Origin: Gnetum montanum
Taxonomy: Eukaryota; Plantae; Gnetophyta
Assembly (NCBI GenBank): GCA_015680685.1
Contig: MNCI01000838.1
Span: 1-64,000 of the forward strand
Length of the DNA stretch: 64,000 bases
Reading direction: 5' to 3'
Part shown: positions 1 to 64,000 of the stretch, piece after piece
How the letters are laid out: every line of letters starts with the position of its first letter
Position numbering within the stretch: position 1 is the first letter of the stretch
Notes under the pieces: model-generated
Database searches by the model: none
Seen by the model: the letters and a program-made list of their open reading frames with translations, nothing else
What the model was told of the DNA's origin: nothing
Made by a program: the position numbers and the translations under genes

Positions 1-1979
1 GTTTTTGTTTTTGGATCTTTAAAACCAAAAAGCCCAATCCAAATTGAATGACCAATTTCGTGGTTCACAATTTTTCATCTTGCATCCTTTCTGAAAATGA
101 AACCAAGGTTCTAGGCTATGGTTTAAAACTCATTCCCTACCCCCTTCCCATGGATAAATTGGGGCCATTCTTAAAGAATTTACTGCATTCACTCATCTTT
201 TGTGTCTGCGTAACTTTTTTAAGAATAAACTAGAAGACAACCTTTCATCCTTTGAATTTATTTCTACTCTTCAAATGGAAAAAAATAAAACTACACCATC
301 CCAATAAATGGAATCCCCCTGCAAGTAGTTTCAATCTAGAGCTAGAGCACAACATTCAATGTTGCCTTGACTCCCTCGAAACTACTCTTACCATCATTAA
401 TTTTTGTAGTAGACCCCTTCTTCTGAGATGTCTTCTTAGAGCACTTCATGGACTTTAGAATGATAAAAGTATCATGATTCATCCTGCGGATAAAAACTTG
501 GGGGTTTTTGTTTTGGATTCTAGTTGGTACATGGATGAACCAACTAGTTAGCTTACCGATCCAAAAGTCTATCTTCATGTAGACTCCGTTCCATGGGATT
601 CTCTTCATCACCAATTGTTCTCTTTTGTTAATCAATTTTCAAAAATTCTCTCTAATTTTAAGGATGCATTTTTACAAAATAAGGTATTTAAACCTTGTAA
701 TTTTTACATCATCCCTAAAATTCACACCCNGAAGGTATTTAAACCTTGTAATTTTTACATCATCCCTAAAATTCACACCCCAATTTTGGTTGGACGCCCT
801 ATTTGTTTATACAAGGGCTATCTCCTTGAACCTGCTTCTCGCCTTCTCCATTTTCTACTATTTCCAATTCTTTGTCATCAACCATATCACCTCAAAGATT
901 CCTCTACCCTAATCTGAGACCTCCATGCTAGATCTCTACCTCAAAATGTATTTATTTTTACATTTTATGTAAAATCATTGTATCCCAACATTTCCATAGA
1001 TCAAGGGCTCTTGGCTCTTCAAAACATGGTTGATGAATATTTTGCTACAAGTCCCATACCTTTGCAATCACTATACAACAATGCCATCATGGAGCTTTCT
1101 ACATTAGTGCTTCAAAAATACTACCTTGAGTTCAACGGGCTTGTCTACAAAAAAATCAAGGGCACTAGCATGGGTAGCAACTTTGTCGTTGTCTACATAT
1201 GCCTTTTCTTGTGTCACCTGGAAAAATAGGTTTTCATTGCTCCTTTTTCTGATGACCTTTTATATTTTAAAAGGTTTATTGATGATGCTTTTGGCATATG
1301 GATTGACATGGAAGATTCTCTTCATACCTTGCTAGAAAGGTATGGTAATGTTTATCCTTTAAGAAACATTACCCCCACCATTTTTGACTCTGTAATTAAT
1401 ATATTGGATGTTATTTTTTTCAAAGGTTCTCAATTTTCTAACACTAGTATTCTATCTACCAAGTGTTATCAGAAACCTTTGAATGCATATCAATACATCC
1501 CCTTCTCCTCTTGGCATCTCTTCCATCAGAAGAAGGATTTTATTATTGTGTAACTGAAAAGATATCTTCTTAGGGAATCATTCCTTGGCGACCTTCAATA
1601 GATTCAGAGATAATTGTTTCAGAGAATTTGGTCTCATGGCTATCCTTCTCACTTACTGTTTAAATGCTTCAGTGTAGTTCCTGCTACTTCTTGTGGATCC
1701 CTTCTGAAAAAAATCATCAAAGTCATGGCATTCATAGGAAACGGACTCCTAAATCCTATACTTTGTCATCTTCGCCAAAAATATCCAACACTCCAGAACG
1801 CTATTCCAAAAGTGATCTCATGTTGGTAAAATCCTAAAAAGTTGCAATCCTTGCTTGTTCGAAAGAGATTCAGGTACTTGACCCCCATCCCCACTTCAGC
1901 CTAAATCAGTGGGGCCAATTTAATTTTTGAACTCATCCATATTTTTTTAATTATTTTGGTCAAAGTTTGGGTATCTTTA
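1..1979 (+). mobile_element. Penelope-like retroelement, copy 1 (partial, endonuclease-deficient)
   Basis: Homologous to copies at 10886-20460. PLE RT motifs present. pLTR is cut at ~1979 where Tat RNase H sequence begins. Confidence 0.9.
48..1904 (+). pseudogene. PLE reverse transcriptase (stops/frameshifts)
   Basis: Motifs VHNFSSCILSENETKVLGYGLK, ADKNLG, FYIIPKIH..GRPI, KGTSMGS, KRFIDDAFG and YQKPLNAYQYIPFSSWH. Motif A reads FYVKS instead of FDVES. Confidence 0.9.
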
Positions 1980-4162
1980 TCCACCTCAGAGCAATAAACC
2001 ATTCTACATCTACCTTGCCACGTCAGATTCATTAATTGCATCTATGCTTTGCCAAAAATGGGATGATGGGACTAAGGTTCCTATTTACTACTTGAGCCAT
2101 GCATTAGTAGCCCATGAACAATGTTACAATGACGTGGAAAGATCATGCCTTGCCCTTATCTTTTCTTTAAAGAAGTGGTGACATTATCTCTTTTGAAACC
2201 AAGTCAACATAATCTGTAAGGACAATGTGCTCAAAGCTATCACAAACAACATATATGAATCAAATAAGATAGCTCAATTGAAAGCAATGATTGCTGAATT
2301 TGACCTACGTTACATAACCCAATCGTCCATCAAAGGTCAAGAGATAGTCAATCAGATGACCGCATCACCAACACAAGGTCAAGTGATGATTAATCTAGAG
2401 TTTCTAGATGAAAGTGTAAGCATAATTATGATGCAATATTAAATTTTGATGGAGCATCCACCTCCCAAGGTGGAAGTGCCACTGCTGTTATCACATATCT
2501 GTCCAGGGAAATCCAACCCTTTTCTTACCAATTTAACTTTCCTTGTACCAATAACATAGCAGAGTATGAAGGTCTCCTTAGAGGCCTCATGGTAGCACAA
2601 GCTTCAAAAATCACATGTCTCATAGTCAGAGGTGACTCGCAATTAATCATAAACCAAGTTAAATATGTTTACACATGCAAAGTGTCCCATCTACAACCCT
2701 ACTGTGACTTGACAAAACACTTGTTGAAACAGTTTATAAATATAGAACTACAACATGTTCCTAGAAATGACAATACCATCACAGACGCATTAGCCACTTT
2801 AGCTCTAAACATCTCACTAGACATGTTTCATGTGTTTCCTAGTTCCATCACAAGTTGTGAAAAACCCATAACTAACGCTTCCAATGAACTTCCCATAGCA
2901 TCCGTTAGCACGACACATGCTGTATAATGGTACGATGACACCAAAGAGTACCTTCTACATGGCAAACCACCTCAACATCTAACAAATGCTCAGAAGGACA
3001 CGGTCCAAAAATTCTCTCGGTAGTATACACTAGTAGGAGATACGTTATGTCGTAGATCCTACGAAGGCATCTTGTTAACATGTGTTAGTAGTACCGATGG
3101 TCAAATCGTCGTGGATCAAGTTCATGAGGGACTATGCGGAGGGCACATAGCGCCCAAAGAAATGGCAACCAAAATAAGACACTTAGGGTACTATTGGCCA
3201 CCTATGGAGTACGACTATTTCTCCAAGGTCAAAATGTGCAATACGTGTCAAAAGAATGGTAATCTTATGCATGTTCCACCCAATGAGTTGCATACATCTC
3301 AAATCACATGGCCTTTCCAGAAATGGGGGTTAGACATCATTGGACCAATAACTCCCCCATCTTCAACGGGGTATAGCTTCATCATAACTACGATTGAATA
3401 CTTCATGAAATGGGTAGAAGCTATTCCTCTTAGGAAGACCACATAGAAACAAGTATGCAACTTTATCCTTGAAAACATTGTGACATGTTTCGGCATCTCG
3501 ATAACTATCATCACTGATAATGGGCCACAATTCAGCAATGTTAATAAAAATGTTCTATGAAAGCCTAGGTATTAAACACATTTTTATCACCTTACTATCC
3601 TCAAGGCAATGGAAAAGTAGAAGCTACAAATAAAACTATCATCATGGTGCTCAGGAAGATGCTCACTCACAGCAAGAGAAGATGGCACGAGTAGCTAGTA
3701 TACGCGTTATGGGACTATTGGACTATGTATAAGACATCCACAGGTAAAACACTATATAGCCTTGTTTATGGTTCAAAAGTTGTTTTACCTCTAGAGTTGC
3801 AGGTACCATCCTTGAGGATCACGCTATCCGAACTCCTCGATGAAGGTTAAAACAATGAGTTGCGCATTGTTGACCTTGACTCGGTGGAAGAAGAATGCAC
3901 ACGAATGCTTGATCAAATCGAGTGGTACTAGAAGCAACAACAATGGTGCCATCAACATGACATCCATAAGCGCCTGATCAAAGAAGGGGACCCTATACTT
4001 AAGGTAGTTCATGAACACGTAGACAAGTTCTTAGCCAACTGGGAAGGGCCTTACTTGGTCACCAAAGCGGACAGTAACGGAGCATTAAAACTTGTAGAAA
4101 TGGATGGAAACAAATTGGCCAATCCTATGAATCACGTGTACCTGAAACCATTTTACGTTTGA
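1980..4162 (+). pseudogene. Ty3/Gypsy Tat pol remnant: RNase H, additional aRH, integrase (element A)
   Basis: IYYLSHAL (RH); FDGAS..TNNIAEYEGLLRGL..GDSQL (aRH); HEGLCGGH..GYYWP..CNTCQ, WGLDIIGP, TDNGPQF, GNGKVEATNK and WEGPY (integrase). Confidence 0.9.
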
Positions 4163-4179
4163 TGGTCTTAAGGTACATC

Positions 4180-4895
4180 TTCATCCTAGCATCATGACGG
4201 TAAACTAATATCACAGAATGTCCTGGGTTATGACTCAAAACTAACACCATATAACATCCTAGCATTATGATGGTAAATTGATACCATAGAACATCCTGGC
4301 ATCATGACGGTAAACTGATACCACAGAACGTCCTAGGTTATGACTAAAAACTAACACCACAAAACATCCTATCATCATGACAATAAACTAATACCATAGA
4401 ATGTCCTAGCATCATGATGGTAAACTGATACCACAGAACGTCCTGGGTTATAACTCAAAACTAACACCACAGAACGTCCTGGCGTCATGACGGTAAACTG
4501 ATACCACAGAACGTCTTGGCATTATGATGGTAAACTTATACCACAGAATGTCCTAGGTTATGACTCAAAACTAACACCACAGAACATCCTAGATTATGAC
4601 TCTAAACTAACACCATAGACCATCCTGGTGTCATGATGGTAAACTGATACCATAGATACGTCTGGGTGTCGTGACGATAAACCAACATCATAGAGCTTTG
4701 TCCGACATAACGTTAAATTGTCACAGTCATTCACTAGCATTTGCTAAGACTATAAACTAGCTTTCCTCTTCATAGTCCTCCACAACTATAAAATAACATT
4801 GTACCATCCACTACGATGATAAACTGGCAATGTACAATGGGTTATGATACACAACTAACCCATGATAGTCCGCTAAGACTATAAACTAGCAAGAT
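4180..4895 (+). repeat. Tandem ~36-37 bp repeats downstream of integrase
   Basis: Alternating units CATCATGACGGTAAACTGATACCACAGAACGTCCTGG and GTTATGACTCAAAACTAACACCACAGAAC. Confidence 0.9.
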
Positions 4896-5899
4896 CATCT
4901 CTGGCACATTCACATGCTATTGTAATTCATGACATTTCTTCATCAACACCTGCCACATCATTCATCACATCGGCTCTAACAACACTATTGCTACTCATTT
5001 TGTTTGGCTTAATTTTTACATGGTGCCTCCATTTGCATTAGCCACATTCGTGTCTAAGGTGTGTGCTAACTCATTCACTTGTGATTTTCTTATCTTCTTG
5101 GAGTTGTGTTTGTAGGATGACACCCAGTGGTGCTCGTACACGGATACACTTCATCACAGTGACAAGGTTCCACATTGTTTCTGATGCATGCAACCAAGTT
5201 AATCAATCTGTTCAAAAGTACATTCCCAGTTTTTGATACATTCTCCACTGCCCCAACACTCTCGTTCCCTTTCCTACTTGGTTACAGTTCCTAGATACAC
5301 CCAGTACACCCCAAAAATTTGAGCACACTATCGCATGTTGCGACACTCTCAAGAAGCTGCAACACATAACATGGCACATGAGCATGAGTGTAAAATTGAA
5401 AAGAAAGCTCTATTAAAAAAAAAACAAAAAAAAACACAAGACCCTTGGCACTTCCCATACAAGCCCCAGGTGGAAAGGTAGTTGTCTTGGAAAGAAGTAT
5501 TTGTGTCTCAAACCATCATGTTTCACCTCATTGTGTGGCTTTGGTTGTGACAAAAACTGCTCTCGAACATGATACAAGAGTCTTGTTCCTCCAAAGGAAG
5601 CACACGTCATTCCGTGGTTTCAAGTTTGCCAAATGCTGGCCATCGACAAGGACCAACATGGGTCTTCAGCATGGATGAAAACTCCTCTCCTACACTTGCA
5701 CAATCCCTCAATTAATTCCCAATACCACAGTTGCAAACATCTCCCTACCCATCTCAAAACCTTATTTCCTACACCCATGTACTCTTAACATAATGCGAGG
5801 ATATCTGGCCACGTGTTAAAGGACAATGCTACTAAGTTGCTCGTGGTGTTTTGTACTTCTTTGTCGACACTTCTTGAGCCAATTCCTCCAAGAGTCAAC

Positions 5900-5908
5900 A
5901 AAGAGGGG
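5900..5908 (+). other. Polypurine tract of element A
   Basis: AAAGAGGGG a few bases before TGAAACACC; same motif at 63303. Confidence 0.75.
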
Positions 5909-5912
5909 CTAA

Positions 5913-7514
5913 TGAAACACCACAAAAATTTTGGCTAAACACTTGTAGACAAAAATGGAGCAAAGTCATGCTAGACTTCAACATGACCAAGTTTGAAAGC
6001 TTCACAAACGACATCAGACGGAGTCAAACCAAGCATGTAAAAGTTCCCTTGAAACACCTTGAAAAGTTCAAGGCCTTGACAGTTTAGCTAAAGGCTGATG
6101 ATTCAGATGAAGGGCCACAACAAGGTGTGGCGCATCAAGTTCCTTTTCAGCTCAAGGTCTGTCCTACCACACTGCATAGCACAAGCATAAGTAAATTCCA
6201 AAGGACAGAGTAAAGCGACGGATGCATGATGGCCAAGCTTCCAACTTCGCAAGTTATCTATTTCAAAAATCTTAACTTTTGGAAAATTACACTATATTAC
6301 GCTACATAGCGTAACATCACATTTTGCAGCATAATATCAAAGACAGCCCACCATAGCATCAAGGATGACAAACATGCAAGACTTTGACAGCCCAGTAAAA
6401 ATCTCAAGTCCTAAGCAACAATCTGCAGTATGACGTACATTTCAGTGAGTTTTCTTTCCTGGTTAAGGGGCCCATTATGCTTCTTTACGTAGTGAAGCAT
6501 AGTAAAAACCCTAAAAAGGATAGAAATAGAGGAAGCATGGCAACAACACTTTAGCTTTTGCAGTTTCGTCATTTTACGGTAAACTACGCTATGATGCGTA
6601 ATTTAGTGTAATGCAGCGTAATTCAAGTAACAACAAACACATCAGTAGTTCATATGCTCCAATATGCTCTCTAGCATATTACAGTGTAATCAAAGGATAG
6701 CTTTTTGCTCAAGCCCACATGAGGGTAGTTTACGACGCGCTACGCAGCATAGCATTGTAAGCTTCAACGACAACACATTGAGTCAATGGCATTTTGTGAG
6801 TGCAGGACATGCATCATTTAAATTTCATTTTTCTCCTGAACCTAACCTTATAAATGCTCCAGTTGACGAAGATCAAAGGGTTGGCAAAATTTTTCTTTCA
6901 AGGCTGACAAAAGAGCAAAAGAGAATCAGTGATTGTGAGGACGCCGGAGGTGATTGAAAATAATTCTTGATCAGAAGAAATTAGCTATCGGATATTCTTC
7001 CACGATTCTGACTTCCTTATGCCCAAACTAGCTAGATCAAGGTAGATTGATCCTCACTTATTTCATCTTTATGTAACTTTCTTGTTATTGGCATATGCTT
7101 CTTCCAAACCGAAGCTCTCCTGAAGTCAGTGTATCAAACATATTGTTTTTCATAAATTAAATCCCAGATCTTGTGGTCATATTATCTATCAAATCTGATC
7201 TCTTACACCCTAGTTAAATGTATTTGATAATATTATCTAAATCATTTGGCAATCTTATCTAAATCATTTGCATTACCTTCAATTGCTTTCAGGGTAACAA
7301 CATTGCATCTCTTTATAGAGAATCTGCATTTTGCCATCAAAATTATTGCCAAACCTTTTACTGATTAAATAAGTCCTTGTCTAATCGACAACACCATTCA
7401 GGGCACCTCAGATTCATCTTTCTCTAGCAAGACCCTCACATAGATCCGGGGTTAGAATTGTGTACACGGATTTTCGTTCGGTATTTCCAGCGATCGACGT
7501 TTTCCATCGTTACA
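5913..7514 (+). mobile_element. 3' LTR of Tat element A
   Basis: Starts TGAAACACC after the PPT and ends ..ATCGTTACA. Its 3' part is homologous to LTR ends at 26596, 38181 and 48799. Confidence 0.75.
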
Positions 7515-8758
7515 TCCCCGAGATACACTGGAGACTACATCAACATCTGGCAACAAGAACTGCAATTTTGAAACTCAAAACACTTATTTTTGACTAAGTA
7601 TACTTCTTGCACACACGCCTGCATGCCCAGCATGCATCTCAGCATGCAGCAACTTTTGGGCCCCAAAAATGAGCCAAAACATGAAGGAATTAAGCGTATG
7701 GATCCCCAAGGACCTTCCCTAAGGTCCCCAGCAGCTCTTAGGCACCTAGAAATCAAATTTTTGGATCCAAATGATGGGTTTTCATTCCTACACCAGTGTG
7801 CATGCCCAGCCTGCACTGTCCAGTGTGCATGTCCAACATACAGCCCAGCATACAGCCTAGCGGACACCAGTTGAAGCCTTCACAAAACCATGCCAAATCA
7901 AGTCCAAATGAGCTGAAAATCCATAGCTAGCATTCTCATGACATCAGAGCCCAAATCCAAGGGTCAATTTCATGATTTTCTTTTGTAACAATAGTGTTCA
8001 TTTGTAAAATTCAACTCTTTTGTGTTGGTCAAGTCTGCACGCTGCGTGCACACGCCTGGCATGTAGACGCTGGCATGCAGCATGTTGTACAATTGTAATC
8101 TTCGTTACACTTGAGAAATGTAGCCACATGTCATTCGACCAAAAAATTTCTCATCCATGGCCACTCATACCCTTCCAAATCTAAATCTAATACCCAGGGT
8201 CTCATAAAAATCCCAATTTTACAAACGGAAAAAAAAAAATAGGAACTGGGAGCACATTGAGAAAATCGGGACATTAATCCTATACGCTGGACTTCAACCC
8301 TTCATGTTGAACATATAGCCTTCAAGCTGTGCATGCAGTCAAAATCGACATACCATCATCCATCCGCATCCACCGAGGCTCTTCGTCTACCTTGTGTTAG
8401 TCCCACAATTGCGTTCAGACCGGTGCACTGTAATCCTCATTTTTGCAATAAAATTGCCTCATTTCTGATTAAGATTTTTTATAGTCTACATTTATTCTTG
8501 GCTATCTCTCTGTTTACATTTCTACACATTTAGATTCTAGTTTACGCTCATTACGCTATTTACACATAACCCAGCGTGTTGTACATTGGCATACATTTGG
8601 GGAAATACTTGTTTGATCCGCGTGTAGACCACCCAAAGTACTCTACCTTCGTCAGTTCCAGCTCACCCTCAAGAAAAGGTAGTGTCTTCTATGCCTGTCT
8701 ATAGATCTCTCGGTGTCCGTTTCATTCTAGCCGTGCATCGATGATTTCAAACAGTACA
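7515..8758 (+). mobile_element. 3' part of another Tat LTR (family of 38305-40228), inserted in PLE RT
   Basis: Last ~170 bp align with 40060-40228. Ends ACAGTACA, then PLE RT sequence resumes. Confidence 0.7.
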
Positions 8759-9868
8759 CTACTATTCCCAATTCTTTGTCATTAACCATATTACCTCAAA
8801 GATTCCTCTACCCTAATCCGAGACCTCCATGCTAGATCTCTACCTCAAAATGTATTCTTTTTTACATTTGATGTAGAATCGTTATATCTTAGCATTCCCA
8901 TGGATCAGGGGCTCTTGGCTCTTCAAAACATGGTTGATGAATATTTTGCTGCAAATCCCATACCTTTGCAGTCACTATACAACAATGGCATCATGGAGCT
9001 TTCTACATTGATGCTTTGAGAACACTACCTCAAGTTCAATGGGGTTGTCTACAAACAAATCAGGGGTACTACCATGGGTAGCAACTTTGCTGTTGTCTAC
9101 GCATGCCTTTTTTCTTTTCACCTGGAAAAACAAATTTTTGTTGTTCCTTTGTCTGATAACTTTTTATATTTTAAAAGGTTTATCGATGATGCTTTTGGCA
9201 TATGGAGTGGAATAGAAGATTACTACCATACCTTGCTTGAAAGGTATGGTAATATTTATCCTTCAATAAACAATACCGCCACCATTTTAGACTCTGCAAT
9301 TAATATTTTGGATGTTAATTTTTTCAAAGGTTCTCAATTTTCTAACACTAGAATTCTATCTACCAAGTGTTATCAGAAGCCTTTGAATGCATATCAGTAC
9401 ATCCCCTTCTCCTCTTGGCATCCCTTCCATCAGAAGAAGGCTTTTATTATTGCAAAACTAAAAAGGTATCTTCTCAGGTAATCCTGCCTTGACGACATTC
9501 AACAGATTCGACGATAATTGTTTTAAATAATTTAGGCTCATGGCTATCCTTCCCACTTATTGTTTAAATGCTTCAGTCTAGTTATTGCTACTTCTCGTGG
9601 ATCCCTTCTGGAAAGACCTCATCAAAGTCATGGTGTTCATAGGAAAGAGACCCCTCTTTTCTTCAAAATGGATTTCAGTCCTTCCACTAAATCCTTGAAT
9701 GTGAGGGCACTCCTAAACCTTATACTTTGTTAGCTTTTCCAAAAATATCTGACACTCCATAACATCATTCTAGAAGTGATCTCATGTTGGTAAAATCCTA
9801 AAAAGCTGTAATCCTTGCTTGTTTGAAACAAATTCAGGTGCTCAACCTCAACCTCCACTTCGGCCTAA
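8759..9868 (+). pseudogene. PLE RT C-terminal half, copy 2
   Basis: FTFDVESLY, GTTMGSNFAVVYA, YFKRFIDDAFGIW, SWHPFHQKKAF. Ends ..NPKKL*SLLV..TSA* with no GIY-YIG. Confidence 0.9.
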
Positions 9869-9988
9869 ATGAGTGGGGCCGATTTAAGTTTTGAACTCAT
9901 CCATAGTTTTTTAATTATTTCAGTTAAAGTTGGGGTATCTTTAAAAAGAACACCTTTTTCCTCTTTGACTTTGTACATCCATTGCTAA

Positions 9989-10032
9989 AACATACTAAAG
10001 AGGGGTGTAGCTCCTCGAAAATGTTTTGTGTT
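9989..10032 (+). ncRNA. Minimal type I hammerhead ribozyme (degenerate)
   Basis: AACATA-CTaAAGA-GGGG tgtagct CCTC-GAAA-ATGT-TT-TGTGTT. Confidence 0.7.
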
Positions 10033-10160
10033 CCTTGCTTTGTTTATCCATGTCAAGTTTGAGGCTTGATCAATTTTTGTTCCTTTATAATTTTCCTTTT
10101 GTCTCTACTTTCCTTTAATTCTAAACCATATTTTCGTAAGCCACACAAGATCACTGCAAA

Positions 10161-10278
10161 GTTTTTTCAGCTAACGCTAAAAAAATTTTTTAGCTAACCG
10201 AAAAAAATTTTCAGGCAACCCAAAATTTTTTTAGCTAACCCTAAAATTTTTTCAGTTAACCTTAACTAATTTTTCAAC
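10161..10278 (+). repeat. PLE 3'-terminal 21-22 bp repeats (TTTTTCAGCTAACCCTAAAA)
   Basis: About five degenerate units; same units at 20361-20462 and 20908-21050. Confidence 0.85.
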
Positions 10279-10410
10279 AAACCCTAAACCCTAAACTATG
10301 AACCCTCAACCCTAAAACCCTAGAACCCTAGAACCCTAAACCATAAACCAGAAACCCTAAATCCTAAACCCTAAGAACCCTGAACCCTAAACCCTAAACT
10401 CTAAACCCTA
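10279..10410 (+). repeat. Interstitial plant telomere repeat tract (CCCTAAA)n with variants
   Basis: AAACCCTAAACCCTAAA.. with CCCTAGAA, CCCTGAA and CCATAAA variants. Confidence 0.92.
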
Positions 10411-10885
10411 TACTTTTTCAGCTTTGCCAAAAAGAGCTGACACTCCACAACACCATTCCGGAAGTGATCCCAGGTTGGTGAAATCCTAAAAAGCTACAAT
10501 CCTTGCTTGTTCAGAACAAATTCAGGTGCTCGACCCCCACCCCCACCTCGGCCTAAACGAGTGGGGCTGGTTTAATTTTTGAACTCATCCATAGTTTTTT
10601 AATTATTACAGTCAAATTTTGGGTATCTTTAAGAAGAGCACCTTTTGTCTCTTTGACTTTGTACATCCATTGCTGAAACATACTGAAGAGGGTGCAACTC
10701 CCCAAAATTTTTTTTTCTTCATTACTTTTGTGTGTTCATGTCAAGTTTTAGCCTTGTTCAATTTTTGTTCCTTTGAGTTTTCTCCTTTTTTCCTTTTGTC
10801 TCTACTTCACTTCCATTCTAAACCATACTTTCATGAGCCACACAAGATCACTAGAAAATGTTTTCAGCTCAACCTTAAAATTTTT
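10403..10885 (+). mobile_element. PLE pseudo-LTR (5'-truncated copy)
   Basis: Repeats the RT 3' end plus 3' UTR starting at TAAACCCTATACTT. Contains a degenerate hammerhead at 10677-10720. Confidence 0.85.
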
Positions 10886-10994
10886 TGTCTATCTTGCTGC
10901 CTAATGAAAGATGAGATCTATAGGTTATTAATCCTTTGCTTTCAACCAACCATCACTTACTGTCTCCCAATAAGAAGTGACTTTTGGTCCTTCT

Positions 10995-13409
10995 ACGAGC
11001 TTTGCATGGAAGGGATTTCATTTTCTAGATTCTCCTCTTGATGGAGATAGGAACCCAACATTAGGTTCCTATTTCGCCAACTTCTCAATCAACAATGATC
11101 CCTTTGGCTTCATCGAAGCATTTTTGGATGCTTTTTGGAAGTCAAAATGTGAAGCTAATGATCTAAAACAACTACTCTCTTAATGTCAACAACAACTAAC
11201 TTCAACACAGAATCAATATGCTAAACTTTAGTAGAAAATCCATGAAGCACAATCTGCCAACCTTGCTCCTTCAGATGATTCATCAATTCCTACAATCTTG
11301 GAAGAGATGATTCAATCTACTACTAAGGATTTTCATAGAAACCTCACTGCCATTGATCGTGTAGAGAGGACAAAGGTGCATATTGAACAACTTCATGGTG
11401 AAAAAATTTTAATTCACAACTTATGCATTACGGCCCCTAAGCTTAATGCCTCAAATCCCAAAGGAGATGTTCTCCTTCAACAAGATTTTTCTTCCTTGAA
11501 GCAAGAGCAAAATTTTAGGCTCCAAGAAACCTATCTTTTCCACACGATGCCATTCAGAAACTAGTTGAATGCATCTCTTGCAATCAACAGCCACTTGTAT
11601 TCCAGAATGCTCTCATAAAAGCCTACCCGAAGAAACTAGAAGAGGCCTTCCTTAATGAATGTTTGCATTTCGACATTCACAAGGAGGCCTACAGGAAAGA
11701 AGGTGAAGAACAAAAAACTACTACCTTTGCTACTGAAGCTGAGGCTGACACATTGGATCCAATTTCAATTTTCAAAGAGGTTTCCAAGGAGACCATGCAT
11801 TAAGATTGGAACAATACCTTTGTGAAGTTTCAGGAATGGCTCAAGGATTGTGGATCCATCCCCAAAAACTTCTCCTTTCAGCGAAACTAGGGGGAAAATC
11901 TACAAATACGAAGATCTCAACTAGATCCATGCACTTATGCCCATTCCCATCCTAGTCCTACTGATAAACTATCCTCCACCTCTAAGCAGCAGCCACACGA
12001 TTCCAAAAAAAAAATCTTAGAAAAAATCCCAAGAATAGTAGTAACAGAAAAAATCCCAACATCAGCAGTAACATAAAAAATCTCAGCAATCAAAAATTTC
12101 CCAACAAAAATAGTAACCAAAATAATCTAGACAAAAATAAAATAATTTTCCTCACAAAAATTAGGAAAATACTCTTGGCCCTAATCGTGCAATTTCTAAC
12201 TTCTCAAACCCTAACCCCCATTCTCTATATTTTGGTTTTGTAGGTCATGATTTTGATCAAGTTCGAGTTTCTAGTGACAATATGTTTGGTTTTTTAGATT
12301 TCCACCCTGATCTTCAAGGTTTTGGGATTTTTGCCCAGGGATTTTCGGGTTTCAACCGCGACCAAGGTACTTCTGGTTTTGACTACAATGATGGCTATTC
12401 TAGTTTTGGCGATGATTACAATTGCAAGAGCAACCATGGTCAAGGCTGCACTTCTATCAATTCTGCAGGTCATAGTCATAATAGAGGCCACTGTCCTAAC
12501 AGATCTATGGGTCTCAGTCATAGCAGATCTGGTGTTGTTGACTCTGGTGGCCCGACACATTCTGGATCTAGATGATTTGCTTGCCACTAGTGCACAACAT
12601 AAGGCACATATCCACCATGGCCTCTACCTCCTAATCCATGGCCTCCACCTTCCAATCCATGCATCACTCCAAATGACACCTTGCATTTTGCCTCTATGTG
12701 GTTTCCTAGTTCTATTTTTGGGTAGAACGTAGGATCTACTTCTACTCCTGCACTGAACTCTGGTCCTTCTATTGTTCTCTCGTGCTCAAACTCTATGCTG
12801 CATGCTTCTGACATAGCACTTGCATTTGTATCTACTACACCCACACACGTGTCTGGTTCTGGTGCACCCTTGTCTGCTATGGCCTTGCCTAGTTCTACTT
12901 CGCTGACACCCACATCTAGATCTGTTTCAATGCTCGTGCTCGACCCTATGTCCACCATTGCCTCTACTCACAACACTAGTGATGGTTCTTCCCTCAACAA
13001 CAATTCTACATTCTCTGATCTAGCCATCAACATCAACAGTGGTTCTTCATCCAATCTAAGTACTGACAATGATCATTTTAAGGATGGTCATTTTTTACAA
13101 CCATCTTTGGATATCAAGGAGGGTGTTGGAAATGTTAATGTTAATTTTGAAAGGACTAATGGAAATGTTTTTGTTTTTGGATCTTTAAAACCAAAAAGCC
13201 CAATCCAAATTCAATGTGCTAGGCTCCACATGACTCCCATTGCTCCCCATTCCCAACCCCTCTCTACCATCCCTTTTCAATTGGCTAGGACACAGACCTC
13301 CACCCTTATTGTCTCTAGGACATTTTTTTCGACATCTACCCAAAACAACCCTCCAATGACTCAAACTTCTATGCAATTTGCACCTCTACCTGAATCCTCC
13401 TCCCATTGA
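10995..13409 (+). pseudogene. PLE ORF1 (coiled-coil, Q/K-rich, G/S-rich, S/T-rich), decayed
   Basis: Collinear translated fragments match copy 4 (FLDAFWKSK.EA.DL.QLL, LEEM.Q, APKL.AS.PKGDVLLQQDF). Confidence 0.7.
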
Positions 13410-15343
13410 GTTTTTTACCTTTAGCTCGAGAGCCCCCTCATCATTCTCATTTGACTTTATAGCTACCTATGCTTGACTAGAAAGCCTAGGCCCATTTTCT
13501 TTTGGCATGAAAAACCTTCTGCAAAATCAAAAATTGAATGACCAATTTCACGGTTCATAATATTTTGTTTCATGTCCTTTTGACAAATGAAACCAAGGTT
13601 CTAGGCTATGGTTTAAAATTCATTCCCCACCCCGTTCCCATGGATAAATCAGCCATTCTTAAAGAATTTACTGCATTTGCATCTTTTGTGTTTGTGTAAC
13701 TTTTTTAAGAATAAACAAGAAGATAAACTTTCATCCTCTGAATTTATTTTTGCTCTTCAAATGGAAAAAATAAAACTGTGCCATCCCAATAAATGGAATC
13801 CCCCTACAAGTAGTTTCAATATAGAGCTACAACATAGTATTCATTGTTGCCTTGACTCCCTCAAAACTACTCTTACCACCATTAATTTCCATAGGAGAAC
13901 CCTTCTTTTGAGACATTTTCTTGGAGCACTTCGTGGATCCTAGAATGATAAAAGTATCGTGATTCGTCTTGCAGATAAAAACTTGGGGATTTTTATTTTG
14001 GATTCCAATTGTTTCTTGGATGAAGCAACTTGTTAGCTTGCCGACCCAAAAGTCTACCTTCATGTAGACTCTGTTCAATGGGATTCTTTTCGTCACCAAT
14101 TGTTCTCTTTTGTCAACCAGTTTTCAAAAATTCTCTCTAATTTTAAGGATGGATTGTTGTGAAAAAAGGTATTTAAACCTTGTAATTTTTACATCATCCC
14201 TAGAATTCACAAACTACTTTTGGTTGGATGCCCTATTTTTTCATTATCTTCTTGAACCTACTTATTGCCTTCTCCATTTTCTGCTATTCCCAATACTTTG
14301 TCAGCAACCATATCACCTCAAAGATTCCTCTACCCTAATCCGAGACATCCATGCTAGATCTCTACCTCAAAATGTAAATTTTTTTTACATTTGATGTAGA
14401 ATCATTTTATCCTAGCATTCTCATGGATCAGGGGCTCTTGGCTCTTCAAAACATGGTTGATGAATATTTTGCTGCAAATCCCATACCTTTGCAGTCACTG
14501 TACAGCAATGCCATCATAGAGCTTTCTACCTTGGTGCTTCGAGAACACTACCTCGAGTTCAATGGGATTGTCTACAAACAAATCAGGAGCACTGCCATGG
14601 GTAGCAACTTTATTGTTGTCTACATATGCCTTTTCTTGTGTCACATAGAAAAATAGGTTTCTTGCCCCTTTTTCTGATAATCTTTTATATTTTACAAGTT
14701 TTATCGATGATGCTTTTGGCATATGGAGTGGCACGAAAGATTCCCTTCATATCTTGATTGAAAGGTATGGTAATGTTTATCCTTCAATAAACATTACCCC
14801 CACCATTTTGGACTCTGCAATTAATATTTTGGATGTTACTTTTTCCAAAGGTTCTCAATTTTTTAACACTGGCATTCTATCTACCAAGTGTTATTAGAAA
14901 CCTCTGAATGCATATCAGTACATCCCCTTCTACTCTTGGCATTCCTTCCATTAGAAGAAGGCTTTTATTATTCTGAAATTGAAAAGGTATCTTCTCAAGG
15001 AATCTTGCCTTGGCGACCTCCAATAGATTCGACAATAATTAATTCAAAGACTTCGAGCTCGTGGCTATCCTTCCTACTTGCTGTTTAAATGCTTTAGTTT
15101 GGTTCCTGCTACTTCTCATGGATCCCTTCTTGAAAGACTTCATCAAAGTCATGTGTTCGTAGGAAATGGACCCCTCTCATCTTCAAAATGGATTTTAGTC
15201 CTTCCACTAAATCTTTGAATGTGAGGGCACTCCAGAACACCATTATAGAAGTGATCTCATGTTGGTGAAATCCTAAAAAGCTACAATCCTTGCTTGTTCA
15301 GAACAAATTCACATGCTCGACCCCCACCCCCACTTCGACCTGA
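13184..15343 (+). pseudogene. PLE RT ORF, copy 3 (-1 frame relative to ORF1)
   Basis: FDVES, TAMGS and FIDDAFG motifs; many stops. Confidence 0.85.
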
Positions 15344-15781
15344 ACGAGTGGGGCACTTGTAATTTTTGAACTCATCCATAGTTTTTTAATTATTCTGATC
15401 AAAGTTGGGGTATCATTAAGAAGAGCACCTTTTGGCTCTTTGATTTTGTACATCCATTGCTAAAACATAATGAAGATGGGTGCAACTCCTCAAAAATGAT
15501 TTTTGTTCATTGCTTTGTGTGTTCATGTCAAGTTTGAGCCTTGTTCAATTTTTCTTCCTTTGAGTTTTTTCCTTTTTTCTTTTTTTTCTATGATTTTCTT
15601 CCATTTTAAATTGTACTTTTATGAGCCACACAAGATCACCAAAAAAGTTTTTAGCTGAACCCTAAAATTTTTTGTCTATCTTGGTGCCTGAGAAACGATG
15701 AGCTCTGCTGGTTAGCAATCCTTTACTTTCAACCAATCATCGCTTGCTGTCTCCAAACAAGAAGTAACTTTTGATCCTTCT

Positions 15782-18126
15782 ATGAGCTTTTCACAAAAGA
15801 GATCTCGTTTTCTAGATTCTCCACTGGATCGAGATAGAAACCCAACATCAGGTTCCTATTTTGCCAACTACTCAGTTAACGATAATCCCTTTAGCTCCAC
15901 CGAAGCATTTTTGGATGCTTTTTGGAAGTCAAAACATGAAGCTGATGATCTGCGACAGCTGCTCTTTCATTGTCAATAGCAACTAACCTCAACATAGAAT
16001 CAATGTGCTAAACTTCAGCAGAAAACTTGTGAAGCACAATCTGCCAACCTTGCTCCTTCAGATGATTCATCAATTCCTACAATCTTGGAAGAGATGATGC
16101 AATTTGCTGCTAAGGGTTTTCATAAATACCTTGCTACCACTGATTGCATAGAGAGGAAAAAGGTGCATATTGAATAACTTCATGATGAAAGACTTTTAAT
16201 TCACAGCTTACGCATTATGGCCCCTAAGCTTAAGGCCTCAACTCCCAAAGGAGATGTTCTCCTTCAACAAGATTTTTCTTCCTTGTAGCAAGAGCACAAT
16301 TTCAGGCTCCAAGAAGCTTATCTACATGCAAAGATAGTTTTTGTCGATGTGCATCGGCAAAAAATGGAATCTTTTCCACACAATGTCATTCAGAAACTAG
16401 TTGAATGCATCTCCTACATTCAACAACCACCTGTATTCTAGAATGCGCTCATGCAAGCTTGCATGAGGAAACTAGAAGAGGCCTTTCTTAATGAATGTTT
16501 GCATTTTGACATTCACATGGAGGCCCGTAGGAAAGCAGGTGAATAGAAAAAAATTGCTTCCTCCACTGCTGAAGCCAAGGCTGATAGATTGGATCTGATT
16601 CCAACTATCAAAGAGATCTACAAAGAGACCGTGCATCAAGAATGGGACGCTACCTTTCTGATGTTTGGGAAATGGCTTAAGGAATGTGGAGCCATCCCCA
16701 ACAACTTCTCCTTTTAGCAAAACCAGGGGCAAATCAGCAAACATGAATATCTCAACCATATCCATGTGCTGATGCCCATTCCCATCTTAGTCCTGGTGAT
16801 CAACTATCCTCCACCTCTCAACAGCAACCACACGATTTTCAAAAAAAATCCCAGCAACAGAAAAAGTCCCAACATCAACAAAAATAGCAACCAAAAATTT
16901 CCCAACAACAACAGTAATCAAAAAAATATAGACAAAAAAAAACAATTTTCCTAACAAAAATCAGGAAAATACTCGTAGCCCTAATCCTACGATTTTGAAG
17001 TTCTCAAACCTTAACCACCATTCTATAGATGTTGATTTTGTATGTCATGGTTTTGATTAAGTTCCATTTTTTGGTAGCAATCTATTTGATTTTCTAGATT
17101 GTCACCTTGATCTTCAAGGTTTGGGGGTTTTTACCCCAAGTTTTTTTGGGTTTCGTCCATGGCCAGGGTTCTTCTACTTTCAACTATAGCAGCAACTATT
17201 CTAGTTCTATCAGTTCTACAACTCGTAGTCACAGTAAAGTCCATGGTGCTAACAGATCTACAGGTCTCAGTCGTAGCATATTTGGTGTTGTTGACTCTGT
17301 CAGTCTGGTGCATTCTGGATCTAGATGATCCACTCACCACTAGCGCACAGTGCAGGGCACGCATACACCATGGCTTCTACCTCCCAATCCATGTGTCACT
17401 CCAAATGATTCCCTGCATTCTACCTTTGCATAGTTTCCTGGTTTAGTTTTTGAAAAGAACGCAGGATCTGCTTTTTCTCCTGCATGGAACTCTGGTCCTT
17501 CTTCTACTATCCCATGCTCAAACTCTACACTGCACGCTTTTGACATAGAAATTATGTTTGTATCTGCTACACCCATGTACATGTCTAGTTTTGGTACACC
17601 ATTTTCTGGTTCTTCTTTACCAGTGCCCACGTCTAGATCTGTTTCAGTGCTCATGCTTAGCCTTGTGTTCATCGCCACCTCTGCTCACAACAATAGCAAC
17701 GGTTCTTCCCTCAACAACAGTTCTACATTCTCTAATCTGAACATCAACATCAGTAGTGCTTCGTCATCCGACTGGGGTACTAACAATGATCATTTTAGGG
17801 ATGGTCATTTTTTGCAACCATCCTCAGATATCAAGGTGTGTGTTGGAAATGTTAATGTTAATTCTAAAAGGAGTGATGGAAATTTTTTTATTTTCAGGTC
17901 TTTAAACCTGAAAAGCCTAGCCCAAATTCAATGGGCTAGGCTCCACATGACTCCCATTGCTCCCCATTCCCAACCCCTCTTTGCCATCCCTTTTCAATTG
18001 GCTGGGACTCAGACCTCCACTCCCATTATCTTTGGGACATTTGTTTCGACATCTGCCCAAAACAAGCCCCCAATGACTCAAACTTCTATGCAATTTATGC
18101 CTCTACCCGAACTGTCCTTCCATTGA
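15782..18126 (+). pseudogene. PLE ORF1, copy 4
   Basis: Starts MSFSQKRSRF, followed by helical/coiled-coil and then low-complexity segments. Ends at CAT-TGA, as in copy 3. Confidence 0.7.
17901..17942 (+). promoter_or_regulatory. Candidate -1 programmed ribosomal frameshift signal
   Basis: T TTA AAC in ORF1 frame, 6-nt spacer, stem AGCCTAGCCC/GGGCTAGGCT. The -1 frame is the RT frame. Confidence 0.7.
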
Positions 18127-20059
18127 CCTTTTCACCTTTAGACCAAAAGCCCCCTCATTATTCTCATTTCACTTTTTGGCTACCCGCGCTTAACCAAAAA
18201 GCCTACGCCCGTTTTCTTTTCGCACAAAAAAGCATTCGTGAAATCAAAAATCGAATGACCAATTTCATGGTTCATAATTTTTCATCTTGTATCCTTTCTG
18301 AAAATGAAACCAAGGTTCTAGGCTATGGTTTAAAACTCATTCCCTCTCCCCTTCCCATGGATAAATCGGGGCCATTCTTAAAGAATTTACTGCATTCACT
18401 CATCTTTTATGTCTGCGTAACTTTTTTAAGAATAAACCAAAAGACAACCTTTCATCCTTTGAATTTATTTCTGCTCTTCAAATGGAAAACATAAAACTAC
18501 ACCATCCCAATAAATGGAATCCCCCTACAAGTAGTTTCAATCTAGAGCTAGAGCACAACATTCACTGTTACCTTGACTTCCTCAAAACTACTCTTACCAC
18601 CATTAATTTTTGTAGTAGACCCCTTCTTCTGAGATGTCTTCTTAGAGCACTTCATGGACTTCGGAATGTTAAAAGTATCATGATTCATCCTGCGGATAAA
18701 ATCTTGGGGGTTTCTGTTTTGGATTCTAGTTGGTACATGAATGAACCAACTAGTTAGCTTGCCGATCCAAAAGTCTATCTTCGTGTAGACTCTGTTCCAT
18801 GGGATTCTGTTCATCACCAATTGTTCTCTTTTGTTAACCAATTTTCAAAAATTCTCTCTAATTTTAAGGATACATTGTTGCAAAATAAGGTATTTAAATC
18901 TTGTAATTTTTACATCATCCCTAAAATTCACATCCCAATTTTGGTTGGACGCCCTATTTGTTTATACAAGGGCTATCTCCTTGAACCTGCTTCCCACCTT
19001 CTCCATTTTCTACTATTTCCAATTCTTTGTCATCAACCATATCACCTCAAAGATTCCTCTACCCTAATCCGAGACCTTCATGCTAGATCTCTACCTCAAA
19101 ATGTATTTATTTTTACATTTTATGTAAAATCATTGTATCCCAACATTTCCTTAGATCAAGGGCTCTTGGCTCTTCAAAACATACTTGATGAATATTTTGC
19201 TACAAGTCCCATACCTTTGCAGTCACTATACAACAATGCCATCATGGAGCTTTCTACATTGGTGCTTGAAGAATACTACCTTGAGTTCAATGGGGTTGTC
19301 TACAAACAAATCAAGGGCACTACCATGGGTAGCAAATTTGTTGTTGTCTATGTATGCCTTTTCTTCTGTCACCTGGAAAAATAGGTTTTCATTGCTCCTT
19401 TGTCTGATAACCTTTTATATTTTAAAAGGTTTATTGATGGTGCTTTTGGCATATGGAGTGGCATGGAAGATTCTCTTCATACCTTGCTAGAAAGGTATGG
19501 TAATGTTTATCCTTTAATAAACATTACCCCCACCATTTTTGACTCTGTAATTAATATATTGGATGTTACTTTTTTCAAAGGTTCTCAATTTTCTAACACT
19601 AGTATTCTATCTACTAAGTGTTATCAGAAACCTTTGAATGCATATCAGTATATCCCCTTCTCCTCTTGGCATCCCTTCCATTAGAAGAAGGCTTTTATTA
19701 TTGTGGAACTGAAAAGATATCTTCTTAGGGAATTGTTCCTTGGTGACCTTCAATAGATTTAGAGATAATTGTTTCAGAGAATTTGGTCTCATGGCTATCC
19801 TTCTCACTTGTTGTTTAAATGCTTTAGTCTAGTTCCTACTACTTCTTGTGGATCCCTTCTAAAAAAAATCATCAAAGTCATGGCATTCGTAGGAAATGGA
19901 CTCCTAAACCCTATCCTTTGTCAGCTTCATCAAAAAGATCCAACACTCTAGAACACTATTCCAAAAGTGATCTCATGTTGGTAAAATCCTAAAAAGTTGC
20001 AATCCTTGCTTGTTCAAAATAGATTCAGGTACTTGACCCCCATCCCCACTTCAGCCTAA
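17901..20059 (+). pseudogene. PLE RT ORF, copy 4
   Basis: All PLE RT motifs present, catalytic motif A Asp replaced by Tyr, no endonuclease domain. Confidence 0.9.
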
Positions 20060-20179
20060 ATCAGTGGGACGAATTTAACTTTTAAACTCATCCATATTTT
20101 TTTAATTACTTCGATCAAAGTTGGGGTATCTTTAAGAAGAGCACCTTTTGGCTCTTTGAATTTGTACATCCATTGCTAA

Positions 20180-20223
20180 AACATACTGAAGAGGGATGCA
20201 ACTCCCCGAAAACATTTTTTGTT
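20180..20223 (+). ncRNA. Minimal type I hammerhead ribozyme (both core boxes intact)
   Basis: AACATA-CTGAAGA-GGGATGCAACTCCCC-GAAA-ACAT-TT-TTTGTT. Confidence 0.75.
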
Positions 20224-20458
20224 CATTGTTTTTTGTGTTCATGTCAGGTTTGAGCCTTGTTCAATTTTTGTTCCTTTGATTTTTTTTTTCTTTTTTCCTT
20301 TTGTCTCTACTTTCATTCCATTCTAGACCATATTTTCATGAGCCGCACAAGATCACCACAAAATTTTTTTAGCTAACCCTAAAATTTTTTCAGCTAACCC
20401 ACAAAATTTTTCAACTAACCCTAAAATTTTTTTTAGCTAACCCTAAAATTTTTTTAGC

Positions 20459-21050
20459 AAACCCTAAACCCTATACTTTGTTAGCTTTGCCAAAAAGATC
20501 CGACACTCTAGAATACCATTTCAAAAGTGATCTCATGTTGGCGAAATCCTAAAAAGCTGCAGTTCAAAAAACATTTAGGTGCTCAACCCCCATCCCCACT
20601 TCGGCTTGAATGAGTGGGGCCATTTTAATTTTTGAACTCATCCATAGTTTTTTAATTATTTTGGTCAAAGTTGGGGTATCTTTAAGAAAAGCACCTTTTG
20701 GCTCTTTGACTTTCTACATCCATTACTGAAACATACTAAAGAGGGTGTAACTCTCCAAAAATGTTTTATGTTCATTACTTTTTGTGTTCATGTCAAGTTT
20801 TAGCCTTGTTCAATTTTTGTTCCTTTGATTTTTTTTCTGTTTTTCTTTTGTCTCTTCTTTCGTTCCATTCTAAACTGTACTTTTGTGAGCCACAAAAGAT
20901 CACCACAAAACTTTTTCAGATCAACCCTAAAACTTTTTCAGCTCAACTCTAAAATTTTTTTAGCTCAACACTAAAATTTTTTCAGCTCAACCCTAAAATT
21001 CTTTTAGCTCAATCCTAAAATTTTTTCAGCTCAACCCTAAAATTTTTTAG
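20459..21050 (+). mobile_element. PLE pseudo-LTR with 22-bp tail array
   Basis: Begins AAACCCTAAACCCTATACTTTG. Hammerhead remnant at 20730-20772. CAGCTCAACCCTAAAATTTTTT repeats at 20908-21050. Confidence 0.85.
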
Positions 21051-21963
21051 GGCACTTAAAATTTTTTTTGTGATCTCATGCGGCTAGGCAAGGAATGGTA
21101 AGGTAGCTAAAAAGATTATAAACTTGAAAACAAAACTTGAAAAAACTGAAACTTGAAAAAAGCTCATCAAAGCATTACATTACATTGACACAAAACATTT
21201 TCAAGGAGTTTCACCCCTCCTCAGTGTGTTTGTGGTAATGCGGATGAGTAGCTGAAGCTACAAAGGCAAGGGATGAGCATGCTAGTACAAAACAATTTAT
21301 AATGTCCCATTAAAAAATAAGGGGGGCCCCACTCATGTTGGCTGAATCGATGTGGAAGGAGGTACTGGCAATTTGAGAATCAGTTTTTCAGGGCGATCTA
21401 TCAAAGTCAACAAGGGTTGGATCTTTTGGCAGAGCTGACAATGTGTAGGTTTTAGAAATGTCCTCATGTTTAATCAATGGACATGAGGGGTTTAACCACA
21501 CAACAACAAAGACAAACAAGATCATAGGTGCACATTAATAGTAAAAATTGGGGGGGGGGTGGAAAAGGGGGAAAGAAAGGGAGAATCCATGAAAAATAAC
21601 AGTGATGGTGGAAGCGGCAACGGTGGAAAAAGGCGATAGCGGTGATAGCTGCGTAGCAGTGGCAATTGCGTAGTGGAGAAATTTTTAGGGCACTTAAAAT
21701 TTTTTAGGTGATCTCATGTGACTAGGCAAGGAACAATAAAGTAGCTAAAAAGATTAAAAACTTGAAAAAAAAACTTAAAAAAACTGAAACCTAAAAAAAG
21801 TTCATCAAAGCATTACATTACACTGACACAAAATGTTTTTAGGGAGTTTCACCCCTCCTTAATGTGTTTGTGATAATGCGGCTAAGGAGCCGAAGCTTCA
21901 AAGAAAAGGGATGAGCATGCCAGTATGAAACAATTTATAATCTTCCATCTTAAAATAGGAGAT
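21045..21963 (-). mobile_element. Inverted pair of related PLE pLTRs (different subfamily)
   Basis: Reverse complement aligns with the pLTR (TGTCAGCTCTGCCAAAAGATCC, GAGTGGG, GAGATCAC). 21045-21320 is repeated at 21680-21960. Confidence 0.75.
21187..21230 (-). ncRNA. Hammerhead ribozyme, minus strand
   Basis: rc: ACACA-CTGAGGA-GGGG tgaaact CCTT-GAAA-ATGT-TT-TGTGT. A second decayed copy lies at 21825-21868. Confidence 0.75.
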
Positions 21964-22802
21964 TGATGAGTCAGCATTTGGGCAACCATGATATTGCATC
22001 TACGATATCGTAGCCCAACTACGATATCATATATGCGATATCATAGCCTGTCTCCTCATATGTAAATAAGAGGTAGATAGATCAGTTAGGAATTAAAGGG
22101 ATTAGTAAGTTAGTTAGTTTTAGTTTAAGTGTTTAATTTCTTTCTCTCAACCCTTTTTCTCTTAGTGTATGCCTGCAGTGTGGTGACTGTAATTGTATGA
22201 CATCCTTTATTCGAGTGTGACGTACTTGGACACGCATATGACCAGAAATAAAGATTGAGATTACTTCATCATTGCAACATTCACTTAGCTTAATCATTTA
22301 ATTAATTGTTATTTACTTCTACTTTCCTAGTTAATCTCTCTTACCCTTAAACTCATGTTAAAATGCAGAATGAGTATAACTTGATTACAAGAATTTAAAT
22401 GTGACTACTTGGTAATCCAGTAGCGTACCTAGGATCTATGCTTGGTAATCTTAGTGGTAGTCGTGCATGAAGTCCAAGATGTGTACGGATAATCAAGGAA
22501 TGGATGCTCATCGCACTTAGGCTAGTTTATATTCTCTCACTCTCACTCTCTCCTAGATTAGTAAATATTACTTTCCATTGCCTTTAGGAGTAGCATTAGA
22601 TTAGAAACCACATCATACACCTCACTTTGGACTAAACCATACGTGACAAAGATAATACTAGTCTAGGTGGGAAGACAACGAACTTCAACCTAAGGCTAAC
22701 TGTCTAGATGCCACAACTAGTTCATCTACGGAGTTCGACTGGATCATGCGTGTAACGCTCGTATTCGTATGGTTGAGTGTAGGGGTACCTCATCACTCAT
22801 CA
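21964..22802 (+). mobile_element. LTR of Athila-like Ty3/Gypsy element
   Basis: TGATGAG...CTCATCA termini, followed by TAGCATCATTGTCGGGGA (degenerate tRNA-Asp PBS TGGCGCCGTTGCCGGGGA). Confidence 0.7.
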
Positions 22803-22944
22803 TTAGCATCATTGTCGGGGACAGTGCTAGTTATCTAGATTAGTTATATCATACAAGGTTGTTATAAAGGAATTAATGATATGTCTTTTAGAAATAAATA
22901 ATTATTAAAAGTCACACATAATTTCACACAAAACTTTACAACCA

Positions 22945-24860
22945 TGCCTCTCCTACAAGATCACGATAATGCCACACTTAGTGAGGAAGTTCATTGGAGA
23001 ACCAACGAATTATATGATAATGAAGATTGGAGTGTGCAACCTAAAGTGGGGATTTCTTATAAACATGAACAAAAGCAATGTCATCCCAATGCATAAAAGC
23101 ATAATTTACCTAATGATGATGAACCCCTACTAACCACTACAAGCCTAACACAAATACAAGAGGCTGTGCAAATCTCCTATAGGCATCGTAAAGAGAGCTG
23201 TCTACCCAAGATCGATTTAAACAACTTCCCTAATTTTTCAGGAGGCTATGACTTAGATCCGCATCAACATTTACAAGCCTTCTATGATTCCTACACATGG
23301 AATAACATTGATAATGGGTGGCCAAGCAAAATTATGGTATAGATCGTTAAAACCAAATTCAATTCGACATTGGTCAACAATGGTAAAACTCTTTAATGAA
23401 AAATATCAAACCTACTAAGGGATGGAAACAAGCACAACATGAACCCTTGGACATGGCCTTAGAAAGATATTATGCACTATTAAACAACTATCTAGGCCAT
23501 GGGTTTTTTGAGGAAAGGCTAATGTACCATATTATTGATGGGCTTCATGATGCAACAAGAGAAACCCTAGAGATGTATGCCCAAGGTCAACTATATGAAC
23601 TATGAACCCATCAAGTCTAAGAGCTTATTAAGTGGGTAGCAAAAGAAGGAGAAATGGCTAGATGGAAGAATGTTGAAAAACATCAATAAGACCAAAATCT
23701 CAACTTTACAAAGGTCCATAATCATAAAAAGGAGAAATCAACCTATCACAGGGAGAAAGAACCATCTCTGCCGATACAACAATCATTAGAAGAAGTCGAG
23801 GCAAAGATCAATAAGATGTTGGAATGGACGTATAAAAAGTGTGGAGAATTTATTGATATTATTGGAGATAGTGTTTTGACAACCCAAGAAGTAGGACAAA
23901 GTATTAGTAGAAAATAGGAAATAAGGGATAAGGAAAATAAGAGCTCAACTACTAATCATACGTATGAATGCAACATATGCCTGTAAGATCACCCCAAGGG
24001 TCAATGCCCAATATTGTTACATTTACATGAGCATTGGGGAAACACATCACATCTTGAGTTCATATAGAGATACTATGTTTGATCACAGTGGCAACAATCC
24101 CAGTTGTGGGGGAAACCACCCTTAAACTAGAGACACCCTTCATATCATACGAATCCAAATGCTTATCTAGTTCAACATCCTATTTCCCCAACTAGGTCAA
24201 CATACTCTATCTCACCACATTATTATCATTCTCCTCAATACTATCAACCCATGCTTTCAACACAACCACTACCTTTTCCATCTTACCCTTCTCCTAATTT
24301 TCAACATTCTCATTTTTTCCTCCTTCTACATTAGCACCAATTGTTCCTAAGGTGTCTACACCATAGCAACAACCCACAAACATTACTTGTGCTACTACTT
24401 CCAACAGCAGTGAGAGACCTCAGCAACATCAAAGGTGCTCCTTCTTTAGAAATGTAGGAAGGGATAACACAATTCCAAGGCCACTGCATCCTCCAAATCA
24501 ACATAAGTCCAACCCTGTGGTGCATCCTTACCTTCAAACCCAATGCCTCGTGTAACTCCATCAAGGCCACTAACTCACACTCCAAAAATCATATGGCCCA
24601 ATGAACATAGGAATGGAGAGTGACAACCCAATCCTTGCATACCATCTTCTAGTCACAAACATCATAGTGGGGCAACTCTTTATCCAAGAACCACATCTTA
24701 CAAATTGCCCCACTATGCTTATTATAATCAGGTGTGTGAACCCCTATGGGGTAAATATGACCAAGTCCAAATATTTCCAACATGCAAGGATCCTCAACTT
24801 CCATTTATTAATCCTTGCCATCCTCAACTAATTAGTTATGGGGGATATCCCCCATTGTAA
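22945..24860 (+). pseudogene. Athila-like gag remnant
   Basis: FPNFSGGYDLDPHQHLQAF, LEMYAQGQL, CNIC..DHPKGQC knuckle and a P/Q-rich tail. Boundaries approximate. Confidence 0.6.
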
Positions 24861-25304
24861 TAAAAAGTAGGATTAATAACCAATTTTTATTTTCTTTAAT
24901 TTTACAACTTTTTGTTTTACGGTTTTTCATTTTTCAATTTCTTGTTTTATCTTTTTTATCTTTTTGTCTTTTTGTCCTTTTATGTTTTTTATAAGTAATC
25001 TCATCTATGAATAAAATACTCATGTGGATCATTGGTTGAGGTTTGTTTTATGTTTTTGAGTCACAAGTGGTCAATTATTTGGACAGTGAGCCTGTTACAC
25101 CCACTCATCCAATCTACAAATAAGAGGTTTTGATCGAGGGTACAGTGATATTCTTGACATTCTTAAAACTTAAAATTAATTTTGTTTTCATTATAACCAG
25201 AATGAAGAAGGATGGACCAAGAGGGAACAATTAGGGTGTGACNACCAGAATGAAGAAGGATGGATCAAGAGGGAATAATTAGGGTGTGACATCAAGGGGA
25301 CTTN

Positions 25305-26596
25305 CGGTGGTGCTCAAAATGCGCAAAATAGTTTGGCAAGTTTTCTAGTTGAGAAGTTTGCTACACTATGCTACGCTATGCTACGATCGACTTTAAATTG
25401 TTGCAAGGAAAGATGCTACGCTACGCTACGCTACGCTACGCTATGCAGCGTAGCATAGCATAGTGAGAGCAAGACAAGAAGGCTTGGCTAACTCCGTGAT
25501 TTCAATTGCACTTAGTTAGTACCTCTAGCCTTCAAAAATAGTTGCTTCACTTAGCTTCAAGTCCTTTTGCAATGGCTCCTTCACCAAAAAGTGGAAAAAC
25601 TTAGCCAAAAGTAGGCCACGTTGGTTGCTACACTACGTAGCATAGCATAGCATAGCAATTCTACGAGAGCAACGAAAGACATTTCAAAATGCAGGATCAA
25701 TAGGTTCACAAGTTTTACAGTGCAAAAATGCAAAGATTGCAAATTGTTGATGTTTCTGAAATTAAGTCTAAATTCTACACTATACTATGGTATATAGCAT
25801 AGCACAACATAACAAGTATGTAAAAAAGTAGTTAGTGCACTTCAAAGGTTTCCAATACATGCAGTAGGATGCAATGTAAGTTTTTGCTTCATACTGGTGG
25901 CTATGCTATTCTATGCTACGTAGCGTAGCAAGATGCTACGGTATGCCAACATGCTATACTACAAAGCATAGCATAGCATAGTAAGCGGTTATGCTACATC
26001 AATGCACTTCACCTGATTGCATCATTGGCACACATCTCCAAGTAAGAAAGTTACAATTGTAATCTTGAGCATTGTAAACATCTTGCCTAGAATTGTAATA
26101 GTTAGCACTCTCTTTTGGCATTCTATTTTACTTTTTTGCTACTATCTTTGTAGCATTTTGCATTGGTGACCTCTGAGTCCGCATTCAAGCGTATAGCTAT
26201 CTTACTCTAAGCATCTTGGTTACTCTTTGGATCTCTATGCTCCTCAGTGCCTTGCAACTGATTGTATCCACATTGATAGAGTGAACTCACATTCTTGAAG
26301 TGGTGCATTTTCCTAACTACATTTTACTATGTTTTCCTGCTTATCATTACATTTTACATCGTTTTCTACCCCTTTTGTGTTTAAAGATTATTTTATGCTA
26401 TAAGTCTCATGCTCAAATTATCTATTTGCAAAAGGTTATATTAACACTGACTAAGTCCCTATCTAATTGACCAGACCATTCAGGGCACCCCATTTCCATT
26501 TCATCTAGCATGACCCTTACCCAGGTCTGGGGTTAAGATTTTCATGACTGACAACCTCTCATTTTTTTCCTACCGCTAATATTTTTGGTCACTATA
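25305..26596 (+). mobile_element. 5' LTR of Tat element B (start lost at assembly gap)
   Basis: Homologous to 36600-38181; followed by PBS. Confidence 0.8.
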
Positions 26597-26602
26597 GTTT
26601 TC

Positions 26603-26619
26603 TGGCGCTAGAAGGAGGG
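26603..26619 (+). other. Primer binding site, tRNA-Asn
   Basis: TGGCGCTAGAAGGAGGG is complementary to the plant tRNA-Asn(GUU) 3' end. Variants at 38188, 40234 and 48805. Confidence 0.85.
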
Positions 26620-26995
26620 CCTTTTATGCCCTTTACGGTAGTCCTGTAAGCATTTTGCATCCTAATATGCGTTAGCGTAAACTTGACATCCATTTGTGGT
26701 TGTTTATGTATCATGCGGTGTAGATCGATCACTCCGATGGTTCTTTCAAAGCCCTGCAAGACATATATCCTCCGATTGCCATTTCACTCTCTTGTTTTAT
26801 AGTAGTTTTCCACACATTCTATACCCTATTGGGCACTAGTGTAAACGTGACACCCTTTTGTGGTTGTTTACACATTGTGTGGTACAGATCAGTCACTTTA
26901 ATAATTCCTTCAGAATCTAGCAAGACATATATCCTTTTGATTACCTTCCGATTTCCTTGCCTTTCTCATTTGCAGAACCATTTAGCTTTGTAACA

Positions 26996-29900
26996 ATGGC
27001 TTCTTCGAGCACCGTTGCTAACACCTTCAACGTTGAGGTTCCCATGACGGTTCAAGGCATCATAGGTGCCGAAAAATTGCTCAACCCGATGTTGGAACCA
27101 CATTGATCCCTTAGGATCCAAAACCTAGGACCTGAGGGCTTGGTCCAGCAACATAAACACTATAACTTCCTCTGTGCAAAGGTGTAGGCAAACATTCCCT
27201 TGTATGTGCACAAACTCGAAGAGAAACGTAGCTTTGAGTTCACTTACTATGATGGGAAGGAATTTGTTCCCACCCCTAGTGCTTCCATCCCTTCGACATA
27301 GAAAAATAAATGGCTTCTAGACCAGCTGATCCAATTGGCTAGACTTAGGGAGCAACATGACACATCGTCTAACCATGATGATGCCTTCCAAGATGGATAG
27401 GAGGAACTCAATTCCCAATCTGATGGCAAAGGTCAAACCAACCTTGTTACCATCCCTCTGACCCAATCTTTCTATACTAACCTATTGTCTATCACTGCTT
27501 CCTTCGTAATCATGCCTACGCTTTCACAACACGCAATTACATTTGCAATGGGTAGCCATGTCATCTCCTCAATGTTTCAATGCCCTTATTCCCCAGTTTC
27601 ATTTGCAGCCACTATCCCTACACAAACCCTTCATCAGTCCATTTCTGTAGTGCATCACACACCAATCACAGCTACTTTGCCACATATTCACACCGTACCT
27701 ACTTCAAAATTGTACGTAGCTTCTACTTCCATTCGCGCATTTACACCTATCCCACTATTAGTGGTGGGCCCAAGTCCTTCCACAGGGTGGACCCCATTTA
27801 CTGCTCCCCTTGCTATGCTACCATCGCAGATGTGTCACCACATTCGCCAGCAAACTTTCCAAAGCCCACAAGTGGTATAGCCTAGTGCAGGGTTATGGTC
27901 TATTTTGCTGGCAACCCAAGCATTCTATCCTATAGCTCAACCCATGGTTGCTACCCCAAAAAAATCACCTGTTAGGTGGTGGACAATTCAAGCAACACCG
28001 TTTATAGGGACCACCCCAACGATATCGCCAACGAGTCACGTTGCTACCCCTACCACACCACAGATGGGAGCTACCTCGGAAGTTCCCCAACCATCTGCAC
28101 CATTGTAGGGTCTACATCAAGCATTCTAGCTTATCCAAACCCTTACTGAGAAAATAAAATGCCTCAAGGCTATTGGGTGTGACACAGTGTAAGTCATGAA
28201 CTTTTACCAAGACAACCCCATTAGCCCTGCAATCCCTTCACTAATGTTACCCCCAGGGATGTCCCTTCCCAACTTCACAAAATAAAATAGGGAGGGGAAT
28301 CCCAATGAACATCTTGTTACCTTTAGGTCTAAGTCCCTACTACTACAACAATGGCCACACACGATCATCCATGTCTTTGCCATGTCTCTAGCAGAAAAGG
28401 CCTTGGATTGGTACCGTGCCCTGCCACGCTCCTCCATATCAACCCTAGAGAAGCTTTTGACCCAATTTTTGATGTGCTTCAAGTATAAATTAAAGCTAGA
28501 AATCATGCTAGATCAGTTGCTGAGTGTGAAGAAGAATCCTCTGGAACCAATCCAGAAGTTCATCTAGCATTGGAGTGCAATACTTAATGAAATCTAGGAG
28601 CCCATCGCAGAGGCCCACTTACTGGCCATCTTTAAGGATGTGGTAAATGACTTCATCAAGTTTAAACTGTACTACCTCACTTCTCGCACTCTTAGTTAGG
28701 CCTTCACTCAGACTAAGAGCATACAAGATGTGGCCGAGGCGAGAAAAGGCCTGGCCTATGTTGCTTACAAGAACACCTTCATGAAAAAGGATAAGGGTAA
28801 GGCTACAATAGCCATAGTGGCCATTGTGACAAATGAGTCCAAACCCAAACCTAGTAACAATGGTAACAACAACAACAAAAAATCAGCCACACCCTTAGCT
28901 AACCCCACACTCAAGTAGGGCAATGCACTACTAACTTCTGCACCCACACCAGAGACATTTGCACCATCAAAATCAAACTTTGAGTGCAAAGATCATTCAA
29001 AGTATACCCCGATACCTGTCAAGCCTTTAGAACTTTTGAAGTAGCTACTAGTGATGGGGCACATCCAACACAAACAGATTTTAGAGAAGGGAGTTAAGAA
29101 ACATTAGCGGTATTGCGAGATCCTTAAGAACCCCTCCTTGGCCTTGCCTAATGAGCCCCCAATCCTTAAGGATTTTAGGCTAGATTGGTTTTGTGACTAC
29201 CACCAATAGTGTGGTCACAATACGAATTACTATCTAGTGTTGAAGGATGACATCCAAAGGATGATTGATCAAGGAAAATTGATGTTGGATGAAAGCAACC
29301 TAGTACGTCCTAAGAATCAATCCCTACACATCTACACTAACCCCCTTAATGCCAACAATGCTAGTTATGTCATCAACACCATCAGCATTGATAGTGATCC
29401 TAGGCCACCCTAGCAGTCGTTTGTGATCCATGTGCCTTAGCATAGTGTACTAGCACCATATGCGGCTGATCAAAGCTCGCAACAATAATTTGTTTTGAGA
29501 GTCCCTCCCTAGATGTCTACCCCCATGCCATCCATTAGTATAACCACACCACCCCACCTATTAACATCATTAGCTCCATTTTTCATTAGGGGGTTGACTC
29601 CTTCAATGGCCCCTATCCTGTGCAAGACAGCTGAACAACCTTCTCATCCTAAAAAATGAGAAGTGCATTTCATAGGTGAGATGTTAAGGGGAAGTACCTT
29701 CCTAGGTATTTGTAAGCCTATGTCTTCGCCCCTTGCATCTACACCCTCGTCACCAAAGAGGGACATTTCTACAACCACGTAGCCCATGTTGCCTCACCAA
29801 AAAGCATTTGAACCTAGATCTAAAATCGTCCCTCCTCAGGAAATTCTTCTTTTGGGGAAAATAGAAGAGGAAAAAGGTGGTAAATAGGGGGTGGCTAGGA

Positions 29901-30801
29901 CCTCTTGGATTTCCTCACTTAGGTCAAGCAAGCTCTAAAACAAAAGAACACTACGCTGAGCTTGTACAACCTAATCATGATGTTTGTCCCATACCATGAG
30001 GCTCTGATTTGCATGTTGACAGTGATTCCAGTCGACAAAGAAATGCCAGCATAAGAGGAAGTGATCCACTTAGTCATGCTTTCCTCTACGCTTGTAGGGC
30101 CAAACCTATCCAAATTGACTTTCTATGACAACTCCATTAGGAAAGACCTCGAAAGGAATCAGGTGACTACAACACCCCTATTCATCACAATTCAGGTTGG
30201 CCAACACTGAATCGAAAGGGTACACGTTGATGATGGGGCTGCCATCAACATCATCCATTTTCCTATTGTAGAAAATTTGGGCTTGGTCAACTAGATCAAA
30301 CCCACAATGATGTAATGCCTAAGGTCATTTAATGGGGCACCGGTCATAGTGAAGGGCACGGTCCATATAGACTTCATGGTAGGGGACTAATTCCCCACAA
30401 ACGCAACGTTCATCGTGGTTGAGTATATGCCCAGGCTTAACCTGATCCTAGGGAGATCATGGTTAGCACAGCTTAGGGTTGTCTCCTCATCCATACATCA
30501 GGAGATCCACCTGCCTTATGGAGGTAGGGAGGTGGTGATCCATGGTGATGAGGTAGCAACATAAGTAATCAACAACGTAGACATGGAGCAGGGCTTAGAG
30601 GTCATAACCTTTGAGAATGAAGCACCTACCCCTACACACACTAACCATCCAGTAGAGGAATCAGCTCAGCAAGTTGGTTCCCATAACAAAAGTTCATGGG
30701 TTGAATTGACCTTCCAAGCAGGGGGTAATTATGTGGACGAAGGCCTTGGCAAAATGCCTCAGCTTTATGTTCTGCTCAACCCATGATGGCTTAGGAAGTA
30801 G
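26996..30801 (+). pseudogene. Tat gag-protease, element B
   Basis: MASSSTVAN start, P/T-rich region, gag core ALDWYRAL, CDYH..GH.T knuckle, protease VHVDDGA. Confidence 0.85.
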
Positions 30802-30939
30802 TTATGCATAGTGTAGCAACCCCACTACTTCTTACCCAGTTACCATCCTTTGTATATTGATCGCCTTTTTGTTTTGCACCCACATTAGTTACCAATTAGC
30901 CATATTGCAAATCGTTAGCATATCATCTCTTTAACATGC

Positions 30940-31092
30940 AATGGCCTGAAATGGCTTAAAACTAGCTACGACCAAAAATGGCCTAAAACTACACCTAGCA
31001 ATGGCCTAAAACTACACCTAGCAATGGCCTAAAACTAGTGATGGCTTGAAATGGCCTAAAACTAGTAGGGGCCCAAAATGGCCTAAAACTAA
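30940..31092 (+). repeat. Tandem ATGGCCTAAAACTA repeats
   Basis: About seven units immediately after the gag-pro stop. Confidence 0.85.
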
Positions 31093-31264
31093 AACATCAA
31101 AAGCCAAAATTTAACATGAAATCCAACATGTACACAATGCATAATTTAGCATAGAATCAATTCCTTTTTCAAAATTTTCCTCTTCATTAAAAACTTTTAT
31201 CTTTTAGACAATGTTTGCAAAAACGTTTACAAAAATTCAAAATTTTTTAAAAAATCCCATGCTG

Positions 31265-34200
31265 TCATGGGTTTCCTTCGCCCGCATTATCTTCTTCACT
31301 AGCATTTGTTTCTGCATCATTTTCCATTGCATTTTCCCCTACCATCTTTTCACTCCTATCCTTTGTGGGCCTTGTGCCCTCATCTGGAACCTACATCATA
31401 GAAACAAAGTAGTTAGCTAGGGCAACACACGCAAGCTAGAATAGAGCATAAGCATTAATACAGCAGAAAGTGAATGACTTGAGATGGACCTATGTCCGTC
31501 TCGAAAGGTATATGATCTCAACTGAGCCCAAGGTTGTGTCAGACCTCCTCTTCCATGATATCCCCATAATTCCTTATGCTATGTTCAGCGTCTATAGTAT
31601 CCTTCTCCTTTTTGACAACTGTCCATCTCGATAGTCTCAGAGAAAAGGAGGCAGTTGCGGTCTCACCTGTGGTAAGGTCCACTTCCTACTCAAGAGATTC
31701 AGTGACCTTGACCTACTGCATGAACTTGTTATAGGCCTTAGAAATGGAAATGACATCTACAAATGCCTTATAGGTAAATTCCTCCATAGAATCATCCCTA
31801 TACAGTTTATGATAGAAGGTACATTCTAGTTTATACATGTGTTTGTGATTTTTCTAGGACTGCCCCCATTCGTAAACCCTTGCACTGAAATCTTTCCAAT
31901 CCTAACCCTTTTGGGCCAATAAGTTCATTTTCATCTACTATTCTAGTATTTCATGGGTGGCTTCATTGTTTTGATGCATGACTGTCAAAAATTTGGCATA
32001 ATCTGTTACAGCCGTTCACTAGTCCTCGTTATTAGTATCGTGGGCTATGAGGAATTCATTCCTCGATTTGAGGTCTTCCACCTCAGTGCTCAAGTCAGCC
32101 TTCTCTTTCTTAGATTTTTGGACCCATTTCCATAGGTCTTCATTGACATGCCTGTACTCCCACAAGGAGCATGCCAAGTGCAAAGTGCATTTTCTCACCT
32201 CATCATATATGCGATGAGGCACCTCAACTACTTCAGGCGAGAATGTAGGCACAACACCTACTTTCAAAGGTTGTGTAGGATCCCATCTAAGTTGAGTGGC
32301 TATCACCACATAGAGAGCACATCAATCACATTAGCATAGTAAGGTTAGCAAATGCAAGAATGGTAGCGTAGCAACATGGAAGCACCTAGCATAACTACTT
32401 ACCCACTTCAAGATCAACCTGCTTGAGATTATCGATCATGTCATCGACGACCCCTTGCATGATGTAAGCTTGTCAAGGGTCTCGGCCCATGGTTCCATGT
32501 GAATCAAAGGGGTTCCTACAAGATCAGCATTGATGTATGTCATGCAACTAAATGTGTTAGTAACGATCAAGGTAAATTGCGATGTGACTATGGGTAGAGC
32601 AACCCACCAAATTCTAATGGCAATTCCACTTCTTTCTAACTCGAAACAATGATAGCACCTTTAGCACTTGTCCATTCTCCTAAGGCTTAACAACATTTGG
32701 CAAAGGGATCTCTGGTAGAAGCCCCTTCTAGATTGATGTGGGCTTCTTCTTTATTTTCTAGTGCCTTTTCTTTTGAGGCACCAACATCCTCTTTATCCAC
32801 AAGAGACTCTTCTTTGTCTTCAAAAATGTCCTTCTCGTTAATAGAAGGATTCTGCCTAATAACAAGAGCCCCTTCCTTAGTGGCAGGAGCTTCCTTCCAC
32901 TTGACTAGGGCCTTTTCTTTTGAGACTGGGGCCTCTGTGTCTTTATTCATCGCTCCTATCTTCGGGGCCAACACCTCTTCATCGCCTTCTTCTTCTTCCT
33001 CTTCTTCCTCTGGCAACAAAAAAAACGTGTTTGCATTAGCTTAAAATAGGTTAGCTTAAAGTATGTGCTACGCTGTCTAGCATAGCACAGTGTAGCAGGC
33101 ATTAACAAAATAGGTGAATAAATAAACATTAACAAAAGCATTTACCAATGGGGCGTTGCATCCTCTACAGTTTAAATCGTAGTCTCCGCCCCTCCTCTTC
33201 CTCTGTGCGAAGGGTTTCCTTAGTTGAAGAAAGCCTCTTTCACTACAACTTAGTGACCATCGTTTTGGCAACAAGATGTTTCCCCTATGATACGCTACTA
33301 GCGGTAGCAGGGGGTTCCTCTCCTACGCTATCTTGGCCACAAAAGTTGTGGGCCACCTGATTCTTAGTTATCACGGAGAATGACTCCCCAATTATTTCTA
33401 GGGGATCTTGGGCTGGGGTAGTCTAGAGGATCTAGAAGATCTATGGTTTGGAAATTTGGTTGCAAGTCCACAATGCCCAGGCCCCATTCTCATGGACTAC
33501 CAAAAACTCCGTAAAATTTTGTAGATAGGCTATGTAAAAAGCATAATGTATATTGGACTGGAACTCTTGCTTCTTATGCAAGCCTTTCCATAGAGACCTA
33601 GCCCAGTTGTAGTGAGCCCCCTCTTCCATGACCTTGTACATTGCCCAAGCTTGCTCAATCCCAAGGATATTCCCTTGGGAAAGTAGCTAGGAAAAAGCGC
33701 AAGCACGAAAGATGGGATAAACCTCTTTAGCAAGTCCTACCCTAACCTTCTCCATAGGGATATCCTTCTACTCTTTGGCAACCCCTATCCAATCCATAAT
33801 GTCATCCTTTTGAAGGTTTAATTCCTTCTTGGACTTTGACCCTATAAGAATGCCATTGGCAGGGACACTGAAAAGGTCCACAAATAACTGGTCATTGATT
33901 TCAATGACCACCCACACACTGTGTATACGTGTGCAAAAGCGATCTACCTTGTTGAAAAAAGAGTCCACTAGAGAGAGCATCTCAATGGTAGGAACACTTG
34001 GGTTTAGGGTTAGGAACAAATACATAAGCCCAGCATTTTGAAGATTCTTGACCAAGGATTTTGAGGCCTCACTGTATATCCAATGCTGGCTCACATCTAC
34101 TTCTCCATACTTGAAGTAGATGTTTGCCTCCTAGTTTCCAGTAGTTATCACTATTACCTCCTGGGACTTCTTCACCCCTATAATAGTTCACACAGAAACA

Positions 34201-35373
34201 GTTAGCATAAAAACACAAAAAATACAAAAAAATTGCAAAGGCACTCCAGCATGCTATACCTACTACTTAGCTTACCAGGTTTATATGGCAACAGGAATTG
34301 TGGGAGAGTGACTAAGATGTCTTCCATGGGGATCAATCTGAAGGGTGCCCATCCCTCATCCAGCCAACCAAGTTCCTTACATCTTCCATAGAGGTTGGGA
34401 TATTTGTCTGGATACGTGTGGTACTCACCCCTGCATTGACATATCATGCTTGCACAGATATTCTCGATAGAGGATAATTCCCACAGGGCCATCTCTGGTA
34501 TGGCCAATGCATCTGTATCACTATGAAACCCTTTCGCATTGATGTAAAACCTGGTAACAAAAACATAGTGTTAACATTTGGCCAGCATAGAAAACATCAC
34601 ATAGCATAGTGGAACATGGCTACAAAACTCATCCACCAGTATGGTAGATGGTTCCTGGTGGGTTTTGGAAGCACATTCCCATATGACGTGTAACAAACAA
34701 TGTGTTGTAAAGATGGTAGCAGCTATACTCAGGCNTAACAAACAATGTGTTGTAAAGATGGTAGCAGCTATACTCAGGCATCTCCCAGATCCAAGATAAT
34801 TATCTCAAATTTTGGAGGCATTGACTAGATCCTTCTCCCTGCCAGCTACTGACTGCCCCATCCTTCAAATACCTTAGAATACCTTGATTAGTCCTAATGA
34901 AAACAATTAACATTATTCTTTGATAGAGCACATGTCACACTACCAAATCACATATGGTCAAACCCTCCTGAGGGTGCTATGCTATGCCATTTGAAAGATA
35001 AGTAGCCTAAATCATCTAAGTCTTTGTGAAAATAACAGCTGTAGTGATGGTGGTCTAGGCAACCTTGCATGCAATCTTGGCATAGCGTTTTGATGTCTGC
35101 CATGGTCAAAATGGCAATAGAGAAAATGTAAAGGCTAAAACAATGACAACGCGATGATAGAAAACATGGATAACTAAAACTAAATCGTAAAAATGAAAGT
35201 AGAAAAAAAATGATAACAGAAGCACAAGGAAACAGGAGAAGCATAGCAGCCTACTAGGTTAATGGCATCTCTTCCCACACCATGACACACACGTGTGTCA
35301 TGTGCCCTAGGGTTTCCTTCACCTCGTTGACCTTCGTGAGCACCAAGTATGTGCATTCTTTCTTTGGAGCCAT
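31265..35373 (-). pseudogene. Spliced antisense gene inside element B
   Basis: MAPKK start (35373), TATAAATA at 35526-35533 on the minus strand, GT-AG introns conserved with element D, homologous exons. Confidence 0.7.
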
Positions 35374-35734
35374 TGTTCTACTTGCCAACTCCTCCTCATC
35401 ACTATAAAAAAATTGCTTTGCTGTCTTCTAGCACAATCTCTCTGTGCTCTGAAATCACTCTGTGTTCCGAATCTGGGCTCTACGCTGTTACAGTGAGAAT
35501 AATAAGCCTACCAGAGGTTAATCCCTATTTATAGCTATAATGGTAAAAAGGGGAAACTTGCCATTCTCTTTCTCTGTTTAATGTAGGGTATATCGTATAG
35601 CGTAGCATGCTTGCCATGACATCATAGCTTTGTTGGCAATTAACACAAGTGAATTTGGGCAAAATATCTTGGCACGTTTTAAGCTAACCATTTACTTTCC
35701 CAAAAAACAAAAATATATATTTTCAATTACTAGT

Positions 35735-36095
35735 TTAGAAAGATCTTAAACTAGCAATCTTAGTGTAGTTACAACTCTAGTAGTCCAAAAAGACCTTAAA
35801 CTAGCAACCCCAACATAGTTGCAACTTTAGTGGTCCGAAAAGACCTTAAACTATCATGCCTAGCATAGTGTTTCACTCTAGTTAGCGGTCCAAAAAGATC
35901 TTAAACTAGCAGTTTCGATCTGTTACACATTGACAGTCCGCAATGACATTAAACTAGTAGTTTCACATTTTCACATTGATAGTTCTGCATTTTTTAGCAA
36001 TTTCACGTTCTCACATCAACAGTTTTACATTTTTTCTTTTAGCAGTTTTGCATCTCCATGCCTTAGCGATCTACCATGACTTTGAACTGGAAAAT
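35735..36095 (+). repeat. GACCTTAAACTAGC repeats upstream of pol acceptor
   Basis: Repeated AAAAGACCTTAAACTAGCA; equivalent array at 58580-59010. Confidence 0.8.
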
Positions 36096-36379
36096 TTTAA
36101 TCTTTATATCATACTTCGCTAGTTACATCTCATCATTGTTTTGAAAATTTTCATTATACACAATTATTACCAATAGGTGCCTCTTAACTAGGCTTTCATC
36201 TCATTTTGGTAGGTTGAGTGAAAATGGAAATCCATTGTGATCTCTCTTCATTGTTAGCTTTAGCAGGTCCACATGGCAAGCTCGTAAGACAACTAAACCC
36301 ATAATTAATAGACTAGGAATCACCTGCAACTAACACCGTAACATCCCTAGAATGGCCTAAGCATCTGGTCCGAACCCTA

Positions 36380-38181
36380 TGAAACACCCTCAAACTCCAA
36401 GGCATTCTTGCTTCACCAAGCCTTCGCAATCTAGGCAGCGTCATGACAATTCTTCGGGAGAAGAACGCTTTGAGTTTAGGCTGACCAATTTGGAAACTTA
36501 TCTACTCTCCGTATAGATAGGCTATATGGATCATCTTGCCTACCCACCTGAGTAGTTTATCTAGCCAACAACCTGCTCAGAAATAATGCATGGAGTTTAC
36601 AGCAGTGCTCAGGATGCGCGAAATAGTTCAGCAAGTTTTCTAAGTCACGAAGTTTGCTATGCTACGCTACGCCATGCCATGTAGCGTAGCAAGCTTCAGA
36701 AAAGGATTGTAGAAAAAACTGATATGCTAAGCTATGCTACTCAATGTAGCACAATGTAGCAAAAGTCAGCCAGCCAATTCCATAGCCCAACTCCAAGTGT
36801 TTCGGTGATGGCTCCTTCCACAGGAAAATGGCTAACTTTGCGAAAAGCAAGCCATGTCGGTCATCATGCTACGCTATGCCACGTAGTGTAGCATAGCATA
36901 GTGACTCTGGAGAAGCAACAAAGGTTTCTCAAAGGGTGGGATCATCAAGTTCACAAGGTTCACAGTGGAAAGGGCAAAGTTTGCAAATTTTTGACGTTTT
37001 GTAGATTCTTGACTAAGGCTAGTTGCTATGCTATGCTATGCTACGTAGTGTAGCTAGCATAGAAAATTTGCAACAAATAGTTAGCATATTTCAAAGGTTT
37101 CCAGCACCTGCAAAATGATAGAACGCAATTTTTTTCTTCTGGCGGCCATGCTACGCTACGCTGCATAGCGTAGCAAGACGCTACACTATACCAACAGCCA
37201 ACATAGCGCAACATAGCAAGCAGCTATGCCACATTGGTGCATTTCCTGATGTAGCAAGCTGCTATGCTATGCCCACATGTTATGCTACAAAGCATAGCAT
37301 AGCGTAGCACACAACTATGCTACATAAAAGCATTTCATCCATTTTAATCGTTACCTCACCTAATTGCACCATTGGCACACAAGCTCTGATGATGCAATTA
37401 CAACGTGGCATGTTCACAATTATAGCATGGCAAGCTCATCCAACAGACATGCATGTCCAACGGTCATGCATGCCTATGTAGCACAGACAAGTCAACATAG
37501 GCCTAAGGCATGTGGTGTCCAAACTGCATCTTTTGCATGCCCTTAACCCTATAAATACCCTGAAGGACAATGCTCAAAGGATCCTTTTTGGCTCGGTCAA
37601 TTGGTTGGTCCTTTAGCTAGCGAGTGAGCAAAAAAGTTAGCATTGCACCCCTAAACATTGTAAACATCTTGTTTAACATTGTAAACATTTGACACTCTCA
37701 TTTGGAATTTTTCTCTACTCTTTCTTACTATTCCCATAGCATTTTTCATTATTGACTCCTAATTCTGCATTCAAGAATATAGCTATCTTGCTCTAAACGT
37801 CTAGGTTACTCTTGGGATCTCTGCAGCCCTTAGCGTCGCACCACCAACTGTATCCACCTTGACAGAGTGAAGTCACATTCTTGAAGTGATGCATTTTCCT
37901 AATTGCATTTTACTTTATCTCTTGCTTATCATTGCATTTTACATTATCTTCTGCATCTGTTACATTTAAGCATTATTTTACAGTATAAGTCTCATTCTCA
38001 AATTATCTGGTTGCAAAAGGTTATATTAGCACCAACTAAGTCCCTGTCTAATAGACCAGACCATTTAGGGCATCCCATTTCCATTTTATCCTACAGGGCC
38101 CTTCTATAGATTCGTGGTTAAGACTGTCATGACCGACGACCCCTTGGTGTTTTCTAGCGACTGATGTTTTCAGTTGCAACA
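36380..38181 (+). mobile_element. 5' LTR of a nested Tat element interrupting the start of B pol
   Basis: TGAAACACCC...TGCAACA, TATA at 37550, PBS 38188-38204; itself interrupted at 38305. Confidence 0.8.
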
Positions 38182-38304
38182 ATTTTCTGGTTCTAGAAGG
38201 AGGGCCTCTTAGTGCCCTTTTCACGTGTCATGGTAGTTCTATAAGCCTTCTACACCATAATACGCATTAGCGTAAACTTGACACCCGTCTCTGGTTGTTT
38301 ATGC

Positions 38305-40228
38305 TAAAACACCACAAAATTTCAGCCCAACACTTTGAAAAGAGAATAATTCAGAGCCTCTTGAGTTCTGGGAGGCAAAAATTTGACTAAGGCATGAAAA
38401 TTACACTCAACTGGTCAAGCTAGCTTGCCCACACCAACTTATTCAAGCCAGCTTGCTCATTCCATCAAGCTAGCTTGCCCTCAACATGACCAAACCTAAC
38501 AGCTTTCAAATCAAGTCAAAATGATCCTAATTTGAATGGGCAAGGGCTCCTTGAGGCCCACTAATGATCACTCCAATTTTTAGCACCCAGAATGGAAGAT
38601 TTCAAGTTAGAATCTCATGAATCTTGCTACTCACATTGAGGTCACGCTGAAGTCACACTACCCAGTGTGAGTACAACATGAACATAGCTTGACCAACTTT
38701 TAGAGCCCTGAAAGCAAGTCCAAATAGTCTAAATTCAAGCACACAGACTCCCCTGAAGTTTCACTAATGTTCATTGCAACTCCTGACCTCTGGAACCTCA
38801 AACACTAAGCCCAAAATCATATGATTTATTTACTCATGCCCAGGTCACGTTGGGGTCATGCTAACAGCATGAGCCTAACGTGATAAAACAAAAATAGGTC
38901 AAATCAAGCAGTTCCAAGCATAATTTTTAGCATCAACTCAATCCCCAAGGACAAACAATAGTTCTACTTATTTATAGGCTCTAGAAAATCAAAATTCAAG
39001 AATGAAACATAGCATTCTAGCTTGGTCACATTGAGGTCATGCTGGGGTCATGCTAAGGTCACACTGGCAGTGTGAGCCTAGCGTGAGCTACCAAAGGTGG
39101 CCCAAATCTAGGCACAAACAGGCCCAGACTCCATGTGAAAGTTTCCCCCAAGGGTAGGTAGTAGTTACACTTGAAAAATAGGTCTCACAAATAAAAATTT
39201 GGTTTGAAATGAACCATTCCAACTTGCTCACACCTAGGTCATGTTGCAGTGTGAATCCAGCGTGAGGACTATTCATCAACACGAGTACTATTCATGCCGA
39301 AACAAAATCACTTCAAACGCATGCTAAGTACATGCCAAGACCAAATCAACTCATGCTGGGAGCCCTGTTGAAGTAGAGATGCCTCAAAAAACCACCCAAA
39401 CACTCAAATTGACATCTTGTAGTAGTTGATTCAAAGGATCATGAAGTTTCAAGCGAGTTGGCATCAATTCCTTTTGGAACCCATTGTGAATTTTCATTAT
39501 AAGCCTCACCATCTGTGAGCTTTTCAAGCCCTTACACTACTTCCATGGGCATAAGCCAGCTTGCGATTGTAAGATATAGTGCATCTAGCCTAGAATGTAG
39601 TCTACCCATGTACACCTGTCACAAGATCTATTTTTCTCTCATCTTATAGCCATTGATCTCATTCACGAATCCTACTCCCAAACCTAGCGAAATGTATAAA
39701 TACCATATTCATTGACATAAATGGAGTTGGAAATTTTGAAGCAGGAAAATTAGTAATCCTAAGCCCAGATGCACTTGATCCCCAGTGCCTACAAACACTT
39801 GACATCAGAGCTTAACGTCTGACTTGCAATTCAGACACGCAACTACGATTTGACCAGTGCACATTTTGTCAATTAATACAATACAATTTCATTTTTTCCT
39901 TCCATTTTTTTGTTCTAGTTCATTTTCTATTTCATCCTATTTTTTATTGCACATTTCTGCATATTCTATTTATGTTTGCACATTATATTCATGTTTACGT
40001 TTTGTTGCATTAAGTTCTTCATTTTACATTTCGTGACGATAATCCTAGTGTAGGCCATAGCGTATGCTTGGAGAAATCCTTAGTTGATCTATGTGTAGAC
40101 CATCTAAGGCACTCTACCTTCATTTTTCCAGCTTGTCCTTAGGTGAAGGCAAGGTCATCTATGTCTCTCTGGAGATCTTTTAGCATTCATTTTCCTCCAA
40201 CCTTACACCGACAATTTTAGACAATACA
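38305..40228 (+). mobile_element. 5' LTR of Tat element C (second family)
   Basis: TAAAACACCAC...ACAATACA followed by PBS 40234-40250. Confidence 0.75.
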
Positions 40229-40369
40229 GAAATTGGTGCTAGAAGGAGGGCCCCAAAACTCATTTTCTATTTAATCAAAATCATGATTACATTTGCCTAT
40301 TAAACATCACATAGATCTAATTTTGTAAACTAAAGCCCAAGTTGAGCTACTCACGTTAACCCCTATCAA

Positions 40370-40635
40370 TCACGCTGACCTTTCTCACGCTGGTCACCTA
40401 GTCGCACTGCAAGTTGGTCACTCTGGCACATGCTACTTATAAGTCACATTAAATTGCACTCACTACTAGGTCACGCTGGCTTGCACATGCTGCTAGGTCA
40501 CACTGGCTTGCACATGCTACTAGGTCATGGTAGCTTGCACAGGCTGCTAGGTCACACTAGCTTGCACATGAAGCTAGGTCACGCTAGCTTGCACACACTG
40601 CTACTAGGTCACGCTGGCTTGCACACACTGCTTGT
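40370..40635 (+). repeat. 27-bp tandem repeat in the 5' UTR of C
   Basis: CTAGGTCACGCTGGCTTGCACATGCTG units. Confidence 0.85.
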
Positions 40636-40786
40636 AAGTTATGTTGGACACATTGAGATTACTCACACTCCCTATCATCTATGCTGCATATTACACTTTA
40701 GTTGAACACACTACACAGTTGCACACACTACCCAGCTTGCTCAAGTTTAGCTTACATATGCCCATCTTGTTCAAGCTTAGTTACAC

Positions 40787-43700
40787 ATGGAATCTTCTCA
40801 GATCAAAGCAATATTGCCCATTTCTAACCTTAATGTTGAAATCTCAAATCCTGTGACTGTAACTGAATCCATAGTTACCATTGGAGAGATGAACCCTCAA
40901 AGGAAAAATCATCGATAACTTGTGTTACAAGGCAAGGACCCCACCTATACAATTCTTACCCCAGAACAATACAAATTTATCTACTTAAAGATCCAAGATA
41001 ACCTATCCATTGATCACATGGAAATGGAAGAAAAATGGCATTATGAACTCATCTATAAGGGAGGCCATAACTTTATCCCTTCACCATATGACATAATTCC
41101 CCTCTCTAAATCTCACCATGAACTCATATCCTAGCTCCTCATGGCAAGCAATCAAACCTTGTGGCAACCCACTATAGAGCCTCAAAATGAAGACAAGGAA
41201 GATGATTTCGTAGCTCAATCTGAACATGGGGATTAGTACCACACTCTCAGTCCTCATACTTACACGAACCCATTATTCCACCCATTCATGGGATAGACCA
41301 TGTCTCTTCATACATTTAAAAGTAATCAAGCACCTATTTCTCAATAGGAAGCACCCACTCTCATTCCTACTCTCCCCATGACCAACACCCAATTCAATGC
41401 ATCCATCTCTGTTATTCCTCTGGTCACCACATTATCCCCTCTCCTACAAGTACAACCCAAAAAAATCTCCTCTCAAACTAATATAGGAGTGACCTTCCCA
41501 CCCCAAATAATTGAAATTCCATCCATGATACCCGCTTCTACATCTACTCATTATATACCACAAGTGCAAATCCAAGGAACACCCTTCACTAGTTCAACTT
41601 AACAGGTTTAGGGTGTTTCCTCACAGCTTGTAACTGGGCAGTGGCCCACACCTAGTATTCAACAATATCAACTGGCTCATTACAGCATACAACCTATTAC
41701 AATTCCATCTATGAATGTCCCTCAAGTACAACCACCAATGACCCTACAGTCATCTTTCCCAAAAACTGCACAACAATCTAACTATTATCATGCTTAATCT
41801 AACCCACCAATTGATCCACCTAGTGTCCAAGAATGGGTAGAGGCTAGAAAAATGATGCAAGCATTGACCAATGAGGTAAGGCATCTTAAAATTGCAAACA
41901 CTGAAGAAGTCAAGGTGATGGATTTTTATCAAGATGATCTGATTAGCTCTTCAGTGCCACCATTGACTATACCAAAAGGAATTTCATTACCGCAGTTGAC
42001 CAAGTATAATGGAGAGGGAGATCCAAATGTTTACCTAGTGACATTCCGATTAGAATGTTTGTTACTTCAAGCTTGGCCTCATGCAATCCTGTGTGTGTTC
42101 ACCATGTCCTTAACTGGAAGAGCCTTAGACTGGTACTGAGCTCTACCATGTAACTCCATATCCTCTTTAGAGGATTTGTTACATCAATTTGTTACGCGTT
42201 TTAAGTATAACCTAAAGCCTGAAGCCACACTAGATAGTCTAATCCAAATAAAACAAGAACCATTAGAGCTCATACAAAATTTCATCCAAAGATGGAGCAC
42301 TGCTCTTAACAAACTTCACGAGCCTATCCTAGAAACATATTTACTTACAATTCTCAAAAGTGCTATGAATGATTTTGTTAAGTTAAAACTCTATTATCTG
42401 AATGCTCATACTTTGAGTCAGACATTTGTACAAATCAAGAACATAGAAGAGGTAGCACAAACAAGTCATGACCTAGTTTACCTAACTTTTAAATGTCAAC
42501 ATATGAGGAAAGATAAGGACAAGTCTAAAATGACAGTCGTAGCAATGGCAGAGGCAGCTCAACCCAACAATGCAGGGAAAAAAGGGAAACAACCCACTGC
42601 CCCCACTAGTCATGAAAGAATTACTCCAACATCTACACCTAAATCCTCCTCTGCCCAAAATGCTAACACAGGTCAAAATCGTACCTTTGAATGAAAGGAC
42701 CCTACCTAGTACATGCCCTTACCCATGAAACCTTCCCAAATATTGAACCAACCTCTAAAAGCTGGGTTAATTCAACATAAGTAAATGTCTCCTAGAGTGT
42801 CCCAAAAACATGATCGATACTGTGAGTTGGTTAAAAATCCAATGTTGGAAATAGTTAATGAACCTCCTATCCTGAGAGGTTTTAGGTTAGATAGATTCTG
42901 TGAGTATCACCAACGATGTGGGCATGGAACCCACTACTGCTTTACCATAAAACAAGACATACAATGTATGATTGATAGAGGTGAGATAGTCTTTGATGAA
43001 GCCAACCCAGTAAGATGTCAAAATCAATCTATGGGAGTCTACAAATACCCTCTTAACACCAAAGAGTTGCCCTATGTGATTAACACCATCCATGTAGGCA
43101 ATGAACAAGACATCCCATAAAGGTCTTTTGTGATTCGTGTGCCTACTGAAACTGTATCTACACTAACACCTCCACAAGCTCCTTTTGTCACATACACATC
43201 TCCTACATTGTGAAAACCATTTTTCATCCGAGTACACCCTACAGTTGCAACAACAAATGCATCATCACAAACCCAACCTACTCCATTTATAATCTGAGTG
43301 CCGCAACACTCTAATGTGCAACCCCCAATAGTTCCCCTACAACCTCGCGAGAACACCTCATCGATAGACTAACTAGGGAATGGTTGTTCAAAGAGCTTCA
43401 TGGTCATGAGTTAGGACCACCAAAACCCACACTGCTGAATGTTGTCCCTATGGTTCCAACTACTGATCAGCCTAGCACGAGTCATCAAGAAAAAAACTCA
43501 AGAATGTCCATTATCCCAAACCCAATAGCTACACTTAATAACACAAAAGTTCTTCCATAAGAGATACAAATGTTGGGTCAAATGGATCAAGTCTTAGCAG
43601 ATAAAAACATTCCTAATAGCAAAGACTTGGCCAGTGCCCAGACCCAAGTTACATAGGCATTAAAACAAAAGAACACCTCTCTAAGCCTATATGATCTAGT

Positions 43701-44559
43701 AATGACCTCCCTGGTACATTGGGAAGCTCTGGTGCATACGTTGACTTCAATCCCTATTAGTGAAGACCTTCCTACAAGTGAACCATCGATTTACATTGTA
43801 TTGTCTCCACATTAAGAATCGAGGTCCACATCTCTAGGATTTCATGCCAATGACATTAAGTGGAACGACAAAATAGGAGAGGTCACTACCGCCCCTATGT
43901 TTATAACAATACAAGTTAACCAATTTAAGATACATAGGGTGCATGTCAATGATGGAGCGGGAACAAATGTAATACCTTTTCCTGTCATTGAGTGACTAGG
44001 CCTTGTGAAACAAATACAACCAACAACATCATCATTCTTGAAATCTTTCAATGGTTCCCATGTCATGGTAAAAGGCATGATTACCTTGTATTTCATAGCA
44101 AGGGACCGGTTCCCCACATCGGCCAAATTAGTAGTCATGGATGAGATGCCAAGGTTTAATATGATTTTGGGACAGCCTTGGTTGGCTCAATTAAAAATTC
44201 TATCTTCACCAATTCATCAAGAAATCCACCTATCTTATGAGGGTGGTGAAATCATAATACACCGGGATACAACAACCTCACTTACTTCCTCACACGTAGG
44301 AATGAACCAAGAGTTAGAGATTGAACTCTCTGAATCTAGGAAAGACACCACTAGCAAAAGCCTAGATATCGCTCAATCTCCAACACATGACCTTCCTAAA
44401 ATAGAGGAAGCATAAGAAGATATAGATATAGGAGCCATTCCCATAGATGTCCCTTGTTTAGAACTACCATTTGACATATCCAGTGAGGAGGATGGCGAGT
44501 ACAAGATCATGCCTACACATCCCGCCCCTCACAGAAAATTACAAAAGTTAAGGAAATAG
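40787..44559 (+). pseudogene. Tat gag-protease, element C
   Basis: KYNGEGDPNVYLVTF, RALDWY, CEYHQRCGHGTHYC, VHVNDGAG, FNMILGQPWL. Confidence 0.85.
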
Positions 44560-45077
44560 ATCAAAAACTAAGATAAACCACCACACATCGTAATGATGTT
44601 AAACTACAAAATGTCTACAACGATGTTAAACTAGCTAGGGTCAGAAATGACCGGTTCTTCTAATTCACCGAAATGGCTACAGTCTCCTCCACCACTTTGA
44701 CAAAGATACAATAGTCCACCATGAATTTAAACTGATACACATGGTCCAAAATGGCCTTAAACTAAAGCACAGTACATCATCTATTCACCAAAGCTTTGCT
44801 ACATCATTATCATTTACATTTTGCAAGCTACAACTTTCATTCATTTTATGTTTACCAGACATGATTCCAGTTTACAATTATGTTCACAAATAAACTTGAC
44901 AAAACAAAATAAAATATATAAATATATGCAATCTGAAGTCTTAGCATGGAAATGGGAATAATGACATATTACACCACGATTATGTTACATCTGTCCTCAC
45001 ACATTCCAAAAACAAAATAACAAGCCAAAAAAAAACTAAAAACAAAATGACAAGACTGACAAAATTAACAAGCCAAA

Positions 45078-47136
45078 TCAGGCATTAGCATTAGGAAGGG
45101 GCTAGTCCCCAAAATCCTCTACGTCACCAGCTCCCATCCCACTTGGGCTAGCCTCATCACCACCATGTCCCTATCACAAAAAGAAAACAAAAAAACAAAA
45201 TAAGTAAACACACAAAATCAAGTAAAAAGAGCAAAAACACTAAGGAAAATGATGAAAACTAAAGTCAATAAACAAATATAGGACTAAAACACTCATAAGT
45301 GGGGAAGGCTTGAGATTAGCTTCCAGACACTATAGAATCTCTTCTTCAGGCATGCATTCCCAGTCTTTCTCAAGTCCTAGGTCGATATTGGCCAAGTCTT
45401 TGCCCTTGTCCACTAAAGACAAGGAAGGGCACTCAAGAGAAAACATGCTAGTGGAAGCTTCCCTAGATGTAGTGATAATGGATCTCTCAGGAGACCCCTC
45501 CACTTTCTTCCACTCAACGAACTTCTCATAGGAAGAGCGCAAGCCTAACCCCTTCATGAACATCTCCAATTGAAAACGTTAAACTAATTCCTCCTTCAAC
45601 CACTTTTTGTATTGGTTCTTATGATCTTTTTGATCCTGGTCCCATATACGTACCTTGGATGCAAAGGACTTCCTTTCATGGCACTTCCTATTCAAAAATC
45701 CATCTGGGCCCTCTGTTCAGCCAAATCCTGAATCACCTGCACCTTGCTATTCAAGCCTATCCAATAACATGCATAGGTGATCTCAGATGTATGCTAGGTA
45801 CTATCACTAGCCAATCTAGCAGAGGAAAAGTCATAATGGGCTTGCAAGTCATTCCTTTCCTCTGTTACTTTTGCCAAGTTTTCTTTCAATGATTGAACTT
45901 CAAGCCATAAGTGTTCAATTGAGCACCTGTAGGTCCAAAGTGACTTAGCATTCAAAACAACACAACCTGAAACCACATCATAAATACCTCTTGGGATCTG
46001 CTCAATATCTTTGGACAATTCTGGGAGACCATCAATATGGGTAGCCTCAGAAGGACTCCATTGAAGCTTTGCACCTACAATGACAAACATTACATATACG
46101 AGCTAAGAAGAGATTTCCAATAGATGCAAAAGCACAATGGACTCAGGCACTTGGTATGAAATACACATCTAATTTAGGATGAGCCTGTTGTAGATGAGAA
46201 AAAACATCATTGACGATGCCCGTAACAAAGTCTACTTTATTGGCATCTCAGGCCACGGCCTCAATTGACCAGTGGATGTTGAATCTACATGGGAAGGCAC
46301 CTCAACTAGGGCCTGTAACTATGACACAATAGCCTAAGATGCATGTGCTTTAGGTGCTTTAGCATCCATGTCTAATGTTAGAAAAAGTCATGATAATCAA
46401 ACCATGTACAAAGATAAGAAGTACAAAATGCAGATCAAACTAACTAAACACACCAAGCGACCCTTTGCTTGAAACTATCAACAACACATTTCTCCTTGCT
46501 TGAATGCTTAAGGGTATCTAAAGCCTTAGCAAGTGTCACTCCTGTGGTTTCTGTTTCATCCTCTTCTTGTAATATGGGAATCACCTCAATTACTTCTTCG
46601 CTTATATCCTCCTCTTCATCACATCCAATGATAACCATTTTAGGTTCACCCATTGGGGCTAATTCTTCCCTTTTCCTCTCAGGGGTACCCTATGTTAACA
46701 CCAGAAAATCTAAAGGTAGCATGACATAGTAGGTATGCATATTTAAGTAAGAAAATAAATTCAAAAGTGATAAAAATACTTAAACAAAAAAACTACTTAC
46801 CTGCTCCTGGCAAGATGAATCGAATCTTCTTTTCCCTTGGTGGTCTCACCACCGTAATAGGTGCTCTCAAACACTCAGCTCTTTTCACTTTAGCCTTGGC
46901 TTTCCTGATAGTATCCTAAATCAAGCACTCAACTCTCCTAATAGTTGTGTGTAGTTTAGGTGGTTCTAACACCAAGCTATCATGCAAATGGTGGGAATGA
47001 CTAGCTACACCCCCTGTTGTGACTGAGACTAATTCTTCGATGCCTTCGGGTGGATCTTGGGATCTAGTGGTGTTAAATAGATGATAGATCCAGGGGCAAG
47101 ATAATTGTGAATGATCTCTTAACACATAATGATTAT
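45078..47136 (-). pseudogene. 3' exons of antisense gene in element C, cut by insertion of D
   Basis: Exon 45794-46074 is homologous to 32019-32309. Donor GTAAGT at 46800, acceptors at 46690 and 46075. Confidence 0.65.
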
Positions 47137-48889
47137 TGAAACACCCTAAAAAGGTGCAAGGTCATTCTCACTTCACCAGGCACAGTACTTTGCATAGCAC
47201 TATGACAATTCTTCGGGAGGAGAACACTCTAAGTTTAGGCCAACCAATTCAGAAAATTTTCTACTTTGGGCATGAATGGGCTCTACTGGTCATCCTACCT
47301 GTTCATCCAAGTAGATCACCCAGTCGACAGCCTGCTCAAAAATGATGCGCAAATTTGGCAGCAGCATTTTGGATGCGCAAGAAATAGTTTGTCAAGTTTT
47401 CTAAGACACGAAGTCTGCTATGCTACGCTACGCCCCGCTATGTAGCGTAGCAAACTTTAGAAAACATCTGCAAAGTGAAGTGTCACACTATGCTACGCTA
47501 CAAAGCATAGCATAGCATAGCAACAAACACATAACTAGTTTCATTATCCAAATTCAAGTCCTTCAAATGTCCCTTTCCATTAGGAAGTGGTGGACTATGT
47601 CTGCTGCTATGCTATGCTGAGCTACATGATGCAGCAAGGTGTAGAAATCCTATAGAAGAGACAGAAGGCAGCTCAAAAAACAAGGCTAACAAAGTTGCAA
47701 GTTCTACAGTGCAGGAAACAAGGTTTGTAGATTGGCCAAGTTTTTTGTAACTAAGGCCAGACACTGCGCTACATAGCATAGCATAGCATAGCAAGCATGT
47801 AGCACATGTGTAGTGAAAAGCAGGATAATATGCTACGCTACGCCAAGCATGCCATGCTATGATGCATGGTGAAGCATGTAGGTGGTTGTGTGATATCAAT
47901 GCACTTCACCTAATTAGACCATTGGCACACATTTCTAGATGCTGATGGCATAATTACGGTGTGGCAGGCTCATGGTTGTGGCATTGCAGACTCACGGTCA
48001 CAACGGTCATGAACGCCTAATGGTCATACTGGCACGTGCGAAACCAACAATTCAACGAAGTCTCAGGGCACATGGCATCCAAATTGGCCCTATTGCATGC
48101 CCTTGGTCCTATAAATACCCTGAAAAGAAACACTCAAAGGCTCTTTGGCTCACTCTCTCTCTTCGGTTCTAATTCAATTCCATTTAGTTCAAAAATTTTT
48201 GCCAAGTGTCTGATTTCTCTTCTACTTGGCGAATCAAGTTTTCCTCCTGGCACATTGCAGCATCCAACATTGTAAGCTTTCTATTTGGCACTGCAAACAA
48301 TTAGCATTTACAACTAACATTCTATTCTATCCTTCTTCTACCACCTTGGTAGAATCCATGCATTGTCAGCTCTTAAGTCTGTCTCCAAGCGCACAACCTG
48401 CTTTGCTCTACACATTCTGGTTACCCTCAGGATCTCTACACCCCATCATGTTGTGCAACCAACTGTATCCACCCTGACAGAGCAAACATGTAGCTTTGGA
48501 GTAGTGCATTTTCCTAACTGTATTTTACTTTATTTTCCTACTTATTCCCATGTGATGCATTATTGTCTACCTTATTTACTTTCAAGCATTACTTCACTTT
48601 TTCACCCTCGTTTTCAAATTATATATTGCAAAAGGCTATATAGATGCTGATTAAGTTCCTGTTTGATCAACAAGACCATTCAGGGTACCTCGTATCCACA
48701 CACATTCCCAGCATGACCCTCCCACGAGTACGGGGTCCAGACTATCACGCTCTCTGAACCCTTGATGTTTTCCAACTACTGACATTTTCAGTCGTTACAT
48801 TTTTTGGTGCTAGAAGGAGGGCCTTTTGGTTTCTTTTCCACATGCCATAGTAGTTCTGTGAGCCTTCTGCACCTAGATATGCATAAGAG

Positions 48890-49385
48890 TAAATGTGACA
48901 CCCTTCCTTGGTTGTTTGCACTTTGCATGATGTAGATCGGTCGCTTCGATGGTCCCTTGGGAGCCCTAAAGAACATAAGGCCTCTGATTGCCAGTTAACT
49001 AGCCTATTTTATAGTAGTCTTCCATGCATTCTGTACCTCATCATGCATAGTACAGGTCATTCACCTTGACGGTTCCTCCAAAGCCCTGTGAGACATAAAG
49101 CCTTTTGTTCACTAGTTAACTTGCCCACCTCATGGTCTTGCATGCATTCTATACCACATCGAGCATGGTATAGATTAGTCTCTTTGATGGTTCCTCGAGG
49201 GTCCTATAAGATCTAAAGCCTTTACCAGTTAGCTAAATCTATCTTACAGTATCTTGCACGTTCTCTGTACCTCATCGTGCATTGGCGTAAACGTGACACC
49301 CTATTCCGGTTGTTTACGCTTTGTGTGGTGTAGATCAGTTGCCTCGACGGTTCCTCAAGAATCCAGCAAGACATAAAGTCTTCTT
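48890..49385 (+). repeat. ~115-bp tandem repeats in the 5' UTR of D
   Basis: Four units of GTAGATCGGTC..GATGGTTCCTC..CATAAAGCC; two units in B (26670-26950). Confidence 0.7.
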
Positions 49386-49456
49386 TTTTGTTGCCTTGCA
49401 GTCTCTTTGTTCTTTTTGCATTTTTTACGCTCTTTTGCAAAACTACTAAGTTTGCA

Positions 49457-52400
49457 ATGGCTTTTTCAACTACTGTTGCCAATGCCTTCAACATGGAATT
49501 TCTCTTCAACATTGAAGTTCCCATTGTGGTTTAAGGCACTACTGGTGTTGAACAACCGCTAAACCCAACGTTGGAGACACGCCGATCTCTCAAAATCCAA
49601 AACTGAGGACCTAAAAGATTGGCCGAGCAACATGAGTGTTATAGTTTCCTCTATGCAAAGGTGTAGGCCAATCTTCCCTTAGATGCACATGAACTCGAGG
49701 ACAAACGTAGCTTCAAGTTCACTTATTGCAATGAGAAGGAATTTGTTCCTACTCTCGGCATTTCTTTACCTTTTACACAAGTGTACAAAAGGCTTCTAGA
49801 CTAACTAATCTAGTTGGCCAGGCTTAGGGCACAATAGGACATAGCCTCCAACCAAGATGATGCTTTCTAGAATGGATAGGAGGAACTTGATTCCTAATCA
49901 GATGATGGAGGTCCAACCAACTCTACTCCTATCCCTCCTACCAAGTCCTTCTTGGCCAAGCCGTCATCTGTCACGACTCCCTTTGTAATTAGGCCTACAC
50001 TTCTGCAACCTGCAACTGCAGCCATTATGGGTAGCCACGCTAATCCCATAGTGTTCCAACACCCTCTTTCACCTATTTCTCTTATTCCATTTGCGACTAC
50101 TACCCCTTTGCAGGCTATCCAACAGTCTATTCCTGTAGCACGTAACATGCCAACCGTGGCTACCCTGCCACATGTGCATGCCATACTGCCTTCACAAACA
50201 TACGTAACTTCTGCCTCTACTCCTACATTCATTTATTTTCCATCCACTACGGTAGGCCCTGGCCCTTCCACATGGTGGACCCCATTCGCTTCTTTACCTA
50301 ATTTGTAGTAGTCACAGATGTCTCACTATGTGTACTCTCAAATACACCAAGCCTCGCAGTCAGCACAGCCTAATCCAGGGTTATGGTCTATGCTACCAGT
50401 GACACAAGCAGTCTATTTGATAGCCCAACCCGTGGTCGCTGCCTTAACAACACCACCTACCAGGTCGTGGACAAGACAAGTAGTACCACTAGCAGGGATG
50501 TTCCCAATGGTACCACTGATGGATCACACCATCACCCCTATCATAACACATGCGGGCATGGCCTCTGTAGTGTCCCAATTATCTACAACATTGCTTGGTC
50601 TGGACCAAGCATTTTAGCTCATCCAAACCCTCACTGAGGAAATAAAATGCCTCAAGGCTACTAGGTTTGACACGGTACAAGTCATGTACTTTTACCAGGA
50701 TGACCCTATCAGTCCTGCAATCCCTACTTTGACATTACCTCCAGGGATGTCTCTCCTACATTTCATGAAGTACGATGGGGAGGGAGATCCTAACACACAT
50801 CTTTTCACCTTCAATTCTAAGTCTCTACTACTACAGCAATGGCTGCATACTATCATTTGCGTCTTCGCCATGTCCCTAGTCAGGAAAGCCTTGGATTGGT
50901 ATAGTGCATTGCCACACTCATCCATTTCAACCTTGGAAGAGCTATTAACCTAGTTCGTGCCACACTTCGAGTACAACTTGAAGCCAAAAACCACACTGGA
51001 TCAGTTGATGAGTGTGAAGAAAGACCCCCTAGAGCTAATCCAAAAGTTCATTCAGTGTTGGAGCGCTACCCTTAACGAGTTTCATGAGCCCATCACGGAG
51101 GTGCACCTGCTAGTTGTCTTTAAGGGTGTAGTGAACAACTTCATCAAGTCCAAACTGTACTACCTCACTCGCTCTCTTAGTTAGGCTTTTGCTCAGACTA
51201 AGAGCATACAAGATGTGGCCAAGACAAGCAAAGACCTAGCCTACATCGCTTACAAGAATACCTTTGCAAAGAAGGAAAAGGGTAAAGCCCCAACAACCAC
51301 AGTGGCTGCTGTGGCAACTGAGGCCAAACCCAAACCTAGCAAAAATGGTAGCAAGAATAGTAAGAAACCAGCCACACCCACGGCTAACTCTATGCCCAAA
51401 CTGGGCCACGTGCTGCAACCCACTGTACCCACGCCTAAGATATTTGCACAACCCAAGCCCAACTTTGAGCTCAAAGACCACTTAAAGTATACCCCGCTGC
51501 CTCTTAAGCCTTTAGAGCTTCTAAAGCAACTACTGGCAATGGGATACATCCAACACAAACAGATTTCAGAGGAAGCAACTACAAAACATCAACGCTATTG
51601 TGAGCTCCTTAAGAACCCCTCTTTGGCCTTTCCCAATGAGCCTCTAGTTCCTAGGGATTTTAGGCTAGATAGGTTTTGTGATTACCATCAATAGTGTGGC
51701 CACAACACAGATTACTTCCTAGCATTGCAAGATGACATTTAGAGGTTAATTGACTAGGGGAAACTGGTGTTGGATGGAAGCAACTTAGTACGCCCTAAAA
51801 ACCAATCTATGTATTTCTACATAGATCCCCTTAACACCAATAATGCTGGTTACGTAATCAATGAAATCGAGATCGACAATGATCCTAGGCCACCTTAGCA
51901 TCCATTCATAATCCACATGCCTCAGCGTAGTGCACCAATACCACAAGCAGTTAATCAAAGCTCGCAACAACCTTTCATCCTGAGAGTTCCCTCATAGGCA
52001 TCCACTTTTGTACCACCTGTCGGTGGGGCCACGTGGTCCTATTTGCTAACACCTTTAGCTCCATTCATCATTAGGGGGCCGACATCCTTGATGATCCCTA
52101 CCTCATGCAAAATAGCTGAGCTACCTTCTCGTCCCACAAAGTGAGGAATCCACTTCACAGGTGACACATCTAAGGGAGGTATCGTCTCAAGTACTCCCAA
52201 GCCTATGTCTTCACTCCTTGCATTGGTGCCAAGAACAGATGTCGACGGGACCACATAGTCTACGTCTTTCTGCCAACAAGGATATGAGCCCAGATCTAAT
52301 ATCTCCTCTCCTTGAGAAATTCGTCTTTTGGGATGGATAGAAGAGGAGGAAAGTATCAACAAACCAAGGGGCAACCAAGACCTCTTGAATTCCTTTACAC

Positions 52401-53281
52401 AGGTCAAGCAGGATCTAAAACAAAAAAATACTACCCTGAGCTTGTACAACTTGATCATGACATCTCCTCCACACTGCAAAGCTCTAATCTGCATGTTGAT
52501 AGTGACTCTAGTCAATGAAGACATGCTAGCAAAGGAGGAAGTGATCTACTCGGTCATGCTTCCCTCCACACCTACAGGGTTAGAACAACATCAACTAACC
52601 TTTTGTGATGATTCCATTAGGAAAAACCCGAAGAGGGATCACATGACTACGTTGCCCCTATTCATCACAATTCGGATTGGTCAATACCAGATCCGAAGGG
52701 TACACGTTGATGATGGGGCCACCACAAATTTCATCCCTTTCCCCATTGTAGACAAGCTGGGCTTGGTCGACCAAATCAAGCCCACAATGATGGCATGTCT
52801 AAGGTCATTCAATGGGGCATGGGTTGTGGTGAAAGGTACAATTCACATAAACTTCGTAGCAGGGGACCAGTTCCCCACAGACGTGATGTTCATCGTGGTT
52901 GAGGAAATGCCTGAGTTTAACCAAATCTTGGGGAGATTGTGGTTAGCACAACTTAGGGCTATCTTCTCATCCATACATCAGGAGATCCATCTACCTTATG
53001 CAGGTAGAGAGGTGATGATCCATAATGACGAAGTAGCAATGCAAGCAATCCACAACGTAGGCATGGAAGAAGGCTCAGAGGTCATAACTTCTAAAAATGA
53101 AGTACCTACTGAAACCTACATCGACTACTCGATAGAGGGGTCAGCTCATCACATTGATTCCCTAAATGAGAATGCATGGGATAAGTTGCCATTCTAGGTG
53201 GGAGGCAATGATGCAAACGAAGGCCCTGGCGTAGCGTCTCAACCTTACGTCTCATTCAACCTGCATCGTGTTAAGAAGTAG
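49457..53281 (+). pseudogene. Tat gag-protease, element D
   Basis: KYDGEGDPNTHLFTF, ALDWYSAL, FCDYHQ, RVHVDDGATTNFI, ILGRLWL. Confidence 0.88.
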
Positions 53282-53836
53282 CTTCACCTGGCATAGTAAC
53301 TTGACTACTTCTTGCCCACGTTTCAACACTATGGCCCNGCTAGTTTTATGCCATTTTGGGTCATAGCATTGCATTAGTTTTAGGTCATTTTGGGCCATAG
53401 AATTGCACTAGTTTTAGGCTGTTTTGGGCCATAGCCTTGTGCTAGTTTTGGGTCATTTCAGGCAATAGCATTGCGCTAGTTTTATGTCATTTCGGGTCAT
53501 AGTGTTGCACTAGTTTTAGGCCATTTTGGGCGATAGCGTTGCACTAGTTTTAGGCCATTTCAGGCCATAGCGTTGCACTAGTTTTAGGCTATTTTGGGCC
53601 ATAGTGTTGAAACGTGGGCAAGAAGTAGTCAAGTTACTATGCCAGGTGAAGCTACTTCTTAACACGATNTACATGAGCATGAATATCCTATACAAGATGC
53701 ATGCATGTAGTAGACACGTTTGCACAAACGTTTCTTACTTTATTTAAAAAATTTTGTATTTCAATGTTTGCAAAATTTGTTGCACAATATCTCAAAATCC
53801 AAAATTTTAAATTGTCAAAAAAAAAATCCCATGCTG

Positions 53837-56800
53837 TCATGAGATGTTTCTATTTGCATCATCTCCGCCATCCATGCCTGCATCGTTTCCCTTGGCATTG
53901 TCTTCCATTGCCTGGTTTTTTGTCAGCTCTTCATTCCCTCCCTCTATGGGTGCTACGTCATCACCTAGGGCCTGCATCACAGAGGTGAAGTGGCCAGTTA
54001 AGACAACAAATGCAAAGTACAATCTAGCATGAACTTTAATGCGATAGAGCGCAAATAACCTGAGTAGGTCCCACATCAGTCTCAAAAGGTATTTGGTCCA
54101 GACCAAGCCCGAGGTGACACCAAACCTTCTCTACTATAATATCTATCCAATGGCTCCTGTCTGATGTAGGATCGGCTATAGCGGCTCTTGCCCTTTTAGT
54201 CAGTGTCCACCTTGACGGCCTTGGAGTATAGGAGATGGCTACAGCCTCTCCTATGGGAAGGATCACCTTCGAGTTAGGAGCCTTCGTCACCTTGACTTTC
54301 TCTTTGAACCTATTATAAGCCTAAGAGGTGTCAAAAGCATTTACAAAAGCTTCGTACGTAAATGCCTCCATAGCTACATCTTCGTATAAATTGCGATGGG
54401 AAGCATTCTCTTACTTGTACATATACTTGTGGTTTCTTTGGGTCTGCCCCCATTCAAAAATCTTAGCGCTGAGGTCTTTTAGATCTTGACACTTCTAGTC
54501 TAGAAAGTCCATCTGCATGCGCTACTCTATCACCTCATAGGTAGTCTCGACATGTTATCGCGCAACTGTCCAAAGCCTGGCGTGGTCTACCACGACTATG
54601 TACTAGTCCTCATTGTTGGTTGCCCGAGCCATGAGGAACTCATTCCTTGACCTAAGATCCACTACCTCGGTTCTCAGGTTGACCTCCCCTTCTCTACCTT
54701 CTTGGCTCTTTTTGATAGTTCCTTGTTAGTATGCCTACACTCTTATAGGGAGCACACTGGGAGCATAGCACATTTGCAAACCTCGTCATATGCATGATGA
54801 GACACCTCAATATCCTCTGGTGGAAATGTGGACACAGCATCGACCTTTAAAGGTTGTGTCAAGTTCCACTTGAGTTGAGAAGCTGTCATGACATGAAGAG
54901 TACACTAGTCGCATTAGCGTAGCACAAGTAGTGAATGCAAGAGACCTTAGCATAGCATCACAAGAGAAAACAACATAACTACTTACCCTCTTTAGGGTCC
55001 ACCTGCTAAAGGCGCCTAACCATGTCATCAACAATCCCTTGCATAAACGTGAATTTATTGGGGACTTCAGCCCAAGGTCCAACGTGAACCAGAGTGGGTT
55101 TTGTAGCTTCAGTAGTAGCATCTGTTGCATAGCCAAACACATTAGCAATGACCAAAATGGACTATGATAAGGAAACATATTTTTGAACTCACCAACATCT
55201 GGTGGTGGTCTCTCTTCCGGCTGACGCAAAATGATGGTAGAGGCCTAGTTGGAAGTATCTCCCAACTCCATATAAACCTCCTCTTCATGCATTGGTGCTT
55301 TCCCCTTAAGGAGACCAACGTCTTGTTTATTCAAGGTGGACTCCTCAATAGGAGGATTCTTCCTAATGACAAGAGCCCCTACCTTAGCCGCAGGAGCTCC
55401 CTTCTTCTTGACCAGAGCCCCTCTCATCAAAACTAGGGCCTCTATGTCCTTATTCATTGCTACTGGAGCCCCTCTCACCAAAACTAGGGCCTCTGTGTCC
55501 TCATTTGTTGACCCCATCATAGGATCTGACACTTCTTCGGCATTTGCCTCTTCTTATTCTCTCTCTTCTGATAGTCAGACACATTGGCATTAATGCAAGG
55601 AAAAATTAGCCCAAGGTAGATGTTACGCTATGCTATGCCAGCTAGCGTAGCATAGCCTAGCAGAAAAAAACCAAGTAGGAAATGAATGAAAACGCTTACC
55701 AATAGGAAGTTACATCCTTTGCATTTTAATCCACAGCCTCCTCCTCCTCCATGCGAAGGGCTAGGGGAGGCCTCTTCTACTGCAATGTGCTAGCAACTGT
55801 TTCAGCCATGAAGTGCTCACCTCATGATAGACTACTATCCATAGCAGGGGGTGTCTCTCCTATGTTATCCTGGCCATGAATGTTGTGGGCCAATTGATCC
55901 TTAGTCGTTATTGAAGATGACTCTCCAACTACCTCTAGGGGATCTTGGGCTTGAATAGTCCAGAAGACCTAGCGAATCCAAGGTTTGGAAATCTAGTCGT
56001 GATTCTGCAACACCCAGTTTCCTCTCTCATGAACCACAAGGAACTCCACGAAGTGATTAAGGTAGCCTATATAAAAGGCTTAGTGGATGTTAAATCGGGC
56101 CTCCATTTTTTCACGGTGCCCTAAGATCACTACCTGCAAGCCTTTTCATAGGAATGCAATCCATTTTTAACGAGTCCCCTCTTCCATGACCTCACACATT
56201 ATCCAAGCCTATTCAAGCCCCAAGACCTTTCCCTGGGTAAGTAGCTGGGGGAACACATGAGCAAGGAAAATAGGGTAGAACTTCTTGATGGGTCCTTCCA
56301 TAAGCTTCTCCATGGGGAGTTCCTTACGCTCCTTGACAAGCCCTAGCCACTCTTCGAGGTCCCTCTTCTCAAGGGTCAACTCTAACTTGGATTTTGACCC
56401 CACCAAGATTCCCTTAGTAGCAACGTTGAATAGATCCACGAATAGTTGATCATTAATGTCAATGACCACCCACACGCCATGCATGCTTAGGTGAAAATGG
56501 CCAACCTTGTTGGAGAAGGACTTGATCAAGGTGAGCATCTCAGCCATGGGAACATTTAGGTTTTGTGTCAGGAATAGATCCAGAAGCCCTACCTTCTCGA
56601 GGTTCTTAAGAAGAGCATCCAAGGCCTTCCCATTTAGCCAATGCTGGTTGTTCTCTACTTCTCCATACTTGAAGTAGATGTTTGCCCCCTGCACCTCAGC
56701 AGCTACCATTGTCACCCCCTTAAGCTTCTTCGCGCCTTGCAATAGGTCAATAAAATGTTTAAGAAAAAGACACAAGAAATTCAAAATTTGCAAAGGCATC

Positions 56801-58237
56801 AAACATGTAGCAACACTTACCACTCAACCTACTAGGTTGGTATGGTAATGGGAACTATGGGAATTCAATCAAGACCTCTTCTACCGTGACCTGTTTAAAG
56901 GGTTTTGTCCACTCCCTATCCAACCAGCCCCACCCCTTACACTGATTGTAGAGGAGAGAATATGAATCTATGTAGGAGCGGTATTCACCCCCACATTGAC
57001 AAATCATTCCCATGTGTAGGTTTTGGGTAGAAGAAAACTCCTGTAGGGCTACTTGTGCGATGGTCAGTAAATTCAGTAGTTCATGAACATCCTTCTCATC
57101 AAGGAAGAACCTAGTAGCAAATGCATACCATTAGCATTAGGCCATCATGGCCAATGTCGCACAAACATAGTAGAAAAAAGTTGCAAAACTCACCCCTCCG
57201 CAACATAGAAAGTTCCTTGAGGGTTCTGGAAGCACATTATCACAAAACATGCAAGAAAAAATGTGTTGAAGATGTGGTAGCAGTCATACTCAGTCATCTC
57301 TTAGATCCAGGCCAAGCGCCTTAACCCTATAGGGCACTGACCAGATCCTTCTCCCTTCCTACTTGTAATTGCCCCATTGATCAGAAACCTCAAAATGCCT
57401 CTGCTTGATCTGAGAAAAATGGTTTCTATGATGATGGATGCCTCCTCCTCCCCCAGAGAGGACCAAATGATCATACTAAAGTGGTCAAGGAGAAATTCCA
57501 AGAAGTCTTATGCCCCTGGCCTGAACCAGACCCCTTGGTCCCCTGTACGAATATGAGGGAGGGGGAGCAACATTATCCACTGGCCTGCCTATGTGACATA
57601 GGATTCCTCTAACCTCCAGAACAATTAGCCTAGGCCTCAACCCTATCCTACACGACACAATGTGCAAGATGATCAACAATACAAATGCAACATGGTAACA
57701 ACATAGCATAGCATTCTTCCCATGCATAGTGTAGCAAGAGTATGAAAGCCTAGCATAGTGTAGCAATAGAAAATTGATGACATGCCCTAGCAAAACAATT
57801 GTCATGCCCTTGCATCATACATGGTCTAACCCTTCTTAGAATCCCATGTAACGCCATTTAAAAATTAGGTAACTTAAATTGTCCAAGCCCCCATAGTTAT
57901 GAAAACTGCGGCAGTGGAAGTTTAAGTGGCCTTGCATGCAACAATGACGTAATGTTTATGCATCTGTCATAACTGGAATGGCAACGGTGGCAATGTAAGG
58001 GCCAAAATGATGCAATGAAAGAAAAGAAAAGTAGATAAGAATAGATGCAAAGCTAACAGAACACGAGGAGAAAATAGGAAACAATAGGAAACACAGAATA
58101 AAAAAAAGTGGAGGAAGTGTAACCTACTGGGTCAACGACGTGCTCCTCCACGCCACAACGTGCGCTTGTGATGTGTACGCTAGGGTCTTCTTTGCCTTGT
58201 TGACCTTTGCAAGTGCTAAATGGGTCTTAGGGGCCAT
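53837..58237 (-). pseudogene. Spliced antisense gene inside element D
   Basis: MAPKT start (58237). Donors at 58127, 56820, 55699 and 54986. Large exon 55700-56736 is homologous to 33146-34177. Confidence 0.7.
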
Positions 58238-59133
58238 TTTCCTAATTGTCAATGCACACTCTTCGCTGTAAAAAATTCACCTCGCTAGTCATTAACACAA
58301 TTGCTTCGTGCTCTAAAATTGCCCTATGTTCCGATATGAGTTCTATGCTCTTACAATAAGAATGGCAAAATTTCCAGGCTTAATCACTATTTATGGTCAT
58401 GATGGTAAAATGGAAAAACTTGTTGCCCTCCCTCTGCAATTAATGTGGAGCATGCCATAGAGCGTAGCATGCTCACCATGACATCGTAGCACTGTTGGCA
58501 TTAAAGCCTTCACACGCTGTGAGTCAGTCATGTGCTTTCCCGAGAACAAAAAAAGTATATATTTCTTTTCGTTACAAGTCCAAAAAGACCTTAAACTAGC
58601 AATCCTAATGTATTTATATTTCTAATGATCTGGAAAGACCCTAAACTAGCAGTCTCAACCTGTTACATTTGGAGTCCATAATTACATGGGCAGTTTCACA
58701 CCTTTCTAAAGTTCCACACTTCCATATTGGCAGTATTACCATTTCTAGCAGTTTTGTGTCAGCAATTTGCCTATCCTGTCTTAACGGTTTTTCATTTTCG
58801 ATACTTACCTTTGCTCGTTTCACATTTCATCATTATGCATGTTCAAAATTTGCATGTTACAATCTGGCAGTCTGAAATGACACTAAACTAGCAGCTTGGC
58901 ATTTGCATGTTAACAGTTTCATATCTTTGCACCTTTGCATTGGAAACTTTACATCTTTAGCAGTTTTGCACTCTCACACCTTGACGGTTAGCCATGACCT
59001 TAAATTGGCAAACTTTAATCTTTACATCATCATACATCACAAGTTATATCTCATCATTACTTTGCACATTTTTGATATGCGTAGTCTTTGCCAACAAATG
59101 CCTCTTAACCAGTCTTTTGTCTCATATTGGTAG

Positions 59134-62007
59134 GCTGAGCAAGAGATGGAAGTCCATTACGACCTCTCCATGACTTTAACACTAGCAGGTCCATAGGGCA
59201 AGCTCACAAGATAGTTGAACCCCAACATGATTGACTGGGGGTCAACCACAATTAGCACCATAGCAACCTTAGAAGCATCCTCAAACTAGCCTGAGCAGCT
59301 AGGAAAATCCCTATATTTAAAGGTCAGGGATGTGACCGAGGACCCTATCATTGAGATTCCTATTACCACATCTAAAGGGAAGATGAAAACATTGAAAATC
59401 AGCTCCCTTTTAGACACATGAATGCACAAAAGCATAGCCAAGATCCTACAAGATAATATCAATGTCTTCGCATGGTCATATAGTGACATGCCGGGTTTAG
59501 ATCTGTGGCTGATTTAGCACAACATTGTCCTAGACCTGCGCATGAAGGAAATCAAGTAGAAGGCTCACAAAATTAAACCAAAAATCATACTAGCTATGAG
59601 GGATGAAATCACCAAGCTATACCAAGCTGGTTTCATCCACATGGTTGATTACTCAGAGTGGGTGTCCAACATCATTGTAGTTTCGAAGAGAACAAGAGGA
59701 ATACGCATCTGTATAGACTTCTAGGACTTGAACAAGGCAACGATCAAGGATAACTTTCCACTCCCAAGCATTGATCAACTCATCGACACCACGGCTGATC
59801 ACACTTTACTATCCTTTATGGACGATTTCTATGGTTATAACCAAATCCACATTAACCTAGAGCACCAACTATTAATGACCTTCATGACATCATGGGGTAC
59901 CTTCTGCTATACCATGATGCCTTTCAGGCTCAAGAATGCTGGAGCAACCTACCAGCGAGTCATGACCTACATCTTTAGTGACTACCTATATACTTCTAGC
60001 TATTACCACTTTGTAGGCTATTACAACATCATTTACCACTTTAGTGACCTACATCATTTGCAGGCTAAAAAAGTGGAGAGCAATATACTCCAGGCTATTA
60101 CCAAAAACCTATATGAAAGTAACAGGATAGCCTGATGGAAAGTAATAACTGTAAAGTTTGATTTACACTATGTAATTCAATCGTTGAGGAAGGGTCAACC
60201 CAACTCATGGCCTTGCCAGTCGATGATTAGGAAACCATAGATTTTGAATTCCCAGATGAACATGTTAGCAAGGTCGACATTGTCCTGTCACATCTTGAAG
60301 CCACTTTACACTTTGATGGTGCATCAACCACATGAGGAGGTAGAGCAGCTACTGTCATCACGTTCCCTTTTAGGTAAATGCATCCTTTCACTTATCATTT
60401 TTCATTCCCATGCACCAACAATGTGACAAAATATGAATGGCTACTCAGAGGCCTCTTAACTACCCAAACTCTGCACATATAACACTTGGAAATCTAGGGA
60501 GATTCACAACTAGTCATGAATCAAATCAATGAGGTCTACGCCTGCAAGGCTACGCACTTGCAACCCTACTAAAACCTATCAAAAACCCTACTTAAGCAAT
60601 TTACGATCACATATGTGCAACACGTGCCACACAACGAGAACACCGTGGTAGATGCCTTAGCTACCCTTGCTTTAAACATTCCATCATATTCCCTGGTGAA
60701 CCTGCCAACTTCAATTATCAAATCCATAGAGCCTATCACTCAAGTGGAACACATGGCCTCTGTTAGTGCTATGAATACCCAGGAGTGGTATGCCGACATT
60801 AAGGCTTACCTACAACATGACAAAACCCCAAGTGGATTGACATCTACTCAAAAAGATGTAATCTGTAGGCATGCTTGGTATTACATGCTCATAGGAAATG
60901 ATGTCCTATGCTGATGGGATATTGCTAGCATGCATGGTTGGGGAGCAAGTGCAGAAGGTAGTTAATGAAGTGCATGAGGGGCTTTGTGGTGGACACATAG
61001 CACCCAGTGCTAGGGCTGCAAAAATTAGATGCCTAGGATACTACTGGCCCCACATGGAATGTGACTGCCTATCAAAAGTCAAGATGTGCGACGTGTGCCA
61101 GAGATATGCATATCTCATACACGTAGCACCTGCAGACTTACATCCAACACAAATCACGTGGCCCTTCCAACGATGGGGACTAGACCTCATAGGGCCTATC
61201 ACCCCTAAGTCCTCCATGGGGCATAGTTTCATTATCATTGCCACTAAGTATTTTACCAAGTGGGTGGAAGCTATTCCCTTGAGGAAGACGACTTCATGGC
61301 AAATCTTCCATTTCATCCTAGATGACATCGTAACTAGATTCGAGCTTCCAATGATCAACAATGGGCCACAGTTTAGCAGTACGAAAACCTGAACCTTCTA
61401 CAACAATATAGGCATTAAAAAATCATTTTTCTCCCCTTATTATCCACAGGAAAATGGGTAGGTAGAGGCTACAAATAAGCCCATCAACAACTTGCTGAAG
61501 TGAATACTCAATAATAGCAAGAGACAGTGGCATGAGAAAATCCTCTACATCTTGTGGGCCTACCAAACGACATGCTGAACAACAACAAGTAAGACTCCTT
61601 ACAGCCTTGTTTATAGATTTGAAGCTATGTTGCCTCTTGAGTTGCAAGTACCCTTACTTCAGATGATCCTATCCAATGTTGTGAGCGAAGCCTAGAACAA
61701 TGAGTCATGGATTGTCAATCCCGACTCAATAGAGGAGGAATGCGCATAGACGCTAAGATGCATCGAGCACTACCAAAGCAAGCATCAGTAGAAGCATCAT
61801 GTAGACCCATGTTGGCGTCCAGTGCAGAAGGGAGACCTCATCCTTAAGGCCATTTGAGAGCATATGAGCAAATTCTCAACCAACTGGGAAGGTCCTTACA
61901 TGGTCACCAAAGCCTTCGAGAATGGAACCTTCAAGCTGGCGGACATGGACGGCAATGCATTCGCCAACTCGTTGAATCACTCATACCTCAAGCCATTCTA
62001 TGTCTAA
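59134..62007 (+). pseudogene. Tat pol (RT, RH, aRH, integrase) with internal deletion
   Basis: VFAWSYSDMPG, RICIDF*DLNKA, MPFRLKNAGATYQR, FDGAS..GDSQL, HEGLCGGH, WGLDLIGP, WEGPY. The YVDD region is deleted. Confidence 0.9.
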
Positions 62008-62024
62008 GGTGCAATGGTAGCCAC

Positions 62025-62255
62025 CACCATCCACTACGATGTTAAACTGGCAATAGCACCAAGCAGCATCTGCAATGACATTAAACTAGCAGCATCGAGC
62101 ACCTTCAGCTACAATGTTAAACTAGCGACAACAGTAAGTAGCATCCGCTACGATGTTAAACTAGCATGTACGGTCTTCTGGGAGCTTAAACCAGCATAGT
62201 GGTCTGTTGGGATCCTCAACTAGCACATGGTCTACTAGGACCTTAAACTAGGTTT
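62025..62255 (+). repeat. ~36-bp tandem repeats after integrase
   Basis: CTACGATGTTAAACTAGC units. Confidence 0.8.
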
Positions 62256-63315
62256 GCATCACATCCCTAGCATGCATCAACACTAGATACACATCAAACG
62301 AGCAGGCGTGATGCCAACGTGTGGGTGGATCGCCGTAGCTCCAGAACGTGATTCGCGACATAATGGGAATGCGGTCTCGAACACATGCAACATTGCCACC
62401 CTTGGCATTATGCTAATCCTCCAAAGATGTCATAGGGAATTATACTAGCCCTCCAGACCTACCATCGCCATGGCCCCTTACCCTAATGGTAGCTTCTTGG
62501 CTAGTGCCTATAGCTAGATTTCAGGCAGTATTATGGGCCAGCCACAATATTGTTTTCCTCCAGCCCCTTGCCAATGATGTTCAACTCTATGATACCTAAC
62601 CCCATAGCTAAACTGGGAATGCATGCCCCTAGTAGGGATTCCAGTGCATACGCACTCAGAGTGGCACCTCAAAGGTCGGTTCCTCCTCGTCGATGCTGCC
62701 AAGGTCTCTACTGGCCTATCTACTTTGGACATCGTACACCACCAATGATGTTAAAAAGCTATAACAACACTAGCAGCCAGCAAGATCTTTATCCCTGAGG
62801 GCATGGCTTGTGATAGCAGCAAATGCTATAGTGCCACAAAGTAAGTTCCTCATCTAGCTTAGCTACTACAGAGTGCAAACTCCCATGGCGTGCATAACAT
62901 AGCTCGTCACCTGGGAAACACTAGTGCAAGTTCCATGACATGCGTAATAGAGCTCGCCACATCGAAAACATCTATAGGTAGGTCAAAACCTTACAACAAT
63001 GTAACACAACTCATCCTGGGAAAGACACCTATCCTACGAGAGGCCGGAGGATAGTTGAAGCAAAGGTGAAAATGCACATGGCTCCCTCAGAGAACTCCAA
63101 CCAGGGATCCAGTTAAACCTTATCCGTGCCCTTCTCCTATGCCTCCTTCCTCCCTGCTTTGCATATCCACTTCAATGCAACACTCTCAAGTGTAGTCAAG
63201 CGATGTCTCAGCACTCACCAAGTGACAACCTTAGCATTTCATCTACTGTGGTTTTTCATATTCTTTATTGACGTGTATCGAACCCATTCTCTAGACATCT
63301 ACAAAGAGGGGCCAA

Positions 63316-64000
63316 TGAACACCCCAAAAAAAATGTGAGGTCATTCTTGATTTACCAGGCACAGTACTTTGCACAGCACTATGGAAGTTCTTCAAGAGGA
63401 TAACACTCTAAGTTCAGGTCGACCAATTCATCAAATTTTCTACTTTGGGCATGAACAGGCTCTACGGGTCATCCTGCCTATTCATACAAGTAGCTCACCT
63501 GGTCGATAGCCTACTCAAAAACGATGTGTAGAGTTGGTAACAGCATTCTAGATGCACAAGAAATAGTTCAACATTTTTTATAAGGCATGAAGTCTACTAC
63601 GCTATGTTATGCCCCACTATGTAGTGTAGCAAACTTCAGAAAACATCTACAAAGAAAAGTGTCACGCTATGCTACGCTACGAAGCATAGCAAAGTGTCAT
63701 GCTATGCTACACTATGAAGTGTAGCGTAGCATAGAAACAATCATACAACTAGTTTCACGATCCAAATTTAAGTCCTTCAAATATCCCTTTCTATTAGGAA
63801 GTAGTGGACTGTGTCTACTGCTATGCTACACTAAGATACATGATGCAGCAATGTGTAGCAATCCTATGGAAGAGATAAAAGGTAGCTCAAAGAATAAGGC
63901 TAGCAAAGTTGCAAGTTCCACAATGCAGGAAGCAAGGTTTGCAGATTGGCCAAGTTTTTTGCGACTAAGGCTAGATGATACGCTACATAGCAAAGCATAG
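63316..64000 (+). mobile_element. 3' LTR of element D (runs off window)
   Basis: Aligns with 47137 onward, with many substitutions. Confidence 0.88.

What the first reader, a model, noticed from the sequence alone, without database searches (positions are those of the whole stretch)
8759..21050. Chain of endonuclease-less Penelope-like elements joined by telomere repeats: a fossil retrotransposon-telomerase chromosome end in a plant
Seen: head-to-tail PLE units whose RT ORF stops right after the thumb/linker (..NPKKLQSLLVR..TSA*). No GIY-YIG motif was found before or after RT. 3' tails carry AACCCTAAAA and CCCTAAA tracts sit at unit junctions. Known: EN-deficient Athena/Coprina-type PLEs add themselves to chromosome ends with their 5' end distal, and in plants I know of this only from Selaginella. 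Inference: the chromosome end lay to the left and was extended by alternating PLE reverse transcription and telomerase, and was later invaded by Tat elements. This may be an undescribed plant telomeric retroelement family.
Basis: partly seen in the sequence, partly recalled or inferred. Interest (0 to 1): 0.9.

Follow-up and report, generated by a model that had tools for sequence, protein, structure and literature searches.

The report
Endonuclease-less Penelope chain with telomere repeats
A decayed head-to-tail row of Penelope-like retrotransposons that lack an endonuclease and prime on telomere-type DNA ends: a good plant example of a known kind of element, but not shown to mark a former chromosome end.

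Summary
The observation largely holds. Window 1-21050 carries six same-strand copies of one ~4.8 kb retroelement (81-94% alike, all with stops). The RT ORF aligns end to end with intact ~555-660 aa Penelope-like RTs of Cryptomeria, Ginkgo, Selaginella and Closterium. These end at the same C-terminal motif and carry no GIY-YIG. No GIY-YIG is found in any frame of the window.

Each copy ends in 20-22 nt tail units that embed AACCCTAAAA. Only one junction (10279-10410) holds a real telomere tract: 18 degenerate CCCTAAA units in RT-sense orientation. The 20462 "tract" is a tail unit fused to a telomere-like seed inside the element. Two junctions have no tract, and the right end is a tail-to-tail joint with inverted copies.

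Eighty related metagenome loci show the same signature. Telomere repeats lie in RT sense in 30 loci against 1 in antisense. One young copy is 5'-truncated and capped by perfect repeats. Minimal hammerheads lie downstream of the RT.

It is a new member of the known Athena/Coprina-type lifestyle. Whether it formed at a true chromosome end or at an internal break is unresolved. A review lists EN(-) PLEs from Selaginella and from two conifers. Other first-stage notes of this scan flag EN-less PLEs elsewhere in this genome.

The parts
1..1979 (+). Copy A. The RT ORF at 9-1871 is read through several stops. It runs off the window start and is cut at 1979 by a gypsy-type fragment. An 'n' at 730 is flanked by a perfect 50-bp duplication.
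   Evidence: tblastn P0171 aa 5-622; 92% identity to E; sequence
8759..10157 (+). Copy B. It holds the last two thirds of the RT ORF (to the stop at 9866-9868) and a 290-nt 3' UTR. The telomere-like seed is at 9712-9723 and the hammerhead-like motif at 9981-10042.
10158..10261 (+). Tail of B: about 5 units of a 20-nt repeat that embeds AACCCT(A)AAA
   Evidence: TRF; alignment A2
10279..10410 (+). Degenerate telomere tract, (AAACCCT) x 18, with the C-rich strand in RT sense
10401..10886 (+). Copy C. It is either a 5'-shortened copy or the upstream pseudo-LTR of D. It starts exactly at the internal seed and ends in 1.5 tail units.
   Evidence: most similar to D's 3' end (88%)
10886..15673 (+). 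Unit D. About 2.6 kb of upstream (ORF1) region with no domain match; RT ORF 13511-15310; hammerhead-like motif 15456-15517; 1.5 tail units.
15673..20468 (+). Unit E. RT ORF 18207-20040; seed 19903-19914; hammerhead with an intact core 20172-20233; tail of about 5 units 20360-20468.
20463..21048 (+). Copy F. It starts at the same seed as C. Hammerhead-like motif 20722-20782; tail of 6.5 units of 22 nt at 20907-21048.
21041..21460 (-). Inverted, divergent PLE 3' end (inv1). It is joined tail-to-tail with F through the A/T palindrome of the tail unit. Hammerhead with an intact core at 21177-21238.
   Evidence: alignment A3
21679..22100 (-). Second inverted PLE 3' end (inv2), 86% identical to inv1 over 279 bp

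Best explanation
This is a decayed chain of endonuclease-less Penelope-like retrotransposons. Each unit has an upstream ORF region, an RT of about 610 aa, a 3' UTR with a minimal hammerhead, and a repeated tail that embeds one C-strand telomere unit.

Shown:
- The RT belongs to a streptophyte EN-less PLE clade.
- No endonuclease is encoded.
- All coding copies point the same way.
- One complete tail is followed by a C-strand telomere tract and then by a copy that begins at a telomere-like seed inside the element.

Inferred mechanism:
- The RNA tail (..AACCCUAAAA..) pairs with a G-rich 3' DNA end, which primes reverse transcription.
- cDNA synthesis that stops at the internal seed leaves a TAGGGTTTAGG-3' end.
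- Telomerase can lengthen that end (junction B|C), or the tail of the next element can pair with it (junction E|F).
- The palindromic AAAATTTT block of the tail lets an element also prime on the tail of an inverted copy (junction at 21048).

The DNA ends used were telomere-like. Whether they were a true chromosome terminus lying to the left or a healed internal break is not resolved; I put the two at about even odds. The locus is now an old fossil, and no transcription was seen in the one RNA run examined.
For: - RT identity: 3374 database hits. The best are intact 555-660 aa proteins of Ginkgo and Selaginella and a 1050-aa one of Closterium, plus a 604-aa Logan contig protein. They align with copies A and E from N- to C-terminus. 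The Cryptomeria relatives were found with that intact protein as query.
- Tree: the window copies sit in a 10-row clade with Ginkgo and Cryptomeria (99*). Selaginella joins next (99*), then Closterium (98*). EN+ proteins lie far outside.
- EN absent: only 1 of the 120 best relatives has PF01541. EN+ controls carry it at aa ~705-793. Nothing is found in six frames of the window.
- Tails and tract.
- Family-wide signature in 80 related loci: telomere repeats lie in RT sense in 30 loci against 1 in antisense (1922 against 13 bases; 12 against 1 sequence groups, p=0.003).
- Arrays lie on both sides of units in L034, L016 and L008.
- L035 is 99.3% identical to L034 but 5'-truncated and capped by ~105 bp of near-perfect CCCTAAA repeats.
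- In L060 the order is RT stop, hammerhead, then (CCCTAA)n to the contig end.
- Hammerheads: 12 descriptor hits on the RT strand against 1 on the other strand. The window motif is 89% paired, against 29-65% when the partners are slid.
- Fossil state: many stops, 81-94% identity between copies, and no RNA reads on the locus itself.
Against: - Only one of five junctions has a telomerase-type tract.
- C|D and D|E share an identical 1.5-unit junction, so at least part of the array may be a pseudo-LTR or tandem structure rather than separate end additions.
- The proximal end is an inverted PLE tail, not a telomere array or unique DNA.
- Rfam finds no hammerhead at gathering score or at E<=5. Covariation in the window motif is thin, with one compensatory pair.
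- No labelled Athena or Coprina sequences were available, so clade assignment rests on the Selaginella link and on the literature.
- The position of the window on its chromosome is unknown.
Confidence: 0.8

Rival explanations
1. It is the ordinary Penelope-type insertion architecture: partial tandems forming pseudo-LTRs plus inverted 5'-truncated copies. These were later amplified by unequal crossing-over or segmental duplication. The element landed in, or next to, a pre-existing interstitial telomere-like repeat, so the tract says nothing about how the chain was built.
For: - pLTRs and tandem/inverted arrangements are generic to PLEs (PMC8557442).
- The C|D and D|E junctions are identical.
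- C is closest to D's 3' end, 88%, as expected for terminal repeats made in one event.
- Inverted copies lie at 21041-22100.
- Contigs that carry other degenerate telomere-like arrays branch off at 10352 and 10410. The word depth there is ~8000 against a baseline of ~12, so such repeats are abundant in this genome.
Against: - No endonuclease exists to make internal insertions.
- The tract sits exactly between a full tail and a seed-started copy, in the one orientation the end-priming model predicts.
- The same polarity holds in 12 of 13 independent related groups.
- A near-identical pair of relatives differs by a telomere-capped 5' truncation.
Confidence: 0.13
2. It is a non-autonomous or degenerate derivative of an endonuclease-bearing PLE, such as a Dryad-type or an N-terminal-EN Chlamys-type element. 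It would be mobilised in trans by an EN+ partner present in the same genome.
For: - Another first-stage note (s1-816992, unchecked) reports an N-terminal GIY-YIG PLE elsewhere in this genome.
- EN loss inside EN+ clades is documented, for example the PLE-X families (PMC8557442).
Against: - The closest intact relatives in four streptophyte lineages are all EN-less and end at the same C-terminal motif.
- No conserved cysteine (CxC) column exists in the alignment of relatives.
- EN+ proteins are separated by a long, fully supported branch.
Confidence: 0.05

Closest known systems
Coprina-type EN(-) PLEs, including the Selaginella moellendorffii elements (Gladyshev & Arkhipova 2007, cited in PMC8557442 and PMC12477314)
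   Same: - No endonuclease, with an upstream ORF region plus an RT.
- A hammerhead in the 3' region and a reverse-complement telomere sequence at the 3' end.
- 5'-shortened copies capped by C-strand telomere repeats, arranged in head-to-tail chains.
- A Selaginella protein (P0006) falls in the same well-supported clade.
   Different: - The tail is a composite 20-22 nt unit (an A/T palindrome, AGCT and AACCCT) rather than plain telomere repeats.
- The copies here are old and decayed, and they are embedded among other repeats.
- The RT groups with Ginkgo and Cryptomeria rather than with Selaginella.
- The original paper is not in the library, so details come from later papers.
Athena elements / Terminons of bdelloid rotifers
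   Same: - The inferred way of attaching to G-rich overhangs.
- A hammerhead next to the telomere-complementary stretch.
- Telomere-capped 5' truncations and long head-to-tail arrays (PMC6431247).
   Different: - The host is an animal.
- Units reach 40 kb with many extra ORFs.
- Here units are 4.8 kb and the hammerhead lies ~115-130 nt upstream of the tail.
EN(-) PLEs of conifers (Lin, Faridi & Casola 2016, as listed in review PMC9033089)
   Same: - An EN-less PLE in seed plants.
- Probably the same broad clade as the Cryptomeria and Ginkgo proteins found here.
   Different: I could not read that paper. I therefore do not know whether telomere association, tails or chains were described there.
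Chlamys / PLE-X and Dryad PLEs of the green lineage
   Same: A PLE RT, pseudo-LTRs, and hammerheads in some families.
   Different: - Chlamys has an N-terminal GIY-YIG and a CxC motif.
- PLE-X keeps the CxC motif and, in Selaginella, targets 28S rDNA.
- Dryad has a C-terminal GIY-YIG.
- None of these features is present here.

Membership tests
EN(-) telomere-attaching PLEs (Athena/Coprina type) | Penelope-like reverse transcriptase | tested here: met
   - phmmer finds 3374 hits.
- Copies align end to end with intact PLE RTs.
- Relatives carry RVT_1 below the Pfam cut-off plus PF28514 and PF26215.
- The tree places the copies among them.
EN(-) telomere-attaching PLEs (Athena/Coprina type) | No GIY-YIG endonuclease in the element | tested here: met
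   - The Pfam, tblastn, HMM and motif scan of all six frames is negative.
- 119 of the 120 best relatives lack PF01541.
- Only 290 nt separate the stop from the tail.
EN(-) telomere-attaching PLEs (Athena/Coprina type) | 3' end carries reverse-complement telomere sequence | tested here: met
   - Tail units embed AACCCTAAAA, 10 times on + and 0 on -.
- TRF finds arrays at 10158-10261, 20360-20468 and 20907-21048.
EN(-) telomere-attaching PLEs (Athena/Coprina type) | 5'-truncated copies capped by telomere repeats in C-strand/sense orientation | tested here: met
   - There is one case in the window, 10279-10410 in front of copy C.
- Relatives include L035 and show 30 against 1 loci polarity.
EN(-) telomere-attaching PLEs (Athena/Coprina type) | Hammerhead ribozyme motif in the 3' region / pLTR | tested here: inconclusive
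   - A minimal type-I motif has an intact core in E and inv1. It is 89% paired with one compensatory pair.
- Canonical minimal hammerheads occur in 12 related loci on the RT strand.
- Rfam reports none, and no cleavage assay was done.
EN(-) telomere-attaching PLEs (Athena/Coprina type) | Location at chromosome termini, 5' end distal | not testable with these tools
   - The chromosome position of the window is unknown.
- 43 kb of other repeats lie on the 3' side, and copy A runs off the 5' edge of the window.
Coprina clade (phylogenetic) | RT groups with curated Coprina references to the exclusion of Athena, Neptune and the rest | tested here: inconclusive
   - No labelled Coprina or Athena sequences could be obtained.
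- The RT clusters with a Selaginella EN-less protein and away from EN+ proteins.
Chlamys / PLE-X | CxC zinc-finger-like motif upstream of RT (with an N-terminal GIY-YIG in Chlamys) | tested here: not met
   - No invariant or near-invariant cysteine column exists in the alignment of 13 relatives.
- No GIY-YIG is found.
Dryad / Penelope-Poseidon | C-terminal GIY-YIG after the RT thumb | tested here: not met
   - The ORF ends at the shared ..CW..P..L.S.LV.. motif.
- EN+ controls extend ~190 aa further.

The most novel reading that the evidence does not exclude
A euphyllophyte plant lineage carries, or carried, a working retrotransposon partner of telomerase. This EN-less PLE family would have evolved:
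- an internal telomere-like 'capping seed', so that abortive cDNAs end in a telomerase-ready 3' end; and
- a palindromic tail that lets it prime on broken ends in either orientation.

If so, the family takes part in healing chromosome ends and breaks, and this locus is a former terminus created by such healing.
Probability: 0.2. Interest if true: 0.75.

Novelty: new member of a known kind. Interest (0 to 1): 0.5.

Why it matters
Telomere-associated retrotransposons are considered rare in plants. A 2025 review names only the Selaginella PLEs and the subtelomeric Retand LTR retrotransposons of Silene latifolia (PMC12477314).

This locus, with the related proteins from Cryptomeria, Ginkgo, Selaginella and Closterium and the telomere-flanked relatives in metagenomes, suggests that an EN-less, end-priming PLE clade is widespread in the streptophyte lineage outside flowering plants.

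The reused internal seed and the palindromic tail give concrete, testable ideas. They suggest how such elements hand over to telomerase and how the puzzling inverted PLE arrangements could arise.

The locus itself is dead, and it does not show that these elements ever maintained a chromosome end in this plant.

Tried and rejected
- Pfam on ten RT and ORF1 pieces gave nothing useful, because the pieces are short and decayed.
- Rfam gave no hammerhead in the window or in 20 related loci, at gathering score or at E<=5.
- A covariance model built from the seven window motifs found only those seven, so it is too sequence-specific.
- Stacking non-homologous ORF pieces in one alignment was useless. 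I therefore searched with one RT piece.
The Cryptomeria, Ginkgo, Selaginella and Logan relatives could not be inspected as DNA.
- Two more protein searches came back blank: the 289-aa ORF at 52328-53197 and the RT piece in the short size range.
- Cluster look-ups of longer hits gave no organism names. No labelled Athena or Coprina references were available for the tree.
- Gladyshev & Arkhipova 2007, Arkhipova et al. 2017 and Lin et al. 2016 are not held.
- I did not build a consensus of the copies. Intact natural relatives answered the endonuclease question. Window copies entered the tree only as read-throughs with X at stops, used locally.
- I considered and rejected breakage-fusion-bridge as the origin of the tail-to-tail joint. 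Its two arms are different subfamilies that align only in patches, not a mirror duplicate.
- I also rejected Tat invasion of the chain itself, because D and E are colinear.
Full report
**Anatomy.**
Self-comparison and tblastn with the element's own ORF pieces show that every coding copy lies on the + strand.
- A: 1-1979. It runs off the window start and is cut at 1979.
- B: 8759-10265. It is cut at its 5' side.
- C: 10401-10886.
- D: 10886-15673.
- E: 15673-20468.
- F: 20463-21048.

D and E are colinear over 5.2 kb at 81% identity. A and E are 92% identical, and B is 88% identical to both.

The last ~490 bp of each unit is repeated in front of the next unit. This is the pseudo-LTR layout typical of Penelope-like elements (PMC8557442).

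Between A and B lies a gypsy-type pol fragment with RT_RNaseH and RVT_3 domains. No LTR element interrupts 8759-21050.

**Telomere-like features.**
- Tandem Repeats Finder gives 20-22 nt tail units at 10158-10261, 20360-20468 and 20907-21048. It also gives an 18-unit degenerate AAACCCT array at 10279-10410.
- Near-exact double telomere units occur 8 times in the window where 0.01 are expected.
- AACCCTAAAA occurs 10 times on the + strand. Its complement never occurs.
- Alignment of the six 3' ends shows that C and F both start at one site, CCTAAACCCTATAC. This site also exists inside the last ~45 codons of the RT ORF in B, E and A.
- So the '20462 tract' is the last tail unit of E fused by microhomology to this internal seed. 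It is not telomerase product.
- C|D and D|E share an identical junction: 1.5 tail units followed by GTCTATCTTG.
- C is most similar to D's own 3' end, at 88% against 82-86% for other pairs. C may therefore be D's upstream terminal repeat rather than a separate insertion.

**The right boundary.**
From 21041 the sequence is an inverted, more divergent PLE 3' end. A second one follows at 21679-22100, 86% identical to the first over 279 bp. The joint with F is tail-to-tail through the AAAATTTT palindrome of the tail unit. This is not what simple terminal addition onto a telomere predicts.

**What the protein is.**
- The 187-aa RT piece (18821-19384) finds 3374 proteins.
- The best hits are intact proteins of 555-660 aa, plus a 1050-aa one from Closterium. 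They come from a Logan contig (P0001, 53% identity), Ginkgo (P0002), Selaginella moellendorffii (P0006) and Closterium (P0016).
- Searching with P0001 adds Cryptomeria japonica proteins.
- Of the 120 best relatives of P0001, only one carries the GIY-YIG Pfam domain.
- EN+ controls (P0236, P0287, P0244) have that domain at residues ~705-793.
- The intact relatives end with a shared motif (..CW..P..L.S.LV..), and their ORFs stop a few residues later. The window copies have the same motif.
- P0171 aligns from residue 2-5 to 622 of 626 with copies A and E.
- The B stop at 9866-9868 is followed by only 290 nt before the tail.
- tblastn and an HMM built from the three EN segments, plus a GIY..YIG motif scan over all six frames of the window, give only noise.
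- The 2.6-kb upstream region has no domain match.
- The alignment of 13 relatives has no conserved cysteine column. This argues against the CxC-bearing Chlamys/PLE-X group described by Craig et al..

**Tree.**
I read the window copies through with X at stops, for local use only. They form one clade (100*) inside a 10-row clade with Ginkgo and Cryptomeria (99*). Selaginella joins at the next well-supported node (99*), then Closterium (98*). GIY-YIG-bearing proteins lie across a long, fully supported branch. No labelled Athena or Coprina references could be obtained. 'Coprina-type' is therefore a functional description plus the Selaginella link, not a tested clade assignment.

**Comparative test of the lifestyle.**
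A metagenome scan with an alignment of relatives returned 80 loci, each oriented with the RT on the + strand.
- Runs of two or more CCCTAAA or CCCTAA units occur in RT sense in 30 loci and in antisense in 1. That is 1922 against 13 bases. After grouping loci at 85% identity it is 12 groups against 1, p=0.003.
- Degenerate C-strand arrays flank units on both sides in L034, L016 and L008.
- Composite tails with embedded telomere units occur in L007 and L008.
- L035 is 99.3% identical to L034, but it starts ~570-680 bp further into the element, directly behind ~105 bp of near-perfect CCCTAAA repeats.
- In L060 the order is RT stop, minimal hammerhead, then (CCCTAA)n running to the contig end.

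The family-wide signature is thus the one described for Athena and Coprina.

**Hammerhead.**
Rfam finds none.

Each pseudo-LTR nevertheless carries a candidate motif, laid out 5' to 3' as follows:
- AACAUA (the 5' strand of stem I);
- CUGAAGA;
- a 4-bp stem II;
- GAAA;
- a 1-bp stem III with a 4-nt loop;
- UU;
- UGUGUU (the 3' strand of stem I).

The core is intact in E and in the inverted copy at 21177-21238.

On seven copies, 89% of cells pair, against 29-65% when the partners are slid. There is one compensatory pair.

A strict descriptor finds 12 canonical minimal hammerheads on the RT strand of related loci, against 1 on the other strand. This agrees with another first-stage note (s1-831456).

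**Reads.**
- Contigs of three coded organisms tile 8759-14700. Differences are 0 in organism A, ~1-2% in B and ~2-5% in C. The sequence is therefore shared among close relatives.
- One oligo-dT RNA run gave only 11 reads. All lie on the 38-nt conserved RT motif at 9074-9112 and have foreign flanks. Another PLE family is expressed, and this locus is not.
- Word depth at 10351-10549 is ~8000 against a baseline of ~12. Contigs branch there into other degenerate telomere-like arrays, so such repeats are common in this genome.
- A weak joint (10252 to 11166, with AACCTAAACCCT-like letters in between, seen in two organisms) may be another telomere-capped truncation.

**Mechanism and its limits.**
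- The data fit end-primed reverse transcription on telomere-type 3' ends. The internal seed would give a telomerase-ready cDNA end (B|C) or a landing site for the next tail (E|F).
- One tract does not establish 'alternation'.
- The identical C|D and D|E junctions and the tail-to-tail right end show that pseudo-LTR formation, and at least one break-type event, also shaped the array.
- Other unchecked notes of this scan report short telomere repeats added at break points elsewhere in this genome, and EN-less PLEs at interstitial sites. This makes a healed internal break as likely as a true terminus.
- The chromosome position of the window is unknown.

**Novelty.**
- EN(-) PLEs with telomere association are known from Selaginella.
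- EN(-) PLEs are listed for Pinus taeda and Picea abies.
- This is a new, well-preserved example of the known kind, in a host whose RT groups with seed-plant sequences.
- It has some new details: the composite palindromic tail, the reused internal seed and the tail-to-tail joint.

Noticed in passing
window 681-780: A perfect 50-bp tandem duplication flanks a single 'n' at 730, inside the RT ORF of copy A. It looks like an assembly join artefact rather than biology.
   Followed up: partly
window 9074-9112: All 11 RNA reads of run X13 match only this 38-nt stretch (the conserved ..MGSNFAVVYA.. RT motif) and continue into foreign flanks. DNA contigs of organisms A, B and C carry the loose end behind 9112, and contigs of organism C also the one before 9074. 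A different, transcribed PLE family exists in this organism.
   Followed up: partly
window 21041-21075: The tail-to-tail joint between F and an inverted PLE copy runs through the AAAATTTT palindrome of the tail unit. This suggests that the tail can prime on the tail of its own kind in the opposite orientation. It could explain how inverted PLE arrangements arise.
   Followed up: partly
window 10351-10549: Word depth is ~8000 in organisms A and B and ~1750 in C, against a baseline of ~10-15. Contigs branch into other degenerate telomere-like arrays. Degenerate telomere-like repeats, the pLTR start, or both are very abundant in these genomes.
   Followed up: no
L034 / L035 / L008 / L010 (ERZ10344xx metagenome contigs): This is a young, apparently active EN-less PLE family from an organism with CCCTAAA telomeres. 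It has 550-650 bp of degenerate upstream arrays, a canonical minimal hammerhead, a 15-nt composite tail, and a 99.3% identical copy 5'-truncated and capped by perfect repeats. It is a good model for experiments.
   Followed up: partly
window 4182-4662, 40454-40632, 53340-53609: Internal tandem arrays with periods of 37/110, 27 and 34 bp lie inside the surrounding LTR-retrotransposon remains. Only one ORF of 250 aa or more exists in the whole 64-kb window (52328-53197), and it has no database relative.
   Followed up: no
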